DNA of 64,000 nt, taken from a bacterium (GTDB lineage Bacteria; Zhuqueibacterota; Zhuqueibacteria; Residuimicrobiales; Krinioviventaceae). Below the pieces are notes generated by a model. That model saw nothing but the letters and a program-made list of their open reading frames with translations, ran no database searches and was not told the origin of the DNA. Of the stretch, positions 1 to 64,000 are shown one piece after another (within the stretch, counting starts at the first letter, position 1; every line of letters starts with the position of its first letter). A program made the translations under genes and the position numbers. Where the stretch lies: contig OY843751.1 of assembly GCA_963693055.1 (NCBI GenBank), positions 576,001 through 640,000 of the forward strand. The letters are read 5' to 3'.

Positions 1-318
1 TTCAACGGATGCATCATCAATGTTTCCATTTTCATCCAATGTCAGTGTGGGTACACCGTTTGATTCAACCAGACCAACACCTACCAAACCGCCGTAAGAA
101 CCTGCTTGTACAAACAAAGCGCCATCACGTTGTTCGATGGTTTGGTTTTGTACATCTTGTGCAGGATAAAAAATCCAACCTACATCTGTAAGAGGAGCAA
201 CTTCATCATCATCAAAATGATCTTCCCACAGAATTGGATATTCTTGTGCGTTAATTGGAGCAATCATGGCAAACAAAAGAATTGCCAAGATTGAAGTCGT
301 TAATAGCCGTTTCATCAT
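1..318 (-). CDS. Secreted protein, N-terminal part (runs off the window start); fourth gene of the TBDR-PorV cassette
   Basis: Not in the ORF track. Open frame from ATG at 318 (GGGAGG SD upstream) to position 1: MMKRLLTTSILAILLFAMIAPINAQEYPILWEDHFDD..., with a Sec signal peptide ending INA-Q. Confidence 0.85.
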   Translation of the reverse strand, partial: MMKRLLTTSILAILLFAMIAPINAQEYPILWEDHFDDDEVAPLTDVGWIFYPAQDVQNQTIEQRDGALFVQAGSYGGLVGVGLVESNGVPTLTLDENGNIDDASVE

Positions 319-389
319 AGAACCTCCCTAATTAATTGAGTTATGTTACTTGTGATTTATTATTGTATTATACAACTTTTTTTAAACAA

Positions 390-1430
390 TTAAAACGATA
401 TTTGCAAAGAAATTCGATTTATATCACTAAAATATTCTGCACTGGTATAAGCATAATCTACAATTGCGTTATAGTTAGAATACGAGAATTTTACACCTAC
501 ACCAAATGTTGCTGATTCAACATCGTGATTGAATTTATAACCACCACGAATTGCAAAGCGTTGCAGATAGAGAATTTCCGTACCGAGATGAACACGTTCC
601 GTATAATCATTTGGATGGATAGCATCAACTGCTACGTTGATATCCAGGTCTTCATTACCTTCCTGAAAGATTTCGGCAACGTCCATTGCCATACCTATCC
701 GTAAATAGGTTGGCAGACTGAATTCTTCGTACCAATATGCCATATCCTGGGAAAGGTTTTGCATAGTCATAGCAACAATTAATCCTTTCCAACCAACGTT
801 ATAAACAGTACCAAAATCTAAACCCCAGTTGTTCATGGCATAATCTTCAAAGGTGTAATATTTAACTTCATTTTCATCGTCACCTTCATTATCAACCTTG
901 TATACATATCGGGCTTCTCCAAGGTCTTCATGCAGGTGTTTTAGCTTGATACCAAATGAGAATTTATCACTGATACGTCTGGCATAAGAAAAACCAATGG
1001 CATAATCTTCAACACCAATGTCTCCGGTGGTTATAAAGCCTCTATAATTTTGAGATTGTGGTACAATCTGTGTTCCCATAATTTCACCAAAATCCATATA
1101 GGTCAAATCAACACCAAAGGCGCCCCAGTTTTCTGTAGAATAAACCATAGCGGTTCCGTACAGTTTGGTTTCAACCAACCAGCTTACCTGATTAAAGATG
1201 ACGGAAACGCCTTTAATGTCCGCGGTAACCGCGGGGTTGTGCCACATACCATTAATACCCTGAACTGATGCTGTTGATGCATCGCCCATTGCAGACTCGC
1301 GGGCGCCCATACTGATTGCAAGATAGGTCATACCGCTTTGTCCTACTTTTTTCTTTCTGGCCCACCCGTTATTGGGCAATGTTATTAGCATTGCTGCTAT
1401 AATTATCAAAATGTATATTTTTCTAGTCAT
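390..1430 (-). CDS. PorV/PorQ-family outer-membrane beta-barrel
   Basis: Start revised to MTRKIY (GGGAGA SD). Motifs GARESAMG, WHNPA, FAIRGGYKF and DYAY, and a terminal Phe, as in PorV/FadL-like barrels. Confidence 0.8.
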   Translation of the reverse strand: MTRKIYILIIIAAMLITLPNNGWARKKKVGQSGMTYLAISMGARESAMGDASTASVQGINGMWHNPAVTADIKGVSVIFNQVSWLVETKLYGTAMVYSTENWGAFGVDLTYMDFGEIMGTQIVPQSQNYRGFITTGDIGVEDYAIGFSYARRISDKFSFGIKLKHLHEDLGEARYVYKVDNEGDDENEVKYYTFEDYAMNNWGLDFGTVYNVGWKGLIVAMTMQNLSQDMAYWYEEFSLPTYLRIGMAMDVAEIFQEGNEDLDINVAVDAIHPNDYTERVHLGTEILYLQRFAIRGGYKFNHDVESATFGVGVKFSYSNYNAIVDYAYTSAEYFSDINRISLQISF

Positions 1431-1444
1431 ATTATTGTCTCCCA

Positions 1445-3568
1445 TTATCGAATAACGACAAATTTGCCGGTTGCAGAACCCAATGGAGTACCTAAACGGT
1501 CCCATCCTTCGATGTAGTAAAAATAGACACCACTTTTTATGGTTTGCCAGCTATCTGTGATCTGGAACCACATTTCATCGGCAGATTCGTTAACTGACAT
1601 GCGATTATCTGGGTTGGGATGGTGCAGGGTTTTTACCAGATCACCATGTACCGTAAAAATTCGGATCACAGCTTTTGCGGGAAGCCCTACAAAATAAAGC
1701 TGGTCTTCCGGGCGAGCCCCCATTCCCTGATCGATGAGATAATCTTCTTTAAATGTACCGCCATACTCTAGTCCACCAGCATGGAAGGGATTGGGAACAA
1801 CGTAGATAGAATCCATATTAGTATGTGCCGCTTCAAAGGGAACCACAGCATATTGATAGTTTCTGTTTGAAAAATGGCTGGATTCTACCGATTTCCCGGG
1901 AAACAAACTGCTGCTGTTTTGTGTGCCGTCATCAAATGCTGTAACATAATAGTAATAACTTTTACCCCGTTCAACATTACGGTCTGTAAATGTATTGGTA
2001 ATGGGATTACCGGAATTTCCACCACATTCGTATATTAGGTTATATATATTATTAAAATCACCAACTGCACGATATAAACGATATCCTGAAAAATCATATA
2101 TACCCGTGTCAATATCATTTTCAGGAAGATTGTCACGATGAGAGAAATTTATTGCATCGTAATCGCCATAATACCATTCAATATCAATTTTACCTGGTCC
2201 GGCATCCAATTTTAAATTGGGTGATTCCGGTCCGTCAGGTACCGCCGTATAACCATTCTGCCAGGTCCATTCGGCTCTTGAAACAATCTGATGTAAAGAG
2301 TCTTTGCCGGTAGCGAGAAAAGCGTTTTTAGCCGCATCACCAGTTAAACCATTAAATTCTAAATTTCCTTCAAACCAGTCTTTACCATATTGAATTGCAA
2401 GTTTTCTGTCTACAGCGCCAACCGCTTCAAATATGACAATATGAATATCTTCACCAAAGGGGATGTTATAGGGCCCAAAAGACATCAAACAATGTGGCTC
2501 TTGAACTTCAGGGTGCCAAGGATAGCTGTATTCCAGCATATCTGAACCCTGACTCTGTTTGCCACTACTCAAATCACTATACATGGTAAGCTCATCCGAG
2601 TTGGCATGTGTATGGGTTTTAGCTTTGGGAAGGAAATTAACGGTAGCGGGTTGAGATCGGTCATCCTCTGGATTGTTGTAATCTGTGTCTGCATGTAAAA
2701 CACCATAGGAAACATATTGTGGTGCCAGAAATTCTCCACTGGTTTCAGAAGGATCACCGGTGTCGTCAAAAGTTCGGCTGTTATTGTCTCCATCATATAC
2801 ATACCAGAAACCACGTAAAGAATCACCCTGCTGGTTGCCATAATAATGACACCAGTCATCACGTTGGCCTCCCATCGCTTCATGACCTTTATCGCCTGAA
2901 GGAACAAATACTCGCCAGAGTCCTAAATAGACATCTGTAAGGTTTTGCCCATCAAGCTCAATGGTACTTTCATTATCATCTACATTACCGGTATTGGTAA
3001 AGGTGTATTCTGAAATGATATAACTGTCATGCTTGCGGTTAGCAAAGGCATAACTTGATCGTTCCACCTGAATACCTACATCAGTATACCATTTGGATGT
3101 GATCAATTCATCTGCTTCAAGATTTTTGTCTCTTTTGTATGCGCTTGATCGATTGTCAACAATACGTTCTTCTGTGTCACCGTTTACAATAACTAGAGGA
3201 AGTCGTTGTCTTACAACTTTGCGATTGCTTCTTGATCGTGTAAACAAAACACCGGCTGCATCGCCATTTTGGTAACCACCTTCAGAAACATAGGCTGATT
3301 TAAACTCGCCCAGTTTATTGGTCCAGTTTTTTACACCAATCCAGTGACCAATAGCTTCCATGTTTTTACCTGTGTGCAGGTAAAAATCACCGCCAGGATA
3401 GTTCATCTGGCTTTGCAGGGGAGCATATGTAGGCATGGTTCCGGTTTCAAAACGGGTTACCCACAAACGACCGATTTCATGACTTTTGATCTGTGCCAGC
3501 GCGGGTGTTAAAATTCCCAAAATCAGTAACACCAGGCACAAAAATATATAATTTATTTTTTTATTCAT
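1445..3568 (-). CDS. Secreted protein with FN3-like domain and T9SS type-A CTD-like C-terminus
   Basis: Start revised to MNKKINY (GGAGG SD); signal peptide; FSGYRLYRA...YYYYVTAFD FN3-like segment; C-terminus VVPNPF...IRIFTVHGDLVKTL...SGVYFY...GKFVVIR. Confidence 0.75.
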   Translation of the reverse strand: MNKKINYIFLCLVLLILGILTPALAQIKSHEIGRLWVTRFETGTMPTYAPLQSQMNYPGGDFYLHTGKNMEAIGHWIGVKNWTNKLGEFKSAYVSEGGYQNGDAAGVLFTRSRSNRKVVRQRLPLVIVNGDTEERIVDNRSSAYKRDKNLEADELITSKWYTDVGIQVERSSYAFANRKHDSYIISEYTFTNTGNVDDNESTIELDGQNLTDVYLGLWRVFVPSGDKGHEAMGGQRDDWCHYYGNQQGDSLRGFWYVYDGDNNSRTFDDTGDPSETSGEFLAPQYVSYGVLHADTDYNNPEDDRSQPATVNFLPKAKTHTHANSDELTMYSDLSSGKQSQGSDMLEYSYPWHPEVQEPHCLMSFGPYNIPFGEDIHIVIFEAVGAVDRKLAIQYGKDWFEGNLEFNGLTGDAAKNAFLATGKDSLHQIVSRAEWTWQNGYTAVPDGPESPNLKLDAGPGKIDIEWYYGDYDAINFSHRDNLPENDIDTGIYDFSGYRLYRAVGDFNNIYNLIYECGGNSGNPITNTFTDRNVERGKSYYYYVTAFDDGTQNSSSLFPGKSVESSHFSNRNYQYAVVPFEAAHTNMDSIYVVPNPFHAGGLEYGGTFKEDYLIDQGMGARPEDQLYFVGLPAKAVIRIFTVHGDLVKTLHHPNPDNRMSVNESADEMWFQITDSWQTIKSGVYFYYIEGWDRLGTPLGSATGKFVVIR

Positions 3569-3587
3569 TATTTCCTCCACGTTCCGT

Positions 3588-6578
3588 TTACCTGTGAATC
3601 CGTAAACCAAATACATAAGATTTATACTCACCCCAGTATACATTGTCGCTCCAGGTCCTCAGTATCTTGGGGTTAGTCAGCTCGTCCGTACCTAATTCGT
3701 CAAGTCTGCCCGAGTTCCACAGATCATCATAATAATCTTCTTTGCTGTCTCCACCGGGAATATTGCGGAACTTGGAGTGTAGAATGTTACTTACATCCAT
3801 ATAGAATTCCATGTTGGTGTTGAACATAGAGAATACTCTTGAAAAGCGCATGTTTGCCCAATATTGATTCAATTCCTTGAACCAGACATCCGGGTGTTCA
3901 TCATTAAAGCTATCACGCGGATGTTTCCTTCGTGTTCCGCCTTTATAAAAGACCTGGAAGCTAAGGTTTGAGTTGGAAACCAGCGGAAACTTGCCGATTT
4001 TGGGGCCCCAATCTGCCGGCGCAGAAAGTGTGATTACACCACGAGCATCTGGCTGGATGTAATTGATATTGGAACGCGGAACCCCCCACAAAACACCATT
4101 ATTACCAATGTTGGGATCATCAGTGATAATTGGGATATTGCTCAGATTTGGAATCTCGAGGTTGGCTTCACTTTCTTTAATAAAGTTGTAATTGAACCAA
4201 CCGGTAACAAAACGCCCCATGGGTTTACGCAATTCAATTTCAATACCGCGAATTTCTTTATAGTTGTTTTGGTCATACCATTCCAGTACCAGAGTTTGAT
4301 CTCCGTGGGCATAAACCATTCCACTTTCGTATCCGTCATAATCTTTGTAAAAAGCACCAAAGTGCAATTGCAGATCGTATTTGATTCCAAAATCCGCACC
4401 CAACTCGTATGCAATATTGGTTGGAAAATCAATATCCGCGTTACCCATGAATGTAACACGGGGTAGAGACCAGTCAACCATGGTGTGGTAAAGCACTTCA
4501 CTTGCCGCTACCTGAACAAAGTGACCATAGTTGAAATATATTTTACTTCGGTCAGACAGGGGGTGCGATATACCCACACGTGGACTGAAATAGACTTTGG
4601 GTTTGGGTCTAAACGTAGGGTATTTATTGTTTACATAATCGTTGAACAGATCTTCATTGGTATCATACGTGAGAGCTTGATGTGGATCGGGACGGTCGCA
4701 ATTTACATCAAAATAATCCATACGTAAACCAATGTTGGCAATCATACCTTGAAATTCCACTTTGTCTTGAACAAATGCTGCCATTTCAAGTGGGAAAACA
4801 TGGTAATTGTGAGTAAACAGTTGTGTTGAATCACCTTCGTGCCAGTGTGTACGATCTTCAAGCATATCATTGTACGAGAATTCCAAACCTGCTTTTAACT
4901 CGTGAGCAGGATGAAATTGGCTGGTCAATTCAGCTTTTAAAGTGGTAGCGTTGTGGTGGGACTTGTCCCATGTGTCTGCACCGCCATACATTTCGAATTC
5001 ATTATAGGGATCTTCTACACCATTTGCCCTTGATATCCAACCGGATTGTGGATCATAATATAAACGTCCGTGAAAATAGCGTCCGTCTTCTGCTTTTGCT
5101 GAATCGGGGCGACCAATGTTCCAGTTGATGTTCAAATGGCTAAGTTTTATTTCATAAAATGTGGTAGGTGATAGTGTGTGTGTAAATGTTGCACCAGCAA
5201 CCGTTGTATAGCGGTTTAATATTGGACGATAGAACGGATAGTACATGTATTCGCCACGAAGGTCTGTGCCATCATATTCAACACGGTCTTCATGACTCCA
5301 ACTGCTGTTAGATTTACCTTCGGTGACAGATCTGACTTCTGAGTACATATTGTTCAGGGTCAGTTTCATGTTGGGAGAAAGGGTGTTAACTATTTTTAAA
5401 GATCCTATCCGTTCATCATAATACCGGCGTGATTGCGGGTATTGAAAAGGTCTGTACTCAAATTTCCCACCGAGTAAAAAGTTTGATTTCCAGGGTAAAA
5501 TGGGGACCCTGCCAGACAAGGTTGCGTCAATATTGTGGCCGGTTTTATTACCGTATTCAACCGGGCGATGACGCCATTGCCATAGTTCAAATGCTTCTTC
5601 TGCTGACAGGTCGTTGCTGGGATCCGGATCATTTGCAAGTTCTTCTGCGTAAGCATTCCAACCGATCCAGGTATATTCATCATCGTGAATACCGTCTGGT
5701 ACCAGAATAGAACCGCCATCAAATGCGTTAGCACCAGCCTTTAATAACCATTCGGTACGATAGGCATGATCATATTTATCGCGACCTACGTGGCCTTTTT
5801 GAGCAGGAGTTAACTGGTAATCCAGTGAAAAGTGTAAACGGTCTTCAGGATTTTTAGTAATCACATTGATCACACCTGAGCGGGACTGGCCATATTCCGC
5901 GTTAAACCCGTTACGCATAAGTTTAATCTCTTCTACCGCACCGGGTTGAATAGAGATTACAGGACGGTTAAATTTTTGGTCAAACATATCCATACCGTCC
6001 ATTAAAAAGCCCACTTCCATTGCGTCACCTTCACGGATTTTGATCTCGCCTTCCATAATGTTTCCACTGACGCCTGACTGCAGGCTGATAATTTCTTCTA
6101 CACGATTGGCAAACGGAGTGTTCTGGTAATCACTCTCTGAAATATAACTTTCTGTACTGGCAACATCCGTTTTGATGATATCACGTTGGGCTTGTACAAC
6201 AACTTCGCCGCCTATATCAAGTACTTCCTGGTCCAGATCAAAATTGATTGTAGTTGTACGGTCAACACTTACATGAACGTTCTGTTTCAGTTGTTTACCG
6301 TAACCAATGATAGATGCAGTGACCGAATAGGTACCTGGCGGTACCTGCAGAATGATAAATTCACCGTCAATGTTGGATGCTGCACCAATTGAACCATCAA
6401 AAGGAATCTCTTTTCCTTCCTGCCAAACATGACTAATAAAGATGTTGGCACCTGGCAGTCGTGCACCGTCAGCCACATCTTTGATTGTACCACGGATCTT
6501 ACCAGTTACACCTCCAAATACTGATAGAGGTAGAATTATGAATAACAGTACATATTTCTTGATCCACTGATATTTCAT
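3588..6578 (-). CDS. TonB-dependent receptor with N-terminal carboxypeptidase-regulatory-like domain
   Basis: Start revised to MKYQWI (GGAGA SD); GKIRGTIKD...LPGANI...GTYSVTASIIGY; plug motif GFNAEYGQSRSGVINVITK; barrel motifs SPRVGISHP and YFNYGHF. Confidence 0.92.
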   Translation of the reverse strand: MKYQWIKKYVLLFIILPLSVFGGVTGKIRGTIKDVADGARLPGANIFISHVWQEGKEIPFDGSIGAASNIDGEFIILQVPPGTYSVTASIIGYGKQLKQNVHVSVDRTTTINFDLDQEVLDIGGEVVVQAQRDIIKTDVASTESYISESDYQNTPFANRVEEIISLQSGVSGNIMEGEIKIREGDAMEVGFLMDGMDMFDQKFNRPVISIQPGAVEEIKLMRNGFNAEYGQSRSGVINVITKNPEDRLHFSLDYQLTPAQKGHVGRDKYDHAYRTEWLLKAGANAFDGGSILVPDGIHDDEYTWIGWNAYAEELANDPDPSNDLSAEEAFELWQWRHRPVEYGNKTGHNIDATLSGRVPILPWKSNFLLGGKFEYRPFQYPQSRRYYDERIGSLKIVNTLSPNMKLTLNNMYSEVRSVTEGKSNSSWSHEDRVEYDGTDLRGEYMYYPFYRPILNRYTTVAGATFTHTLSPTTFYEIKLSHLNINWNIGRPDSAKAEDGRYFHGRLYYDPQSGWISRANGVEDPYNEFEMYGGADTWDKSHHNATTLKAELTSQFHPAHELKAGLEFSYNDMLEDRTHWHEGDSTQLFTHNYHVFPLEMAAFVQDKVEFQGMIANIGLRMDYFDVNCDRPDPHQALTYDTNEDLFNDYVNNKYPTFRPKPKVYFSPRVGISHPLSDRSKIYFNYGHFVQVAASEVLYHTMVDWSLPRVTFMGNADIDFPTNIAYELGADFGIKYDLQLHFGAFYKDYDGYESGMVYAHGDQTLVLEWYDQNNYKEIRGIEIELRKPMGRFVTGWFNYNFIKESEANLEIPNLSNIPIITDDPNIGNNGVLWGVPRSNINYIQPDARGVITLSAPADWGPKIGKFPLVSNSNLSFQVFYKGGTRRKHPRDSFNDEHPDVWFKELNQYWANMRFSRVFSMFNTNMEFYMDVSNILHSKFRNIPGGDSKEDYYDDLWNSGRLDELGTDELTNPKILRTWSDNVYWGEYKSYVFGLRIHR

Positions 6579-6703
6579 AAGGTCTCCTTCCCGAAATATA
6601 TTGTTTATCAAATTTTTCCAGAGTTAAATTACCAATTATTCATTAATCCGATATTAACGGATTGTTAATTTTCAACTGAATGATATTTTGATCATTTACT
6701 TGG

Positions 6704-6721
6704 TAAGCAAACGTTTGCCTA
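6704..6721. promoter_or_regulatory. LacI/GalR-family operator
   Basis: TAAGCAAACGTTTGCCTA, with a perfect core palindrome GCAAACGTTTGC and central CG, about 125 bp upstream of the TBDR start. Confidence 0.7.
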
Positions 6722-7050
6722 ATTTATGTATAAATATGCTATAACTGAGAAAGAACTCTTAATTATTCTTGACAAAATTTCTATAGTGTGATATTTTATT
6801 GTTTTGGGAACGGTTGATTCTGAATGATGAGATGTTTGTTAAAAAAGTGATCATGTTATATATTTTTTTTAACATGTTGATAAACTGAATCAGCATTTTT
6901 TTGTATGAGCAACTGATCTTGTTTCTTTTTATGGGTCTGTTAATTGTTGAAATCACTGTTTAATATATATTGAAATTACATAGAATGCAATAATTTTATA
7001 TATATTTTTGTGATTTTTCTTTAATAATGCGTTATAAATGTTTGTCAAGT

Positions 7051-7079
7051 AAAAAGGCAACTGTAAATCAGTTGCCTTT
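7051..7079 (-). terminator. Rho-independent terminator of the ALDH...MFS operon
   Basis: AAAAAGGCAACTG-TAAAT-CAGTTGCCTTT just past the MFS stop. Confidence 0.85.
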
Positions 7080-7086
7080 ATTTATA

Positions 7087-8352
7087 TTAAAGATTTGATG
7101 TTCCGCGTTTGGATTTAAACCATAAAAGAAAAGTAAGTGCTGTTCCCAGAGTAGCCACTATGACCAGCATCATAAAAATGGGTACCAGATCGTGATTATA
7201 GGTTTCGTAGAGAAAACCAATGATTTCTTCCTGAAAGATAGGGCCAATTGAGCCAATGCCATTTATAATGCCTGCGGCAGCAAGTGCGCTTTTTTTAGAT
7301 GTGACATCAATAGCGCCAACTCCGGAGAGTAGTGAGTCAGGACCGTAAAGCATGAATCCGGCAAGTCCCATAGAGATGGTAAAATAGAGAACGCTGTTTG
7401 CACCCAAAGTATACATGATAAAGAATGAAACGGTCATGAAAAATAACATCAAGAATGCAATCAATGAGCGTTTACCTTTGAATAATTTGTCTGACGCCCA
7501 GCCCGCAAAAATAACACCTGCAAAACCGGTCAAATCAAATATAGTGGACAAGTATCCCGCTTCATCACCCTGTAGTGCAAAGTTTTTATTCAGGAAAAAG
7601 GGTGCCCAGCTCCAAAGAGAATATCTCAGGAATTTAATGCAAAAGTAAACCATTCCCATAAGAACAACTGTAAAGATGACGTCTTTTGACCATTTTTCAT
7701 CTTTATCGTTTTCTTCTGTTTCTTCTTCATCATCTTCTTTTAAAGGTTCAAGACCAGCATCTTCCGGCTTGTTGGGATGAATTAAAAGAACAACCGCCCA
7801 AACAACGAGAAGTACAATTGATGCACCAAAAAATGACCATCTCCAACCTGCCAGGCCCAAAAGAAATGCGGCAAATGAACTTGCTGCCAGTGAACCGACC
7901 TGGTAGCAGGTAGACCAAACGCCTAATATGGTACCGCGTTGTTTGCGTTTATACCAGAATGCCAAACTACCTATGCAGCCCGGCCAACCGGTACCCTGAG
8001 CAAGACCATTTAAACTCAGGAATAACATTATAGTCCAATAACTGTTGGATATTCCGAACATGAAATTACAAAATAATGAAATTCCCATTCCAATGAGTAA
8101 TAACAGCTTGGGACCCAGTTTTTTACCGAAAAATGCACTGGAGAATTGACCTACCATGTAGAAAACAAGGTACGCGGTCCCCAGATGTGCCAGGTCAATG
8201 GCAGTCATTCCCAGATCACCAGCCATTGCACTTTTTACTACATAGAAAGCTTTACGACAAAAATAGTACCCGGCATAAGAAAGCCAGGTAGCGGCAAATA
8301 TTTTAACCTGCCAGGGCCGATAAGCATTTTTAATTGATACTTGCTCTTTCAT
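7087..8352 (-). CDS. MFS transporter, organophosphate:Pi antiporter (GlpT/UhpT-like) family
   Basis: YAGYYFCRK, QGTGWP, RGTILGVWST and YGP motifs; about 12 hydrophobic segments. Confidence 0.85.
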   Translation of the reverse strand: MKEQVSIKNAYRPWQVKIFAATWLSYAGYYFCRKAFYVVKSAMAGDLGMTAIDLAHLGTAYLVFYMVGQFSSAFFGKKLGPKLLLLIGMGISLFCNFMFGISNSYWTIMLFLSLNGLAQGTGWPGCIGSLAFWYKRKQRGTILGVWSTCYQVGSLAASSFAAFLLGLAGWRWSFFGASIVLLVVWAVVLLIHPNKPEDAGLEPLKEDDEEETEENDKDEKWSKDVIFTVVLMGMVYFCIKFLRYSLWSWAPFFLNKNFALQGDEAGYLSTIFDLTGFAGVIFAGWASDKLFKGKRSLIAFLMLFFMTVSFFIMYTLGANSVLYFTISMGLAGFMLYGPDSLLSGVGAIDVTSKKSALAAAGIINGIGSIGPIFQEEIIGFLYETYNHDLVPIFMMLVIVATLGTALTFLLWFKSKRGTSNL

Positions 8353-8364
8353 AGGCTCTGCCCT

Positions 8365-9213
8365 TTATTTTTTTTGCATTACCTGCTTGGTTAACCAATT
8401 TTTAAATTCAAGTTCTCGAATATCATCATCTAATAGGTCTTCATCAATTGCAAGTTTCCAGCGCAGGTCTTTAGTATCATCCGATTTGACAATCTCGTCA
8501 TATTGTGCTACCAGTTCTGTCATGGCCTCATGGCTTTTGAAATAGTTTTCGCGGGTCAGTTTTTCCTCACGAGCTTCAATGAGCCTGGCCATTTCATAAA
8601 GGTTATACTCGGGATGGTATTGTGTAGCCCAGAATGTGCCCTTTTTGTATGTTACGCTGACTGCCTGTACATATGTAAAGCTGTTTCCTGCCAGGCGCGT
8701 TGCACCTTCTGGTAGACCTGTAATATGATCGTCATGGCTGATGAATCCGTCAAACGCCATAGGTTTTCCTTCATACATGGGGTGGGACTTGCCTTCGTCT
8801 GTAAGGTAAACCTTGCGGGCAACACCCATTTCACGACCTTTGGGGTTGGGTTCTACCTTGCCGCCTGCAACATAAACAGCAAGCTGTGCGGCCCAGCAGC
8901 TGCCAAATTGCGGAATACCGGCTTCGTACGCCATGTTTGTAATTTTGATCATTGTGGCAACCCGTTCATCATCCGTATGATAAACTGTAAGGTTGCAGCC
9001 CGGCCATAAAACGCCATCATAATTTTCTAAATTATCGGGGATAATTGTTTCCGTATCGCTGGTATATAAAATGTCATATTGGGCATTGGGCATGTATTTC
9101 AGCAATAAATTGGCATAGAGCTGCCCTGCCAGTGTCATTCCTACTTGGTCGAATTGGTCTCTACTTTTTTGGGGATATCCGTCCAATATTAAAAATCGCA
9201 TAGAATCTGCCAT
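8365..9213 (-). CDS. Class I glutamine amidotransferase-like protein (possible gamma-glutamyl hydrolase)
   Basis: Nucleophile elbow GSCWAAQ, SHDD, and catalytic QYHPE. Confidence 0.85.
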   Translation of the reverse strand: MADSMRFLILDGYPQKSRDQFDQVGMTLAGQLYANLLLKYMPNAQYDILYTSDTETIIPDNLENYDGVLWPGCNLTVYHTDDERVATMIKITNMAYEAGIPQFGSCWAAQLAVYVAGGKVEPNPKGREMGVARKVYLTDEGKSHPMYEGKPMAFDGFISHDDHITGLPEGATRLAGNSFTYVQAVSVTYKKGTFWATQYHPEYNLYEMARLIEAREEKLTRENYFKSHEAMTELVAQYDEIVKSDDTKDLRWKLAIDEDLLDDDIRELEFKNWLTKQVMQKK

Positions 9214-9215
9214 TA

Positions 9216-9971
9216 TTATTTCGCCTGTTTTTTAGAGTTAAATATTTCTGTCAATTGTGAGTAATCATTGAATTGTGCATCTGCCTGGGTATTTTCGCTG
9301 CCCCGATCAATCGCGGCAGTACACAATATTGCACCCATTCCCGCTTTTTTCGGTCCCAGAATATCGTTATGTTCACGGTCACCAATATGAACGATCTCTT
9401 TCAATTCAACACCCAGCCCTTTTGATGCGGCATCAAAGACTGATGGATGCGGTTTAGAATGACCAACCTCATCAGAGAATACAAAGAAATCAAAATATTG
9501 GGCCAAATCTTCGCCTGCCAGTAATTCACGTAATGCACGACCAGGACTAAAGATGGCGTCCGAAATAACACCCAATTTGTATTCTTTGCTTAGCTGCTTT
9601 ATTGCATCATGAACTCCCGGAATAAAGTTGGGTCTAAATTCCAGTTCCATTTCTTCATGCAGTTTTACCAATTCGTCCATTTCATTGGCAGGTAATTCTA
9701 CACCCAGGCCTTTCAATAAGACCGAAAGACGTTCATGTACAGACCAAGTTACATGGGAATCGTGCCAGACTTTTCTAAACGCGGCATCGGTTGTATTGTA
9801 GGCAATGTCTATAATATCCCGCGAAACGGATTTGTGTTTATTTACAAATTGCTCTACAAGGTTGCGCCGTTCAACAGGTTTTGTGGGGCGATTTGCAGCT
9901 TTGCGTTTGGGTTCGTCTGAATCATCAATAAAGACCGTATCCCACAAATCAAATGTAATTGCTTTTATCAT
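9216..9971 (-). CDS. HAD-superfamily hydrolase/phosphatase
   Basis: Motif I FDLWDT, motif II ISD, KP and HIGD..ND. Confidence 0.9.
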   Translation of the reverse strand: MIKAITFDLWDTVFIDDSDEPKRKAANRPTKPVERRNLVEQFVNKHKSVSRDIIDIAYNTTDAAFRKVWHDSHVTWSVHERLSVLLKGLGVELPANEMDELVKLHEEMELEFRPNFIPGVHDAIKQLSKEYKLGVISDAIFSPGRALRELLAGEDLAQYFDFFVFSDEVGHSKPHPSVFDAASKGLGVELKEIVHIGDREHNDILGPKKAGMGAILCTAAIDRGSENTQADAQFNDYSQLTEIFNSKKQAK

Positions 9972-9985
9972 AAATGACCTTTTTT

Positions 9986-11140
9986 CTATTTCAGCATATT
10001 GGTTATCAGTTCAACTATATCTCCTTTTTCCACTTTACGTGGATTTAAAGGACAGCAGGGATCTTGTAGTGCGTAATCTTCTATTGCCTGAGCTTTATCC
10101 AGTGGAACATTCAGCGGTTTCAGGTCAGTTGGCATTTCCAATGAGATCAGCCAGTTTTTGATTGCATCAAGCACGGCATATGCATCTTTGTCTGTATTTA
10201 ACATGGTACCCAGAGACGCGAGCTTTTTATTGACTTGCGGATCTGATGCATTAAATTTCATAACCTCAAGCAAAACAGCCGCATTGGCAAGACCATGGTG
10301 CGCATCAAACATAACTCCCAGTGCGTGTGCAATAGAGTGGTTTAATCCCAATCCTTTCTGAAATGCTGTAGCGCCCATAGCAGAAGCCATCAGCATATTG
10401 CCGCGTGCGGCAATGTCATTTCCATCTTTGACTGCAACGGGCAAGTGCTTGATACACATTTCCAAACCTTCTTTGGCAATGCCATCAGCAAAGGGATGAA
10501 AAACATCCATAATGTATGCTTCAAGGTTGTGCACAAATGCATCAACACCCGTAGCGGCAGTAAGCCATGCCGGCATGGATACTGTCAGTTCAGGATCAAG
10601 TACCGCAATGTCTGGCATGAGATAAGGGGAAAAGATGATTGTTTTGGTATTGTTTTTCAATATGGTGATAACGCTGCTGCGACCCACTTCGCTGCCAGTA
10701 CCTGCAGTTGTGGGAACCGCGTAAAATGGAGGCATGTTGTTTTGAATGTATTTGTCTCCACCTTTCATGTCATCATATTTTTCAAGTGGACCCTCATGAG
10801 TAGCCATGCATTTGATGGTTTTGGCTGCGTCAATGGGTGAGCCACCACCCAAGCCTACTATGAATTCAGCTCCACAAGATTTATAAACCTCTGCGCCATT
10901 GTATACATTTTCATCAGTGGGATTTGATTTAACATCGCTAAAAATCTCTATTTCAATACCGGCAGCTTTAAACAGTTCTACAAGTTTTGCCGGAGTTCCT
11001 ACTTTTTCAATGCCTTTGTCTGTTACCAGCAGGCCTTTTTTTACACCAGTAGCTTTGATTGTATTAACCATATCTTTGACGGCACCCGGGCCGTATTCAA
11101 TTTTGGTTGGAAAATTGTATGTATGTCTTGATGTTGGCAT
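9986..11140 (-). CDS. Iron-containing alcohol dehydrogenase
   Basis: GGGSPIDAAK, PTTAGTGSE, DAFVH, HSIAH and HHG metal ligands. Confidence 0.93.
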   Translation of the reverse strand: MPTSRHTYNFPTKIEYGPGAVKDMVNTIKATGVKKGLLVTDKGIEKVGTPAKLVELFKAAGIEIEIFSDVKSNPTDENVYNGAEVYKSCGAEFIVGLGGGSPIDAAKTIKCMATHEGPLEKYDDMKGGDKYIQNNMPPFYAVPTTAGTGSEVGRSSVITILKNNTKTIIFSPYLMPDIAVLDPELTVSMPAWLTAATGVDAFVHNLEAYIMDVFHPFADGIAKEGLEMCIKHLPVAVKDGNDIAARGNMLMASAMGATAFQKGLGLNHSIAHALGVMFDAHHGLANAAVLLEVMKFNASDPQVNKKLASLGTMLNTDKDAYAVLDAIKNWLISLEMPTDLKPLNVPLDKAQAIEDYALQDPCCPLNPRKVEKGDIVELITNMLK

Positions 11141-11191
11141 TTTTCAACTCCTGTATATACGTTATGGTTATATAAAAATAAATAACTGAAA

Positions 11192-12580
11192 TCAAACTTT
11201 AACGCGCAGGTGAAAAGATTTTGGACGGGTTAAATGTTCGTAACCCAGTTGTGATAATGTGCATCCTCGTCCTGTATCTTTAACGCCTACCCATGGGAGA
11301 TAGGGATCCAGGTAATCACAGCGATTCATAAACAGGGTGCCGGTATCTACTCGGTCACCGAGTTCAAGAGCTCTGTCTTCATCCTGGGTCCAGATAGATG
11401 CCGTTAATCCGTATGGACTGTCGTTCATCAGTTCCAAAGCTTCTTCATCACTCTTGACTTTCATAATGCCAACAACAGGGCCAAAGCTTTCTTCAACCAT
11501 CACATCCATCGTGTGATTAACATTTACAAGAACCTGGGGTGCAAGATAGTTGGTACCCAGTTGAGTTTCCGGGAACAGTGCGGGATCTATTAATGCTTTG
11601 GCGCCGGCTTTGACAGCAGCGTCTATGTGGTTACGTACCAGGTCTGCACCGCTTTTTTTAGCTACCGGGCCCAGAGTCGTTTCTGAATCGAGGGGGTTAC
11701 CCAGTTTGTATTGTTTTGTTAATTCTGCAAATTGTTCAATAAAGTCATCGTATAATGTTTCATGTACGTAAATACGTTCAATGCCGCAGCAGGATTGGCC
11801 TGAATTGTAAAAAGAACCATCAACAAGATTCTCTACTGAAAATTTCAAATTCGCATCTGCAGCTACATAAGCGGGATCTTTGCCACCCAATTCTAATCCT
11901 ACTCCTACAAAACGTTCGGCAACTACTTTTTGGATATTGTGTCCGCCACCAACTGAACCGGTAAACGCAACAAAATCCACTCTAGGATCACGGATAACCT
12001 GTGCTGTAGATTCATGATTTAGATGCAGGAATTGGAATAATCCTTCGGGCAGGCCGGCTTTTTTGAATGCGTCAGCGAACCGCTCGGCAACCAGAGGAGT
12101 TTGAGCTGAATGTTTTAATACAATAGCATTGCCGGCTAATAAACCGGGAACAATTGAATTGACAGCAATGAGGTATGGATAGTTCCAAGCGGGAACAACA
12201 AAAACGGTTCCCAGGGGTTCATGGCGAATAAACCGGTTAAAGCCTTCCTTTTCGCCAACAAAGATGTCTGCCAAGGATTTTTGGGCCAGGTCAAACATGC
12301 CCAATGTGCGTTCTTTGGTTCCGTTAACTTCATTAACTCCATAACGTATGGGTCTGCCCATTTGCCATGCAAGTTCTGTACTTATACGTTCGGTATCCTC
12401 TACAAACGCGTTGATAAATTTTTCAATATATGATTTTCTTTCAGTCAGCGATACAAATTTCCATTCTTTTTGAGCTTTTTTTGCTTTATCCAGCGTTTGG
12501 TCAATATCTTGAGGGCCATGTTGTGCGCATTCCACATACACTTTACCATCAACTGGTGAGATGACTTGAATAGCCTGCAT
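11192..12580 (-). CDS. Aldehyde dehydrogenase family protein
   Basis: PAWNYP, FTGS, LELGGKDP, GQSCC and EESFGP. Confidence 0.95.
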   Translation of the reverse strand: MQAIQVISPVDGKVYVECAQHGPQDIDQTLDKAKKAQKEWKFVSLTERKSYIEKFINAFVEDTERISTELAWQMGRPIRYGVNEVNGTKERTLGMFDLAQKSLADIFVGEKEGFNRFIRHEPLGTVFVVPAWNYPYLIAVNSIVPGLLAGNAIVLKHSAQTPLVAERFADAFKKAGLPEGLFQFLHLNHESTAQVIRDPRVDFVAFTGSVGGGHNIQKVVAERFVGVGLELGGKDPAYVAADANLKFSVENLVDGSFYNSGQSCCGIERIYVHETLYDDFIEQFAELTKQYKLGNPLDSETTLGPVAKKSGADLVRNHIDAAVKAGAKALIDPALFPETQLGTNYLAPQVLVNVNHTMDVMVEESFGPVVGIMKVKSDEEALELMNDSPYGLTASIWTQDEDRALELGDRVDTGTLFMNRCDYLDPYLPWVGVKDTGRGCTLSQLGYEHLTRPKSFHLRVKV

Positions 12581-12851
12581 ATTCTTCTCCTTGTAAAAAA
12601 AAATAATAAAGATATAAATTACTAATGGCTGAAAAAATAAAATCTTGTTGCTGTACGGGGTCTGGATTAATGAAAATAAAAAGAATTCAAGATTTGGTTC
12701 CGGAGACGTCTTTTCTTTTATCCGGAGATATTGTGTATTTTATATTATTTAAATATAAATGACAAGTTTGTCAATATCAAGCATTTCTTTATGGTAATAA
12801 TATTTTCTTAACAATTTTTTAACAATTTCTTAATATTGGACCAATCTTTAA

Positions 12852-14588
12852 TTATTCGTTAATCTTTTTTTTATTGTATCCGGGTTTTCGCTTACCTGGC
12901 CCGGATTTTATTGTGAGGATGTTTTTTTGTCTCTCTTTATCCCGAATTTCTTTTGTAATTCTTAATTTTTCACCCGTAAAAGGATTGGTTTCTGTATAGT
13001 ACATCAGCGTAGACCAGGTTGACGGGGTAGGAGTAAAGACCTGGACTTGTTCCGGAGAAATTGAGAGGGTTTTTGACGCGTAATGTTTTAGCTCGTGCAT
13101 TTCTTTATCTGTGCAGCCAGGATGTGCCGCAATAAAGTAATAAGTAAGAAATTGTTTTTTGCCTGCTGATTTTGAATGCTTTTCAAATTCTTTTTTAAAG
13201 CTTTCAAGTGTATAGGTACCGGGTTTGCCCATCAGCTTTAACACACGTTCATTTGTGTGTTCCGGAGCAATTTTTAATTGTCCCGATGTATGATGGCAGG
13301 CAACCTCACGTAAATAGTCATTACCGTATTTTTCATCATCCAGTACCAGGTCGTATCGAATACCAGAGGCAACAAAGACTTTTTTTACACCGTCTAGCTT
13401 GCGTAAGGATTTTAGCAGATCGGTAACAGGTTTATGAGTGGGCTTTAGCGTTTTACAGGTTTGAGGGAAAATACACCGTTTGTCTGAACATACTCCGGAT
13501 TTTAGTTTCTTTGCGCATTCAAATCCAAACATGTTTGCCGTTGGACCACCCGCGTCAGAGATGATACCTTTGAAACGTGGATGTTTGGTGAAACTTGAGG
13601 CTTCATTGATGATAGATTCCGGACTGCGGCTGATCACCGTACGTCCCTGGTGTACGGCAATTGCACAAAAGTTACATTCTCCGTAGCATCCACGATGGGT
13701 TGGTATTGAAAAACGTATAGTATCCAGAGCACGGATTTTGCCTGATTTTGCTTCTGACGGGTGGGGTTCGCGTTCGTATTCCAGTTCGTGGACCATATCC
13801 AATTCTGATGTGTTTATGTGTGGTTGGGGGGCATTCTGGACCATGTATCTGTCGCCGGTTTTCTGGTACAATCCCTTTGCGGTTAGCGAATCCATGTTTT
13901 GATAGAATGTTTGAAACATGTTGATGAATGCCTGCTTTTCATCTTTGCATTGTTCAAAGCTTGGTAATTGTAAATATTCAGGAATTGGTTCTTTTGAAAT
14001 ATAACACAATCCTTTTATTTTATCTGTGGATTTACCTTGTTGAAGTGCCCTTGTTAGTTCAAGTACCGATTGTTCGGCCATGCCATATAGTAAATAATCT
14101 CCTTTTGCGTCAAACAGAATAGGCCTGCGTACAGAGTTAGACCAGTAATCGTAATGGGCTATCCGGCGCAGGCTGGCCTCAATTCCACCTAAAACAATGG
14201 GCACTGTGTTTTTAAAATAGCGTCGTACTAGGTTGGAATAGGCTATAACCGCCCGGTCTGGTCTTTTATTATTGACGCCGCCGGGTGTATAATCATCCTG
14301 CTGGCGACGTTTTTTTGTTGCGGTATAATTTGCCACCATAGAATCTACACTACCGCCGCTGACTCCCCAAAACAGTTCAGGTTCGCCCAAGCGGGTAATG
14401 TCATCTGGAGATTGAATGTCCGGCTGCGCAATAATGCCCACACGAAATCCGTGTTTAACCAGCCATTTGCCAATTACAGCAATGCCTATAAAAGGACTGT
14501 CGATATAACTGTCACCACTGATTAAAATAACATCAAGCTTTTTCCAGCCCAGTGCAAGAGCTTCTTTTTTTGTCATGGGTAAAAACAT
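12852..14588 (-). CDS. ygiQ: YgiQ-family (UPF0313) radical SAM protein
   Basis: Start MFLPM; GDSYIDSP, DSMVANYT, GGIEASLRR, CYGECNFC and YFIAAHPG. Confidence 0.9.
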   Translation of the reverse strand: MFLPMTKKEALALGWKKLDVILISGDSYIDSPFIGIAVIGKWLVKHGFRVGIIAQPDIQSPDDITRLGEPELFWGVSGGSVDSMVANYTATKKRRQQDDYTPGGVNNKRPDRAVIAYSNLVRRYFKNTVPIVLGGIEASLRRIAHYDYWSNSVRRPILFDAKGDYLLYGMAEQSVLELTRALQQGKSTDKIKGLCYISKEPIPEYLQLPSFEQCKDEKQAFINMFQTFYQNMDSLTAKGLYQKTGDRYMVQNAPQPHINTSELDMVHELEYEREPHPSEAKSGKIRALDTIRFSIPTHRGCYGECNFCAIAVHQGRTVISRSPESIINEASSFTKHPRFKGIISDAGGPTANMFGFECAKKLKSGVCSDKRCIFPQTCKTLKPTHKPVTDLLKSLRKLDGVKKVFVASGIRYDLVLDDEKYGNDYLREVACHHTSGQLKIAPEHTNERVLKLMGKPGTYTLESFKKEFEKHSKSAGKKQFLTYYFIAAHPGCTDKEMHELKHYASKTLSISPEQVQVFTPTPSTWSTLMYYTETNPFTGEKLRITKEIRDKERQKNILTIKSGPGKRKPGYNKKKINE

Positions 14589-14731
14589 GGTATAATATAC
14601 GCAATTGATGGATAAAATGGGACAGAAAAACATGTTGAATTATTGAAACGACGTATGAAACCATTATTATAAATTGTATTTGACTAATTAGAATTTACTC
14701 GATATATTTGAGAAATATTAAGGAGATTATA

Positions 14732-15232
14732 ATGTATTCAAATCTTTCAGATTTTATTACCGATTGGAAAGCAGAAGCTTCATTTACTTTGAAAATTTTT
14801 GAAGCAATTCCTGACGAGTTAATTTTGACAACTGTTTCTGATAATGTTCGGAGTTTGGGGCGTTTGGCATGGCACATTACCCAGACATTGACAGAGATGC
14901 CACACAAAGCAGGTGTGGTAGATGAAGATAATCTTGACAACCTGCCCATACCGGATTCTTTTGCCAAGATTTCTGATATTTATACTCTGTACAGCGAGGC
15001 ATTAATTAAGAATCTTGAACAAAAATGGATGGGAACCGACCTTACCGACTCAATTGAGATTTATGGCCAACACTGGGAAAAACGTAAATTGTTATCTGTT
15101 TTAATTACACACCAAATCCATCACCGGGCGCAAATGACTATAGTCATGCGTTTGTTGGAACTAAAAGTGCCGGGTATTTATGGTCCATCCAGAGAAGAGT
15201 GGGCACAATTTGGTATGGAGGCGCAAGAATAG
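14732..15232 (+). CDS. DinB-family protein
   Basis: AGGAG SD; RSLGRLAWHI...HQIHHRAQ...LRLL...PGIYGP metal-binding motifs. Confidence 0.88.
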   Translation: MYSNLSDFITDWKAEASFTLKIFEAIPDELILTTVSDNVRSLGRLAWHITQTLTEMPHKAGVVDEDNLDNLPIPDSFAKISDIYTLYSEALIKNLEQKWMGTDLTDSIEIYGQHWEKRKLLSVLITHQIHHRAQMTIVMRLLELKVPGIYGPSREEWAQFGMEAQE

Positions 15233-15288
15233 ACTGTTGAATGTTTTCTTGTTATTGAGTTTGACAAAATGTTTTTTTAGGTGGAAAT

Positions 15289-15324
15289 AAAAAAAAACGG
15301 CACAAGGCTGAATTTGTGCCGTTT
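15289..15324 (-). terminator. Rho-independent terminator between convergent dinB-like and yjfB-like genes
   Basis: A-run, then AAACGGCACAA-N8-TTGTGCCGTTT. Confidence 0.8.
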
Positions 15325-15386
15325 AGGTCATTGTTTTTGGGAAACATGACTATATGTGAGCAGTTCTTGTTGGTCTTATTTTGATG

Positions 15387-15581
15387 CTATGCGTATGTAT
15401 CTACATGACCGTTGTTAATGACCTCGTTTGTCTGTTCAATCATTTTCACCAAAGAGTTTCCTTGACGTTCACCCTGGTCTTTGATCTCTTTTAAAACAGA
15501 CATTGAGATTTGATCTCTTACGTCAGCAGCTTTCAAGTCAGTTGCATAGCTGGCCAAATATGTAGTGTTTGTTACGTTCAT
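15387..15581 (-). CDS. YjfB-family putative motility protein
   Basis: 64 aa; ...QISMSVLK...QG..LVKM...GHVDTYA matches the YjfB pattern; a sigma28 promoter lies immediately upstream. Confidence 0.75.
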   Translation of the reverse strand: MNVTNTTYLASYATDLKAADVRDQISMSVLKEIKDQGERQGNSLVKMIEQTNEVINNGHVDTYA

Positions 15582-15588
15582 ACCTTAT

Positions 15589-15615
15589 TTATCGGGGCGT
15601 GCTTTAAAAACTTTA
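15589..15615 (-). promoter_or_regulatory. Sigma28 (FliA/SigD) promoter
   Basis: Minus strand reads TAAAGTTT-N11-CCCGATAA versus consensus TAAAGTTT-N11-GCCGATAA (1 mismatch). Confidence 0.8.
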
Positions 15616-15835
15616 ATTTTTTTTTAGGAAATTTAAAGTTTTTTTGAATTTTTTTTCAGTTTAATTTGAATTCTACATGTGCCATAATCTGCTGTTTTAT
15701 AAGAAAATATGGGCATTTTTGTGTATTCCGGTTGATCTTGGTATCAATATTGCTTAATGTTTTTTAATGCAAATAGTATGTGGATTTATCTGATATTTGT
15801 ATTGATGAAAGATATTAGGAGTTTGTAGTACCGGA

Positions 15836-18800
15836 ATGACAAAAAAAATGAAAAAAGATGCAAATGCTTTGGATGCCAAACGGCTGCAACTTGCCCTTGA
15901 AGCCGCCAAAGGAGCAGTTTTTTATTATGATTTAATAAATGATATTATTGAATGGGACGCAGCCAATTTTGAATTATTGGGTTTTGATAAAGAAAGCATA
16001 GCCAATACTCGAAAAGATTGGGAAAAAAGAATCCATCCTGATGATTTATCAAAAGTTATAAAAGCGATGGATGAAGTGTTCGCTGATAAAGAAAAAGATT
16101 CCTTTAATGTCGAATATCGTATTATTCTTCCGGATAATACGATAAGAAATTTCAATGCCAGGGCCTGGATCGATAGGGATGAACATGGGAAACCCCTTGC
16201 TTTCGCTGGAGTACATTTTGATATTACGGAACAAAAGCTTGCCGAGCTTCAACTAAAAACATCTGAGGAAAGATATCGTGTGCTTTATGAAGGTATTAAC
16301 GACGCTGTATTGCTGGTTGACGAAGATGGATATTTTGATTTCAATACCGCTGCATGTGAAATGTTTGGATATACTGCAGAAGAAATGAGAAAACTGCACA
16401 TGCGTGATCTTTCTCCCGATACACACAAAGAAACTCCCGAATATATAGCCTTGCAAAGAGAAAACTATATCAAAACCCTTGAGCAAGGTCCGCAGCAATT
16501 CGAGTGGGTTCATCAAAAGAAAAATGGTGAACTTTTTCAAGTAAGTGTTGTAAGCAGAATGATTGAAATTAACGGTAAAATGATCATGCAGGGCGTTGTT
16601 CGTGATATTTCTAATCATAAAAAATTGGAAAGAGAACTTTTACAAAGACAGGATGAACTTCAACGTGCTCAGGAAATTGCCAAGTTTGGGCATTGGATTT
16701 ATGATGTGAAAACTGAAACGTTTACAGGTTCAAAAGAAGCATTACGTCATTATCAATTAAAGAACGAAAATGCAAATTTGTACGAGATCGCAGAAAAAAT
16801 TGAACCCAGTTTTAGAAAAATGGTATATCGTCAATTTAAAGAATGTATGAATTCAGGGACTCGGTTTAATCATGATTTTCAAATCATTCTTGAAGATGAG
16901 AGCAAAATGTGGATCAATTCTGTGGCATATCCCGAGTTGGATGAACAGGGACAGGTTGTCAAGATTTTGGGCACCACAATGGACATTACCAAACGTAAGC
17001 AAAATGAACTTGCAATTGAACAGCATTCACAATTTGAGCGTATTATCAATCGTCTATCATCAAATTTAGTAGATCTAAAAAATCTTGATGAAAAGATAGA
17101 GAATATACTGGCAACAATTGGTGAATTTGTTAATGTAGACAGGGCTTATGTTTATTTGGTTAGTAAGGATGGAACTACTATTGAGAATTCACATGTGTGG
17201 TATTCGAGTAGATCAAAATTAAAAGATAAAATTACTGCAATAATAGATCCCGCAAAGTCCCTGCCATGGTTCTGGTCTTTAATAAAAAACGGGAAAACCG
17301 TGCACATCCCTTCTATAAAGGATTTTCCGGAAGAAGCAAAATCGGAAAAGCAATTTTGGTTAGACAAAGAATTTAAAGCATTTTTAGCACTTCCTATGAT
17401 CAATAATAAAAGACTGATTGGTTTTTTGGGTTTTGCGGATGAAAAATATGAAAAGACTTGGGATGAGAATGCTATAGCATTGTTGCGAATAACAGCAGAA
17501 ACTTTTTCTCGCGCTTTGGAACAAAAGCGTATGTATGATTCACTAAGAAGAAGTGAGGAACGTTTCAGGCGTTTGATTAAAGATTCTCCTGTTGCCATGG
17601 TTGTTAGCGATAATAGTATGTTTGTTATTGATGTAAATAGTCAATTTGAAAAATTAACAGGGTATACCAGAAGAGAATTGTCTCATGAAAAGATATGGTG
17701 GGACCTGCTGGTACCCAATCCGCAATACCGGTTCCATATCAAGCAATGGTGGGATAAACTTGTTAATGATGCTTTGGATAATAAAAATTCAATTACCGAA
17801 CCTATTGAGGTTGTATTTACTTGTAAGGATGGAGAGAAACGTGATATTTTGATAAATGTGGCGTTTACCGGTGATTTCAAATTAATTGTTCTTCAAGATC
17901 ATACAAAGCAAAGACAGGGTGAAGCGCTTTTACTGGCCCAACGTGATCTTGCAATTGCGCTTGGACAGAGTGTAGGTTTGGATGAAACATTAAAGATATG
18001 CACAGAAGCCGCAATCAATAATTCTTTTATGGATAGTGGTGGAGTATATCTTGTTATTCCTGCAAGTAAGAGCATTCAATTACATTTTTCTATGGGTTTG
18101 TCAAAAGATTTTTGTAACGCTGTATCTTATTTTGATGCAAGTTCACCAAATGTAAAAGCCATTATGCGGGGAAAGCCAATTTATGACCATTATTCTAAAT
18201 ATACGGGCCCGGATGATGAAATTGCTAAAAATGAGCAATTGAAAGCATTTGCAAATATACCGATTACCTACCATGATAATGTTATAGGTTGCATGAATGT
18301 TGCATCACATCTTTTAGATACGGTACCTGAATATTCAAGGCTCATACTTGAAACCATTGCAGGCCAAATGGGACAGGCAATAATGCGTGTGCGTGCATTA
18401 GATACATTACGGGAACGTGAAGAAAATCTTAAAATGTTTTTCGAGTCCGTTAATGATTTTTTGTTTGTATTGGATGAACGTGCATCAATTTTACAAATTA
18501 ATCGTGCAGTTACTCAACATTTGGGATATACAGAATTGGATATCATTGGTGAGTCAATTTTGACACTGCATCCTCCTGAATTAAAAAATATTGCTTCGGA
18601 GATTATTCTGGATGTTTTGTCTCAAAATCGGTTTTTGTATGATCTTCCGCTAATGAATAAATCTGGAGACGAAATTCCAGTTGAAACCAAAATAACAGCA
18701 GGGCAATGGAATGGAAGAACTGCCTTTTTTTGTGTGAGTCGGGATGTGACGGAAAGAAAACGTGCGGAACAGGCGTTAATGCGCACCAGTTCTTTTTTGA

Positions 18801-20341
18801 AAACAGTAATTGATGAAGCTCCATTTGGTATAGAAATTTGTGAAGGGGACAAGCATGATTGGGAATTTACAATAATTAACAAAGAAGCTCAACGTATTTT
18901 AGGCACAACGGCTGAACAGCATCGAGGGATAGGGAAGAGAAATGGAAATTTTTTAAAAGCAGAAAGCTTTACATGGCAATTTTTGCATTTGGATGGGAGT
19001 GTATGTAATTCTTCACAATTCCCATTGTTTATTACTTTAGAAAAAGGAAGAACAGTAACAAATCAGGAATTAATTATAAAACAATCTGATAACAGCCAGA
19101 TGATTGTTATTATTAACGCTTCACCTATCTTTGATGATGAGGGTGGAATCATAGGAGGTCTTGTTTCTTATACTGATATTTCAGAACGAAAAAAAGCAGA
19201 ACGGGAATTGTTAGATTCTCGTGAACGTCTTGCAAAGGCAGAAGAAATAGGGCATTTAGGCAGTTGGGAGATTGATCTTGTTACGGGTGAGAGTAAGTGG
19301 TCAGATGAATTTTTGAGGATTTGTGGTTTTGAACCCGGTAAAGGTGAAATGACAAAAGAGTTAAGTGCAGAAATAACTCACCCTGAAGACAGATATCTGG
19401 TAGACGAAGAAATGAAACGGGTTCTGCTAGAAAAAGATAAATATAATGTAGAGAAACGAATTATACGTCCTGATGGTGAGATCAGATATACTCATTCTGT
19501 GGGCAGAGTTGTTTTGGATGATGCAGGTAAACCTGTAAAAATTATAGGTTCATTCCTGGATATTACAGATAGAGTGCTGTCAGAACAGGAAACCCTTCGT
19601 CTGGAAAGGCAAATACAAGAAGTTCAAAAGCATGAGAGCCTGGGTGTTTTAGCTGGTGGTATTGCCCATAATTTTAACAACGCATTATTGGCGGTGTTAG
19701 GAAATCTTGAATTGGCTCGTTATAATATAGATTCAGGAGACAAAGCATTTAAAAATATTGTGAATGCAGAATCTGCTGCTGACCGGGCTGCCGAGTTGAG
19801 TCGATTAATGTTGGTTTATGTTGGACAAGGTCAGGAACACTATGTAAAATTACCCATGTCTGATTTGTTAGTAGAAACCTGTCAACGTTTTAAATCTGAG
19901 GTACCGGAAAATATTAAAATCCACTGTTCTTATCCTAACGATAATGATTTTAGAGTACATGGTTCAAAAATGTTGTTGAAAGAATCTTTACAACACCTGA
20001 TAACCAATGCAATTGAATCCATTAAAGATGGAAATGGTGAGATAAGTATTACGATTGAAGAAAAAATGCTTAAAGATAAAACATTGCAAATGAGTAAAGT
20101 ACTTGAAAAACCCAAAGAAGGAAAGTTTGTCTGCCTGACGGTTAAAGATACTGGCAGCGGAATGAGTAAAGAAACCTTTGAACGTATGTTTGAACCCTAC
20201 TTTACCACAAAATTTATTGGAAGAGGATTAGGTCTGGCAGCAGTGCTGGGAATTGTGCGAGGCCATAGAGGAGCCATTTTTGTAAAAAGTGAGGAAGGAG
20301 AAGGAACAGAAGTAATGGTAGCTTTGCCATCCATTGAATGA
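15836..20341 (+). CDS. Cytoplasmic multi-PAS/GAF sensor histidine kinase without receiver domain
   Basis: Repeated PAS/PAC (HPDD, HPED, DITER), two GAF-like segments, H-box LAGGIAHNFNN and ATPase DTGSGM..FEPYFTTK..GRGLGL. Confidence 0.93.
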   Translation: MTKKMKKDANALDAKRLQLALEAAKGAVFYYDLINDIIEWDAANFELLGFDKESIANTRKDWEKRIHPDDLSKVIKAMDEVFADKEKDSFNVEYRIILPDNTIRNFNARAWIDRDEHGKPLAFAGVHFDITEQKLAELQLKTSEERYRVLYEGINDAVLLVDEDGYFDFNTAACEMFGYTAEEMRKLHMRDLSPDTHKETPEYIALQRENYIKTLEQGPQQFEWVHQKKNGELFQVSVVSRMIEINGKMIMQGVVRDISNHKKLERELLQRQDELQRAQEIAKFGHWIYDVKTETFTGSKEALRHYQLKNENANLYEIAEKIEPSFRKMVYRQFKECMNSGTRFNHDFQIILEDESKMWINSVAYPELDEQGQVVKILGTTMDITKRKQNELAIEQHSQFERIINRLSSNLVDLKNLDEKIENILATIGEFVNVDRAYVYLVSKDGTTIENSHVWYSSRSKLKDKITAIIDPAKSLPWFWSLIKNGKTVHIPSIKDFPEEAKSEKQFWLDKEFKAFLALPMINNKRLIGFLGFADEKYEKTWDENAIALLRITAETFSRALEQKRMYDSLRRSEERFRRLIKDSPVAMVVSDNSMFVIDVNSQFEKLTGYTRRELSHEKIWWDLLVPNPQYRFHIKQWWDKLVNDALDNKNSITEPIEVVFTCKDGEKRDILINVAFTGDFKLIVLQDHTKQRQGEALLLAQRDLAIALGQSVGLDETLKICTEAAINNSFMDSGGVYLVIPASKSIQLHFSMGLSKDFCNAVSYFDASSPNVKAIMRGKPIYDHYSKYTGPDDEIAKNEQLKAFANIPITYHDNVIGCMNVASHLLDTVPEYSRLILETIAGQMGQAIMRVRALDTLREREENLKMFFESVNDFLFVLDERASILQINRAVTQHLGYTELDIIGESILTLHPPELKNIASEIILDVLSQNRFLYDLPLMNKSGDEIPVETKITAGQWNGRTAFFCVSRDVTERKRAEQALMRTSSFLKTVIDEAPFGIEICEGDKHDWEFTIINKEAQRILGTTAEQHRGIGKRNGNFLKAESFTWQFLHLDGSVCNSSQFPLFITLEKGRTVTNQELIIKQSDNSQMIVIINASPIFDDEGGIIGGLVSYTDISERKKAERELLDSRERLAKAEEIGHLGSWEIDLVTGESKWSDEFLRICGFEPGKGEMTKELSAEITHPEDRYLVDEEMKRVLLEKDKYNVEKRIIRPDGEIRYTHSVGRVVLDDAGKPVKIIGSFLDITDRVLSEQETLRLERQIQEVQKHESLGVLAGGIAHNFNNALLAVLGNLELARYNIDSGDKAFKNIVNAESAADRAAELSRLMLVYVGQGQEHYVKLPMSDLLVETCQRFKSEVPENIKIHCSYPNDNDFRVHGSKMLLKESLQHLITNAIESIKDGNGEISITIEEKMLKDKTLQMSKVLEKPKEGKFVCLTVKDTGSGMSKETFERMFEPYFTTKFIGRGLGLAAVLGIVRGHRGAIFVKSEEGEGTEVMVALPSIE

Positions 20342-20526
20342 TATCTATGCTTAATAGATGCAAAGTCTCTTGAAAATAAACACTTGAATTGTTCAAGGGT
20401 TTATATTAAATTTATTTAGTAACTCAACCATTCTGCTTTCAAAATGGTACTATAAATGTAACCAACATATCTTGATTCTCTACGTTTGAGTATAACGGTT
20501 CTATTAAACAAATTTATAAAAATCAA

Positions 20527-20892
20527 ATGAAAAATAGTTTCCTAGTAGAAGAATACCCTGGGTATATTGTATTTCGGGTATCTGGCCAAGATAGTTTACA
20601 ATACTCTATGGATTATTGGAAAAGAGTTGGCCAAATTTGTAACGAAAAAAAAGTTTATAAAGTTTTGATAGTGGAAGATCTGCAAGGTCAAATTTCCATG
20701 TCTGAAATGTATGAACTTTGTGAGGCATTACCTCATTTTGTTTTGGGTTTAGACATTGCTTTTATAGATAATGATCCTGAACATTTATATGATAATTTAT
20801 TTGGTGAAACGGTTGCAAGAAACCGGGGGGTAAACATAAATGATTTTAGCAACGAAAAAGAAGCTATAACATGGTTGTTAGAAGCTGATTAA
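20527..20892 (+). CDS. Small hypothetical protein, SpoIIAA/STAS-like
   Basis: 121 aa alpha/beta pattern ending FGETVARNRG...F....EA..WL. Confidence 0.6.
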   Translation: MKNSFLVEEYPGYIVFRVSGQDSLQYSMDYWKRVGQICNEKKVYKVLIVEDLQGQISMSEMYELCEALPHFVLGLDIAFIDNDPEHLYDNLFGETVARNRGVNINDFSNEKEAITWLLEAD

Positions 20893-21035
20893 GATAAAGT
20901 AGAATGTTTAACAGGTTATCATTTTATACCAAGCCTATTTTTATTCTATAACTATTGCTATCTTTTACAATTTTGTTTGTATCAATCAGTATTTTTGTTA
21001 TTTTGAAATTGGTCATTAAAAAACAAGGAAACCAA

Positions 21036-23051
21036 ATGATGAATAACAAGGCTATATTGATTGTATTGCTGATTGTTTGCAGTTCGTTTTCCAAAGGAAA
21101 TACCACCAACTCTTTTTATATCTCCAACCGCTCGCCTCTTGTTAAAGCACCTTTTGTGGAACTCCCTCTTGGATCAATAAAGCCTGCAGGATGGCTGTTG
21201 ACTATGCTTGAGATACAGCGTGACGGCCTTACCGGAAATTTAGACTCTGTTTATGCATCTGTATGCGGCCCCCGTAATGGATGGCTGGGTGGAGATGGTG
21301 ATGGCTGGGAACGAGGTCCTTATTGGTTAGATGGCTTGGTGCCACTTGCATATATTTTGAATGACCAATATCTAAAGGATAAAGCACAAAAATGGATAGA
21401 GTGGTCTTTAAATAATCAGCAAAAAGATGGTTATTTTGGACCGATTCCGTTCAGTGAAAAACCCGAGCATGAAACAGGTATCCAAAAAGATAAGCGTCGG
21501 GACTGGTGGCCCAAGATGGTAATGCTCAAAGTTTTGAAACAGTATTATTTGGCAACCGGAGATGAACGCGTTCTTACATTGATGGATAATTATTTTAAAT
21601 ACATGCTTAAGAATCTGCCTGAGACTCCTTTGGGGCATTGGTCGTTTTGGGGTGAAAGGCGCGGAGCTGATAATCTTGCTATTGTTTATTGGCTATACAA
21701 TATTACCGGCGAATCTTATTTGCTGGAGCTTGGAGAGTTAATTCATGAGCAAACACACAAATGGGAAGATTTATTAGGAAATGGCGCATTTACATGTAAC
21801 AATCCACCTATTGACAGGCATTGTGTCAATATTGCACAAGGAATAAAAGCACCTGCCGTTTGGTATCAGCAGAATAAAGATATGGAATTGTTGAATGCGC
21901 TTAAACATGGCTTGATTGATATTCAACAAAGTTTTGGTTATATAAATGGCATGTATGGTGCAGATGAAGCGCTGCATAGTAATGATCCGGTTCAGGGAAT
22001 AGAGTTTTGTTCGGTTGTCGAATTGATGTATTCTTTGGAAACCATATTGCCGATTAGCGGCGAGGTGTTTTATGCGGATTATCTGGAAAAATTGGCATTT
22101 AACACGTTGCCCGCACAGCATACTGATGATTTCATGTACAGGCAATATTTTCAGCAAACCAATCAAGCGCAGGTAACAGACCAGAGACACAATTTTTATA
22201 ATGATGATGATGCCAGGCAATGTTTTGGTGTTTTGACTGGGTATCCTTGTTGTACTTGTAATATGCACCAGGGATGGCCAAAGTTTGTTCAAAATTTGTT
22301 TTATGCAACACCTGAAAATGGAGTTGCGGCTTTGGTTTATGGCCCTGCTAAAGTCAGTTTAAAAGTTGGAAAGGGTGTTGATCTTGAATTGACAGAAAAG
22401 ACAACTTATCCTTTTAATGATACAGTAATTTTTGATTTTAAGCTGTCAGCTCGAGCGGAATTTGGTTTCCATTTGAGAATACCCGCCTGGTGTGATTCGG
22501 CAGTTATTTCCATTAATGGAGAACCTTTTAGCTCACCCAAGGCCAACCGGATTGTTGAAATTCATAGAAAATGGAACGACGGCGATATTGTAGAATTGCT
22601 GTTACCCATGAATCTGAAGACAAGTCAATGGTATGAAAGAACAGTTGGGATTGAGAGAGGTCCTTTGGTATATGCATTACGTGTTGAAGAAGAGTGGCGT
22701 AAAGTAGATAAATCTCATTTGGAACGTTATATTTATGAGCACCCCTTTTGGGAAGTCTATCCAATCTCTCCATGGAATTATGGTATATTAGAGTCAAGTG
22801 TTAATAATATGGAATTTAAAGTTTTAATCTCTGATGAATTAGCAGATATGCCCTGGAATCTTGATAATGCCCCTGTTACTTTATATACAAAAGGTATGAG
22901 AATTCCTGAATGGACAATGTATAATCATTCAGCGGGAATCCCACCCAGGAGTCCGTACCGTACTGTTGAAAAGCAGCCTATCGTTGAATTACAGCTTGTT
23001 CCTTATGGATGTACAACATTAAGAATAAGTCAATTCCCAACTTGTCGCTAG
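21036..23051 (+). CDS. GH127-like (beta-L-arabinofuranosidase family) glycoside hydrolase, secreted
   Basis: Start revised to MMNNKA; signal peptide; LPLGSIKPAGWL, GADE, EFCSVVE, YPCC, LRIPAW and RGPLVYAL. Confidence 0.85.
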   Translation: MMNNKAILIVLLIVCSSFSKGNTTNSFYISNRSPLVKAPFVELPLGSIKPAGWLLTMLEIQRDGLTGNLDSVYASVCGPRNGWLGGDGDGWERGPYWLDGLVPLAYILNDQYLKDKAQKWIEWSLNNQQKDGYFGPIPFSEKPEHETGIQKDKRRDWWPKMVMLKVLKQYYLATGDERVLTLMDNYFKYMLKNLPETPLGHWSFWGERRGADNLAIVYWLYNITGESYLLELGELIHEQTHKWEDLLGNGAFTCNNPPIDRHCVNIAQGIKAPAVWYQQNKDMELLNALKHGLIDIQQSFGYINGMYGADEALHSNDPVQGIEFCSVVELMYSLETILPISGEVFYADYLEKLAFNTLPAQHTDDFMYRQYFQQTNQAQVTDQRHNFYNDDDARQCFGVLTGYPCCTCNMHQGWPKFVQNLFYATPENGVAALVYGPAKVSLKVGKGVDLELTEKTTYPFNDTVIFDFKLSARAEFGFHLRIPAWCDSAVISINGEPFSSPKANRIVEIHRKWNDGDIVELLLPMNLKTSQWYERTVGIERGPLVYALRVEEEWRKVDKSHLERYIYEHPFWEVYPISPWNYGILESSVNNMEFKVLISDELADMPWNLDNAPVTLYTKGMRIPEWTMYNHSAGIPPRSPYRTVEKQPIVELQLVPYGCTTLRISQFPTCR

Positions 23052-23210
23052 GGAAGGGCAGGTTATTATTTTTACTGAACTAAAGTACGGTTGGTGTAGT
23101 AATTTTCCTAAAATTGAAAAAAATATATATCTTTAATGGTTGCGGCTCGTTTTTTGTTGTATTTTTAGAGTGTGCAATGATGTGTTTTGTGTAGTTTGAG
23201 GATGTTGTAA

Positions 23211-26200
23211 ATGAAACGATTTGAAAAGGAATTTATAGATCTTGTAGATCGTATATTATCACATAATATCAAGAATTCACTTCTCAATGAATATATAAAT
23301 TGTATCAATAGTATGACATCTGATTTTAGTGTGTCATATCAAATCTCTAACTGCTGTGAAGACAATTCTTTTATAATCGAAACCCCAAATAAACAATTTG
23401 GATATTTAATAGCCAATTGTGATCCTGCAGAAATTTCGTCAAGTTTTTCTCAACTTTTTTTAAAAAGCGTTTCAATACTTGCCCGAATTCTTGAAAATAT
23501 TTCCAACAACGAGTCAGGAAAAAAAACACCTCATAAGCAAGATATATCCGTAGAATTTCAAAAGTTAAAGAAAAGTGAAACGCTTTACCGGGGTATGGAA
23601 AAGGTTAGCAAAATTGGGGGATGGGAGTATGATGTTAAGAACAACAATGCATATTGGACTCCTGAAACCTATCGGATTTATGGCTTTGATTTGAGAGATT
23701 TTGACACGAATATACCCATTCCATTTGAAGACAGCCTTTCATGTTTTGCAAAACCAGATAAAGAAAAGTTGCTTGAGGCTTTTTTAGAATGTATCAAATC
23801 CGGAAAAGCCTATGACCTGGAATTGAAAATGACTAATAAAAAGGGGAAACAACTTTGGGTCAAAACGGGTGCAAAAACAATCAAACGCAATGGAATGGTT
23901 GTCAAGGCTCAGGGATATATTATTGATATTACCGAGCGTAAAAAGGCTGAACTTGAATTGCGGGAATCACATATTGATATTCAGCTTCGACACGAGATTG
24001 CAAATATATTCTTATTAAAGTCCGATGAAAAAGTTTATTCGGAAATTCTAAAAAAAATACTGATCATAGTTCAAAGTAATCATGGATTTTTGGGGTATAT
24101 TGATGAGCATGGTGATCTGGTTTGTCCGACCATTACAGAGAATCTGTGGAGTAAAAGCCTTGTTTCTGATAAATCTATGACATTACCCAAAAACGCATGG
24201 GGCGGATTATGGGGTGATTCTTTATTAAAAAAGAAAACTTTGATTAAAGAAATGAATTTATCTACCCCCCAAGGACATACGCCTTTAACAAGAGCAATGA
24301 CTGTACCCATTCTATTGGGAAGAAAATTAATAGGTTTGATTGCTGTGGCTAATAAAGAAACCGAGTATAATAAAAGAGACCAGAGACGGGTGGAATCTGT
24401 TGCCAAATATATTGCTCCGCTTATTAAAGAGCGTCTTGAGAAAATGTCTTTTGAAAGACAGCGAGCTATTGCTATAAAGGGACTGGAGGAAAGCGAAGAC
24501 TTGCTGCGAAAGATATCAGAAAATTATCCCAATTCTTTTGTTGCAATAATTGAAAAAGACCAGACTATTGGTTTTGTTTCCGGTCAGGAACTGTTAAAAC
24601 GCTCCTATCTTGATAAATCTATTGTAGGGAAGACATTCCGTGAAATAATTGGTGGTAAAGCCAAAGAACTTGAAATGTGTTTAAATAAAACGTTTCAGGG
24701 AACTGAAAATGAATTAAAATTTGATATGAACAATGTGTTCTATCATATCAGAACAGTTCCCTTGATATATAATGATTCTGTGAACAGGGTACTTGTTGTT
24801 GCGGAAAATATTACACAAAAGGTACGCCTTGATACGGTATTGAAAATTGAAAGAGATTTGGGGATAAAATTAACCAAGGTTTCTACGTTATATGATGCCA
24901 TGTGCGAGTGCTTGGAACATACTTTACAAATTCCCGGAATTGATAGCGGTGGTATTTATAAAGCTAATTATGATACTGAATATTTTGAATTGTTTGTGCA
25001 TAAAAATGTTTCCCCTAAATTTATCAAAAATGTCGATCGTTTTAGCTTTAAGGATCAAAAAAGTATACCGATTTTTGCGGTAACTCCTTTTTATATTGAT
25101 TACGAGATGTTGAAAATAATGCCCGACAAATATTTTATTAAAGAAGGATTTTTAGCTTCTGCTATTTTACCGGTGCATCACAAAGGTCATATAGTCGGTT
25201 GTATAAATCTTGTATCTCGTACAGAAACTGAATTTCCGGAATATCTTTATCCCTTTTTTGAGAATATGATTTCCATGCTGGGGACTATATTGGTGAATTT
25301 AGAAAACCAGGAGATCATTCGGAACAGTGAAGAGCGGTATCGTAATTTTATTATGAATGCCAGTGAAGGAATTTTCAGAATAGATTTCATTGAACCGGTA
25401 CCTATTAACTTGTCTAGAAAGCAATTGTCTGAAAGAATTGTTCAAAATGCTGTCTTTGTTGAAGTAAATGAAGCTCTTGCACAAATGTATGGATCAAGTG
25501 TTGAGGAACTGACTGGCAAACACGTTCACCAGGTAATACCGGATTTTGATGAAAAGATATTAAAAGCACTTGATACCAAAGGATATATTATTTCTGACCT
25601 GGAAAGTTTGATATATGACATACATGACAAGCCTGTCAATATTTCAGAAAGTTTTAGGGTTATAGTAGATGAAAAGAATATGCATCGAATTTGGGGGATG
25701 CAACGAAATATAACTGAACAAAAATTTGCAGCTCAAAAGTTGAGCGATAGTCAGCACCACCTGGCTGAAGCTCAGAGAATTGGCAATATTGGAAGTTTTA
25801 TTCTGGATGCGAAAAGCAGAAAATTCATCTGGTCAGATCAAATGTACGAAATTTTTGGATTTGAAGATGATGGACGTGTTCCAGACATTTCTCTGGTTCG
25901 TTCAATAATTCATCCGGAAGACTTGGGTGTTTTTGATAATGCAATAACAATGACTGAAAATAATGAGCTACCTGTGAATGTACAATATCGAATTCTTTTA
26001 CCGGATAAAACTTTAAAATGGGTTGTTAGTCGAAATGAAGTGATATTAGATGAAAATGGAAAACCATTTCAATTTAGGGGAACGGTCCAGGATATAACTG
26101 AACGTAAACAGACCGAGTTGGCTCTTGAAAAAAGGATGCTGGCATTGACCCGGCCTATTGATTATTCTGAAAATATTTTGTTTGAAGAACTGTTTAATGT

Positions 26201-27701
26201 TAATGATATTCAAAAACTCCAGGATCTGTTTGCATCTGCAACCGGTGTTGCTTCTCTTATAACATATGTTGATGGTACCCCCATAACCAAACCCAGCAAT
26301 TTTTGTGATTTATGTGAAAATATTATTCGCAAGACAGATAAAGGCCGTGAAAACTGTTATCGCTCTGATGCTATTATTGGCAGACATCCGGGAAGAAAAC
26401 CAATAGTACAACCGTGTCTCAGCGGAGGTTTGTGGGATGCCGGAGCCAGTATAACTGTTGGAGGAACACATATTGCCAACTGGTTAATTGGCCAGGTAAG
26501 GAATGACGCGCAGACTGAAGATGAAATGTTACAATATGCCCGGGAAATTGGAGCTGATGCAGATGCATTTATAAAAGCATTTCGTAAAGTTCCCAAAATG
26601 TCAAATAAGCAATTTCAACAGGTTGCTGATGCTTTATTTGTTATTGCAAAACAATTGTCTGATACTGCTTATCAAAATGTTCAACAAGCGCGTTTTATTT
26701 CTGAACGCAAAAAGGCGCAAATAGCACTGCAAGAGAGTGAAAGCAGGTTAAAAAGTTATGTTGAAAACGCACCTGATGGAATAATGGTTACAGATGAATT
26801 GGGAAACTATGTTGATGTGAATCCGGCTGCATGTGAGATAATAGGGTATACCCGTAATGAACTTTTAAAAATGAATATTCAAGATGTAATTGCTCCTGAA
26901 GATACAAGTTTGGGACTCGAACATTTTGAAAATGTGAAAAATACTGGTAGTTCTTCTGGTGATATGCAATTTATCATGAAAAATGGGAAAAAACGATATT
27001 GGACCGTTGATGCAGTTAAATTAACCAATACAAGATTCCTGGGATTTGCTAAAGATATTACTGACCGCAAACGTGTTGAAAAGCAAATTAAGCAAAGTCT
27101 TGATGAGAAAAGTGTTTTGCTAAAAGAAATTCATCATCGTGTGAAAAATAATCTTCAGGTAATGCGGAGTTTGATTAGCCTGCAAACCCGTTATGAAAAA
27201 AGCCAGGTGTTTTGCGATTCTGCAACAGAATTGTCAAATCGTATTTTATCTATGGCATTGGTGCATGAACAATTGTATCAATCGAACAATATGGCTGAAA
27301 TTAATTTTAAATCATATATCATGACACTTTGTGATGAAATTTTGGCAAGCTTGTTTAGAAAAGATATTAATATTCGACTTGATCTTGAAGATATAAAACT
27401 GGATATTGAAAAATCTGTGCCTTTGGGGCTTATTATTAATGAATTGGTTACCAATGCTGTCAAGCATGCATTTCCTGACGAAAAGACAGGCAAAATAGAA
27501 CTCTTGTTATCAAAAGAAAATAAAAAAGGTGTTTTGTCTATATGTGATAATGGGCAGGGAATACCAGAGAATGTAAACCTTGATAAGCCCAAGTCCCTTG
27601 GACTTGAGCTGGTCAGAATTCTTACCAGACAACTTGATGGAGAAATAGAGTTCCATCGTAAAGGCGGTACAAAAGTTACGATATCATTCCCAATAAACTG
27701 A
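23211..27701 (+). CDS. Multi-PAS/GAF/PocR sensor histidine kinase, HisKA_2 (HWE-like) type
   Basis: PocR domain (LQDLFASATGVAS...FC...C...PC..GL...IANWLIGQV); H-box KEIHHRVKNNLQ; NELVTNAVKHAF; DNGQG; SLGL. Confidence 0.93.
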   Translation: MKRFEKEFIDLVDRILSHNIKNSLLNEYINCINSMTSDFSVSYQISNCCEDNSFIIETPNKQFGYLIANCDPAEISSSFSQLFLKSVSILARILENISNNESGKKTPHKQDISVEFQKLKKSETLYRGMEKVSKIGGWEYDVKNNNAYWTPETYRIYGFDLRDFDTNIPIPFEDSLSCFAKPDKEKLLEAFLECIKSGKAYDLELKMTNKKGKQLWVKTGAKTIKRNGMVVKAQGYIIDITERKKAELELRESHIDIQLRHEIANIFLLKSDEKVYSEILKKILIIVQSNHGFLGYIDEHGDLVCPTITENLWSKSLVSDKSMTLPKNAWGGLWGDSLLKKKTLIKEMNLSTPQGHTPLTRAMTVPILLGRKLIGLIAVANKETEYNKRDQRRVESVAKYIAPLIKERLEKMSFERQRAIAIKGLEESEDLLRKISENYPNSFVAIIEKDQTIGFVSGQELLKRSYLDKSIVGKTFREIIGGKAKELEMCLNKTFQGTENELKFDMNNVFYHIRTVPLIYNDSVNRVLVVAENITQKVRLDTVLKIERDLGIKLTKVSTLYDAMCECLEHTLQIPGIDSGGIYKANYDTEYFELFVHKNVSPKFIKNVDRFSFKDQKSIPIFAVTPFYIDYEMLKIMPDKYFIKEGFLASAILPVHHKGHIVGCINLVSRTETEFPEYLYPFFENMISMLGTILVNLENQEIIRNSEERYRNFIMNASEGIFRIDFIEPVPINLSRKQLSERIVQNAVFVEVNEALAQMYGSSVEELTGKHVHQVIPDFDEKILKALDTKGYIISDLESLIYDIHDKPVNISESFRVIVDEKNMHRIWGMQRNITEQKFAAQKLSDSQHHLAEAQRIGNIGSFILDAKSRKFIWSDQMYEIFGFEDDGRVPDISLVRSIIHPEDLGVFDNAITMTENNELPVNVQYRILLPDKTLKWVVSRNEVILDENGKPFQFRGTVQDITERKQTELALEKRMLALTRPIDYSENILFEELFNVNDIQKLQDLFASATGVASLITYVDGTPITKPSNFCDLCENIIRKTDKGRENCYRSDAIIGRHPGRKPIVQPCLSGGLWDAGASITVGGTHIANWLIGQVRNDAQTEDEMLQYAREIGADADAFIKAFRKVPKMSNKQFQQVADALFVIAKQLSDTAYQNVQQARFISERKKAQIALQESESRLKSYVENAPDGIMVTDELGNYVDVNPAACEIIGYTRNELLKMNIQDVIAPEDTSLGLEHFENVKNTGSSSGDMQFIMKNGKKRYWTVDAVKLTNTRFLGFAKDITDRKRVEKQIKQSLDEKSVLLKEIHHRVKNNLQVMRSLISLQTRYEKSQVFCDSATELSNRILSMALVHEQLYQSNNMAEINFKSYIMTLCDEILASLFRKDINIRLDLEDIKLDIEKSVPLGLIINELVTNAVKHAFPDEKTGKIELLLSKENKKGVLSICDNGQGIPENVNLDKPKSLGLELVRILTRQLDGEIEFHRKGGTKVTISFPIN

Positions 27702-27786
27702 TTGTATGATATTATATTTTGTCTTATTTTACATTCGGGCAGTATAAAAAAATAAAAATCATCATCAGTTAATTGTAAGGGGTAGT

Positions 27787-29025
27787 ATGACTTCACGCGA
27801 ACGTTTGTTAGCAGCACTTGACCACAAAGAGCCAGACAAAGTACCTGTTGATTTGGGCTCTCACCCCAGTTCAGGCATTTCTGTTATTGCCTATAATAAT
27901 TTAAAAAAACATTTGAAATTGTATCCGGGGCAGACCCGAGTTTATGATGTTGTACAACAGCTTGCTGAACCCGAAGAGGATATGCTGGACAGATTTGGTA
28001 TTGATATTATTGATATCGGCAGATTGTATAATAGAAATCAGGATAATTGGTATCCTGTTCAGGCCGCTGACGGGTCAAATGCTTTGTATCCCACCGGGAT
28101 TCGTCCGGTGAAACAAGAGGACGGATCTTTTTTGATTTTAAAAAATGGGAGTGCTATTGCCAAAATGCCCTCTGGAGGTACTTTTTTCGACCAGACATTT
28201 TTTCCGTATCTTGATGGATATCCCCGTGATTTTATGGACTTGAAAAAAGATATGGACATGGTAATGTGGGGCTCAGTAGCTGTGCCCCCCTGGGACCATG
28301 CGAGCGAACCAAACTTTTGGAATGATCTGAGGCAAAAGTTGATTGATTTTAGAGAAACCTCAGACCGGGCGGTACTCATATCTGTAGGATGTAATCTTTT
28401 CGAATGGGGCTCGTTTTTACGGCGGATGGATAATTTTTTAATGGATGTGTTGGCTGATCCTGACAATGTTGCGGCGCTTTTAGAAGCTCTGATGGAAATC
28501 CATATGCAGACGTTAACAAAGGTTTGTGAACATGTTGGTGATCTGGTGGATGTTATAAAATTTGGTGATGATCTGGGGATGATCAATGGTCCCTTTATGC
28601 CGCCGGTGACGTATAGAGAGCTTTTTAAACCGCATCACAAATATTTGAATGAATATACCCATGCACACTCGACTGCAAAAACACTGCTTCATTCCTGTGG
28701 ATCAATTTATGCTCTGTTGCCGGATTTGATAGAAGCGGGGTTCGATGCCATTAATCCCGTGCAAACAAATTGTTTGGATATGCAGCCGGAAAAATTAAAA
28801 TCCGAGTTTGGCAAAGATATTACTTTTTGGGGTGGTGGTGTAGATACTGCCACCGTTCTGAACAGAGAGACTCCTGATAATGTTTATAAACATGTAATAG
28901 AAAGATTAAATATTTTTGCCCCCGGTGGCGGGTATGTATTTAATACCGTTCATAACATTCTCCCCGAAGTTCCACCTGAAAATATTATGGCTATGTTTAA
29001 TGCTGTTAAAGATTTTAACGGATAA
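27787..29025 (+). CDS. Uroporphyrinogen decarboxylase / MtaA-CmuA methyltransferase family protein
   Basis: MTSRERL...PDKVPVDLG, DDLG, HSCG, FWGGGVDT and GGGYVF..HNI. Confidence 0.85.
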   Translation: MTSRERLLAALDHKEPDKVPVDLGSHPSSGISVIAYNNLKKHLKLYPGQTRVYDVVQQLAEPEEDMLDRFGIDIIDIGRLYNRNQDNWYPVQAADGSNALYPTGIRPVKQEDGSFLILKNGSAIAKMPSGGTFFDQTFFPYLDGYPRDFMDLKKDMDMVMWGSVAVPPWDHASEPNFWNDLRQKLIDFRETSDRAVLISVGCNLFEWGSFLRRMDNFLMDVLADPDNVAALLEALMEIHMQTLTKVCEHVGDLVDVIKFGDDLGMINGPFMPPVTYRELFKPHHKYLNEYTHAHSTAKTLLHSCGSIYALLPDLIEAGFDAINPVQTNCLDMQPEKLKSEFGKDITFWGGGVDTATVLNRETPDNVYKHVIERLNIFAPGGGYVFNTVHNILPEVPPENIMAMFNAVKDFNG

Positions 29026-29053
29026 AAAAGGCGGGTATTTTGCCGCCTTTTTT
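29024..29053. terminator. Bidirectional Rho-independent terminator
   Basis: AAAAAAGGCGG-N8-CCGCCTTTTTT between convergent stops. Confidence 0.85.
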
Positions 29054-29684
29054 ATCGGGTTGCTACAAACGGCGCTTTTTGAAACCAGGTATCATGATGT
29101 AATTGTTCAAGCATAAAATCAGCCAGATCGTATCGATTGACTTTGCCTCCCAGCAGGTCCCAGTCACCCGCCCGGATTCTTCCGGTAGCCGGATCGTCAG
29201 TGATTCTGGGGGTACGGATAGTTGTCCAATCGAGATGTGATTGTGAAAGGACTTCGAATTCTTTTTGCTTTGCTTTGATCATGTGCTTTTTAGAGCTGTT
29301 TGTTAACGTTATGATCATTCTTCGTTTAAAGCTGATCCGATCATTGGGTATCTGCAAAGCACTGTGCGAAATGGTGATGATACGTTTTATGTTGTGTTTG
29401 TCCATGGATTGGATCAGATGCACCATTGCAACCCTGAACAGGTCCGGTTGGTGGGGTGCATTCGTGGGCCCAGCCGTAGACAGTACAGCATCTGCGCCAT
29501 CAACTACCGTTTCAAAAATGTGATCATCGGCAAGCGAGCCATGTATGGCATTGATATTAGCTTGAAGGTCGCCTAATTTCTCGGGTGTACGTGCGAGTAT
29601 GGTAATTTCATGACCGGCGTCTAATGCTTTTCTGACCAAAACTTTGCCAACAAAACCAGTTGCCCCCAGTATTGCGAGCTTCAT
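29052..29684 (-). CDS. NAD(P)H-binding oxidoreductase (flavin reductase/BVR-B-like SDR)
   Basis: Start MKLAILGATGFVG; LDWTTIR; R.DLADF. Confidence 0.85.
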   Translation of the reverse strand: MKLAILGATGFVGKVLVRKALDAGHEITILARTPEKLGDLQANINAIHGSLADDHIFETVVDGADAVLSTAGPTNAPHQPDLFRVAMVHLIQSMDKHNIKRIITISHSALQIPNDRISFKRRMIITLTNSSKKHMIKAKQKEFEVLSQSHLDWTTIRTPRITDDPATGRIRAGDWDLLGGKVNRYDLADFMLEQLHHDTWFQKAPFVATR

Positions 29685-29861
29685 GTTACACCCTTTCATG
29701 TTGTTTTGTATCATTTCAATAACATTTTCAGGTGAACAAGTTATTTCATTTATTGTCAATTTGGGAACCTGGATTTTTTTCCTTGAAAATAACTCGTCCC
29801 TTTTCTATATTCTTTTACATATCCTGATAAATCCTCATTTTGTTATACACAAGGAAATATT

Positions 29862-31130
29862 ATGAGCAAATCCAACCGTTTTGACCGAAGACATTTCCTC
29901 AAAAGCACTGCTGCGGCAGCTGCGTTTACAATTGTTCCCCGACGGGTGCTTGGCGGCACTGGTTATACACCTCCCAGTGACGAGCTGACCAAAGCTGTTA
30001 TTGGTGTAGGAGGTATGGGACGCGGACATGTTCGTTATTCTGGCGCCAGACTATTAGCAGTGTGCGATGTGGACAAGAACCATTTAAAGCAAGCCATGGA
30101 GCTGGGCGGTCCTGATGTTAAGGGCTATCATGATTTTAGAGATGTTCTGGCCCGTCCTGATATTGATGTAGTACATATTGCTACTCCGCCGCATTGGCAC
30201 GCGCTCATGTCTATTGCGGCAGCCAAAGCGGGCAAGGATGTATGGTGTGAAAAACCCATGACCCGTACCATTGGCGAGGGGCAAAAAGTTGTTGAAACCA
30301 TCCAAAAATATGACCGCATGTTCCGCATTAACACCTGGTTCCGTTTTGACAGCAACTTGTATCGGTTCAAAGTTCCCGCAAAACCGGTCAAAAAACTGGT
30401 GCAAAGCGGACTTTTGGGCTGGCCCTTAAAGTTTACCGTGAGTGATGCTACCGGATTTGGCTGGAAATTCTATTGGAGCGGCAAAACCCACTATACTCCG
30501 CAATGGGTACCCGAAGAATTGGATTATGATATGTGGCTGGGACCCGCTCCGTACAAACCCTATCATCCACACCGTGTGCATCAAACATTCCGTGGCTATT
30601 GGGATTATGACGGTGGCGGCCTGGGTGATATGGCTCAGCACTATCTTGATCCAGTACAATACTTTTTAGATAAAGATGATACCAGTCCCGTCAAGATTGT
30701 TGTAGATGCACCCCAGGCACACCCCGATGCTTGCGGAAGCTGGCGCAAAATCATCATGACTTATGATGATGGCTGCCAGATTGAACTGGTGGGTGGCGAG
30801 CACAAGGCAAATGTTCCTTATATTGAAGGCCCCAACGGCAAAGTCTACCCCGGATTTAAATCCGATATTCCCGATCTGGAAAAGAAATTGCGAGACTTTC
30901 CGGATCCCGTTCCACAAGAGACAGATTTTTATCAGGCAGTGCGCGAGCGACGTAAATTTGCATTGAACGAGCAGAACGGTCACCGCTCCTGTACCTTGGT
31001 GAATCTGGCAAAAATTGCTGTTCGATTGGGTCGTCCATTGAATTATGATCCTGATCTTCAACAATTTGTGGACGATGAAGAAGCGAACCGGCTGATCCAT
31101 CAGCCCATGCGCGCACCCTGGCACCTGTAG
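29862..31130 (+). CDS. Gfo/Idh/MocA oxidoreductase with Tat signal
   Basis: DRRHFLK twin-arginine motif; GVGGMG; ATPPHWH; CEKP; WLGPAP; D...HYLD. Confidence 0.92.
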   Translation: MSKSNRFDRRHFLKSTAAAAAFTIVPRRVLGGTGYTPPSDELTKAVIGVGGMGRGHVRYSGARLLAVCDVDKNHLKQAMELGGPDVKGYHDFRDVLARPDIDVVHIATPPHWHALMSIAAAKAGKDVWCEKPMTRTIGEGQKVVETIQKYDRMFRINTWFRFDSNLYRFKVPAKPVKKLVQSGLLGWPLKFTVSDATGFGWKFYWSGKTHYTPQWVPEELDYDMWLGPAPYKPYHPHRVHQTFRGYWDYDGGGLGDMAQHYLDPVQYFLDKDDTSPVKIVVDAPQAHPDACGSWRKIIMTYDDGCQIELVGGEHKANVPYIEGPNGKVYPGFKSDIPDLEKKLRDFPDPVPQETDFYQAVRERRKFALNEQNGHRSCTLVNLAKIAVRLGRPLNYDPDLQQFVDDEEANRLIHQPMRAPWHL

Positions 31131-31145
31131 AATAAAGGACATGTT

Positions 31146-34100
31146 ATGATAAAATTAAAACATCTAATTGTATTATTGATCATTATAACAGTTTTGACTG
31201 GCTGTAATAAAGCCGTTATGCAGGGCGGTTCGCAAACTGCGCAAATTCCCTTGAGGGATTTGCTTGCAACGCTTCCTGCTGATAATTTGACAGAACAGAA
31301 TCTGATTATGGATGCTATTCTGGACTATGGTGAACCCGGCATTCTGGCTGTGTGTGATCAACTGGCATCTGCGGATACGTTGAAAAGTGTTTCTGCACAT
31401 TATGCTATTGATGGTTTGACACAGTATGTTTCTAAGAACAGACCTGCGCAGAACCGCTTGTACATCCGGGCATTGCACAAGGTGTTAACGAATAGTACAG
31501 ATCTTCCTGTTGTTGTTAAAGTATTTATTATTAAACAAATACAATACACGGGTGGTTCTGAATCTATCGCCTTGTTAAAGGGATTTCTGGCAGATCCGGA
31601 ACTGGTGGATGGAACGGTCCGTGCATTAATAGCAATTGGCGGTCCCGAAGCCGGAAATGCGTTATTGTCCGAATTGGATAATGTGGCCAAGCCCCAAAAA
31701 CAGTTTGTCATTCAAGCCCTGGGTGAACTGGATTATACACCTTCCGCTGTGCAATTGCTGAAATATACAGAAGATAAAGATTTGCGTGATGCGTCTTTGA
31801 ATGCACTTGCTCAAATGGGTGTAAAGTTGGCAGTTCCGCAGGTAAAATCTCTGGCGGCTGAGGATGCAGAGTATACTGATCTGTACCTGAGGTTGGCCAG
31901 CGGATTGGCAGAGCATAAAGATGTTGATGGCTGTGTTGCTATATGCCGAGAGCTGTTGGATGGTGATACTCCCGAATATTACAAGATTGCCGCGTTGGAT
32001 CTTTTGGTAGAGCTGGAATGGGAAAAAGCCTTTGATGACGTTTTTGATATGGCCGTTAGCGATAGTAAAAAAGCCCGTGTTGCAGCCCTGCGGCTGGCAG
32101 AGGGATTTTTTGATGAAGCATTAATTGAGAAATGGGTAGCTCAATTGGAAAAGAGCTCACCTGCAGTACAGGCAGATATTATCGACATGCTGGGTAGAAT
32201 GCAGGAACCATCAGTAGTGCCGGTATTGCAGAACAAGTTAAAAGACGGACCCACCGAGGTCCGGTTGGCTGCAATAAAAGCACTGGTATCTATTGATGGT
32301 GATGATGCTGCAAATGATCTTGCAAAAACGCTGGCAACATCTGCATCAGAAAAGATAGAATTTGATTTGTTGAAACGACAATTGCAGACAATCTCTACTG
32401 ATATGCTGGTTCCGGCTTTGAACGCAAACCTGAATGAAGCTTATGCCGAGGCTAAAGTGATCGTGATAGATCTGCTGGACGAACGGGGTGCGGCTGAGAA
32501 ATCTGCATTAATTGCACAGTTGGGTGACGATCCCAAAGTTAATGCTTCTGTTATCGGTTCAATTGCTTCAAAGATGGATTTGAATGATTTTAATGCAATT
32601 TTTGATAGATATCAAAAATCAATAGGCTCGGAACAACGCGCGGCCCGTAACGCGCTTGCGGAATATACCGCAAATGGCAAAGAGCGTCGCGAAGCGGTAA
32701 AACAGGTACAGGAAGCTTACAAGAATGCACCTGTTGATAAAAAAGCAGACTATTTTAATTTGTTCCGTGCAATAGGCGGCAAAAGTTTTCTTGCTTTGAT
32801 TGTACAGGCAATGGACGAACCGGAATTGAATGATGCAGCTGTACGTACATTGGCCGGATGGAATGGCCCGGAAGCATTGGAACCGCTTGCCGAATTGGTG
32901 AAAACCACAAAAGATACTACTCACCAGGTACTGGCTATACGAGGCGCTTTGGCATTGTTACGTGATAATTCGGTTGGCGATATTCGCAATGTGGAATATT
33001 GTGACGGATTGATAAGTAATGCCATTCGTCCTGCTGAGAAACGCATGATCTTGTCTCATTTGGGCAATGTGCGCTCCGAATATGTTTTGAAATATGTTTC
33101 TTCTTTTTTGAGCGATACTACATTGGGTTACGATGCAGCACAGGCCGTGATGAATATTGCAACCCCGGATAAGGACAGCAATACCAATTTGGAATCCAAA
33201 GCAGTTGCGCTTGCCATGATCAAAGGTACATCGGGAGAGGATTTAAAGGCAAAATTGTATGCGAATCCTCTGGTTGAGAAAACAGACAATGTACCTCCGG
33301 AAGGTTTTTACGCATTGTTCAATGGTGTGGATCTGAGCGGTTGGAAGGGACTGGTTGCTGATCCTCCCAAACGCGCGAAAATGAGTGCAGCGGAACTGGT
33401 TAAAGAACAGGTACATGCAGACAGCCTGATGAACGCACACTGGCGGGTAGTTGGTGATGTGCTCTATTTTGACGGCAAGGGACACAGCCTGTGCACAATC
33501 AAAGATTACACCAATTTCGAAATGTATGTGGACTGGAAGATTGAAAAACACGGCGACAGTGGCATTTATCTGCGGGGCGCCCCACAAGTTCAGATCTGGG
33601 ACACTGCCCAGTGGCCGGAAGGATCGGGTGCATTGTACAATAACAAGATCAATGAAAGCCATCCGCTTGCGGTTGCCGATAATCCCATTGGAGAGTGGAA
33701 TACTTTTCGTATTATCATGAAAGGTGAGCGGGTAACCGTTTGGTTGAACGATGTGCTGGTTGTAGATAATGTGATTATGGAGAATTATTGGGAACGTGAT
33801 ATTCCCATATATCCTACAGGCCAGATAGAGCTGCAGGCACATACCACACCGCTCTATTTTAAAAATGTGTATATCAAAGAACTGCCCGATGAAGAACCGT
33901 CATTTACCGGCGAACTTTTCAATGGTAAAGATCTGACCGGTTGGCAGGTCATGAGTGATAACAAGGACAGCTGGAAGGTTGAAGACGGTGTCCTCTATAC
34001 CGAAGGTAAAGGCGGTGGCTGGATTGCTACAACCGATCAATTCGATAATTTCAAATTGGAACTGGAATTCCGCGTGCCTGAAGGCGGCAACAGCGGCGTA

Positions 34101-34469
34101 TTTGTTCGTACTCCTTTAGAGGGTGATGGCGCTTATAAAGGCATGGAGATACAGGTGCTGGACGATTACGCGGATAAATATAAAGACCTGAAAGCGTGGC
34201 AATATACTGCAAGTATTTACGATGTGCAGGCACCATCCAAGCGAATGACCCAAAAAGCCGGGGAATGGCAACAGATGGTGATTGTGTGTGATGGACCGCA
34301 CGTAACAGTAGAACTGAATGGGGAACTGATTAATGATGCCAATTTAATTGATCATATGCATCGCACAGCAAAACATCCGGGATTAACCCGTCGTAAAGGA
34401 TATATTGGTCTGCAAAATCACAGTACGCGGGTAGAATATAAAAACATACGATTAACAGAATTAGAATAG
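31146..34469 (+). CDS. Lipoprotein with HEAT repeats and two DUF1080 (3-keto-glycoside hydrolase/lyase-type) domains
   Basis: Lipobox LTGC; about 700 aa of helical repeats; two LFNG.DL.GW...(D/N)SG...GEW...G.I.LQ.H domains. Confidence 0.88.
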   Translation: MIKLKHLIVLLIIITVLTGCNKAVMQGGSQTAQIPLRDLLATLPADNLTEQNLIMDAILDYGEPGILAVCDQLASADTLKSVSAHYAIDGLTQYVSKNRPAQNRLYIRALHKVLTNSTDLPVVVKVFIIKQIQYTGGSESIALLKGFLADPELVDGTVRALIAIGGPEAGNALLSELDNVAKPQKQFVIQALGELDYTPSAVQLLKYTEDKDLRDASLNALAQMGVKLAVPQVKSLAAEDAEYTDLYLRLASGLAEHKDVDGCVAICRELLDGDTPEYYKIAALDLLVELEWEKAFDDVFDMAVSDSKKARVAALRLAEGFFDEALIEKWVAQLEKSSPAVQADIIDMLGRMQEPSVVPVLQNKLKDGPTEVRLAAIKALVSIDGDDAANDLAKTLATSASEKIEFDLLKRQLQTISTDMLVPALNANLNEAYAEAKVIVIDLLDERGAAEKSALIAQLGDDPKVNASVIGSIASKMDLNDFNAIFDRYQKSIGSEQRAARNALAEYTANGKERREAVKQVQEAYKNAPVDKKADYFNLFRAIGGKSFLALIVQAMDEPELNDAAVRTLAGWNGPEALEPLAELVKTTKDTTHQVLAIRGALALLRDNSVGDIRNVEYCDGLISNAIRPAEKRMILSHLGNVRSEYVLKYVSSFLSDTTLGYDAAQAVMNIATPDKDSNTNLESKAVALAMIKGTSGEDLKAKLYANPLVEKTDNVPPEGFYALFNGVDLSGWKGLVADPPKRAKMSAAELVKEQVHADSLMNAHWRVVGDVLYFDGKGHSLCTIKDYTNFEMYVDWKIEKHGDSGIYLRGAPQVQIWDTAQWPEGSGALYNNKINESHPLAVADNPIGEWNTFRIIMKGERVTVWLNDVLVVDNVIMENYWERDIPIYPTGQIELQAHTTPLYFKNVYIKELPDEEPSFTGELFNGKDLTGWQVMSDNKDSWKVEDGVLYTEGKGGGWIATTDQFDNFKLELEFRVPEGGNSGVFVRTPLEGDGAYKGMEIQVLDDYADKYKDLKAWQYTASIYDVQAPSKRMTQKAGEWQQMVIVCDGPHVTVELNGELINDANLIDHMHRTAKHPGLTRRKGYIGLQNHSTRVEYKNIRLTELE

Positions 34470-34504
34470 ATTAATTAGGGGGAATTGGGTTAATATTCAC
34501 CAAA

Positions 34505-34545
34505 TTCCTTACCGTAAATTCATTTTGCGGTAAGGAAAATTTTTT
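34505..34545 (+). terminator. Probable terminator
   Basis: TTCCTTACCG-N13-CGGTAAGGAA followed by a T-run. Confidence 0.65.
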
Positions 34546-34566
34546 AAATTTGGGGGAAATCCTTTT

Positions 34567-35298
34567 ATGGCTATGACACCGGATTTTACACATTACACCA
34601 TTCAACAGCTTGTGGATGCCTACTACAATATCAACCGGAATTTATATCCGGAGAGTTTTGAAAAATTGCTCAAAGAAATTGAATTGCGGGGAATGACAGA
34701 AGTTGATGTGGTGAATTATACCCAGCCACAAGAGACACACCCCAAGCAAAAGTACATCCGGAATTACTGGATGGTATTGCTCTTTGGTGTGCTAACATTT
34801 GGGATCTACTGGTACTATTGGTACTATGCAAACCTGGAAGAAATTGGCAAAGCGTTTAAATTTGAAAAAAGTGAAAAAGAAATAACTATCGCCAAAGTTG
34901 CATGTGTTGTTATTATTATACTCCGGTTCAGTAATTTGGGTGCTTCCGGTATGACAGGTAATGAAGAGACACCAGAAGAATTGATTTCTGTAATTTCTGG
35001 TTTGCTCATTTACCTGATCATTTTATATTTTTTTGAAAATATTTTCATGTTTATTTATCTGCATGCAATTCAAGTGGGACAGGAAAAGGCGGATGTAAAA
35101 CTTTTGCCCAAATTTGCCATGTTTGCAGCTTATGTTATATCAACAGGATTGCCATTTTTGTCTATTTTTACAATGAAGCCATCGATAATGATAGTTAGTG
35201 TGATTGTTTGCATGCTTGTTTTGGTGGGATTTTATTACACCCTGCAGGAGCAGATCAACAAAATTTGGGAAGCGGTAATTGATAAAGAAATCATATAG
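34567..35298 (+). CDS. DUF4234-like membrane protein, paralog 1
   Basis: LLFGVLTFGIYWYYWYY motif, about 5 TM segments, Q..IN.IW end. Confidence 0.7.
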   Translation: MAMTPDFTHYTIQQLVDAYYNINRNLYPESFEKLLKEIELRGMTEVDVVNYTQPQETHPKQKYIRNYWMVLLFGVLTFGIYWYYWYYANLEEIGKAFKFEKSEKEITIAKVACVVIIILRFSNLGASGMTGNEETPEELISVISGLLIYLIILYFFENIFMFIYLHAIQVGQEKADVKLLPKFAMFAAYVISTGLPFLSIFTMKPSIMIVSVIVCMLVLVGFYYTLQEQINKIWEAVIDKEII

Positions 35299-35341
35299 AA
35301 TAATAACAGCGAGTTTAACCGATTAAGGAAGGGGTAGTATT

Positions 35342-36088
35342 ATGACAGCACCGGAATTTTCAAAATATTCATTAGAGCAGTTAAAAGACGCTCACGCTAA
35401 CATTAACCGTAATCTTTATCCCGAAAATTACAATCTTCTGGTTGAAGAATTGAAAAAACGGGGGATATCTGAAGATGATATGAAAAATCCCAGGATTATG
35501 GAACCGGAGGGCCTTTTACAAGAAAATATTCGCAGTTATGGAAAGGTGTTGCTCTTTGGTATATTAACAATGGGTATTTACTGGCTCTATTGGTATTATG
35601 CCAACCTGAAAGAGCTGGATAGTCATTTTGTATGTGAAAAAGATGAAAAGGATATTAAACTGGCTTTGAATGCATTTGTGATATATATTGTGTTGCATTT
35701 TGTAGCGATGTTTGTTGCTATAGGTGTTGTGATTGCAAATATTGAAAAAATGGCTAATGCGCCTGCATACCCCACACCCGGATTAGAATCAATGCTGGTT
35801 AGCTTTTTATCATTGTTGGTAGAGTCTGTCTTTATCTTTATGTTTTTAAATGCGGTCAAGCTGGGTCAGGAAAAAGCAAAGGTTGATGGATTTTCACTTT
35901 TCCCCTTTTTTGCTCTATACCTGGGTGGTGTGATATGTCAGTTTATTTATTCCGCGTTTATGCTGCCAGTGATCTCTATTTTAAGCGCGGTTTTGCTTAT
36001 TTTGTTTTATTACAAGCTGCAGGATGGAATCAATTCGATTTGGAAGGCTGAGATTGAAGGTGAGGCGGAACATTATATCGTTTCTTGA
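35342..36088 (+). CDS. DUF4234-like membrane protein, paralog 2
   Basis: LLFGILTMGIYWLYWYY motif; colinear with the upstream gene. Confidence 0.7.
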   Translation: MTAPEFSKYSLEQLKDAHANINRNLYPENYNLLVEELKKRGISEDDMKNPRIMEPEGLLQENIRSYGKVLLFGILTMGIYWLYWYYANLKELDSHFVCEKDEKDIKLALNAFVIYIVLHFVAMFVAIGVVIANIEKMANAPAYPTPGLESMLVSFLSLLVESVFIFMFLNAVKLGQEKAKVDGFSLFPFFALYLGGVICQFIYSAFMLPVISILSAVLLILFYYKLQDGINSIWKAEIEGEAEHYIVS

Positions 36089-36214
36089 TATAATTGTTCA
36101 GGTTTAACGCAGAGTTCGCAGAGGAGTTTTTTTCTCTCTCACCGGGTGACTGATGTAAAAGGTGATAACCTTAAAATACTTTTATTCTCTGTTCCAAATT
36201 TCAAACTGTGTGAA

Positions 36215-36425
36215 ACCCAAGAAGCAATAGTGCTTTTGGAGTGCATCGCCTTTTTAGCTTGTCCGCCAACCGGCTGACGATGCGTTGGACCAAAGGTCCG
36301 AAATAAATTTGGCCTCATAGTCAAATATCAAGTAATTATTGAAAAATAACAAGTTGGGTGATTTTAATAAACATAATTATTTTGTGGCCGTCTTCGACGG
36401 CCCGCTGTACATAAAGGTACAGCAC
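36215..36425. repeat. Hairpin-rich intergenic element (REP/MITE-like or structured RNA)
   Basis: Five short inverted repeats including GGCCGTC-TTC-GACGGCC, GCTGTAC-N6-GTACAGC and GGACC-AAA-GGTCC. Confidence 0.4.
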
Positions 36426-36535
36426 TCCACTTCTTTTCAAAAATTTTTTCACTTATTTTATGAAATCCTCTTTCACAAGCTGAAAATTCTCTGGGTTTAT
36501 CGGGAATAGGATAGAAGCGTACTCGGAGTGGTATA

Positions 36536-37945
36536 TTAGCTATTTTTTATTGCGAGTTGTTTCAGCAGTGCACGATTGATTTTGAGGTCGTTGCCAGTCT
36601 GTCCAGGCCAGGGGTAAAAACGTACCGGGTGTTTGAATTTTTCCAGGTTTTGTTCAAGGTGTAGACGAATGACTGTCTCTTTGATCGGGTTGCCGCTGTA
36701 TTGTAGTAACGCAACCGGGCGTTCTCCGAATTCATCATCCGGGGTGGGCACAACAATGCACTGGGTTATCCCCTTGATCTGCTCGATGCATCTTTCAATC
36801 TCTTCCGGTTGGATATTCTCTCCACCGGAAATAAACATATTGTCCAGCCGTCCCGTTACATTCAGGCAGTCCTTTTCGTCCAGATTCCCACGGTCCCCGG
36901 TGTGGAACCAGCCATTTTGATCTACCACGCTGTGTATTCCGTGTTGATCAAAATATCCCTGAAATAAGGTCTTTCCTTTGACGCGTATCTCTCCCTGATT
37001 TGAAAATGACAGCTTCCGGTGTGGCAGCAATCTGCCGCTGGTGGACAATTCTTTTGCATCAGCACCGGCTTGGGTCGTGGTGATTTGAGACGCCATTTCT
37101 GTTGATCCGTAACTGGTGTGGATTGGAAGGTTGTATGCTATTGCCTGCTCAATCAGCGATGCGGGAATTGCGCTTCCGCCCAAAAGGATGGCCTTTAAAG
37201 ACTGCAAGGCCGAGATTGTATCGGGATTGGTCAACATGCGCGCCAACTGGGTGCTGACCAGTGATATGTGCGTAATGCTCTGATTTTTGATCAGAGATTC
37301 CAAAGGTTCTTCTTTTAAAGGAATTACCACTGCTGCTCCGGCAAGAAAGCAGCGGAACAAAGGGGCGATTCCACCTACATGAAACAAGGGAAGAGAGAGC
37401 AGCCAGCGGTCCTCCGGCTGGACCGGGATGTTGGTATTGGATCCTAATGCGTTATACAAATGGTTCGACAGTGTGTGCATTACCGCTTTGGGATTGCCTG
37501 TGCTCCCGGATGTAAATATCAATGTAGCGGGAGAATCTGTTTGCATTTTTATGGAATCAATAGGATCTGTGGTGTTATTAAAAGATGTAATGTTTAATGT
37601 TTGGATGCCTGGAAAATGTGCATCTTCGTTATCGGTGATCAGGGATTTGCATCCAACCTGCTGCATGCGTTGTTGTAATGTTGATAATGGCAGTCGGGTG
37701 CTGAGAGGCATCATAATCATGCCGGCCATCCATCCGCCCAGGAGCGTGGTGATGTATTGAGTGGAGTGTTCTGCTAAAATGGAAATGACAGATCCTTGAG
37801 CCATGTTCTTTTTGAACGAGGCCGCCGCTGTTGCGCTCTGAGCGGTCAGTTGTGCATAGCTCAAAGCGTCTTTATCGGAAATGACTGCCAGGCGTTCAGC
37901 ATGTATGGCGGTATCCGGAAAGATAATGTAATCGGGGATAGTCAT
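36536..37945 (-). CDS. menE: o-succinylbenzoate-CoA ligase
   Basis: FTSGSTGNPK, LPLFHVGG, YGSTEMASQ, FISGGENIQPEEIE; follows menC. Confidence 0.9.
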   Translation of the reverse strand: MTIPDYIIFPDTAIHAERLAVISDKDALSYAQLTAQSATAAASFKKNMAQGSVISILAEHSTQYITTLLGGWMAGMIMMPLSTRLPLSTLQQRMQQVGCKSLITDNEDAHFPGIQTLNITSFNNTTDPIDSIKMQTDSPATLIFTSGSTGNPKAVMHTLSNHLYNALGSNTNIPVQPEDRWLLSLPLFHVGGIAPLFRCFLAGAAVVIPLKEEPLESLIKNQSITHISLVSTQLARMLTNPDTISALQSLKAILLGGSAIPASLIEQAIAYNLPIHTSYGSTEMASQITTTQAGADAKELSTSGRLLPHRKLSFSNQGEIRVKGKTLFQGYFDQHGIHSVVDQNGWFHTGDRGNLDEKDCLNVTGRLDNMFISGGENIQPEEIERCIEQIKGITQCIVVPTPDDEFGERPVALLQYSGNPIKETVIRLHLEQNLEKFKHPVRFYPWPGQTGNDLKINRALLKQLAIKNS

Positions 37946-39018
37946 AGTAACATCCTTTGCAGGATGCTGTGATTCAATTCAGGCGCGTTACCGGCTAAAC
38001 CGTATTTACCATTCTCTGTTTTAAAGGGAGGAGTGATAGCATCGCCGTTTAGCCAGCGCCAGGTATCCAGGCCTGCCGCGGTATCTGGTCCCGAAAGCGC
38101 CGCTGAAAGTCTGGCGTAAAATTGCAATGCCAATCCGCTGTCAAATACGCTGGTAATTATAGATTTAATGTTCTGACGTTTTGCTTTGTCAGCCAGTAAA
38201 AGTGTGTTGGAAAGCGGACCCAAAACAGCCGGTTTTAAAATAATGGCTCTCACCCAATCCGGTAGAGGCGTTTCTTCTTGATTGAACAGCGTCAGGGATT
38301 CATCCAGCGCAATGGGGACGGCTACCTGATCTGCGAGTTCCTGCAATTGAAGGGGATTGGTAAGCGGTTCTTCAATGTATTCAATATTGTCCGTGTTTAT
38401 GTTCTGTATAAAAGTACTCGCATCTTTGAATGACCATGCGCGGTTGGCATCAAGCCGCAGGACAATTATATTTTTAAATGTTTGCTGAATTTTATGAATC
38501 CGATCAATCTCTGTGTCTACCGGATTTCCACCCACTTTGATTTTGATGGTTGTATAACCCTGTTGTAACCAGGATTTGATCTGTTCTACATCATTATCCA
38601 TGTTGCGGGTGAGCAGTGCATTTATTTTTATTGAATCCGGAGCGCTATCATTGATTATGTACTGTATGGGTTCACCCTTCACTGCGGATATTAATCCGAG
38701 TTTTGCCATATCCAGGCCAAAAGCGACAGATGGAGGCAGAGAAAGCGGTTGCTGATGGTTTGGTATGTTTTCAGGGATGGGTGTATTTTTAATTATAGAG
38801 ATGTTATTTTTCAGTATAGTCAGACAGTCGCTCAGGCTTTCGGCATGCAATCCCGGCAGCGGGGAAATATCTCCATAGCCGGCATTTCCATGCTTATCAG
38901 ATAATTCAATAATGAATCCCGAGCGGTTGAGGATTTTTTGATCGGCTACAACCAGCGGAGTTATTAAAGGTAGGTCGTACCGGTACAGATTGATATTTTT
39001 TATGCTTACAGGTTCCAT
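37942..39018 (-). CDS. menC: o-succinylbenzoate synthase
   Basis: GDISPLPG, KIKVG, LRLDANRAW, YIEEP, IALDESL and GLDT. Confidence 0.9.
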   Translation of the reverse strand: MEPVSIKNINLYRYDLPLITPLVVADQKILNRSGFIIELSDKHGNAGYGDISPLPGLHAESLSDCLTILKNNISIIKNTPIPENIPNHQQPLSLPPSVAFGLDMAKLGLISAVKGEPIQYIINDSAPDSIKINALLTRNMDNDVEQIKSWLQQGYTTIKIKVGGNPVDTEIDRIHKIQQTFKNIIVLRLDANRAWSFKDASTFIQNINTDNIEYIEEPLTNPLQLQELADQVAVPIALDESLTLFNQEETPLPDWVRAIILKPAVLGPLSNTLLLADKAKRQNIKSIITSVFDSGLALQFYARLSAALSGPDTAAGLDTWRWLNGDAITPPFKTENGKYGLAGNAPELNHSILQRMLL

Positions 39019-39896
39019 CCTATGGCAAATAACAGGCTGTAAATGAAAAGGATCTGACCGGTTTGGGCCAGTACTTTGTTGAATATACGTCCCGGTTCTG
39101 TATTGAGAATTGTTTTAAATGCCGGTATTGCCAGCAGTAAAATTAAAAATGTAATGAGCACCCAGTCTTTTCCGGGATTCAAAAGAGCAAAAATTGCAGT
39201 GATAAACATACCACCGATGATACAAACCAGATATTCAGCTCGCGCAAACGTTTCTCCAAATCGAACAGCCAGGGTGCGTTTACCGGACTGCTTGTCCTGA
39301 TGGATGTCACGCAAGTTGTTAATGGTTAGAATAGCAGTGGAAAATAAACCGGGGACGAGACCCAGTAATAACACTGTTGAATTAATATCAAGTGCCTGGA
39401 CATAATAGGTGCCGCCAACTGCAACGGGACCGAAAAAAATAAGAACAAATAGATCACCCAATCCATTATAACCCAGCGGATAAGGTCCACCGGTATAGGC
39501 GATGCCGGACAAGATGGAGAGAACCCCAATGACGACAATGGGCCAACCGCCACGCCAGATAAGATAAAGACCAAAAACTGCGGCAAGGCCAAACGTGATG
39601 AGAAATGCCCGTTTCATGGCTTTGGCCGTTACAAGTCCCGCGGCCGTGGCACGTGTAGGACCCAGGCGATCATCATCATCAGCTCCTTTTTGATGGTCAT
39701 AATAGTCATTGGCATAGTTGGTGCCAATTTGGATTAACAACGCTCCAATGCCGGCAAAAAGGGCTGCAAGGAAATGAAACGATTGATCAGCAGCAGCTAA
39801 ACCGGTGCCCATAATGACAGGTGCAAGGGCAGCGGGCAGGGTTTTAGGTCTGCCTGCATCTATCCAGACGGACAGGGACAAGGGTTTGAGCTTCAT
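39006..39896 (-). CDS. menA: 1,4-dihydroxy-2-naphthoate polyprenyltransferase
   Basis: RPKTL, NYANDYYD, YTGGPYP and NNLRDI..D...GKRTLAVR. Confidence 0.93.
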   Translation of the reverse strand: MKLKPLSLSVWIDAGRPKTLPAALAPVIMGTGLAAADQSFHFLAALFAGIGALLIQIGTNYANDYYDHQKGADDDDRLGPTRATAAGLVTAKAMKRAFLITFGLAAVFGLYLIWRGGWPIVVIGVLSILSGIAYTGGPYPLGYNGLGDLFVLIFFGPVAVGGTYYVQALDINSTVLLLGLVPGLFSTAILTINNLRDIHQDKQSGKRTLAVRFGETFARAEYLVCIIGGMFITAIFALLNPGKDWVLITFLILLLAIPAFKTILNTEPGRIFNKVLAQTGQILFIYSLLFAIGWNL

Positions 39897-40549
39897 ATCA
39901 GTTCCAAGGGTTCGGTGAAATGGTGTGGTTCAATGTACCAGATATTTTTGATATCTTCAATCACTATATCTCTGCTGTACGCGAGAATAAACAGGTCACG
40001 TTTCTTTTTAAATCCCTGTACTTCAAGAGGTATTTCGCCTCTTGCTTTGATTTTTAATTTAACGGTTTTCAGGTCAATTTTACATTTCAGGGTTTTGATA
40101 GCGTCCGAATGAGAGCGATCCAATCCGTCCGCCAGTCTCAACAGTGCAGCAAGTTTGAGTACTCTGAGACGGTCCCATGCTGTTAATCTGGTATAATTTA
40201 TATGTTTTTTACGCGGAAGTTTTCTACTGTGATATCGTGCAATATTACCAATAACCAGCTTTTGTCTGTCATTCCAGCCTTCGAGCGAGCTTTTTTCAAT
40301 AATAGATAAAGAGTTTTTATGGTGCTGTTTTTTGCCCTGAACGTAACCAATGTCATGCAGTATTGCGGCAGCTTCCAGCATATCACGTTCGGTGTTGCCA
40401 TAACCATGCAGCGGTTGTAATTGATCAAATAGCTGTAGCGCCAGATTCTTGACCTGCAGAATATGTGCCGGTTCCTGTTCCAGTTCATACATTAACCGAA
40501 TTGCAGAATCGTAGCGTAACCGTGATTTTTTTGATCTTTTTTTATTCAT
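39893..40549 (-). CDS. Stand-alone HD-domain protein homologous to the Ppx/GppA C-terminal region
   Basis: H...V..LA..LFD, AAILHDIG, HHK.S, ARYH and LRLADGLDRSH. Confidence 0.85.
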   Translation of the reverse strand: MNKKRSKKSRLRYDSAIRLMYELEQEPAHILQVKNLALQLFDQLQPLHGYGNTERDMLEAAAILHDIGYVQGKKQHHKNSLSIIEKSSLEGWNDRQKLVIGNIARYHSRKLPRKKHINYTRLTAWDRLRVLKLAALLRLADGLDRSHSDAIKTLKCKIDLKTVKLKIKARGEIPLEVQGFKKKRDLFILAYSRDIVIEDIKNIWYIEPHHFTEPLELI

Positions 40550-41447
40550 TCTCTAGCAAAACTCCGAACATCAGGTCACGCAGACTGACATGTGCCAATG
40601 ATAATTGAAAATGCTCTAATATTGTATCAACCAGAGTTGCACCGGTGAAAATAACATCACTCCTGTCAGGATGCAAACCGATTATTTGTTTCCGTTCCTG
40701 AATTGTCTTAACAAATAAATCCGCTAAAATATTTTGTAAATTTCTTTTTTCAATAACGGATTTGTGAGATTGCTCTCCATTGCGGATGTCAATTTTTCTA
40801 TCCATCATTGCCAGTGTGGTTGCCGTACCTCCAACAAAAATGACAGCCTCTGCCTGAAAAGGCTCAAGTTGATTTTTAAGGGTGGCTAAAGTAAAGCTAC
40901 GCAATTTATCCGCTTCCTCCTGTGTTGGAGGATCATTATGGATAAAGCGAGTAGTCAGGCGACGGCTGCCAATGTCGAGGCTTTTATATTTCAGAATATT
41001 GTTATCTCGGGCAAAAATAAACTCTGTACTTCCACCACCAATATCACAAACCAGATAATTGCCACGCATTTCAAAATCGCTCATTGCACCATTAAAACTC
41101 ATTAATGCTTCAGTATCCCCGGATAATAACCTGGGTTTAATACCTGAGTGACTCAAAATGAGGTCAAAAAACGCGTCACGGTTTTGGGCGTCACGTGTTG
41201 CACTGGTTGCAAAAGCTTTAACTTTTTCTGCTTTGTATTGCTCTATGATTGTTTTATAATCAGCAATTGCATGAACAACACGCATCATGGCTTCTTGGGA
41301 AAGATTGCCCTGTGCGTCAAAACCTTTTCCCAGACGGGTTATGGTATCTATCATTTTTAGCGGAGTGAGGGAACCGTCCGGTTTTTTTTCTGCAATTAGC
41401 AGTCTGGTTGAATTGGTTCCAATATCTATAGATGCAATAATGGACAT
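40542..41447 (-). CDS. ppx: Ppx/GppA exopolyphosphatase, short form
   Basis: DIGTNSTRL, ATSATRDA, DIGGGSTE, GGTAT and R.DVI. Confidence 0.88.
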   Translation of the reverse strand: MSIIASIDIGTNSTRLLIAEKKPDGSLTPLKMIDTITRLGKGFDAQGNLSQEAMMRVVHAIADYKTIIEQYKAEKVKAFATSATRDAQNRDAFFDLILSHSGIKPRLLSGDTEALMSFNGAMSDFEMRGNYLVCDIGGGSTEFIFARDNNILKYKSLDIGSRRLTTRFIHNDPPTQEEADKLRSFTLATLKNQLEPFQAEAVIFVGGTATTLAMMDRKIDIRNGEQSHKSVIEKRNLQNILADLFVKTIQERKQIIGLHPDRSDVIFTGATLVDTILEHFQLSLAHVSLRDLMFGVLLENE

Positions 41448-41490
41448 ATAGGGGTATTCGTGTTTTAAGGGTGTTGGATACAGTTATATT

Positions 41491-41808
41491 TTAGTCGTTA
41501 CCCAGTTTAATCAGTATCATTTCAATAGTATCATTGATTTTTTTAATATCTTTGATCCGGCCTTTTTGAGGCTTTAATTTTAATAATTTCAGGCTTTCCA
41601 GCATTTCAGCAAGTTCATCTCTGTCTTGAGCGCCTTCGGGCAGGTCCTGCAATTCCGATGCTGTCAGGTTGTTAATGCTCCACACCATTTTAGCTTCAAG
41701 ATTGGCTTGGTACCGTTGTACAATATCGCGAAACTGAATACGTAATGCAGTCACTTCAGCGATGATTTCCTGGCGCAGCTTTTCCGGATTTTTCTTTTTA
41801 TCTATCAT
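41491..41808 (-). CDS. Small helical protein with basic C-terminal motif
   Basis: 105 aa; overlaps the upstream kinase stop by 4 nt; KLKPQKGRIKDIKK. Confidence 0.75.
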   Translation of the reverse strand: MIDKKKNPEKLRQEIIAEVTALRIQFRDIVQRYQANLEAKMVWSINNLTASELQDLPEGAQDRDELAEMLESLKLLKLKPQKGRIKDIKKINDTIEMILIKLGND

Positions 41809-42494
41809 TTGGCTTTCTGTAACAAGAGTTCAATTTTTTTTTGCATATCCGCAGCTATGGTTCGTTGTGTACGGTTGCCGTTAATCATTTCAAAGTCATA
41901 TTGGTCGTGCAAGTTGCTGAATTCTGTTTTAATTTTGCGTTGATATTTGATAAAGCTTTCAAATACATCGCGAGATAAGCGGATATCCATGCCTGATTCC
42001 CAATAATCCAGTTGGTTTTTCTTTTGAAAATTTCTTTCAATCAGAAATCTGGGAGAAACATCGAGATAAAAAACCGCATCGGGAACCAATGCAAGGTTTT
42101 CATAAATGTTTTTCAACCAATCCGGATTAGCACCGCGAACAATGTCACGTGCCATTAATGTATAGATATATCTGTCTGCAAGCACAATAAACCCAGCCCG
42201 CAAAGCCGGAATGATAGTGTTTTCCATCTGGTCTGCAAAATCGGTTGCATAAAACAGACTCAGAGTGACAGGACTGAGAATGTTTCCCTGCATTGCCTGT
42301 TCCAGTTCCGCGCTTACCAGGTTTGAACGTTTTAATCCGACATTCACGGTTGCGTGACCGCTTCCTTCAAGCCAGTTGGTAAGGAGTCGTATTTGCGTTG
42401 AACGACCTGAACCATCTGCACCTTCAACTACGATCAGTTTTCCCGCCAGTTTATTTACATCGCAGCCGGGGATTCCCTTGCCGTAAAATTTCAT
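41805..42494 (-). CDS. Thymidylate-kinase-like protein B (Walker A Lys replaced by Arg)
   Basis: Start MKFYG; EGADGSGRSTQ; DFAD; LADRY; ARD.VRG; ESGMD. Confidence 0.85.
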   Translation of the reverse strand: MKFYGKGIPGCDVNKLAGKLIVVEGADGSGRSTQIRLLTNWLEGSGHATVNVGLKRSNLVSAELEQAMQGNILSPVTLSLFYATDFADQMENTIIPALRAGFIVLADRYIYTLMARDIVRGANPDWLKNIYENLALVPDAVFYLDVSPRFLIERNFQKKNQLDYWESGMDIRLSRDVFESFIKYQRKIKTEFSNLHDQYDFEMINGNRTQRTIAADMQKKIELLLQKAK

Positions 42495-42504
42495 GATAGT
42501 ATCC

Positions 42505-43185
42505 TTACTTTTTAAGTTTGAACGATGGTAAATCGAAACGTTCATTCACGAGTTCACGAACAGTTTGTTGCTGCTGATCAACAGGTGCTGTTGCATCTAT
42601 GATTGTAAAATTAAATTCTTTTGCCATATTGTCATAAGCATCATTAATGCGTCCCTGAAAAATTCTAAAACTTTCATAGGGATCGGGAGACAGGTTCAAG
42701 TCCATACCTGCTTCATGATATTTTAATTCCGGCCGTCCTTCAAGAATCCGGTTAATTGCCGTGTTGGGGTTGAGTTTGAAATAAAGTGTAACATCTGGAA
42801 CTGAGGCAAAACTGTAATTGCTTTTTACCCAATCAGGATCGCAACCTCTAACCGTGTCACGCGCAAATGCAGTAAAAAAGTATCTGTCTGCTAATACAAT
42901 GTAACCGGCGCGCAATAAAGGCCAGATCTGACGTTCATAACGGTCTGCAAAATCTGTACAGTGTATAAGAGAAAATGTTGTGGGTGTGAGTAGCTGACGT
43001 TTTTTCCCTTTTTTAGTTGCAGCTTTGACCAGTAATGAAGAATTCCACTCTGTGAAAAATACTTTATACTGTTCAAGCTCCAACCAACGCTTGAGCAGGT
43101 AAATCTGTGTGGATTTTCCTGATCCATCTAATCCTTCCACGGCAATCAGGCGGCCGGGTGCGTTGTGCTTTTGTATCTTGACCAT
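42505..43185 (-). CDS. Thymidylate-kinase-like protein A
   Basis: EGLDGSGKSTQ; DFADR; LADRY; ARD.VRG; EAGMD. Confidence 0.88.
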   Translation of the reverse strand: MVKIQKHNAPGRLIAVEGLDGSGKSTQIYLLKRWLELEQYKVFFTEWNSSLLVKAATKKGKKRQLLTPTTFSLIHCTDFADRYERQIWPLLRAGYIVLADRYFFTAFARDTVRGCDPDWVKSNYSFASVPDVTLYFKLNPNTAINRILEGRPELKYHEAGMDLNLSPDPYESFRIFQGRINDAYDNMAKEFNFTIIDATAPVDQQQQTVRELVNERFDLPSFKLKK

Positions 43186-43261
43186 AATTTTTCCATTTTT
43201 AAAATTATAAAAACATAATTTATTATTAATAATTCAAGAAAGCAAGGGAATATGTAAAATA

Positions 43262-44107
43262 TTACTCGGGAAGTTTAAATTTGTCTTTTAATTCTTTGAC
43301 AAAATCGACAGTTTTACGGATATCTTTAATCTGTTCTTCACCTGCAATTTCACGTTCAATAGTAAACGTGCCTTTGTAGTCCAGTTCGAATAATGTTCTA
43401 AAGAAATCCTGAAACAATACATCCCCGGTACCTGCCAGTACTTCGGTTCCCCATTCTTTTCCCGGATCTTTCGCCCACAAGGCGTCTTTAATGTGAACAC
43501 TTTTAACATAATTGCCAAGCAGTCGAAGTGCTGAAAGGGGTTCTCCCGCACCATATAAAATCATATTTGCAGGATCAAAATTAACCGCCAGATTTTCACG
43601 ATTTACAGATTCAATAAAGTTTAAGAGTATTTTGGCTTTTTCCTGACCGGTTTCCAGGTGCACGCGCATATTTCGTTCTCCGCAATAGTCGCAGAGTTTT
43701 TGTGTGGCATCTACAAGCCGGGTAAATGTTTCGGATTTGATCTTTTCAGGTATAAAGCCTATGTGCATTCCAATAGCAGGTATGTTCATGGATTTAGCAA
43801 AGTCTGCAATTTCAATACATTCCTGAAAACGCGACTCAAAAGTATCTGCGGGAGCAAGGCCTACTGTCTCTTCAACTTTTTGAATGCTATCATAACTTTC
43901 GCCTTCAAAGCCGCAAAACAAGATGGTGATCTCTATGGATGCGTCTTTGAATAGTTGTAATAGTTCTTTTTGTTTTTCTGCTGTACGCTCACCCTGCGGT
44001 GGAGTCAGCACCTGTGCTGTAGGAATATCCAAAGATTTGGCGGCGTTTAGACGAGTAACCAAGTGTTCATCGGGAATAATAAATATACCAAGAGGATTTT
44101 TGTCCAT
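43262..44107 (-). CDS. Sugar phosphate isomerase/epimerase (AP_endonuc_2 TIM barrel)
   Basis: LETGQE, NFDPAN, HIKD, G.G and IERE. Confidence 0.87.
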   Translation of the reverse strand: MDKNPLGIFIIPDEHLVTRLNAAKSLDIPTAQVLTPPQGERTAEKQKELLQLFKDASIEITILFCGFEGESYDSIQKVEETVGLAPADTFESRFQECIEIADFAKSMNIPAIGMHIGFIPEKIKSETFTRLVDATQKLCDYCGERNMRVHLETGQEKAKILLNFIESVNRENLAVNFDPANMILYGAGEPLSALRLLGNYVKSVHIKDALWAKDPGKEWGTEVLAGTGDVLFQDFFRTLFELDYKGTFTIEREIAGEEQIKDIRKTVDFVKELKDKFKLPE

Positions 44108-44230
44108 TTGAAAAACCTGCTTTGTTATAATAGATAATATGTTTAAATTTGATATAATTTTCTAATATAGTAAAATTGTTTCCGGTTGTCAAGCTTTTCA
44201 GGACAGCCTGCTGATATTAAAGGAATTGTT

Positions 44231-45250
44231 ATGAATAAAAAATTTGACTGGAAAATAGCGGCGGGAATACTCGTCAGTCTGTTTTTTATGTATTTTGCCT
44301 TCCGCAAAGTAGATATCTCTCAAATGGGTTCGGCATTTGCAAAGGCCAATTATTGGTATTTGTTGCCAGTTGTGGTTATTCTGTTATTCAGTCATTTACT
44401 TAGGGCCTGGCGATGGAAGTTGTTGCTGACCCCGCTTGGAAATATCAGTATGCTGAATGTTTATTCCGCGCTCATGATTGGTTATATGGCAAATACCTTT
44501 GTGCCCGCACACCTGGGTGAGATTTTTAGGGCATATGTTGTGGGACGAAAGAGCGAAATTTCTTCTAGTGCTGTATTTGCCACGGTAGTGGTTGAGCGTG
44601 TGCTGGATATGATAAGCCTTGTTGTTTTGTTGGCGTTAACGCTGGTTATTTATCCATTTCCGGATTGGGTGAAAAAAAGCGGGTATATTTCTTTTGTGTT
44701 TATTGCCGTATTTGTTGCGGTGTTGGTACTTTTGAAGGTATTCAAAGAACCCGGTTTAAAGCTTTTAAAAAGAATATTGAGTATTTTTCCTGAAAAATTT
44801 AGTCTTACAATTTATGACCTGGTTAAATCCTTTTTGGATGGTATTGTTCCTCTGAAACATTGGCACCATTATTTCACAATCGTTGTTATAACGGTATTTA
44901 TGTGGGCCTGCTATGCTTTTATTTTCAATCTTTCCTTTTATGCTTTTGATTTTGTAAATGCTTATGATGTGCCCTGGAAAGCATCTTTAGCGCTGCTAGT
45001 TGTAACGACAATCAGTATTGCTGTGCCTTCATCTCCCGGATATGTGGGGACTTATCATTATCTTTGTCAGCAGGGTTTGAGCTGGTTCAATGTGCCTGAA
45101 AGTGAAGCGCTCAGCTTTGCATTTGTGGCGCATGGTATGAATTTTATACCTGTTTTGATACTTGGATTTTTCTTTTTGTCTTACGAAGGGTTGAGTTTCA
45201 GGAACCTGCAGAAAAAGCCAGATATACCTTTGACTGAAAAAACAGATTAA
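44231..45250 (+). CDS. Lysylphosphatidylglycerol-synthase TM / flippase-like (UPF0104) membrane protein
   Basis: RAWRW, N..VP.HLGE..R, ERVLD and PSSPG.VG. Confidence 0.87.
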   Translation: MNKKFDWKIAAGILVSLFFMYFAFRKVDISQMGSAFAKANYWYLLPVVVILLFSHLLRAWRWKLLLTPLGNISMLNVYSALMIGYMANTFVPAHLGEIFRAYVVGRKSEISSSAVFATVVVERVLDMISLVVLLALTLVIYPFPDWVKKSGYISFVFIAVFVAVLVLLKVFKEPGLKLLKRILSIFPEKFSLTIYDLVKSFLDGIVPLKHWHHYFTIVVITVFMWACYAFIFNLSFYAFDFVNAYDVPWKASLALLVVTTISIAVPSSPGYVGTYHYLCQQGLSWFNVPESEALSFAFVAHGMNFIPVLILGFFFLSYEGLSFRNLQKKPDIPLTEKTD

Positions 45251-47649
45251 ACCATTAAAGCACTACTATATTCATCATTAACCGTATCGACCTGAATGAT
45301 CACCGGCAGCATATCTTTGATCGGTTCAATATGGGTAATGATGAATACCTGCCTGAACTGGGTTGAAAGCTGCCCCAAAGCTGTTAAAATTAAATCACGT
45401 CGCTCTGAATCCTGCGATCCAAAAATCTCATCTAAAACAATAAAGTTGACCGGTGCACCACCACTGCGTTCAGCTACAATCTGGCTGATTGCTATGCGTA
45501 AACAGAGATTGGCAAGATCCTGCTCTCCACCGGAAAACCTACCAATGGGAAAGGATTCGCTGCCGTCATAAATACGGATGTTGTAATCGTTGTCCAGTTC
45601 CATCAGGTTGTAACGCGAGTGTGTAGTCAGAGCAAGTAATGCGGATGCCTGTTGTGCGATGAGCGGCCGCACCCGGGAAGCCAATTCGGACCGGAATGTG
45701 CCAAAATGTTTATCCAGAGCATTGAGATACAGGATCTCTTCTTTGATGGTTTGTATATTGTCCCGAATTTCTTTTTGTGCTTTAATTTCAGACTCTATAG
45801 CATCAAGCCGTGTTTTGAGTTCGGCAAGCTTTTCACGGGAACCGGCAAGCACTTGTTTTGCCTCATCGGCTTCACGTGACTGCATATCTACCTGGCTCTT
45901 TGAGGTATTGTAAGCAGTTGGGTCAAAATTAAGGTTTTTTTGACGATCAAGCAGGGATTTGATATCATTTTCGAGCTGTTTGATGTTTTTGTCTGTAATA
46001 GAAATATCTTTTTCTACTCCGGACTTTCGTTTAACCTGCTCTTCGGCACGAGCGGTTTTATTTTTGATCTCGAGCAGGGACTCATATTGAGCTTTTAAAG
46101 CGTCATGTTCATCTTTAGAGTAGGGAGTGTCTCCCAACTGGTCCAGTTCTTTTTGAACAAGCTCGAGTTGTTGCGTATAGCTTGTAATGGTTTCCTGGAT
46201 TCGGTTTTGTACATCAACCGCTTCAAGGGCTCGCTGTTGTTTTTTAAACAACTGTTCACGTTCACCGCGTATTTTGCGAATGGATTGTTCGGTTTCTTTG
46301 AGCTTTTCATCTATATCTGCTTCTTTATTTTTGAGCGAAACCAGATCTGCTCGCAGCTTTTTTAAAAGCTGGTCCATTTCTTCAGAAACGGAATGCAGAT
46401 GGTCTCCCAGTCGCTGTGAACACAGGGGGCATTTACCATCCGGTCCAATCTCTTTGAGCTGATCCAGTTTTTTACGCTCTTTTTGTCCCTGCTCGGTAAT
46501 AGCAAGTGTTGAACCTTTAATCTCTGTCAATTGCTGCTGCAAATGTTTCTGTTTTTCTTCAGCCTGTTTTTCCTGCCCGGACAACTGATCGATCTGTTTT
46601 TCAATTTCTTTCAGGTCCTGAGCTTTTGCCTGATATTCGGAAAATCGCTTTTCTTCGCGTGAGATGTTTTCCTGCATGCGCATTTGTTCTTTTAATCGCG
46701 ATTGGCGGGCAGTATCATTAAGCTGTTCACGGTCCATCTGTTCTTTTTTGGCTTTGATCTCGCTAAAGGGGGCAAGCTGGATTTCCAGTTCTTTTAATGT
46801 TTTTTCTGCCTGCAGGATGTTCTCAAGATCGGTTTGAGAGCGGGACAACATCTCGTTGCTGCCTTCCAGGCTTGAACGAGTACGACCCAGTTGAGAGTCA
46901 AGGTCGATAAACTGCTCGCGCAATACTGAAAGTTTTTCAAATTCGGTTTTGCTCTCGGCAAGTGCTTTGGTTTTTTGTTCTACAAGATCGGTTTGGTTTT
47001 TAACGGTTTCGGTTTGTGTTGTGTGGGATTTTTTTATATCCTCAAGTGTTTGCTTCAATTCATCAATATCTTTTAATGAGGAAACCTGGCCGTTCATGAA
47101 CTGTTGTTTATTGTTGCGGTCGATACGGACTTGTTTACGAGCCGAATCGATTTTGTCTATACCAATTAATCGGTTAATGCTTTTACGGCGCTCTTCAGGT
47201 GACAGGGAGGATAGCTTGTCAAGGTCCTTTTGTCTTGCAAAAACCGAAGCGGTAAAAGCGTTATAATCCAGTTGCAACAGGTTCTGGATGAACTCGTCTA
47301 CGCCACGGTCCTGCACCGCTACAGGATCGTCGTTACCATCCCGGTAAACCGCAGCTTCACTGGTAGCGTTTTTCCCCTTGAGCTTGCGGACAATCTTGTA
47401 TTCATGATCACCAAAATTAAAGGTCATTTCCACAATGCATTGAGATTTATCCGGGGCGTTTTGTGAACGGATATCCTGTTTTTCAGTCCTTCCCAGGCGG
47501 TTACCGTACAAAACCCATCCGATGGCTTCTATCAAAGTGGATTTACCAGAACCATTTCTGCCTATTATGCCGATGAGGTTTTCAGGGAATTCCAGTTCGA
47601 GTGAGCTGAAACGGCGATAATTTTCCAATTTGAGTGTTTTTATGATCAT
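45247..47649 (-). CDS. sbcC: SbcC/Rad50-family SMC-like ATPase
   Basis: Start MIIKTLKLENYRRF; GRNGSGKST; long coiled coil with zinc hook CPLC; FSGGE; LDEIFGSQD; IITH. Confidence 0.88.
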   Translation of the reverse strand: MIIKTLKLENYRRFSSLELEFPENLIGIIGRNGSGKSTLIEAIGWVLYGNRLGRTEKQDIRSQNAPDKSQCIVEMTFNFGDHEYKIVRKLKGKNATSEAAVYRDGNDDPVAVQDRGVDEFIQNLLQLDYNAFTASVFARQKDLDKLSSLSPEERRKSINRLIGIDKIDSARKQVRIDRNNKQQFMNGQVSSLKDIDELKQTLEDIKKSHTTQTETVKNQTDLVEQKTKALAESKTEFEKLSVLREQFIDLDSQLGRTRSSLEGSNEMLSRSQTDLENILQAEKTLKELEIQLAPFSEIKAKKEQMDREQLNDTARQSRLKEQMRMQENISREEKRFSEYQAKAQDLKEIEKQIDQLSGQEKQAEEKQKHLQQQLTEIKGSTLAITEQGQKERKKLDQLKEIGPDGKCPLCSQRLGDHLHSVSEEMDQLLKKLRADLVSLKNKEADIDEKLKETEQSIRKIRGEREQLFKKQQRALEAVDVQNRIQETITSYTQQLELVQKELDQLGDTPYSKDEHDALKAQYESLLEIKNKTARAEEQVKRKSGVEKDISITDKNIKQLENDIKSLLDRQKNLNFDPTAYNTSKSQVDMQSREADEAKQVLAGSREKLAELKTRLDAIESEIKAQKEIRDNIQTIKEEILYLNALDKHFGTFRSELASRVRPLIAQQASALLALTTHSRYNLMELDNDYNIRIYDGSESFPIGRFSGGEQDLANLCLRIAISQIVAERSGGAPVNFIVLDEIFGSQDSERRDLILTALGQLSTQFRQVFIITHIEPIKDMLPVIIQVDTVNDEYSSALMV

Positions 47650-47799
47650 GTTGTGAACCCTTTTTGGTGATATATAATATAAAGAAAAATGTGAAAAATT
47701 AACATGAATTTTTATGAAATACTTGTTTTTTTTGTCAATCTTTATTATATTCAATGCTACAACTGTGTTTACAAGCGAGTTTATATATAGGAGATTCTC

Positions 47800-48000
47800 A
47801 TGGCTAAGAAACAAATGACATTTGAACAAAAGGTGAGCAAAGGCCACGCTCCCAACGACAAATACGTACAAGTTGTATGTGCTTATAAATCAGAAGCAGA
47901 TACCTGGAAATACAAACAAAAAAATGTACGTATTCCTGATGGACAAAATGAAGATCAGGTTGTTGACAGTGAGATTAAAAGAATTCAGGCTACTGCATAA
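47800..48000 (+). CDS. Small basic protein, DUF4295/ribosomal bL38-like
   Basis: AGGAG SD; MAKK...YVQVV..YKS...TWKY pattern recalls DUF4295. Confidence 0.45.
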   Translation: MAKKQMTFEQKVSKGHAPNDKYVQVVCAYKSEADTWKYKQKNVRIPDGQNEDQVVDSEIKRIQATA

Positions 48001-48018
48001 AAATAAAGGCGAATAGCT

Positions 48019-48285
48019 ATGCCAGTTAGCAAAGAGTTGTTGGAAATTTTATGCTGTCCCAAGTCCCGGGTTTCTTTGTTTGAATTGACTGGTGATCAGA
48101 TCACCCGTTTGAATGAGCAAATTAAATCCCGTGATGTTCAATATGTGGATGGTAAAAAGGTTGACAAACCCTTGCAAGAAGGATTGATCACCGAAGATAA
48201 AAAAACGATCTATCGGGTAGATGACGAGATCCCTATTATGTTGATTGATATGGGCATTCCGGTAGAGCAGTTTAAAGATTTTTGA
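48019..48285 (+). CDS. Trm112-family protein
   Basis: ELLEILCCP...YRVDDEIPIML. Confidence 0.85.
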   Translation: MPVSKELLEILCCPKSRVSLFELTGDQITRLNEQIKSRDVQYVDGKKVDKPLQEGLITEDKKTIYRVDDEIPIMLIDMGIPVEQFKDF

Positions 48286-48304
48286 TTGTGATTTTATTGA
48301 TTTC

Positions 48305-48340
48305 AAGGGTGTACAAGTGTATTGTGCACCCTTTTTTTTT
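48305..48340 (+). terminator. Rho-independent terminator
   Basis: AAGGGTGTACAA-N5-TTGTGCACCCTT followed by a T-run. Confidence 0.85.
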
Positions 48341-48359
48341 ATTTTAAACGGGGTATATT

Positions 48360-48716
48360 ATGAAAATAAAAAATTCTACAATTATACCTGCGGCGGGTGA
48401 ACCGCCCAAGATCATTGAAGAGTTTGTTGGCCGGGTCAATTCCAATACATCGGATGTGAGCATTGCACGCATGAAAAGCCCTTCCGGGTGGAGCGAACCC
48501 CCGCAAATCCCCGAGTTTGATGAATATACCGTTGTACTAAAAGGCGCTTTGCATATCGTAATGGACGATCAGGAATTTGACGTAACTGCGGGAGAATCCT
48601 TGATCGTACCCAGGGGTACTCGGGTTCAATACAGTACACCGGGGCCTGATGGGGCCGAGTATTTTGCCGTATGTATTCCGGCATTTTCACCGGATACGGT
48701 ACACCGGGAAGAATAA
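48360..48716 (+). CDS. Cupin domain protein
   Basis: GWSEPPQ.PEFDEYTVVLKG...AGE...P.G...YSTP. Confidence 0.85.
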   Translation: MKIKNSTIIPAAGEPPKIIEEFVGRVNSNTSDVSIARMKSPSGWSEPPQIPEFDEYTVVLKGALHIVMDDQEFDVTAGESLIVPRGTRVQYSTPGPDGAEYFAVCIPAFSPDTVHREE

Positions 48717-48820
48717 TCGTTTTTTATATCCACATCTATAAAATTTATTAATATTTTACACAAACCGCATGTTAATGTAGACGCCGGTTTGTGTCTGGTT
48801 ATTTTGGAAAGGTTTGACCT

Positions 48821-49408
48821 ATGTGTAATTATTTGAAAATTGCTGAACAGGACATGAAACGTGCGCATGAGATTATTAGTGAAACCGGTGTTTTGGAAGC
48901 ATGGCAGTCAATTGGCGCAACTGTGAATCTGGTTGGTTCATTAAAAACTGAACTGTTAATGAATAATCTGGATATTGATTTTCATATCTATTCGGAAGAG
49001 ATTGATGTTGCAGCGAGTTTTTGCGCTATCGCAGCCATCGCTCAAAATCCACGTATCAAAAATGTTCAATATGTAAATCAAATGGACACGGATGAAAAAT
49101 GTTTGGAATGGCATATTGATTATATTGATACGGATGAGCGCAAGTGGAAGATTGACATGATCCATATTCTTAAAGGCTCATTGTATGACGGATATTTTGA
49201 AAACGTAGCAGACCGGATTGCTGCGGTTTTAACTCCAGAAACGCGTAGTGCCATTTTGTCCATTAAATATGATTTGCCGGATGATGAAAAAGTAATGGGG
49301 ATTTTGATATACCAGGCCGTCATTCGGGACGGGATACGAAATTATGATGAATTTAAATCGTGGAAAGAACAAAATCCGGTTGACGGTATTATCGAGTGGG
49401 TGCCCTGA
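48821..49408 (+). CDS. Hypothetical protein, probable pol-beta nucleotidyltransferase fold
   Basis: LVGS...LDIDFH with a third Asp in WKIDM. Confidence 0.6.
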   Translation: MCNYLKIAEQDMKRAHEIISETGVLEAWQSIGATVNLVGSLKTELLMNNLDIDFHIYSEEIDVAASFCAIAAIAQNPRIKNVQYVNQMDTDEKCLEWHIDYIDTDERKWKIDMIHILKGSLYDGYFENVADRIAAVLTPETRSAILSIKYDLPDDEKVMGILIYQAVIRDGIRNYDEFKSWKEQNPVDGIIEWVP

Positions 49409-49506
49409 TCTACAGGTTTGCTCGTTCCAGACGCAGCAGTTCCGCTTTCATATCCCAACCGCAATTGAGAAATGTCAATAGTTATTGTCAACCGTTTTAA
49501 GGGTGG

Positions 49507-50199
49507 CTAGAAATTTACGCCAAAAACATGCACCAGTGTAAGATAGATGCCAACCAGTATAAAAATTGTTCCGGTTACGCAACGGCCCCATTTCTCAATT
49601 ACCGTGATGTTGTTATACGCTTTGGATATGTATTGCGTGCCCAAGGATATGATTATAGCAAAAGCCAGTACCGGCAAGCCCGTTGCAATACCATAGACCA
49701 TGGGAAGCCAAACCCCGGAACCCATTTTAACGGCAATGGGGAGCAGGCTGCCAAAAAACAAGGCGGCAGATACAGGACAAAAAGAGAGCGCGAAAAGAAT
49801 ACCCAGAAAAAACGGCGCCCATAATCCCCAACTCCCGATCTTTGCCTGCAATTTCATACTGGTACCGGGAGAAACGAGCCGAATGTTTAATAACTCGAGC
49901 AATACCATACCCACCAAAATCAGCAGGGGGCCCAGTGCCATGTTGATATATTTCTGCATAAAATGCGATAGCCCCGGTGCGTTCAACAGGCTGGAAACCA
50001 GGATGATACCCAGCCACATATAAGCCAGGGTTCTTCCGGCTGTATACAACAGTCCGGTAATCAGCACGCGTTTGGGTTTATCCGCCTGCTTGCCGATAAA
50101 AGAGATGGCCGCAATATTGGTTGCCATTGGGCAGGGACTAATGGATGTAAGAATGCCCAGCCAGAAAGCTGTGCCTAGCGAGAGTAAGAGTTCTGCCAT
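49507..50199 (-). CDS. ArsG-like / CcdA-DsbD-type membrane protein, copy 2
   Basis: TSISPCPMATN and ALSFCP Cys pair; 6 TM segments. Confidence 0.82.
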   Translation of the reverse strand: MAELLLSLGTAFWLGILTSISPCPMATNIAAISFIGKQADKPKRVLITGLLYTAGRTLAYMWLGIILVSSLLNAPGLSHFMQKYINMALGPLLILVGMVLLELLNIRLVSPGTSMKLQAKIGSWGLWAPFFLGILFALSFCPVSAALFFGSLLPIAVKMGSGVWLPMVYGIATGLPVLAFAIIISLGTQYISKAYNNITVIEKWGRCVTGTIFILVGIYLTLVHVFGVNF

Positions 50200-50654
50200 C
50201 AGATGCTTGCCAGTAAATCACGGGTTTCAGTCTGGATATAATCCACATATTTTTCTTTTTCGGGAACCAGTTCCCATACCCGTTCCAGGTTTTTCCAGCT
50301 TTTCTGCTCACCCTTGACAAATTGAACCACAACGACTGATTTTGTGGTAAGCTGATAATCCTGAATATAGTGTTCATTGCCCGGAACATCGGTATTGACG
50401 GTGCGGAATTCGATCTTGCCCTTGTTCATTTCATTTACAAAACCGGTTTCAATGGCTTCTTTTGCATAGGCTTCTATGGTTTTGCAGGTGGTGCAGCGCA
50501 TATTGCCATGGAAATAATAAGCAACCACTTTGGTTTGATTGTCTGTTGCTGTCACATTGGTTGCAGATTTATTGTTCTGGCTCCATACCATATACACGAT
50601 ACTGACAGCTACAAAGGCAAGCAATACAATGCTTAGCAGTTTTTTGGGTTTCAT
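50199..50654 (-). CDS. ArsF-like exported thioredoxin-fold protein, copy 2
   Basis: N-terminal anchor; YYFHGNMRCTTC (CxxC); WKNL..VW. Confidence 0.8.
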   Translation of the reverse strand: MKPKKLLSIVLLAFVAVSIVYMVWSQNNKSATNVTATDNQTKVVAYYFHGNMRCTTCKTIEAYAKEAIETGFVNEMNKGKIEFRTVNTDVPGNEHYIQDYQLTTKSVVVVQFVKGEQKSWKNLERVWELVPEKEKYVDYIQTETRDLLASI

Positions 50655-50667
50655 TTTTTACCTCTTG

Positions 50668-50991
50668 TCAAGAGTTTAAAATTTGCATTTGTTCTTCTAT
50701 ACGTGATTTGATCACAATGTCTACACAATCCATAAAACGCAGAACGCAGGGTACTTTTAAGCTATAGAATACATTTTGGCCGCGTTTTTCATCCTGTACG
50801 ATGCCCGCGTTTTTCAATACGGAAAGGTGTTTGGAAATGGTTGAGAAATCCGCATCAATGGTTTTCACAAATTCGCAAACGCAGCATTCTTTTCCGGCCA
50901 GTTGCTCAACAATATAAAGACGGGTTGGGTGTGCCAAAGCTTTGAGAACATTTGCTTTTGCGATATAACCGGATTTATTTTGAACATCCAT
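50668..50991 (-). CDS. ArsR/SmtB-family transcriptional regulator
   Basis: KALAHPTRL, ECCVCE, STISKHL..LK.AG and C-terminal cysteines. Confidence 0.92.
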   Translation of the reverse strand: MDVQNKSGYIAKANVLKALAHPTRLYIVEQLAGKECCVCEFVKTIDADFSTISKHLSVLKNAGIVQDEKRGQNVFYSLKVPCVLRFMDCVDIVIKSRIEEQMQILNS

Positions 50992-51014
50992 TATTTATTA
51001 CCTCATTGATTGGA

Positions 51015-51051
51015 TATTTGGCAAATTAACCAAATAAAAGCTATTTGTCAA
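51015..51051 (-). promoter_or_regulatory. arsR promoter with overlapping ArsR-type operator
   Basis: Inverted repeat TATTTGG-N8-CCAAATA (51015-51036) over the -10 region; TTGACA -35 at 51046-51051 on the minus strand. Confidence 0.7.
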
Positions 51052-51090
51052 TATGTAATTTCATTATGTGAGAGTGCATGGAAGCCGGAT

Positions 51091-51786
51091 TCAAGGCAGG
51101 GTTATATGAAAAATATGTACCAACGCATTGAACAGTCCGACCAGTATGAAAATAATCCCGGTGATTTGTCTGGCTTTATGTTCAAATGCGGTCAATTTGT
51201 TGAAAAGAATACCCATTTTGTGGATGCCCGTGGCAAGCACAATGGAAATGAGCAACACCGGCAAACCTGTTGCAATGCCATATACTGCGGGCAGAATAAT
51301 GGGGGATTGGTGCTGAACCGCCAGAGGGAGCAGACTGCCGAAAAACAAGGCGGCGGGTACGGCGCAAAACGACAGTGCAAAAAGGATTCCCAGTAGAAAC
51401 GCACCCAACAGGGATAATGACGACAGCTTTTTGCCGGTTTTTTCGCTGATAGTGAATCCCTGAAACGGCAGAGAGAGCAGATCCAGCAGCACCATGCCCA
51501 CCAGTATCAGAACCGGACCAATGAGGATGTTGATGTTTTTTTGCAACAATTGGGATATTAGCGGTGCGGAAAGCAGACTTTTGACCAGCATAAAACCCAG
51601 GATTGTATAGGCTGCGGTTCTGCCGGCAGTGTACAAGAGTCCGCCCCACAGGGTCTGTTTGGGCTCTGCAAGGTTTTTGCTGATAAAGGAAATGGCTGCT
51701 ATGGTGTTTGCCATAGGACAAGGACTGAGAGTGGTGAGAATACCCAGCCAGAAAGCAGTAACCGCAGCGAGTAAATATGCTGTCAT
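51091..51786 (-). CDS. ArsG-like / CcdA-DsbD-type membrane protein, copy 1
   Basis: Start MTAYLL; TLSPCPMANT and ALSFCA; paralog of 49507-50199. Confidence 0.82.
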   Translation of the reverse strand: MTAYLLAAVTAFWLGILTTLSPCPMANTIAAISFISKNLAEPKQTLWGGLLYTAGRTAAYTILGFMLVKSLLSAPLISQLLQKNINILIGPVLILVGMVLLDLLSLPFQGFTISEKTGKKLSSLSLLGAFLLGILFALSFCAVPAALFFGSLLPLAVQHQSPIILPAVYGIATGLPVLLISIVLATGIHKMGILFNKLTAFEHKARQITGIIFILVGLFNALVHIFHITLP

Positions 51787-52241
51787 GACTGTTCTCCATC
51801 TATGAATTGCTTGATTTGTTCGCTCATGAACGCTGTGAATGCTTGCGGGTCTTTGTACAGATACCATACATCATCCAGTACCTGCCAGGTTACGAGATTA
51901 CCGTCACTGTATTTAGCCAGCACAACCGGACGTGTAGAGAGGTTGAAATCGGTTACATAATGCGCGTTTGCGGAAACATCGAGATTGATCTTGAAAAACT
52001 GGATTGTGTCGCTGTCCAGTTCACTCTGAAAATGCGATTGCAGCGTCTCGCGGGTGAGGGATTCAATGCTGGTGCAGGCCTCACAGCGCGCGTATCCGTG
52101 AAAGAAAATGACCGCTATACCGTTGTGGTTTTCCGGTGTATCGGTACGGGCGGACGAGTCCGGCCCCTCCGGCATAAAGATGACAACCACCAGACAGGCA
52201 ATGACAAACAGCAGTAATATAATTTTGATAACGAGTTTCAT
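51783..52241 (-). CDS. ArsF-like exported thioredoxin-fold protein, copy 1
   Basis: FFHGYARCEAC; paralog of 50199-50654. Confidence 0.8.
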   Translation of the reverse strand: MKLVIKIILLLFVIACLVVVIFMPEGPDSSARTDTPENHNGIAVIFFHGYARCEACTSIESLTRETLQSHFQSELDSDTIQFFKINLDVSANAHYVTDFNLSTRPVVLAKYSDGNLVTWQVLDDVWYLYKDPQAFTAFMSEQIKQFIDGEQS

Positions 52242-52271
52242 GGATTCTGGTTCATTTATTTATTCGTATCT

Positions 52272-52300
52272 ATTATAAAAAATCCATTGTGGGAATGCAA
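52272..52300 (-). promoter_or_regulatory. Sigma70-type promoter
   Basis: Minus strand TTGCAT-N17-TATAAT, 30 bp upstream of the ATG at 52241. Confidence 0.6.
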
Positions 52301-52344
52301 GGGAAAAGAAGGGGGGGATGGGTTTTGTCTCTTGGTAAGGGATT

Positions 52345-52545
52345 TTATTTGATCCCATATCCTTTTTTTACATCATGTATGGAAACTGTGGGTGCATCAG
52401 CTTCTTTTTGTTTGGCCTCTCTTAATAGACGCAGATCCTCATAGTCTTCCAATATTTCCTGTAACATTTTATATTCATTATATGGCAAAACAGCAAACTC
52501 TATTTTGCCGTCTTTTTTTAAAAAATTTGGATGCAATTCAATCAT
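52345..52545 (-). CDS. Type II antitoxin-like protein (Phd/YefM-like), no adjacent toxin
   Basis: 66 aa; DGK.EFAVLP..EY..L.E.LEDYEDL...EA pattern. Confidence 0.7.
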   Translation of the reverse strand: MIELHPNFLKKDGKIEFAVLPYNEYKMLQEILEDYEDLRLLREAKQKEADAPTVSIHDVKKGYGIK

Positions 52546-52624
52546 GATATTCTCTTATTTATATGCTTTCTTATTTTATCAAAATTAGTATTTATTTTAT
52601 ATGTGTGGATACAATTTTTTATTG

Positions 52625-54778
52625 TTAGTTTTTATTATCGCGATATGCATCAAGAAAAATTTGAACATTTTTTTTGATTTTTTTGTCTAATTTATCGTTT
52701 TTTTCTATTTCTTCAAGACGATTAAGGAATTTCTTAACATCAATCAAATTATCAAGTCTCTTCAGAGATACCTTATAAATTTTCTTTGCCACTCTGTCTC
52801 CTAATCCATCAAAACCCAGATTTTGTGACCATCTTTCACTTGTAAAAGCACGGGCTAGAATTGAAACAGATTCATTTGATTCTAATTGATTATTTGTCCA
52901 TTCTTTAATAGATGTTTCTTCATCTGGATAGAATTCTTTCCAGTATAATAGTATGTTTAGTAAATTGGGGTGGTTAATTAATTTGTCAGATTTTGTAATA
53001 GCTTTAATTTTATTTAATGTAATTGTTTTGAGCAGTGAAACATCTTTTTGGGATATTAAACATTTTTCCGGTTTTTCCTGCTGTTCCCCATTTTTAGGAT
53101 AATAATCATCAATTGATGAACTTGTAAAATCAACAAGCCATCCAACTTGAGCATTTTTGCTTGCTTTTAAAAAGATAGAACTTTTTTCCTCTAGTTCGTA
53201 TTGATCAAATGTTAATTTGCGAATAAGCCAATGTATTCTTAAATGATTATCACCCAATGATAATCCATCATTGTCTCTATCATCTTGTCTAAAAATATCA
53301 TCTGCTATCGAAAAAATAGTAGAAATTAAATTTGAGTGTTTTGATTTTTCGATTTTATGAGAATTAATATTAATTTCGTCTAAAAGAAGAGGTACTGTTG
53401 ATTTACCATTTTTACGAATTGTTTTTAATGCGTTTAAAAAGGTCTCCTTTACATAGTTTTGATCACCGGCATTCTCAATAAATTCATTAACCTTAGAAGA
53501 AGGGAGTATATCATCTCCAATACACATGCGAAAATAACTATCAAAATGTTTTTTAGAACAAACTAGGCGCTGTGCTTCCCATTTGTCAATAAAACTATCT
53601 GAATAACCAATATTTTCAAATCTTGGAAATAAACGCATTAAAGTATATTTTGCATGTTCACGATTTTTTTTGGGAACATGCTGTAAATATGATTCTATTA
53701 CTTGATGATGTTCCTCTAAGCGTTTGTATTCATATGTAAGACCACAAACTGTTTCTTTATTAATTCGAATTTTGTTGTATAGCTTGGGTTCAAATAATCT
53801 CATTGTTTCTAAAGCAACAAAATCACTAATATTCACTTCATTAGCAACAGGAGGCCAACTTACAGACAATGCATTTGATAAGCGAGTTAAATCACGTGGT
53901 GTATTGAGATAAGGAGAAATCGTATCATAAAAAATATTCATAAAACGTTTCAGTTGATCCGTGTCATTAATTGAACCACAGATAGATTCAATTTGATTTA
54001 AAATACTTTTATTCAACTCATCACGCGCTGGAATAGGTATTTCAAAACTCGCTTGAATAATTTTTTCTAGAAAATGTGGACCTTCTGATGGGTATTTCTC
54101 CTTAACAGCTTTTTCTGCAAGTTCTCGATCAAAAGCGAGTAGGTACATTACATTTGGTAATCTACCAACAGATTTTACAAGTTGGAAAATTAGTAAAGCT
54201 TCATTTGGTGTTAAACGGTCAATATCATCAATTATAATAAGAAATCGTTTGTTTTGTTCTTCTAAAGCTGTTGAAAGTCGTGAGAATATTTTTTCAATAT
54301 TTTCCCCCTCGGAGAAGAATTTTTGAGTAAAATCCATTGCGCCTGTTGTAAAAGTGCTCCAGAATCCACCTGTTGCTAAATTCATAGCTGGCCCAACAAC
54401 TGGCCCTGCCTGTAATAATATTTTTCCTAAGCGAGGAATTAGATCTTTAGTTTTTTCGCTTAGATTTTTTTGTAAAGAGGTATTTAGTTGTTGTAAAAAA
54501 GCAAGTGTTAATGCTTCTTCCCCTCTAAACCACCAACATTTAAAATCAATTATTTCAAATTTATTCTCATCTACTTTTTTTTGGAGGTGATATCGTATAA
54601 GATTTATTGCGCTTGTTTTTCCTAGGCCCCATTGCCCGTTAATCGCTATTGTTACTCCAATCGGTGATTTAATATTAATTAAACTTTGGCTCATTGCTTG
54701 AGCAAAACTATCAATGCCGAAATTATCATCTATAGGTTTTTTTATTGGAGCATCATTGAAAAAGAGTGAATTATTCAT
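52625..54778 (-). CDS. KAP-family P-loop NTPase
   Basis: D.FG...FA; Walker A GQWGLGKT; F.CWW; Walker B IIIDDIDR; FLEKIIQ; TPRD; visibly AT-rich. Confidence 0.9.
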   Translation of the reverse strand: MNNSLFFNDAPIKKPIDDNFGIDSFAQAMSQSLINIKSPIGVTIAINGQWGLGKTSAINLIRYHLQKKVDENKFEIIDFKCWWFRGEEALTLAFLQQLNTSLQKNLSEKTKDLIPRLGKILLQAGPVVGPAMNLATGGFWSTFTTGAMDFTQKFFSEGENIEKIFSRLSTALEEQNKRFLIIIDDIDRLTPNEALLIFQLVKSVGRLPNVMYLLAFDRELAEKAVKEKYPSEGPHFLEKIIQASFEIPIPARDELNKSILNQIESICGSINDTDQLKRFMNIFYDTISPYLNTPRDLTRLSNALSVSWPPVANEVNISDFVALETMRLFEPKLYNKIRINKETVCGLTYEYKRLEEHHQVIESYLQHVPKKNREHAKYTLMRLFPRFENIGYSDSFIDKWEAQRLVCSKKHFDSYFRMCIGDDILPSSKVNEFIENAGDQNYVKETFLNALKTIRKNGKSTVPLLLDEININSHKIEKSKHSNLISTIFSIADDIFRQDDRDNDGLSLGDNHLRIHWLIRKLTFDQYELEEKSSIFLKASKNAQVGWLVDFTSSSIDDYYPKNGEQQEKPEKCLISQKDVSLLKTITLNKIKAITKSDKLINHPNLLNILLYWKEFYPDEETSIKEWTNNQLESNESVSILARAFTSERWSQNLGFDGLGDRVAKKIYKVSLKRLDNLIDVKKFLNRLEEIEKNDKLDKKIKKNVQIFLDAYRDNKN

Positions 54779-55027
54779 TTAAAGCACCCCATATTAGCTA
54801 TTTAACTGAAAATAATTAATACAATACAGTTAAAGTTAGTGTGTGTTTTTTTTGAATTTCGTAATATTGATGAAACACCCGCCCATCTTTGTTTAAATTT
54901 AATTAATATAATTCTCTAAAAATATACAAGAACTTTTTTGCTATGTTCTCTCAGAGTTTTACGGCTAATCCTATCATCCCTGAATCCTATAAATCATAAT
55001 TCAGACAGGGGGGATAGAAAAAAGGGC

Positions 55028-55510
55028 TTATGAATCCTGTTGGAAGCGTTGGTCGGCCTGGCCTTTTTGGATGCGTTTGGACTCGACCTGGTCGAGCCAG
55101 CCGTTGCGTGTGGTGGGGAAATTATCAAATTTTGAGACGTAGGGCTTTATGTCCAAAAGGGGAGTGCCGTCCAGTATATCCACGTCGGATACATGCAGCA
55201 CCAGTCCGTCAATACGGTCCAGTTTGACGCAGGAAATACCAATGGGATTCGGGCGGCTGGGCGCGCGGGTGGCAAATACACCGTGCGGTGCGTCATCCAT
55301 ATAAGGGACCACCTGCATCTGCACCGGTTTGGATTTGTGACACCAGAAGATGAGCCAGATACGCTCAAATCCATCAAGGTCCTGCAATGCATCGGCATAT
55401 TTTTCATCAATTTGCACAATACCGCTAACATTGCTGGAGGCTGGCTGAATGGGGGCTCCTTGCGAGCTTTTCAGGCTGGTCTTGATGATTCCGATTTGTT
55501 CTAATTGCAT
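55028..55510 (-). CDS. tsaA: tRNA m6t6A37 methyltransferase TrmO (TsaA) family
   Basis: GVFATRAPSRPNPIG and DILDGTPLLDIKPY. Confidence 0.9.
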   Translation of the reverse strand: MQLEQIGIIKTSLKSSQGAPIQPASSNVSGIVQIDEKYADALQDLDGFERIWLIFWCHKSKPVQMQVVPYMDDAPHGVFATRAPSRPNPIGISCVKLDRIDGLVLHVSDVDILDGTPLLDIKPYVSKFDNFPTTRNGWLDQVESKRIQKGQADQRFQQDS

Positions 55511-55522
55511 GAGGGTCCTTGT

Positions 55523-55552
55523 AAAAAAGCCCCGAACCGATTGTCCGGGGCT
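55523..55552 (-). terminator. Rho-independent terminator after the DUF1080 gene
   Basis: AAAAAAGCCCCG...CGGGGCT. Confidence 0.7.
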
Positions 55553-55567
55553 GTATGTTGAGATCTG

Positions 55568-56611
55568 TTATTTGACGATTGGGGTTAAAACAATATTGCG
55601 GTACGAGACTTTGCCGTGATCGCCCTGCAGGTAAATGGGACCGGGGACAAACTCGTTGGGAGTCATGGCGCCGCCGGTACATCCGTAAACCGGTGCGTTA
55701 TCGATAACCTTGGTTCCGTTCAAGAGAACTGTCAGGTGTCGGTCACACAGGGTAATGTCAAATGTCTGCCATTCGCCGGCTGGTTTCTCAGCAGCAACAG
55801 ATGGCGTAATGCGACTATAGAGCCCACCCATATTGTGAGAATCCAGGTCTTTGCCATAGCTGTCTACAACCTGTACTTCGTAAATACCACGCAGGTAAAT
55901 ACCACTGTTACTGTGCGCGGGGACATTAACCTCGAGTTTCAAATTAAAGTCTTCAAATTCTGCTTCTGTGCGCAGGTTTCCGTAACGGATATGGGGTTCG
56001 CCTTCTTTTTGAACCGGATCGTTTACCAGTGTTCCGTCTACTACTTTCCAGCCACTGGTCTTTTCTTCTTCCATGAGTTTCCAACCGGAAAGATCTTTGC
56101 CGTTAAACAGGGTAACCGGTTCACCGAATTTCAATGCGCTGAGCTTTGGAGCTTTTCCGGGAGCAGGATTTCGTTTACCGGTAAACTCGACTATATTGAC
56201 ACCAAATCCATTTCTGGAAGATTCGTACATGCGACCTATGATTTCATCATTACCATTCAGTTTTAGTTCAATACGGTCAATGAGTTTTTGGCGTACAGTA
56301 ACATTGCCGTCTTTGTCTTTTTGACGATCTGCATCTCTGGTTCGCCAAACAATACACATGTCGTCCATGATTACCGGTTTTTCATCGCGCTTTACCACGC
56401 TGCCGCCGTACCACAACAGATCGGCTACAGGGTATTCATTGCCATCCATGTCGGTTTCAATATGCAAATCTAACCAGCCGGCACCGCCCGGCAGATAAAG
56501 CGCCCATTGTCCAAAGAATTGATTAGTAGATTCCTGTTTGCATCCTGCGGATAAAGAGATGATCAGGGTTACCAGAACCGCAGAGATTGCAAAAGTCCAG
56601 ATTTTCTTCAT
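55568..56611 (-). CDS. DUF1080 lipoprotein (3-keto-glycoside hydrolase/lyase-type)
   Basis: Lipobox SAGC; LFNGKDLSGW, NSGIYLRG.YEVQ, GEWQ and LQGDH. Confidence 0.88.
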   Translation of the reverse strand: MKKIWTFAISAVLVTLIISLSAGCKQESTNQFFGQWALYLPGGAGWLDLHIETDMDGNEYPVADLLWYGGSVVKRDEKPVIMDDMCIVWRTRDADRQKDKDGNVTVRQKLIDRIELKLNGNDEIIGRMYESSRNGFGVNIVEFTGKRNPAPGKAPKLSALKFGEPVTLFNGKDLSGWKLMEEEKTSGWKVVDGTLVNDPVQKEGEPHIRYGNLRTEAEFEDFNLKLEVNVPAHSNSGIYLRGIYEVQVVDSYGKDLDSHNMGGLYSRITPSVAAEKPAGEWQTFDITLCDRHLTVLLNGTKVIDNAPVYGCTGGAMTPNEFVPGPIYLQGDHGKVSYRNIVLTPIVK

Positions 56612-56650
56612 GTTTCACTCCGAATTAAGAATTTATGATTAATACAATTG

Positions 56651-58009
56651 TTACAAGCTCCAGCCTTCCCGATAGGCTTTGTGCAGATACGCATTTGCTT
56701 CGGGCAGGTTTGAGAATTGCTGGGTAATGGAATCCCATTTTAGAACCTGACGGTCCAGCTTTTCGCGCAGATCTAATTGCAGGGCAATGTTACCCATCAA
56801 GACGACCTCGGTTAGGGGGCCAGCCCAATCAAAATTGGATCCGGGTGTCTCTCCACCTTTTAAAGCATTCACCCATTCCAAATGATGACCGGGTGAACGG
56901 GGCAGGTATTTTTCCGGCGGTTCGTAAGCATTACGCAAAGATTCTGGCAAAATCAGATTGTTGAGGATTTTGCCTTTTTCGCCTACATACAGAATGCCGC
57001 CTGCACCCATTTGCAGACCTTCTTCTAATTCTTCAATCCTGTCGGGACGCATACCACCGTCGTACCATTTCAGGGTAACAGGGGGTAAATCTCCACGGGC
57101 TGGGAATTTGTAGGTGACAATAGAGCCCAGGGGATAGGTTTCCTTGTTAACGAGTGTGGATACGGCTTGAACGCTTTCCGGGTAACCCAGTTTAAGAGCA
57201 CGGAACGGGGCATCCAGACTGTGGCAGGCAATATCGCCTATTGCACCGGTACCAAAATCCCACCAGCCGCGCCACTGGTGCGGGTGATATGAAGGATGAT
57301 AGGGCCGCATGGGAGCGGGACCAATCCACAAGTCCCAATTGATACTATCGGGAACTGCCGGTGTATCAGTGGGGCGTTTAACGCCCTGGGGCCAGTATGT
57401 ATCGGATAATCCTTTGTTGGGACGGTCGGTCCAGACATGAAGTTCGGTGACTTTGCCGATAACGCCATCCCAGATAATTTCTTGAATACGTCGGGTTTCT
57501 TCGCTTGCCTGGCCATGGTTACCCATCTGGGTTGCAACTTTATATTGACGGGCCGCACGTGCCAGAGCCCGAGCTTCATACACAGTATGAGTGAGGGGCT
57601 TTTCCGTAAAAACACCTTTACCGCGTCTGATAACTTCCATTGAAGTTATTGCATGGTTGTGATCGGGAGTTGCAACAATAACTCCGTCAATTTCGGGGTG
57701 TTTGTCCAACATGACACGATAATCCTGATACACTTTGGCTTTGGGGTATCTTTCGGATTGTTCTTTAGTTCTTGCAAGGTCAACATCGCAAAGCCCAACA
57801 ATGTTGGCATGTTCTTCAACTTGTTTTAAATCATGGAACCCCTGGCCGCCAACACCTATACCTGCGATATTAGGTTTGTCGCTGGGGGATGGCTGGTCAG
57901 TTCCACCCAGTACATGACTGGGCACAATGGTAAATGCGGAAACAATAGCGCTTTTTGCTAAAAAGTCACGGCGGGTCAATCTGGTAGTGTCTGAATCCGG
58001 ATTGCTCAT
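56651..58009 (-). CDS. Gfo/Idh/MocA oxidoreductase with Tat signal
   Basis: TRRDFL; GVGGQG; ATPDHNH; EKPL; WDLWIGPAP; GDIACH. Confidence 0.92.
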   Translation of the reverse strand: MSNPDSDTTRLTRRDFLAKSAIVSAFTIVPSHVLGGTDQPSPSDKPNIAGIGVGGQGFHDLKQVEEHANIVGLCDVDLARTKEQSERYPKAKVYQDYRVMLDKHPEIDGVIVATPDHNHAITSMEVIRRGKGVFTEKPLTHTVYEARALARAARQYKVATQMGNHGQASEETRRIQEIIWDGVIGKVTELHVWTDRPNKGLSDTYWPQGVKRPTDTPAVPDSINWDLWIGPAPMRPYHPSYHPHQWRGWWDFGTGAIGDIACHSLDAPFRALKLGYPESVQAVSTLVNKETYPLGSIVTYKFPARGDLPPVTLKWYDGGMRPDRIEELEEGLQMGAGGILYVGEKGKILNNLILPESLRNAYEPPEKYLPRSPGHHLEWVNALKGGETPGSNFDWAGPLTEVVLMGNIALQLDLREKLDRQVLKWDSITQQFSNLPEANAYLHKAYREGWSL

Positions 58010-58226
58010 AACATCACTCCCTTGATTAATTTATAATAAATGTACATGTGGACAACAGATGCATGTATATAAAATACAGGTATAAAACATAAATATCCAC
58101 TATTTTATTTTAATTTTTTCAGGAATAACTGTGTCTTTTCAAGTCAATCCACAATAATCTAGTGAGCAGAGATGGAAGGCAATGTTTTATGATTTTAATT
58201 AGAGTTATTTTTAAGAATCTGGCTGT

Positions 58227-58263
58227 AAAAAACGCCCGGTATCTTAAAAATTCCCGGGCGTTT
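58227..58263 (-). terminator. Rho-independent terminator
   Basis: AAAAAACGCCCGG...CCGGGCGTTT. Confidence 0.75.
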
Positions 58264-58287
58264 GGTTTATTGGAAAGGACAAATTGT

Positions 58288-59142
58288 TTAAGAAATAACC
58301 GCCAATAGTCCCTGCTTGAGGGGAGTTGTTGGGCCGCCTATTAGTTTGTTAAGATCACCGGTAACCTCTGCCAGTTCACCATCTGCAATATTGGTATCTA
58401 TTGTAGCAAAGACCTCTGCAGTTACATCATCCATGCCGATACTTTGTAAAATACCTTTCATTGTATCCTTGTCAACAGATTTGTACTCGACTGGTTTGCC
58501 AATGACTTCTCCGATTGTAGCCGCAAGTTCATTATAGTCCCAGGCTTTATCTCCACCCAGTTCATAGGTTTTGCCTTCGTGTCCGTCTGTCAAGAGTACG
58601 GATACGGCACCTTTGGCATAATCCGCACGTGAAGCACTTGCAACTCGACCCGGACCTGCGGCAGCCATTATGGCCCCGGTACTGCGTGCGGCATCAATCT
58701 GGCCTGCATAGTTTTCCGTATACCAGTTGTTGCGCAACAAGGTATAATCCAGACCTGATTTGAGAATATACGCTTCCGTTTCTTTATGCTCGGGAGCGAG
58801 TGCAAGTGTGGTTGTTGCAGCCCTGGGTGCACTGGTATAGGCGATATATTTTACACCTGCCGCTTTGGCGGAATCAATAACATTCTTGTGTTGTGTAAAT
58901 CGTTGCCCCATTTCACTTGAAGAAATGAGTAATACTTTATCAACTCCGGCTAATGCTTTTTCCAATGCATCGGTATCATTATAATCAGCCACCTTTATTT
59001 GCACGCCTTTGTCAGCAAGCGATTGTGCTTTGGCTTGATTTCTGACAATGGCAACAATATCATTGGCATTGTGCTTTTCAACCAATCCGTTTACAACGAG
59101 CTGCCCCAAATGACCGGTAGCCCCGGTAACAGCTATTTTCAT
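58288..59142 (-). CDS. NAD(P)H:quinone oxidoreductase QorB/YtfG-like (NmrA-like SDR)
   Basis: TGATGHLG, LLISSSE, EH..TE, LRNNWYTEN and SRADYA. Confidence 0.88.
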   Translation of the reverse strand: MKIAVTGATGHLGQLVVNGLVEKHNANDIVAIVRNQAKAQSLADKGVQIKVADYNDTDALEKALAGVDKVLLISSSEMGQRFTQHKNVIDSAKAAGVKYIAYTSAPRAATTTLALAPEHKETEAYILKSGLDYTLLRNNWYTENYAGQIDAARSTGAIMAAAGPGRVASASRADYAKGAVSVLLTDGHEGKTYELGGDKAWDYNELAATIGEVIGKPVEYKSVDKDTMKGILQSIGMDDVTAEVFATIDTNIADGELAEVTGDLNKLIGGPTTPLKQGLLAVIS

Positions 59143-59217
59143 GATGTTCTCCTAAATCGACATAAATAATAAATCTAATTAAAAACACACAAATATCTTT
59201 TTGTGTGTTTTAAAATT

Positions 59218-59243
59218 AACAGAGGCAATAGAACGTATATTCC
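59218..59243 (-). promoter_or_regulatory. ECF sigma promoter upstream of the qorB-like gene
   Basis: Minus strand GGAATA-N16-TGTT. Confidence 0.55.
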
Positions 59244-59328
59244 AAACTGTTTTTATCGCAATGTATGGAATGCCCCGCTAAAAAGAGGGTACACGGCTAA
59301 ACAGGTAATGATGCGATTTGGGTCAAGT

Positions 59329-59700
59329 TTAAACGTGTTGATCGAACAAAATCGGGTTCCCATCCGGATCTACAATGCTAAAGCTGCCGGGCCCCTCACT
59401 GTTTGTGTCAACAGGAGATTCAATCTTGATGCCTTTGGATTTAAGTTCTTTTTGAATGTCCCGAATATCTGTAAATACGCTCAGGGTGTTGGCACTTTCA
59501 TTCCATCCCGGATTAAAGGTAAGGATATTTTTATCAAACATGCCCTGAAACAGGCCAATATTGCAGTTTTTATTTTTCATAATGAGCCAACCCTGGTCTT
59601 CATCCCCATGAAATACAATGAAACCCAGCGCTTGGTAAAATTTTCTCGAGACCTTTATATCTTTAACGGTCAGGCTGACTGAGAATCCACCCAGTTCCAT
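59329..59700 (-). CDS. VOC/glyoxalase-family protein
   Basis: GGAGG SD; SLTVKD...FY..LGF; DPDGNPILFDQH. Confidence 0.88.
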   Translation of the reverse strand: MELGGFSVSLTVKDIKVSRKFYQALGFIVFHGDEDQGWLIMKNKNCNIGLFQGMFDKNILTFNPGWNESANTLSVFTDIRDIQKELKSKGIKIESPVDTNSEGPGSFSIVDPDGNPILFDQHV

Positions 59701-59745
59701 ATTGTCCTCCTTCATTTGTAATATGTTTCATATATAAATTAATTA

Positions 59746-59773
59746 AACGGATATGAAGGAGCAGGTATTCCCG
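59746..59773 (-). promoter_or_regulatory. ECF sigma promoter upstream of the VOC gene
   Basis: Minus strand cgGGAATA-N16-CGTT. Confidence 0.65.
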
Positions 59774-59818
59774 CGAGAAAAAGGGAGATATGATTTATTT
59801 ATCGAATAATATTAATTG

Positions 59819-60055
59819 TTAATCATTTGGCAGCGCTTCAAACGCTCTGCGTTTTGATTCAAACCATTTGTGCATTTCATCTGGATTTTGCTTCATTGTT
59901 TGCATGTTTTGCATGGCCTCAAGATGAGCCGGGTCCTGTTGCTGGAGCATTTCCATACCGTGCTGTTTGCTCAATTCTGCCATTTCTTCAAAGGTCTCTG
60001 CCTGAAATGTTTTGTCACATGCACCGCCCAGTTGTTTACATATCATGGTTTTCAT
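59819..60055 (-). CDS. DUF1059-family small metal-binding protein
   Basis: GGAGG SD; MKTMICKQLGGACD...HG...H. Confidence 0.8.
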   Translation of the reverse strand: MKTMICKQLGGACDKTFQAETFEEMAELSKQHGMEMLQQQDPAHLEAMQNMQTMKQNPDEMHKWFESKRRAFEALPND

Positions 60056-60086
60056 TTTTACCTCCATAGATCAATTAAATATATTT

Positions 60087-60115
60087 AACGATCTCATTGG
60101 GACAAGGTATTCCCG
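60087..60115 (-). promoter_or_regulatory. ECF sigma promoter upstream of the DUF1059 gene
   Basis: Minus strand cgGGAATA-N17-CGTT; shares the 11-mer CGGGAATACCT with the VOC promoter. Confidence 0.65.
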
Positions 60116-60326
60116 GGGAGTTGGGTGTTGAAGCTATAAGAGTGTAAATTGCGTGACGATTGTGGAGAGAGTGGTCTTGGTGCCACCGTGTCTTTGTGAG
60201 ATTTTATTCTTTCTCTCACGGAGTGGGAGTTCTATTTTGGGGGATGGCTGGAATTAATATTATTTTAAAATTGTCGGTTCGTCAGGATTGAAAATCCGGC
60301 AATTCTTTAATCCTGTTTAACCAACT

Positions 60327-61595
60327 TTAGACAAATATCCGATACTCCCACGGTTTCAGCTCGACGTCAAAAGTCTTACCCTCAATAAGGACCGGTTTGT
60401 TGCTGAATATCTCTGTATACTCGCCTTTGATCCCGCGGGTTCTGATTGATGTCATATGTTTTTCCGGGGATAGATTGATTGCAACCAGTGCTGTCTCTTG
60501 CTGAAATTTTCGAGTAAATAAAAGTATGGGTCCATGGGATTTATAGCTGATCTCGCCAGCGTGCAGGGCCGGGGTTTCTCCATACACCTGTACCAGCTTT
60601 TGATAAAAGTCCGTGAATGGACTTTCCTGCCAGGGGATTTCGTCCTTTTCAAAGAATTTCAGTTTTCTTTTACTTCCCACTTCTTGTCCATTGTAGATCA
60701 GAGGCGTTCCGTGCAGCGTAAAACAGAGCACAGCAAAAGCCTTTGCTGCTTTGGTACCCAACCGGGTGACTGCAGGATCTACCCACGAGTTTTCATCGTG
60801 ATTACTGGTAAAACGCATACGCATGGAGCCTGTGGGGTATTCAGCTTTTTCCCGTTTCAGCATGGGCACAATAGCGGATACAGAACGTTTGCCTTTGGCA
60901 ATAGCGTTAAACAGCCAGTAGAGCTTGGTAGAATAGGTCATGTGGAACCCACAGCGGTGCAGCCAGGGAAGGTCCGATTCCGCCAGCATCAATACCGGTT
61001 TAATTTTTTGGATATCTGCTATGGCCTCGCGCCAGAAAAAGTCGGGTACAAAATGCGCAACATCGCAGCGGTAACCGTCTATGTCAAATTCGGTGATCCA
61101 GTATTTCATCATGTCTGTAATGTATCTGCACAGTTCAGGTTGATCATAATCCAGTTTTGCGGTGTCTGTCCATTCCGGGTGGCCCGGGAGAATATCTCCT
61201 TTTTTATTATGCTTGTACCATTCCGGATGAGCAGATAGCATATTGCTGTCCCAGGCGGTATGATTCACCACCAGATCTAGCATAACTTTCATACCCAGAT
61301 TGTGTATCTGTTGGACCAGTTTCTTGAAATCCGTTTTATTGCCAAACTCGGGATTGATTTCATAATAATCGCTGATAGCATAATAACTGCCCAACTTTCC
61401 TTTGCGGTCTATCTGGCCGATGGGATGGATGGGCATGAACCAGAGAATTTTAACACCCAGCTTTTGCAGTCTGGATAAGTGTTTGGCAAAAGCCTTGAAT
61501 GTTCCTTCAGGGGTAAACTGACGTGTGTTTACCTGATATATAACCGCGCCGGTGCTCCAGGAAGGTGGCGGTGAGGTTTGGATAGAGTCTTTCAT
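60327..61595 (-). CDS. GH13 alpha-amylase-family glycoside hydrolase, cytoplasmic
   Basis: DLVVNHT, DGYRCDVA, LAE, NHDE and GTPLIYNGQE. Confidence 0.92.
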   Translation of the reverse strand: MKDSIQTSPPPSWSTGAVIYQVNTRQFTPEGTFKAFAKHLSRLQKLGVKILWFMPIHPIGQIDRKGKLGSYYAISDYYEINPEFGNKTDFKKLVQQIHNLGMKVMLDLVVNHTAWDSNMLSAHPEWYKHNKKGDILPGHPEWTDTAKLDYDQPELCRYITDMMKYWITEFDIDGYRCDVAHFVPDFFWREAIADIQKIKPVLMLAESDLPWLHRCGFHMTYSTKLYWLFNAIAKGKRSVSAIVPMLKREKAEYPTGSMRMRFTSNHDENSWVDPAVTRLGTKAAKAFAVLCFTLHGTPLIYNGQEVGSKRKLKFFEKDEIPWQESPFTDFYQKLVQVYGETPALHAGEISYKSHGPILLFTRKFQQETALVAINLSPEKHMTSIRTRGIKGEYTEIFSNKPVLIEGKTFDVELKPWEYRIFV

Positions 61596-61601
61596 CGCTT
61601 G

Positions 61602-62426
61602 CTATTCTTTCAGATTATTTTGGTTTTGGATGCCGGTCACCCATTCCACATCATGTTCACGGTTATGTTTAATGCATCCCAATTTATAGATACGGCATTT
61701 ATATTCCAGCATTTTTTGTGTTGCCGTTGACTGTTCAGTGCTCAATATACCATTTTTTAAAATCTTATCCAATGCAATGATACGATATTTATCGAGACTG
61801 TGCTGCTGTGAAAGCTGGGGCCAGTCACCGGCTTGTTTGACAATCAAGCGTTCAGGCATATACAGAACCGGTATTTGCGCGCTAATGCGCAGCCAGAGAT
61901 CATAATCTTCACAGGCGGGTAGATATTCGTCAAACTTGCCATAATTGTCTAACACAGAACGATGGATGATTACAGAAGATGGACTGATTATGCACAAGGG
62001 CAGACATTTTTCGTAAATATACCCCGAGTATTTTTGATGGATTTTTTTCTGGTTCATCCATTTGCCATGTTTGCGCCATTCTTCATCCGTGTAGCAGATG
62101 CGATAATCCGGGTGCTGCTCCAGTTTCTGTTCTTGCCGTAACAACTTTTTGCGGTGCCAGAGGTCATCGGAATCAAGAAAGGCGATCCAATCATGCGAGG
62201 CATTATCAATTCCGGTATTGCGTGCAGCAGAGATGCCGCGATTCTCCTGGCAAATATAACGGATATCATGAAGTAACGGGGCCAGACGTTTTTCCGTATC
62301 GTCAGTGGAACCATCGTCAATGACAAGGATTTCATCTGCTTGTCTCTTTTGCTTGAGAATGGATTCAAGTGCCTCATAAGCAAAATCAGCACGATTAAAA
62401 GTAGTAAGAATTGCTGTTATCTTCAT
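61602..62426 (-). CDS. GT2-family glycosyltransferase
   Basis: DDGSTD, G.SAARN.G, FLDSDD and EDYDLWLR. Confidence 0.92.
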   Translation of the reverse strand: MKITAILTTFNRADFAYEALESILKQKRQADEILVIDDGSTDDTEKRLAPLLHDIRYICQENRGISAARNTGIDNASHDWIAFLDSDDLWHRKKLLRQEQKLEQHPDYRICYTDEEWRKHGKWMNQKKIHQKYSGYIYEKCLPLCIISPSSVIIHRSVLDNYGKFDEYLPACEDYDLWLRISAQIPVLYMPERLIVKQAGDWPQLSQQHSLDKYRIIALDKILKNGILSTEQSTATQKMLEYKCRIYKLGCIKHNREHDVEWVTGIQNQNNLKE

Positions 62427-62579
62427 TATACAATATTGATCGGTTTATGTACCTGTGGGTACATTGTTTTATATGTCTTGAATTGGTAACATATTGTAAA
62501 ATATGTGCTTGCCTGTGCTTTGTTGTTTTGGTATCTCTCTTGCTGAAAGATAATAAAGTATAAGTAAAAGGAGACAAAA

Positions 62580-63098
62580 ATGAAAATAAAATATCTGATT
62601 ATTGCATGTTTATTGTTATTGCTGCTGGATGTTTCCTCTGCGCAAACTCTCAGACCCGGGCGACGTCATCCGATCCGGCGGGCAATACCTCAAGTACAGC
62701 AGCCTGTACTGGGAGTTTATGGAGGGCAGAATTTTGAATATGAGCAATCCCTGGCAGGCGCGCATTTATGGTTGCCAATTGGAGTTTTCTGGGATTTTGT
62801 ACCGGGATTCAATTATCATTTTACTGATGAGACAGATCCGTTTGAACATTGGCAGTTTAACGGAGATTTGGTGTTTAAACCGCGCCCTCGTGGTATTTTT
62901 TATTTTGGAGGTGGTTTTGCCGCTGATTATCGTTTACCCAAAGCGGGAGGTTCCGTGACCAAAATGGGAGGCAGTGCTCTAACAGGGCTTGTGTTCGGGC
63001 AAAGATTCCCTCTAAAAGTATTTGTACAAGCCAGATGGACTTTTATGGAAGAAGCAGAGTTGAGTGTGGTGGGTGGTTTGAATCTGGCATTAAGATAA
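62580..63098 (+). CDS. Small outer-membrane beta-barrel protein, putative
   Basis: AGGAG SD; signal peptide; alternating amphipathic strands, YFGGG motif, end GGLNLALR. Confidence 0.65.
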   Translation: MKIKYLIIACLLLLLLDVSSAQTLRPGRRHPIRRAIPQVQQPVLGVYGGQNFEYEQSLAGAHLWLPIGVFWDFVPGFNYHFTDETDPFEHWQFNGDLVFKPRPRGIFYFGGGFAADYRLPKAGGSVTKMGGSALTGLVFGQRFPLKVFVQARWTFMEEAELSVVGGLNLALR

Positions 63099-63115
63099 AG
63101 CAAGACGGTTATCAG

Positions 63116-63146
63116 AAAAACGCCCGGTAAAAACCGGGCGTTTTTT
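63116..63146. terminator. Bidirectional Rho-independent terminator
   Basis: AAAAACGCCCGGT-AAAA-ACCGGGCGTTTTTT. Confidence 0.88.
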
Positions 63147-63969
63147 AATGTGCAAATATTACCAGAATGAAACTGATTGCCGTTAAAACCGCCAGCAGAA
63201 TTCCAAATTGACGATGGTGCTGGTTTTCCAGTCCCTGTTCATGAAAGCCAACCCACATGGCAGTCAGGTAACCGCCAATAAATCCACCGGCATGCGCATA
63301 ATTGTTAACGGCAGACATCATGAATCCAAACATAAACATGATGATGGCCCACATACCCACCTGGCGATAAATGGCTGATCCAAATGTGCCGCCGCGTTTA
63401 CGTCCATAATAAACCAAAGCACCTAACAAGCCAAATATGGAACCGGAAGCACCAATTGTAAAAGCAATACCAAACATGAACGATGCTACAAAGCCAACAA
63501 CGCCTGAAAGTGTGAATATAATAAAGGTCCGATAAGTACCAAACAGATCTTCAACCATTGCACCCAATTGTCTGAGCCACAGCATATTGAAAAGAATATG
63601 TAAAATACCGGAATGTAAATAGATAGCAGTAATAAGCGTCCACCAACGTCCGTGAGCAATAGCGTATTGTCCTGTCATACCCAGGCGGTCCAGTGCTTGT
63701 CCACTAGGTGCAAGCAGACCAAAAAGTCCGTGTGTTTGCAAAATAGCACCCGGATCAATCAGTATTGCGATTATATATAATATGATATTGACAGTTACAA
63801 TGGTAGAAATCAATCCATTAAAACTGTTCAAGAGTTTGTTAATTGAAGGCCCGTAACCCCACAAGCCCGGATTTTTTCTACCGCAATTATAACATTCTTT
63901 GGAATTGGCAGAGATCAGCTTGCCGCAACTGGGGCAAACCATAGAGCCCGTCTTTTTTCTTTCTATCAT
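63145..63969 (-). CDS. Rhomboid intramembrane serine protease with N-terminal zinc ribbon
   Basis: CPSC...CYNC; H..ILHILFNM; GASG; NYAHAGG. Confidence 0.92.
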   Translation of the reverse strand: MIERKKTGSMVCPSCGKLISANSKECYNCGRKNPGLWGYGPSINKLLNSFNGLISTIVTVNIILYIIAILIDPGAILQTHGLFGLLAPSGQALDRLGMTGQYAIAHGRWWTLITAIYLHSGILHILFNMLWLRQLGAMVEDLFGTYRTFIIFTLSGVVGFVASFMFGIAFTIGASGSIFGLLGALVYYGRKRGGTFGSAIYRQVGMWAIIMFMFGFMMSAVNNYAHAGGFIGGYLTAMWVGFHEQGLENQHHRQFGILLAVLTAISFILVIFAH

Positions 63970-64000
63970 TTAACTTTCCTGATTACTGATTAATCGAATT

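Follow-up and report, generated by a model that had tools for sequence, protein, structure and literature searches.

The prediction of PULs relies on susC-susD pairs. At one end of the window, by which we mean the whole analysed stretch of 64,000 nucleotides, lies a TonB-dependent transporter (T), followed by a secreted protein with a T9SS tail (P) and a PorV/PorQ-family barrel (V). The question raised by this locus is whether the three genes form an uptake unit, and what the exported protein does in it. In this study, we report that the T-P-V cassette is a real, phylum-wide and undescribed variant of PUL-type uptake, the loci of which are invisible to PUL prediction because that prediction needs susC-susD pairs.

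Gene content of the locus

The original prediction described four co-oriented genes with short gaps, and this was confirmed. T, P, V and a fourth gene are minus-strand ORFs separated by 19, 14 and 71 bp, all with Shine-Dalgarno-like starts; the fourth starts at position 318 and continues beyond the window edge. The features are:

3588..6578, minus strand: T, TonB-dependent transporter of 996 aa (ORF, domains, model)
1445..3568, minus strand: P, secreted partner of 707 aa without family annotation (ORF; predicted supersandwich, FN3 and variant CTD)
2234..3496, minus strand: P residues 25-445, predicted beta-supersandwich and helical linker (model, fold search)
1859..2221, minus strand: P residues ~450-570, FN3-like domain (model, fold search; homologue names)
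1448..1816, minus strand: P residues ~585-707, cassette-class CTD (VVPNPF...GKFVVIR), closest to the PorZ CTD (profiles)
390..1430, minus strand: V, PorV/PorQ-family barrel of 346 aa, cassette clade (profile, clade)
1..318, minus strand: 5' part of the fourth gene (378 aa in all, L001:15182-16318), encoding an unannotated domain and an ordinary type-A CTD
6707..6718, no strand: perfect 12-bp palindrome, LacI-operator-like, 129 bp upstream of T (sequence scan)

T has the plug and TonB-type beta-barrel (here with long loops) of a SusC/SusD PUL transporter, together with a signal peptide and a TonB-box-like motif, EVVVQA. CarboxypepD_reg and Plug domains were found by Pfam search, and the top PDB matches of its AlphaFold model (pLDDT 87.5) were TonB-dependent transporters; TonB itself is encoded in the host genome. 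T is not a SusC equivalog, as neither T nor any gene of the whole genome matched TIGR04056 (SusC/RagA) above the cut-off. The absence of a SusD gene behind the receptor was borne out genome-wide, with zero matches to PF07980 and PF14322 and a positive Bacteroides control.

P had no Pfam match, SusD domains included, and no NCBIfam match. Its model (pLDDT 91.6) is mostly beta, with a predicted beta-supersandwich, an FN3 domain and the CTD, and with neither a catalytic barrel nor a SusD fold. P had been described as an FN3 protein, and its homologues carry the name 'fibronectin type III domain-containing' in the database homologue listing; an FN3 domain is there, but as the middle part only, the main domain being the supersandwich. 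The best fold match was 1lf6_A (Z 18.6, rmsd 3.3, 242 aligned residues). As modelled, residues 25-445 resemble the N-terminal domain found in enzymes of GH15, GH94 and GH116, minus the catalytic barrel; matches to the N-terminal supersandwich of GH15/GH65/GH94/GH116 glycosidases had Z of 15-18.6 at only 5-12% identity. The (alpha/alpha)6 catalytic barrel of those glycosidases is absent from the model, in which only four short-to-medium helices follow the supersandwich before the FN3 domain and the CTD. A lipobox-like pattern was found in 3 of 75 partners, and SusD-like folds were absent among the matches listed for P in the fold searches, which by itself excludes nothing. In the atlas, P matched unnamed clusters only, and no RNA holder was listed for the cassette.

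The fourth gene, whose orthologues come after V in most loci of the window's subfamily, is the one that carries the ordinary type-A CTD at this locus; it had no useful PDB sequence match except FlgD for its CTD. Its atlas matches, with <170 features in common, are leads only.

Recurrence and co-inheritance of the cassette

The T-P-V set is present in 12 copies in this complete genome, and is thus not a chance arrangement. The sample of relatives consisted of 60 further genomes from the same phylum, which is probably KSB1; P matches were found in 57 of them, and 58 of 60 regions checked contained all three genes. Among distant metagenome loci, three of four showed T-P-V and the fourth ended after P. 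SusD is rare in the phylum, giving 46 matches in 26 of the 60 genomes, against 843 for P; the two coexist in many genomes and are only weakly anticorrelated (rho -0.23, p 0.08; the genomes are kin and thus not independent).

The history of the three genes is shared. Of the 42 supported splits in the P-body tree for 67 triplets, 41 recurred in the T tree, compared with 28 of 37 V splits, so that T and P agree best; joint duplication would by itself produce such congruence, and V is a noisier marker as well as a shorter one. When T was controlled for, CTD and V distances were uncorrelated (partial rho -0.09), which gives no support to strict cognate specificity between the two. T-P looks the tighter pair, given seven tandem T-P pairs without their own V and a P beside all 75 complete T genes collected, from regions that had been selected by P match. 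The genome has 14 members of this T subfamily, of which twelve stand next to P and V, while g171 and g3157 have neither nearby; among the remaining receptor-like genes listed from the genome, no P or V lay within three genes. Six apparent orphan P genes were rejected, since five have T and V further downstream and one is cut by a contig end. Among longer proteins no T-P or V-P fusion was found, only one ordinary-CTD fusion (weak evidence), and local T and V profiles detected no fused forms among the proteins fetched.

GH/PL genes were neighbours at 4 of 12 loci (8 without a CAZyme) and a LacI gene was adjacent at 4 of 12, with 48 of 71 neighbours scanned; IPT/TIG lipoproteins often lie behind V in relatives. 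The substrates of many copies are likely glycans. No common substrate emerged from the neighbours at 16 loci of the window's subfamily (37 of 78 scanned). The window copy has no adjacent CAZyme or LacI gene among its scanned neighbours, only the palindrome upstream of T, which we take to belong to the LacI-type operator family; this copy is probably controlled by a LacI-type repressor that responds to sugar. Promoter-like sites (33 vs 23.3 +/- 4.7) and terminator-like sites (9 vs 5.8 +/- 2.3) were uninformative.

The tail of P and the barrel V

The tail of P had been called type-A CTD-like. It is a T9SS CTD, but on profile evidence a distinct class, not standard type-A, and closest to the uncleaved CTD of PorZ. 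The window's own CTD matched neither TIGR04183 nor PF18962, and among relatives these models matched 43 of 75 (weakly, best 1.3e-6) and 4 of 75, respectively. NF052228, the PorZ model, matched 59 of 75 cassette CTDs, and a cassette CTD profile searched against the PDB returned PorZ first (5m11, E 1e-4), then PorU. CHU_C (type B) gave a weak match in 12 of 75 and none for the window's P. Among ordinary CTDs, 76 of 228 are preceded by a TxVE-like linker motif, compared with 1 of 66 cassette CTDs. The cassette CTD is homologous to the ordinary type-A CTD (probability 96%).

V was proposed to be a locus-specific PorV paralog and not the sole housekeeping copy, and this was upheld. It scored 165 bits against the PorV/PorQ family model NF033709 (cut-off 90), and its profile matched the solved PorV 6h3i_F at 5.8e-27, but it fell below the cut-offs of the PorV (NF033710, 71 bits vs 250) and PorQ (NF033711, 68 bits vs 220) equivalogs; the genome's best PorV family match is g2461, with 311 bits. 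In Pfam and NCBIfam searches V matched PorV families only, with no PorP-family assignment. In the tree, a branch (88/90, not starred) separates the 12 cassette V proteins from 14 other paralogs. Moreover, all 12 cassette-clade V genes and all 12 cassette-class CTDs of the genome lie in the 12 T-P-V loci, and in leave-one-out profiles every held-out CTD, V and P body (12 of 12 each) outscored the best non-cassette protein.

The core translocon components SprA, PorU and PorZ are encoded, the true PorZ away from the cassette, and SprA was found in 60 of 60 relatives; GldK, however, had no match above cut-off, and GldM had none in the genome, in a search where no control gave a signal.

Proposed function and related systems

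Precedents for a CTD that stays on its barrel exist in Porphyromonas gingivalis. According to two papers (PMC10947112, PMC5562754), the CTDs of PorZ and PorU are uncleaved and seated on PorQ and PorV, and PorQ anchors PorZ, which it is proposed to pick up at the translocon. Type-B cargo is genetically linked to PorP/SprF proteins and stays bound to them, and is thus surface-anchored, with some carriers shared (PMC12618676, PMC9143113, PMC12635249).

The reading that we favour, with somewhat better than even confidence, is that T-P-V is a fixed module in which T9SS-exported P, held by V through an uncleaved tail, captures substrate for T in place of SusD. By precedent, P would likely be exported via the type IX translocon SprA, its tail would likely remain uncleaved and bound to its own barrel, and V would both carry P and anchor it permanently, as PorQ does with PorZ. 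Co-inheritance suggests that the supersandwich may bind substrate and that P may touch T and gate or feed it, as a lid would.

The roles of T and P could be read differently. T might be no nutrient importer for P but an aid to its export or assembly, or a signalling receptor; PorF is a TonB-receptor-like T9SS component, and with no motor genes above cut-off an alternative energiser would be needed. Several observations make this most improbable: T bears a plug and a TonB-box-like motif, its divergence follows that of P from locus to locus, 233 ordinary cargo proteins do without a private T, and catabolic genes and LacI regulators stand at several loci. It is also highly doubtful that P is a surface enzyme, with a mutarotase-, epimerase- or lyase-like supersandwich, trimming substrate for T. 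Galactose-mutarotase-like folds do match at Z about 12, and H292-A293-D294 is near-invariant among 121 close homologues; H292 and D294, however, are conserved below 90% across the 75 diverse partners, whose near-invariant residues are mostly Gly, Pro or aromatic, and the top fold matches are non-catalytic N-terminal domains, the (alpha/alpha)6 barrel being missing.

Two further alternatives concern the tether. V might be merely a private shuttle, with PorU cleaving P for release or LPS attachment like ordinary type-A cargo. Two PorU genes above cut-off, the weak TIGR04183 matches and the homology to ordinary CTDs would fit, but the nearest solved CTDs are the uncleaved ones of PorZ and PorU, and the acidic linker usual in this genome's ordinary cargo is absent from cassette CTDs, so that cleavage seems improbable. 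Less easily set aside, though still unlikely, is that P sits on V as an independent binding protein or adhesin of the cell surface, co-expressed with T and never docking (SusE/F-like, not SusD-like). Of the 150 best representatives, 17 carry the supersandwich-FN3 module on proteins with an ordinary type-A CTD, joined to BNR or beta-helix domains, so the module does not require the cassette tail and might work with no receptor. P is missing beside two of the T genes, the gene order is T-V-P-P in three regions of one family and T-P-P-V in one, and PorP-anchored type-B cargo are adhesins (PMC12618676). Against this, T and P show the closest congruence and the tightest linkage of any pair, with 55 of 73 P genes directly behind a T, and tandem T-P pairs lose V, never P.

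For the favoured module, the claim that no characterised example is known stood in part. Anchoring has precedents (PorQ-PorZ, PorP/SprF), but the literature searched contained no description of a T-P-V cassette, nor of anchoring paired with a transporter. SusC/SusD (RagA/RagB) systems and utilisomes resemble the cassette in their many paralogous loci, in which a long TonB-dependent transporter precedes a co-diverging surface protein, and PULs of that type likewise have accessory lipoproteins, CAZymes and regulators in some copies. In the cassette, however, T falls outside the SusC equivalog family, P is mostly beta, with a T9SS tail and without a lipobox, and a third gene, V, is the likely anchor, the lid role being one that we infer. 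PorQ-PorZ and PorV-PorU share with the cassette a PorV-family barrel beside a protein with a PorZ-like CTD, but they are one housekeeping unit that works for the sortase, whereas the cassette exists as 12 paralogs, every one of which includes a transporter. Cargo and carrier are also genetically linked in SprB-SprF and PG1035-PorP (type B); V, however, is not PorP-family, the CTD of P is not CHU_C/type B, and the cassette has no PorE or gliding link and a transporter as constant neighbour. BtuB-BtuG of Bacteroides B12 uptake is a TonB-dependent transporter stably complexed with a non-SusD surface protein (PMC10404256), but BtuG is a lipoprotein and has neither a T9SS tail nor a PorV-like anchor.

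If true, the proposed module would explain glycan import by abundant sediment and marine FCB lineages, define a large unannotated protein family, and extend the T9SS dedicated-carrier principle to barrels of the PorV family and to a CTD class that would be the third. It is conceivable, at a little under an even chance in our estimation, that the main oligomer import of KSB1 and its sister FCB phyla depends on this third T9SS signal class, with supersandwich lids on PorV-like tethers, as an independent counterpart of SusC/SusD served by a translocon without the known GldKLMN motor. In that case the T-P-V triplet would serve as the marker by which PULs are defined in these uncultured phyla. The P family comprises 1,297 representatives at E<1e-30, some of them FN3 matches only, and homologues are carried by cultured relatives among the Rhodothermaceae, Ignavibacteria and Calditrichota.

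Gene content and recurrence of the cassette

The locus consists of four genes on one strand, the first three of which form the cassette. The genes, in order of transcription, are:

3588-6578, minus strand: TonB-dependent transporter (T), 996 aa
1445-3568, minus strand: secreted partner protein (P), 707 aa
390-1430, minus strand: PorV/PorQ-family barrel (V), 346 aa
starts at 318 and ends beyond the window, minus strand: fourth gene, 378 aa

The gaps between them are 19, 14 and 71 bp; upstream of T the gap is 508 bp. CarboxypepD_reg and Plug domains were identified in T by domain search, and its structure model (75 sequences, pLDDT 87.5) matched, among the PDB entries listed, TonB-dependent transporters including SusC proteins; in the family-model search T was not a member of the SusC equivalog. 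Outer-membrane barrels usually end in an aromatic residue; T ends in GLRIHR (3588-3605) without one, and the C-terminal residue of most T paralogs is Phe, Tyr or Leu. The fourth gene product is ordinary type-A cargo of the T9SS (type IX secretion system), and 14 loci of the same subfamily have an orthologue behind V; in other cassette subfamilies this position holds an IPT/TIG or NHL lipoprotein. The upstream operon (7087-12580, minus strand) encodes an organophosphate-type MFS transporter, a class-I glutamine amidotransferase-like protein, a HAD hydrolase, an Fe-alcohol dehydrogenase and an aldehyde dehydrogenase, and is kept next to the cassette in the closest relative and no further. At 15836-27701, a GH127 gene lies between two 1,500-aa PAS/GAF histidine kinases.

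The original prediction proposed counting such triplets, and they proved to be numerous. The genome holding the window carries 12 loci with all three genes, in the order T-P-V (10), T-V-P (1) or P-cargo gene-T-V (1). Its T subfamily has 14 members, two of which (g171 and g3157) have neither P nor V, and no other receptor-like gene listed has either of them three or fewer genes away. A profile of the last 270 residues of P found matches in 57 of the 60 further genomes examined from the phylum (843 matches, median 12.5). Sixty regions were fetched around matches picked from 150 listed, and are therefore biased to the short class; 53 held all three genes and a further five did once extended (58/60), while one of the remaining two had T and P with a divergent barrel and the other was truncated at a contig end. 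In eight homologue loci V followed P throughout, and T preceded P in all seven reaching that far. Four metagenome loci, kin of a Rhodothermaceae-labelled homologue at 36-37% identity, showed T-P-V in three cases and T-P up to the contig end in one. The cassette is a real, phylum-wide and undescribed module. We found no published description of it, in a search whose coverage left out most subscription papers and in a literature whose supplements could list such loci; term searches of the Zhuqueibacterota and Caldithrix genome papers found no mention of T9SS or SusC.

A second SusD-less architecture was seen in the same genome, comprising six homologous TonB-dependent receptors of 970-1090 aa (g4053, g775, g1793, g231, g3214 and g1797; e.g. 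contig C1:305352-310250 and 2250649-2255363). Five are directly followed by mutually related proteins of ~550 aa with ordinary type-A C-terminal domains (CTDs), and a PorV paralog is absent.

The partner protein and its C-terminal tail

Searches of Pfam and NCBIfam gave no match to P. Over residues 25-445, its AlphaFold2 model (121 sequences, pLDDT 91.6) resembled the beta-supersandwich found at the N terminus of glucoamylase, GH94 phosphorylases and GH116 (242-286 residues aligned, Z 18.6-17.9, rmsd 3.3-4.1), followed by FN3 matches in the middle of the protein; P lacks the helical barrel in which these enzymes carry out catalysis. Homologues were labelled KSB1 (the nearest labelled), Calditrichaeota, Ignavibacteriales, Melioribacteraceae, Rhodothermaceae and Cyclonatronaceae, and the nearest labels make it probable that the genome itself is KSB1. 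Matching Atlas clusters carried no names; the taxa most often represented in them were Ignavibacteriota, Fidelibacterota and Gemmatimonadota.

P had been described as ending in a type-A CTD-like domain. A CTD is present, but it is not the standard type-A form, and by its profile scores the tail is a class of its own, closest to the CTD of PorZ. A census of the genome with local profiles counted 233 ordinary CTDs, 12 of the cassette class and one borderline (g3343). In leave-one-out profiles, with close pairs withheld together, each of the 12 held-out cassette CTDs scored 75-99 bits and any other protein at most 57. Among 75 cassette CTDs, weak matches were obtained to the models of PorZ (59), TIGR04183 (43), PorU (29) and CHU_C (12), none of which matched the CTD of the window's own P; against the PDB, the class profile matched PorZ best and PorU next. 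The median length from the PNP motif is 96 residues versus 83 in ordinary CTDs, a TxVE-like linker motif occurs in 1/66 versus 76/228 scorable ordinary CTDs, and the acidic charge of the ordinary-cargo linker is missing. The two classes are still homologous.

The barrel and the secretion system

V exceeded the cut-off of the NF033709 PorV/PorQ family model and fell below the PorV, PorQ and PorV2 equivalog models. The genome has 22 genes over the NF033709 cut-off, the top scorer (g2461) lying outside this locus. Leave-one-out profile scores set the 12 cassette barrels apart, and in a tree a single branch (88/90, not starred) had them on one side and 14 other paralogs on the other. The suggestion that the locus has its own PorV paralog is thus upheld; judged from sequence, V is not the housekeeping PorV. 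Other PorV paralogs lie directly behind large CTD proteins with no receptor (e.g. C1 5994833-6006332, 5256418-5263920, 6146637-6153236 and 3292239-3297017), and three have C-terminal extensions of 606-976 aa.

The core T9SS was recovered in part. SprA, two PorU, PorZ and TonB C-terminal domains are encoded in the genome, and SprA in 60/60 relatives; no gene exceeded the cut-off for GldK or for GldM, the control for the GldM model giving no match anywhere, and on these searches the system appears to have no recognisable motor. SusD models had no match in this genome, and 46 matches in 26/60 relatives.

Shared history, function and regulation

Within the genome, similarity matrices correlated at 0.83 (T-P body), 0.73 (T-V), 0.74 (P body-V) and 0.30 (CTD-V). 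FastTree trees were built from 67 triplets, with eight T-P pairs lacking V excluded. In this test of co-phylogeny, as proposed in the original prediction, 41/42 supported P-body splits were found again in the T tree; the patristic correlation of CTD and V was -0.09 with T held fixed. Supported V splits were found again in 28/37 (T tree) and 27/37 cases (P tree), and patristic correlations were 0.87 (T-CTD), 0.84 (T-V) and 0.73 (T-P body). Because co-duplication accounts for much of it, this congruence is a sign of linkage rather than of contact. In seven cases a tandem T-P pair has no V to itself, and four regions (L054, L056, L057 and L078) have two tandem P genes with one T and one V.

In the cited papers, PorZ and PorU retain their CTDs, with PorQ and PorV serving as anchors, the PorZ CTD is described as falling outside both type A and type B, and PorQ is proposed to fetch PorZ from the translocon (PMC5562754, PMC10947112, PMC11285876). 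Type-B cargo are reported there to stay bound to PorP/SprF carriers that are dedicated and genetically linked to them, with a degree of crosstalk (PMC12618676, PMC9143113, PMC12635249), the GldLM chain to be required for extraction (PMC10994853), and BamG to be another FadL-family barrel that binds a surface protein (PMC12611786). By homology the cassette's anchor would work like PorQ-PorZ, and V is very probably a dedicated carrier or anchor of P. That P acts as the partner of the transporter T is the reading we favour, by a modest measure. Against it, two T genes have no partners, and 17 of the 150 best representatives (P0248, P0257, P0191 and 14 others) join the supersandwich-FN3 module to an ordinary CTD, in most cases as fusions with BNR or beta-helix/DUF1565 domains; 130 carry the cassette CTD and three are FN3 repeats. 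If T and P are partners, the cassette, a non-member of SusC/SusD, may by analogy work like that pair, whose lid mechanism is described in PMC13543919, a paper with no mention of T9SS in its available sections.

Of 71 cassette neighbours in the genome, 48 were scanned; among these, four loci were marked by GH13, GH28/GH43, PL10/GH28 and GH2. LacI genes adjoin four loci, and the window copy has no adjacent CAZyme. A perfect 12-bp palindrome, which we take to be a LacI-like operator, lies at 6707-6718, 129 bp upstream of T. The genome contains four perfect copies, against an expectation of 0.3 from base composition, and all of them lie between genes (the others at C1:2830430, 2830650 and 6097069); two of these precede another cassette's operon and one a gene that we read as nagB-like. 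The window cassette, the second cassette and this gene may possibly share an amino-sugar regulon. A similar site was found just upstream of T in 5/16 loci of the same subfamily, and anywhere intergenic in 12/63 other loci.

Follow-up and report, generated by a model that had tools for sequence, protein, structure and literature searches.

A bacterial PPK3-type kinase gene pair followed by a conserved gene for a small helical protein, a candidate polyphosphate-binding accessory

The family-3 polyphosphate kinase of Sulfolobus acidocaldarius (SaPPK3) is composed of Saci_2019 (cPPK3) and Saci_2020 (rPPK3), which are encoded in an operon with the order sixA-ppx-cPPK3-rPPK3-CHAD (PMC12995831; bioRxiv 10.1101/2024.08.28.610084). 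Saci_2019 was found to be a reversible polyphosphate (polyP) kinase; Saci_2020, itself inactive, increases its activity 6- to 10-fold. The enzyme is active as two purified proteins that form an alpha2beta2 oligomer, and the reaction strongly favors ATP formation. A third Sulfolobus gene encodes the real dTMP kinase, and the PPK3 orthologs were described as lacking dTMP kinase activity. The r subunits were reported to lack the polyP cleft, and loss of the arginine of the DRX motif was given as the explanation for the inactivity of rPPK3 (PMC12995831). The S. tokodaii protein STK_15430 (the chain in PDB entry 5h70) was named as a homolog of cPPK3, and two-subunit PPK3 operons were predicted in scattered bacteria, with Chloracidobacterium listed in Data S1 (PMC12995831). 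Because bacterial PPK3 operons have already been predicted in that study, the kinase pair described below is not new in itself. The sole PPK3 for which an assay was found in the literature is the archaeal enzyme, with its strong bias toward ATP.

The locus compared here lies on the minus strand of a 64,000-nucleotide stretch of bacterial DNA (the window), to which all coordinates refer unless a contig or locus is named. Gene A (42505-43185, 226 aa) encodes a cPPK3-like protein, likely the catalytic subunit, with a GSGKST Walker A motif (43108-43125) and a DRY motif. Gene B (41805-42494, 229 aa from its likely start) encodes a partner subunit of the rPPK3 clade, in which the Walker A motif is GSGRST (42396-42413), GLKRS is present, and DRY is retained. 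The open frame of gene B runs from 41805 to 42545, beyond this start; the real start is likely at 42494, 10 nt past the stop of gene A, where AAGGA is found 7 nt upstream and where the starts of homologs agree. Gene C (41491-41808, 105 aa), whose ORF includes KLKPQKGRIKDIKK, belongs to a family of all-helical proteins that has no name and is encoded behind the genes for rPPK3, and its ATG overlaps the stop of gene B (ATGA). Its motif K79-P-x-K-G-R-x-K-D87 (41548-41574) is located in the loop preceding the last helix, and the near-invariant R23 is encoded at 41740-41742. After 43 nt follows a gene for the Ppx/GppA catalytic domains (40542-41447, 301 aa), the only ppx match of the genome, the stop of which is overlapped by a stand-alone gene for Ppx/GppA domain III (HD domain; 39893-40549, 218 aa). 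A preliminary description of this DNA had noted a coupled, basic 105-aa protein followed by ppx. The coupling and the Lys/Arg patch hold, but the protein is not basic overall (pI 7.9), and ppx, though in the expected place, comes as two separate genes, one catalytic and one for the HD domain. The same split was seen in the close relatives L010-L021 and in L061/L062. The GC content of the operon genes (0.39-0.42) matches that of the window (0.41), and a scan for promoters and terminators returned consensus matches only. The A-B-C arrangement recurs across phyla and is, therefore, not due to chance.

Genes A and B encode paralogs (41% identity over 211 aa), and both match the Pfam family Thymidylate_kin. 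Their scores against the dTMP kinase model TIGR00041 (80.5 for A and 77.9 for B) are under its cut-off of 83.25, and the site of the Tmk EP motif reads TEWNSS in A and VGLKRS in B, as compared with FRDPG in the true Tmk of the genome. The latter is encoded by a separate canonical tmk at C1:244712, which scores 160.5 bits and is thus above the same cut-off. Both proteins share with PPK2 (PF03976) and dTMP kinase (TIGR00041) the P-loop kinase core, the Walker A motif, and DRX, but neither matches the PF03976 profile, both are outside the Tmk group, and the genome has its own PPK2 and Tmk. Among proteins of solved structure, both match best to the S. tokodaii chain in PDB 2plr/5h70, with E values of 6.5e-65 for A and 6.8e-41 for B, as against 6.4e-11 and 7.9e-14, respectively, for the best true Tmk. 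Identity to STK_15430 is 50% over 208 aa for A and 39% for B, and A shows 30% identity to the r neighbor of this c-type protein. The closest named relatives of A include records of “candidate division KSB1” (80-83% identity). An AlphaFold model of gene B (pLDDT 83.6) gave 5h70 as its best Foldseek match (TMq 0.84, rmsd 1.9 Å), and Tmk structures among the matches listed reached TMq values of 0.66-0.74, which assigns the model to the dTMP kinase fold and not to that of PPK2. The S. tokodaii protein (PDB 2plr, 4nzy, 4rzx, and 5h70; deposited as “probable thymidylate kinase”) thus has the same fold as the B model; it differs from the present system in the DGY that replaces DRY in its partner and in the absence of C from its operon.

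The phylogenetic position of the pair was determined with FastTree from 141 sequences and 214 columns, comprising 35 bacterial-type loci, 28 archaeal loci, the window pair, and 14 Tmk-like sequences, with PPK2 left out. Archaeal A-B pairs were gathered from a set of 401 genomes centered on a Bathyarchaeota record. The tree was anchored by a locus (L154/L181, from G392) with the order SixA-ppx-c-r-CHAD, the A protein of which (L154_A) matches the 5h70 chain without a difference over 210 aa. The 127 A/B sequences were split from the 14 Tmk-like sequences with a support of 1.0 and a branch of 1.30. All 63 B-type sequences formed one clade (support 1.0), to which the neighbor of the 5h70-identical gene belongs, and the A-type sequences were not recovered as a single clade. 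A and B thus fail as canonical dTMP kinases by score, by motif, and by position in the tree, and they belong with the PPK3 subunits. As such close relatives, they likely do the same job, and it is very probable, from sequence comparison, that together they constitute a PPK3.

Signature residues were compared in 85 bacterial-type A proteins (among them a few from Bathyarchaeia) and 28 archaeal ones. EWNSS, K61, DRY, R109, R113, R146, R151, and K155 are nearly fixed in this set, and every A group shows conservation of K61, K62, R82, R85, R151, K155, and R210; the A protein of the window has all of these basic residues (K61, K62, R82, R85, R109, R113, R146, R151, K155, and R210). R82, R85, and K155 are found in all A groups and are absent from B, which fits the division into c and r subunits made in PMC12995831, and A appears to agree at the residue level with the cleft residues named there. 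The Walker A lysine is replaced by arginine in all 80 bacterial-type B proteins, in all 14 B proteins of loci L140-153, and in 10 of the 14 Sulfolobales-like ones, and this arginine is an r-type mark. The DRX arginine behaves differently. It is kept in the same 80 and 14 B proteins (which also keep R109 and a conserved K/R-R pair, GLKRS) and is replaced by glycine only in the Sulfolobales-like B, where all 14 show the change. Its loss, therefore, looks lineage-specific, and B belongs to the r clade without being of the Arg-less Sulfolobales type. It follows that the reason given in PMC12995831 for the inactive r subunit is not transferable to bacteria. B may be inactive anyway, owing to its altered Walker A motif and to the residues that it lacks in the cleft.

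In summary of the comparison with SaPPK3 (PMC12995831), the two systems share tandem c-then-r paralogs of the dTMP kinase fold beside ppx, a separate true tmk, the lost EP motif, the basic cleft residues of A, and the r-type Walker A arginine of B. They differ in the 105-aa gene behind the r subunit, which takes the slot held by CHAD in archaea, in the DRX arginine and R109 kept by B of the window, in the split ppx, in the lack of CHAD and SixA in the operon, and in the two PPK2 genes of the host. The host genome is 100% complete. A search with the PPK1 profile gave no match in it. Two PPK2 genes were found above cut-off, so that there is no gap that PPK3 would have to fill. PPK3 hosts were described in the text of PMC12995831 as being mostly without PPK1 and PPK2, and the present host, therefore, agrees in the former and differs in the latter. 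CHAD and SixA are absent from this operon and present in many related loci; elsewhere, the genome has one match to CHAD (C1:4.72 Mb) and a match to His_Phos_1 (C1:2.68 Mb).

Several statements of the preliminary description can be judged from these data. The two TMK-fold paralogs with GSGKST and GSGRST and without the Tmk motif are as it described them, and its statement on two TMK-annotated subunits encoded next to PPX in S. acidocaldarius is confirmed by PMC12995831. It had called for a phylogeny with true Tmk and archaeal PPK3, and for searches for a separate canonical tmk and for ppk1/ppk2; the tree and the tmk gene came out as its reading predicted, and the last search gave a divided answer, with ppk1 unmatched and two ppk2 genes present. 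Its proposal of a PPK3-type system under a tmk annotation is consistent with the best solved relative, the tree, the separate tmk, the c/r signatures, and the ppx neighborhood, all of which point the same way.

The new part of the finding is gene C, from which a helical protein family without a name was defined; its hallmark is the near-invariant motif R...KPxKGRxKD. A word-indexed search recovered only two close relatives of gene C; a full HMMER scan gave 68 representatives, and a profile search gave 86 proteins, all unnamed or “hypothetical”. Among 270 distinct family sequences, the motif residues K79 (262), P80 (250), K82 (262), G83 (269), R84 (268), and D87 (269), as well as R23 (257), are conserved. 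The protein of the window contains 19 Lys and Arg and 18 Asp and Glu residues and is thus nearly neutral overall and basic in its patch only; the median pI of the family is 9.5. C is far faster-evolving than its neighbors, with a mean identity of 28% (59-row set) as compared with 68% for A and 64% for B, and its distances correlate only weakly with theirs (Spearman 0.30 for C-A and 0.35 for C-B, versus 0.54 for A-B). The AlphaFold model of C is all-helical (pLDDT 92.5), with helices at residues 8-49, 58-74, and 85-101. Comparison of the family with Pfam (109 members) and NCBIfam (146 members) yielded scattered weak rows with at most three members per family, a PDB sequence search with the gene C profile gave nothing under E 0.5, and Foldseek found no PDB match to the model at E 0.001. 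The best VIA match had a Z score of 6.6 (rmsd 2.6, 63 aligned), with generic helical rows only, which is no proof of a new fold. In the ESM Atlas, one unnamed cluster at 0.77 provides a lead only. Longer or fused forms of C were sought between 250 and 2000 aa and none were found, which is weak evidence.

Couplings between R23 and K79, K82, or D87 in the C family also appeared in column shuffles and were rejected as conservation artefacts. The pairs E18-K74, R27-E38, F26-L37, F26-Y33, and V19-M41 were outside the top shuffled pairs, and all four helix-1 pairs with z > 3 were in one antiparallel band; as this band was picked after looking, it gives no more than a weak indication that C forms an antiparallel dimer. 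An assignment of C to CHAD was also rejected, since none of the 109 members matched CHAD (PF05235) at E 0.01 and HHalign against the CHAD alignment gave a probability of 0.4%. A small conserved neighbor is not mentioned in the main text, supplementary legends, or Tables S2-S3 of PMC12995831, and a search of the openly accessible literature on PPK3 and on accessories of polyP operons revealed no other relevant paper.

The linkage of C to the kinase pair was examined in the best 80 of 466 A loci, a set biased to close relatives. C was located directly behind B in 60 of these, was absent in 16, and the remaining 4 loci were cut off. The C-bearing records include some titled KSB1, Geobacter, Terriglobia, Verrucomicrobia, Sumerlaeota, Latescibacterota, Nitrospinota, and Dehalococcoidales. 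In the 60 C loci, ppx lies directly behind C in 14, ppx or its HD gene is found somewhere in 40, and CHAD is present in 22, usually as the next gene; this co-occurrence led to rejection of C as a CHAD substitute. Two other phyla were sampled with 201 genomes each, centered on a Terriglobia record (G169) and a Geobacter record (G168), with the limits that each sample includes its center genome, chosen for having A, and that kin are not independent. C was found in 27 of these 402 genomes combined, always behind an A-B pair. In the Terriglobia-centered sample, all 22 genomes with C had the order A-B-C; 31 genomes had a PPK3-like match, among which 8 divergent pairs and 1 single match were without C, and C was found in none of the 170 genomes without such a match. 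In the Geobacter-centered sample, the same 5 of 201 genomes carried C and A-B, in adjacent positions. In the phylum of the window itself (167 genomes), the A-B pair was present in 30, C in 33, and both in 28.

In a tree of 126 operons, from which Sulfolobales-like pairs were dropped by a length filter, a clade of 23 (support 0.998) was without C, and C was present in 87 of the 103 others. Within the C-bearing branch, at least 15 operons were without C. No C was detected in 29 archaeal PPK3 loci searched within about 1.5 kb of A, and 20 of these showed CHAD. A 96% complete genome (G091) has the order A-B-ppx and gave no C match. C is thus absent from archaeal and from some bacterial PPK3 operons, which argues for an accessory and not an obligatory part. 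Several loci in these sets show other arrangements. G103 contains two near-equal A-B-C copies (C26:125434-127118 and C12:1364-3051), by duplication or by contamination of the bin (4%). In three Bathyarchaeota loci (L028 4935-8358, L053 4935-8271, and L057 4935-6584), the A frame runs into B-like sequence, by fusion or frameshift, and in L028 and L053, CHAD and SixA share a single ORF. A ROK-family kinase gene, identified by Pfam, follows the C-less PPK3 pair of L060 (6389-7438); similar ORFs follow C-less pairs in L061, L062, L071, L076, and L088, with the Pfam check made on L060 only. PolyP-dependent glucokinases are ROK proteins. In L051, a two-domain PPK2 is encoded directly behind the PPK3 pair (6410-7903).

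Natural losses of A and B offer a second view of this linkage. Five genomes of the window's own phylum have C without an intact A-B pair. G100 and G101 (90% and 95% complete) keep C-ppx and have no A or B in the genome; their C frames are open and of full length, but the motif is altered in the one (KTDQGRLKD) and destroyed in the other (DPLQDSFKE). Since both are from one genus, they probably represent one loss event. The flanking genes common to the window and these two genomes mark the syntenic site of the loss: upstream of the operon, the window (44186-47871) contains a flippase-like (TIGR00374) gene and a gene for a Rad50/SbcC-like ATPase, and the C-ppx locus is flanked by a flippase-like gene in G100 and by flippase-like and Rad50/SbcC-like genes in G101. 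In G166 (100% complete; L227 3335-3770), the order is CHAD-ppx-C. A and B have been deleted there, and comparison with two intact congeners shows a frameshift in C, possibly an assembly error. In G164, fragments of A and B with stops, seen as fused broken remnants at L188 1-366, lie just upstream of an intact C with a perfect motif. The locus of G163 is cut off by a contig edge and gives no information on the fate of C. In three of the four informative genomes without A-B, from two genera, C has thus decayed and ppx is kept. A CYTH-domain gene was observed behind C in genus g71 (L227 2859-3335, in G166), and similar ORFs (L187 2404-2949 and L188 696-1241) follow C in G163 and G164. CYTH/TTM enzymes can cleave short polyphosphates, and Saci_0718 is mentioned in this context (PMC12995831).

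Taken together, it is probable that A and B form a PPK3 heteromer and that C, which accompanies one large branch of bacterial PPK3, is its likely accessory and probably grips polyP through the conserved Lys/Arg motif. By homology with SaPPK3 (PMC12995831), the heteromer would move phosphate between polyP and ADP/ATP, with A catalytic, B activating it by oligomerization, and the reaction reversible and biased to ATP. The Ppx next door, judging from its family, would hydrolyze the polymer, and C, from its sequence, might bind polyP or another phosphate chain and hold it at the kinase. It is highly improbable that A and B are instead thymidylate (or other NMP) kinase paralogs with an incidental link to polyP, for although Pfam and NCBIfam return Thymidylate_kin and dTMP kinase (just below cut-off) and the PDB title of 5h70 is “dTMP kinase”, a canonical tmk lies elsewhere, the EP motif is replaced, the tree separates A and B from Tmk, the Sulfolobus orthologs were described as being without dTMP kinase activity (PMC12995831), and the neighbors of A-B across loci are ppx, CHAD, SixA, ROK kinase, and PPK2 genes. 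The alternative that bacterial B is catalytic in its own right and has a specificity of its own, such as another nucleotide or the other direction, draws on the DRX arginine kept in the 80 bacterial-type and 14 L140-153 B proteins, on R109, R113, and R146, which B also keeps, and on its own K/R-R pair. It is nevertheless doubtful, given the arginine in place of the Walker A lysine and the missing R82, R85, and K155, the latter being consistent with r subunits that lack the polyP cleft (PMC12995831).

The only fixed positions of C lie on a single loop (Lys, Arg, Gly, Pro, and Asp), apart from one Arg in a helix, and their occurrence in a polyP operon is most simply read as a binding site for a phosphate chain; polyP tethering is favored. 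C is quite likely a dedicated part of the PPK3 module, the chances that it binds polyP are about even as judged from its residues, and its being a stoichiometric subunit seems unlikely. Nucleic acids and acidic proteins are further possible ligands of a basic motif besides polyP, which speaks against the favored reading. The proposal of the preliminary description, by which the small protein would be an uncharacterized polyP-binding or assembly factor, gains support from comparison: the family is conserved, its basic motif is near-invariant, and C is closely tied to A-B and subject to decay after their loss. C could also be a genuine subunit beside A and B that contacts the kinase protein and assists in its assembly or activation, with the KGRxKD loop as the docking surface or as the completion of an active site. 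Its constant place next after B, which it commonly follows at a distance of a few bases and to which it is translationally coupled in the window, its confinement to one PPK3 branch, and its decay in G100, G101, and G166 would agree with such a role, but the C-less operons inside that branch, the much faster evolution of C, and conserved residues that are almost all charged, and would better suit a ligand site than a protein interface, make this unlikely on balance. Still less probable is a general partner of polyP granules or of Ppx, CHAD, or CYTH proteins that shares the operon without being tied to PPK3. The open C frames beside ppx in G100 and G101, the intact C next to the broken A-B of G164, the frequent ppx, HD, and CHAD neighbors, and the CYTH gene or similar ORFs behind C would fit such a partner; however, C was never seen without A-B in the 402 genomes of the two other phyla, and its motif or frame decays in three genomes in which ppx stays. 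ppx and CHAD are widespread families, and the Pfam controls for them gave matches in 10 and 6 of 14 genomes, respectively. A bolder and tentative proposal is that one large branch of bacterial PPK3 is a three-component system, in which C, a new polyP-binding fold and possibly an antiparallel dimer, holds the growing chain at the kinase or sets direction or processivity, and B, with its retained catalytic arginine, takes part in catalysis beyond a scaffolding role; if true, this would add a new polyP-binding module beside CHAD, in an architecture unlike that of the archaeal enzyme.

For the favored reading, an accessory that grips polyP beside a PPK3 heteromer, the best model of how C may work is offered by CHAD domains, or phosins (PMC6537752, PMC6771595), which are likewise all-helical, basic, non-enzymatic, and encoded in polyP operons. 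C differs from them in that it has no sequence similarity to CHAD, is about one-third of the size, and co-occurs with CHAD instead of replacing it. As bacterial PPK3 operons are still labeled tmk, the polyP capacity of sediment, wastewater, and soil lineages is missed. The conserved third gene provides a handle on how the system is tuned, including whether polyP is synthesized, how the chain is held, and whether B is itself active. Binding of polyP by C, if real, would make it a new polyP-binding module of 105 aa, of use as a probe and in ATP regeneration driven by polyP; should C have no effect on A and B, what is left is one more ordinary member of a family already published. Downstream of the HD gene, menA, menC, and menE (36536-39896, minus strand) follow with 4-nt overlaps, and the polyP and menaquinone genes may, therefore, share a transcript in this genome.
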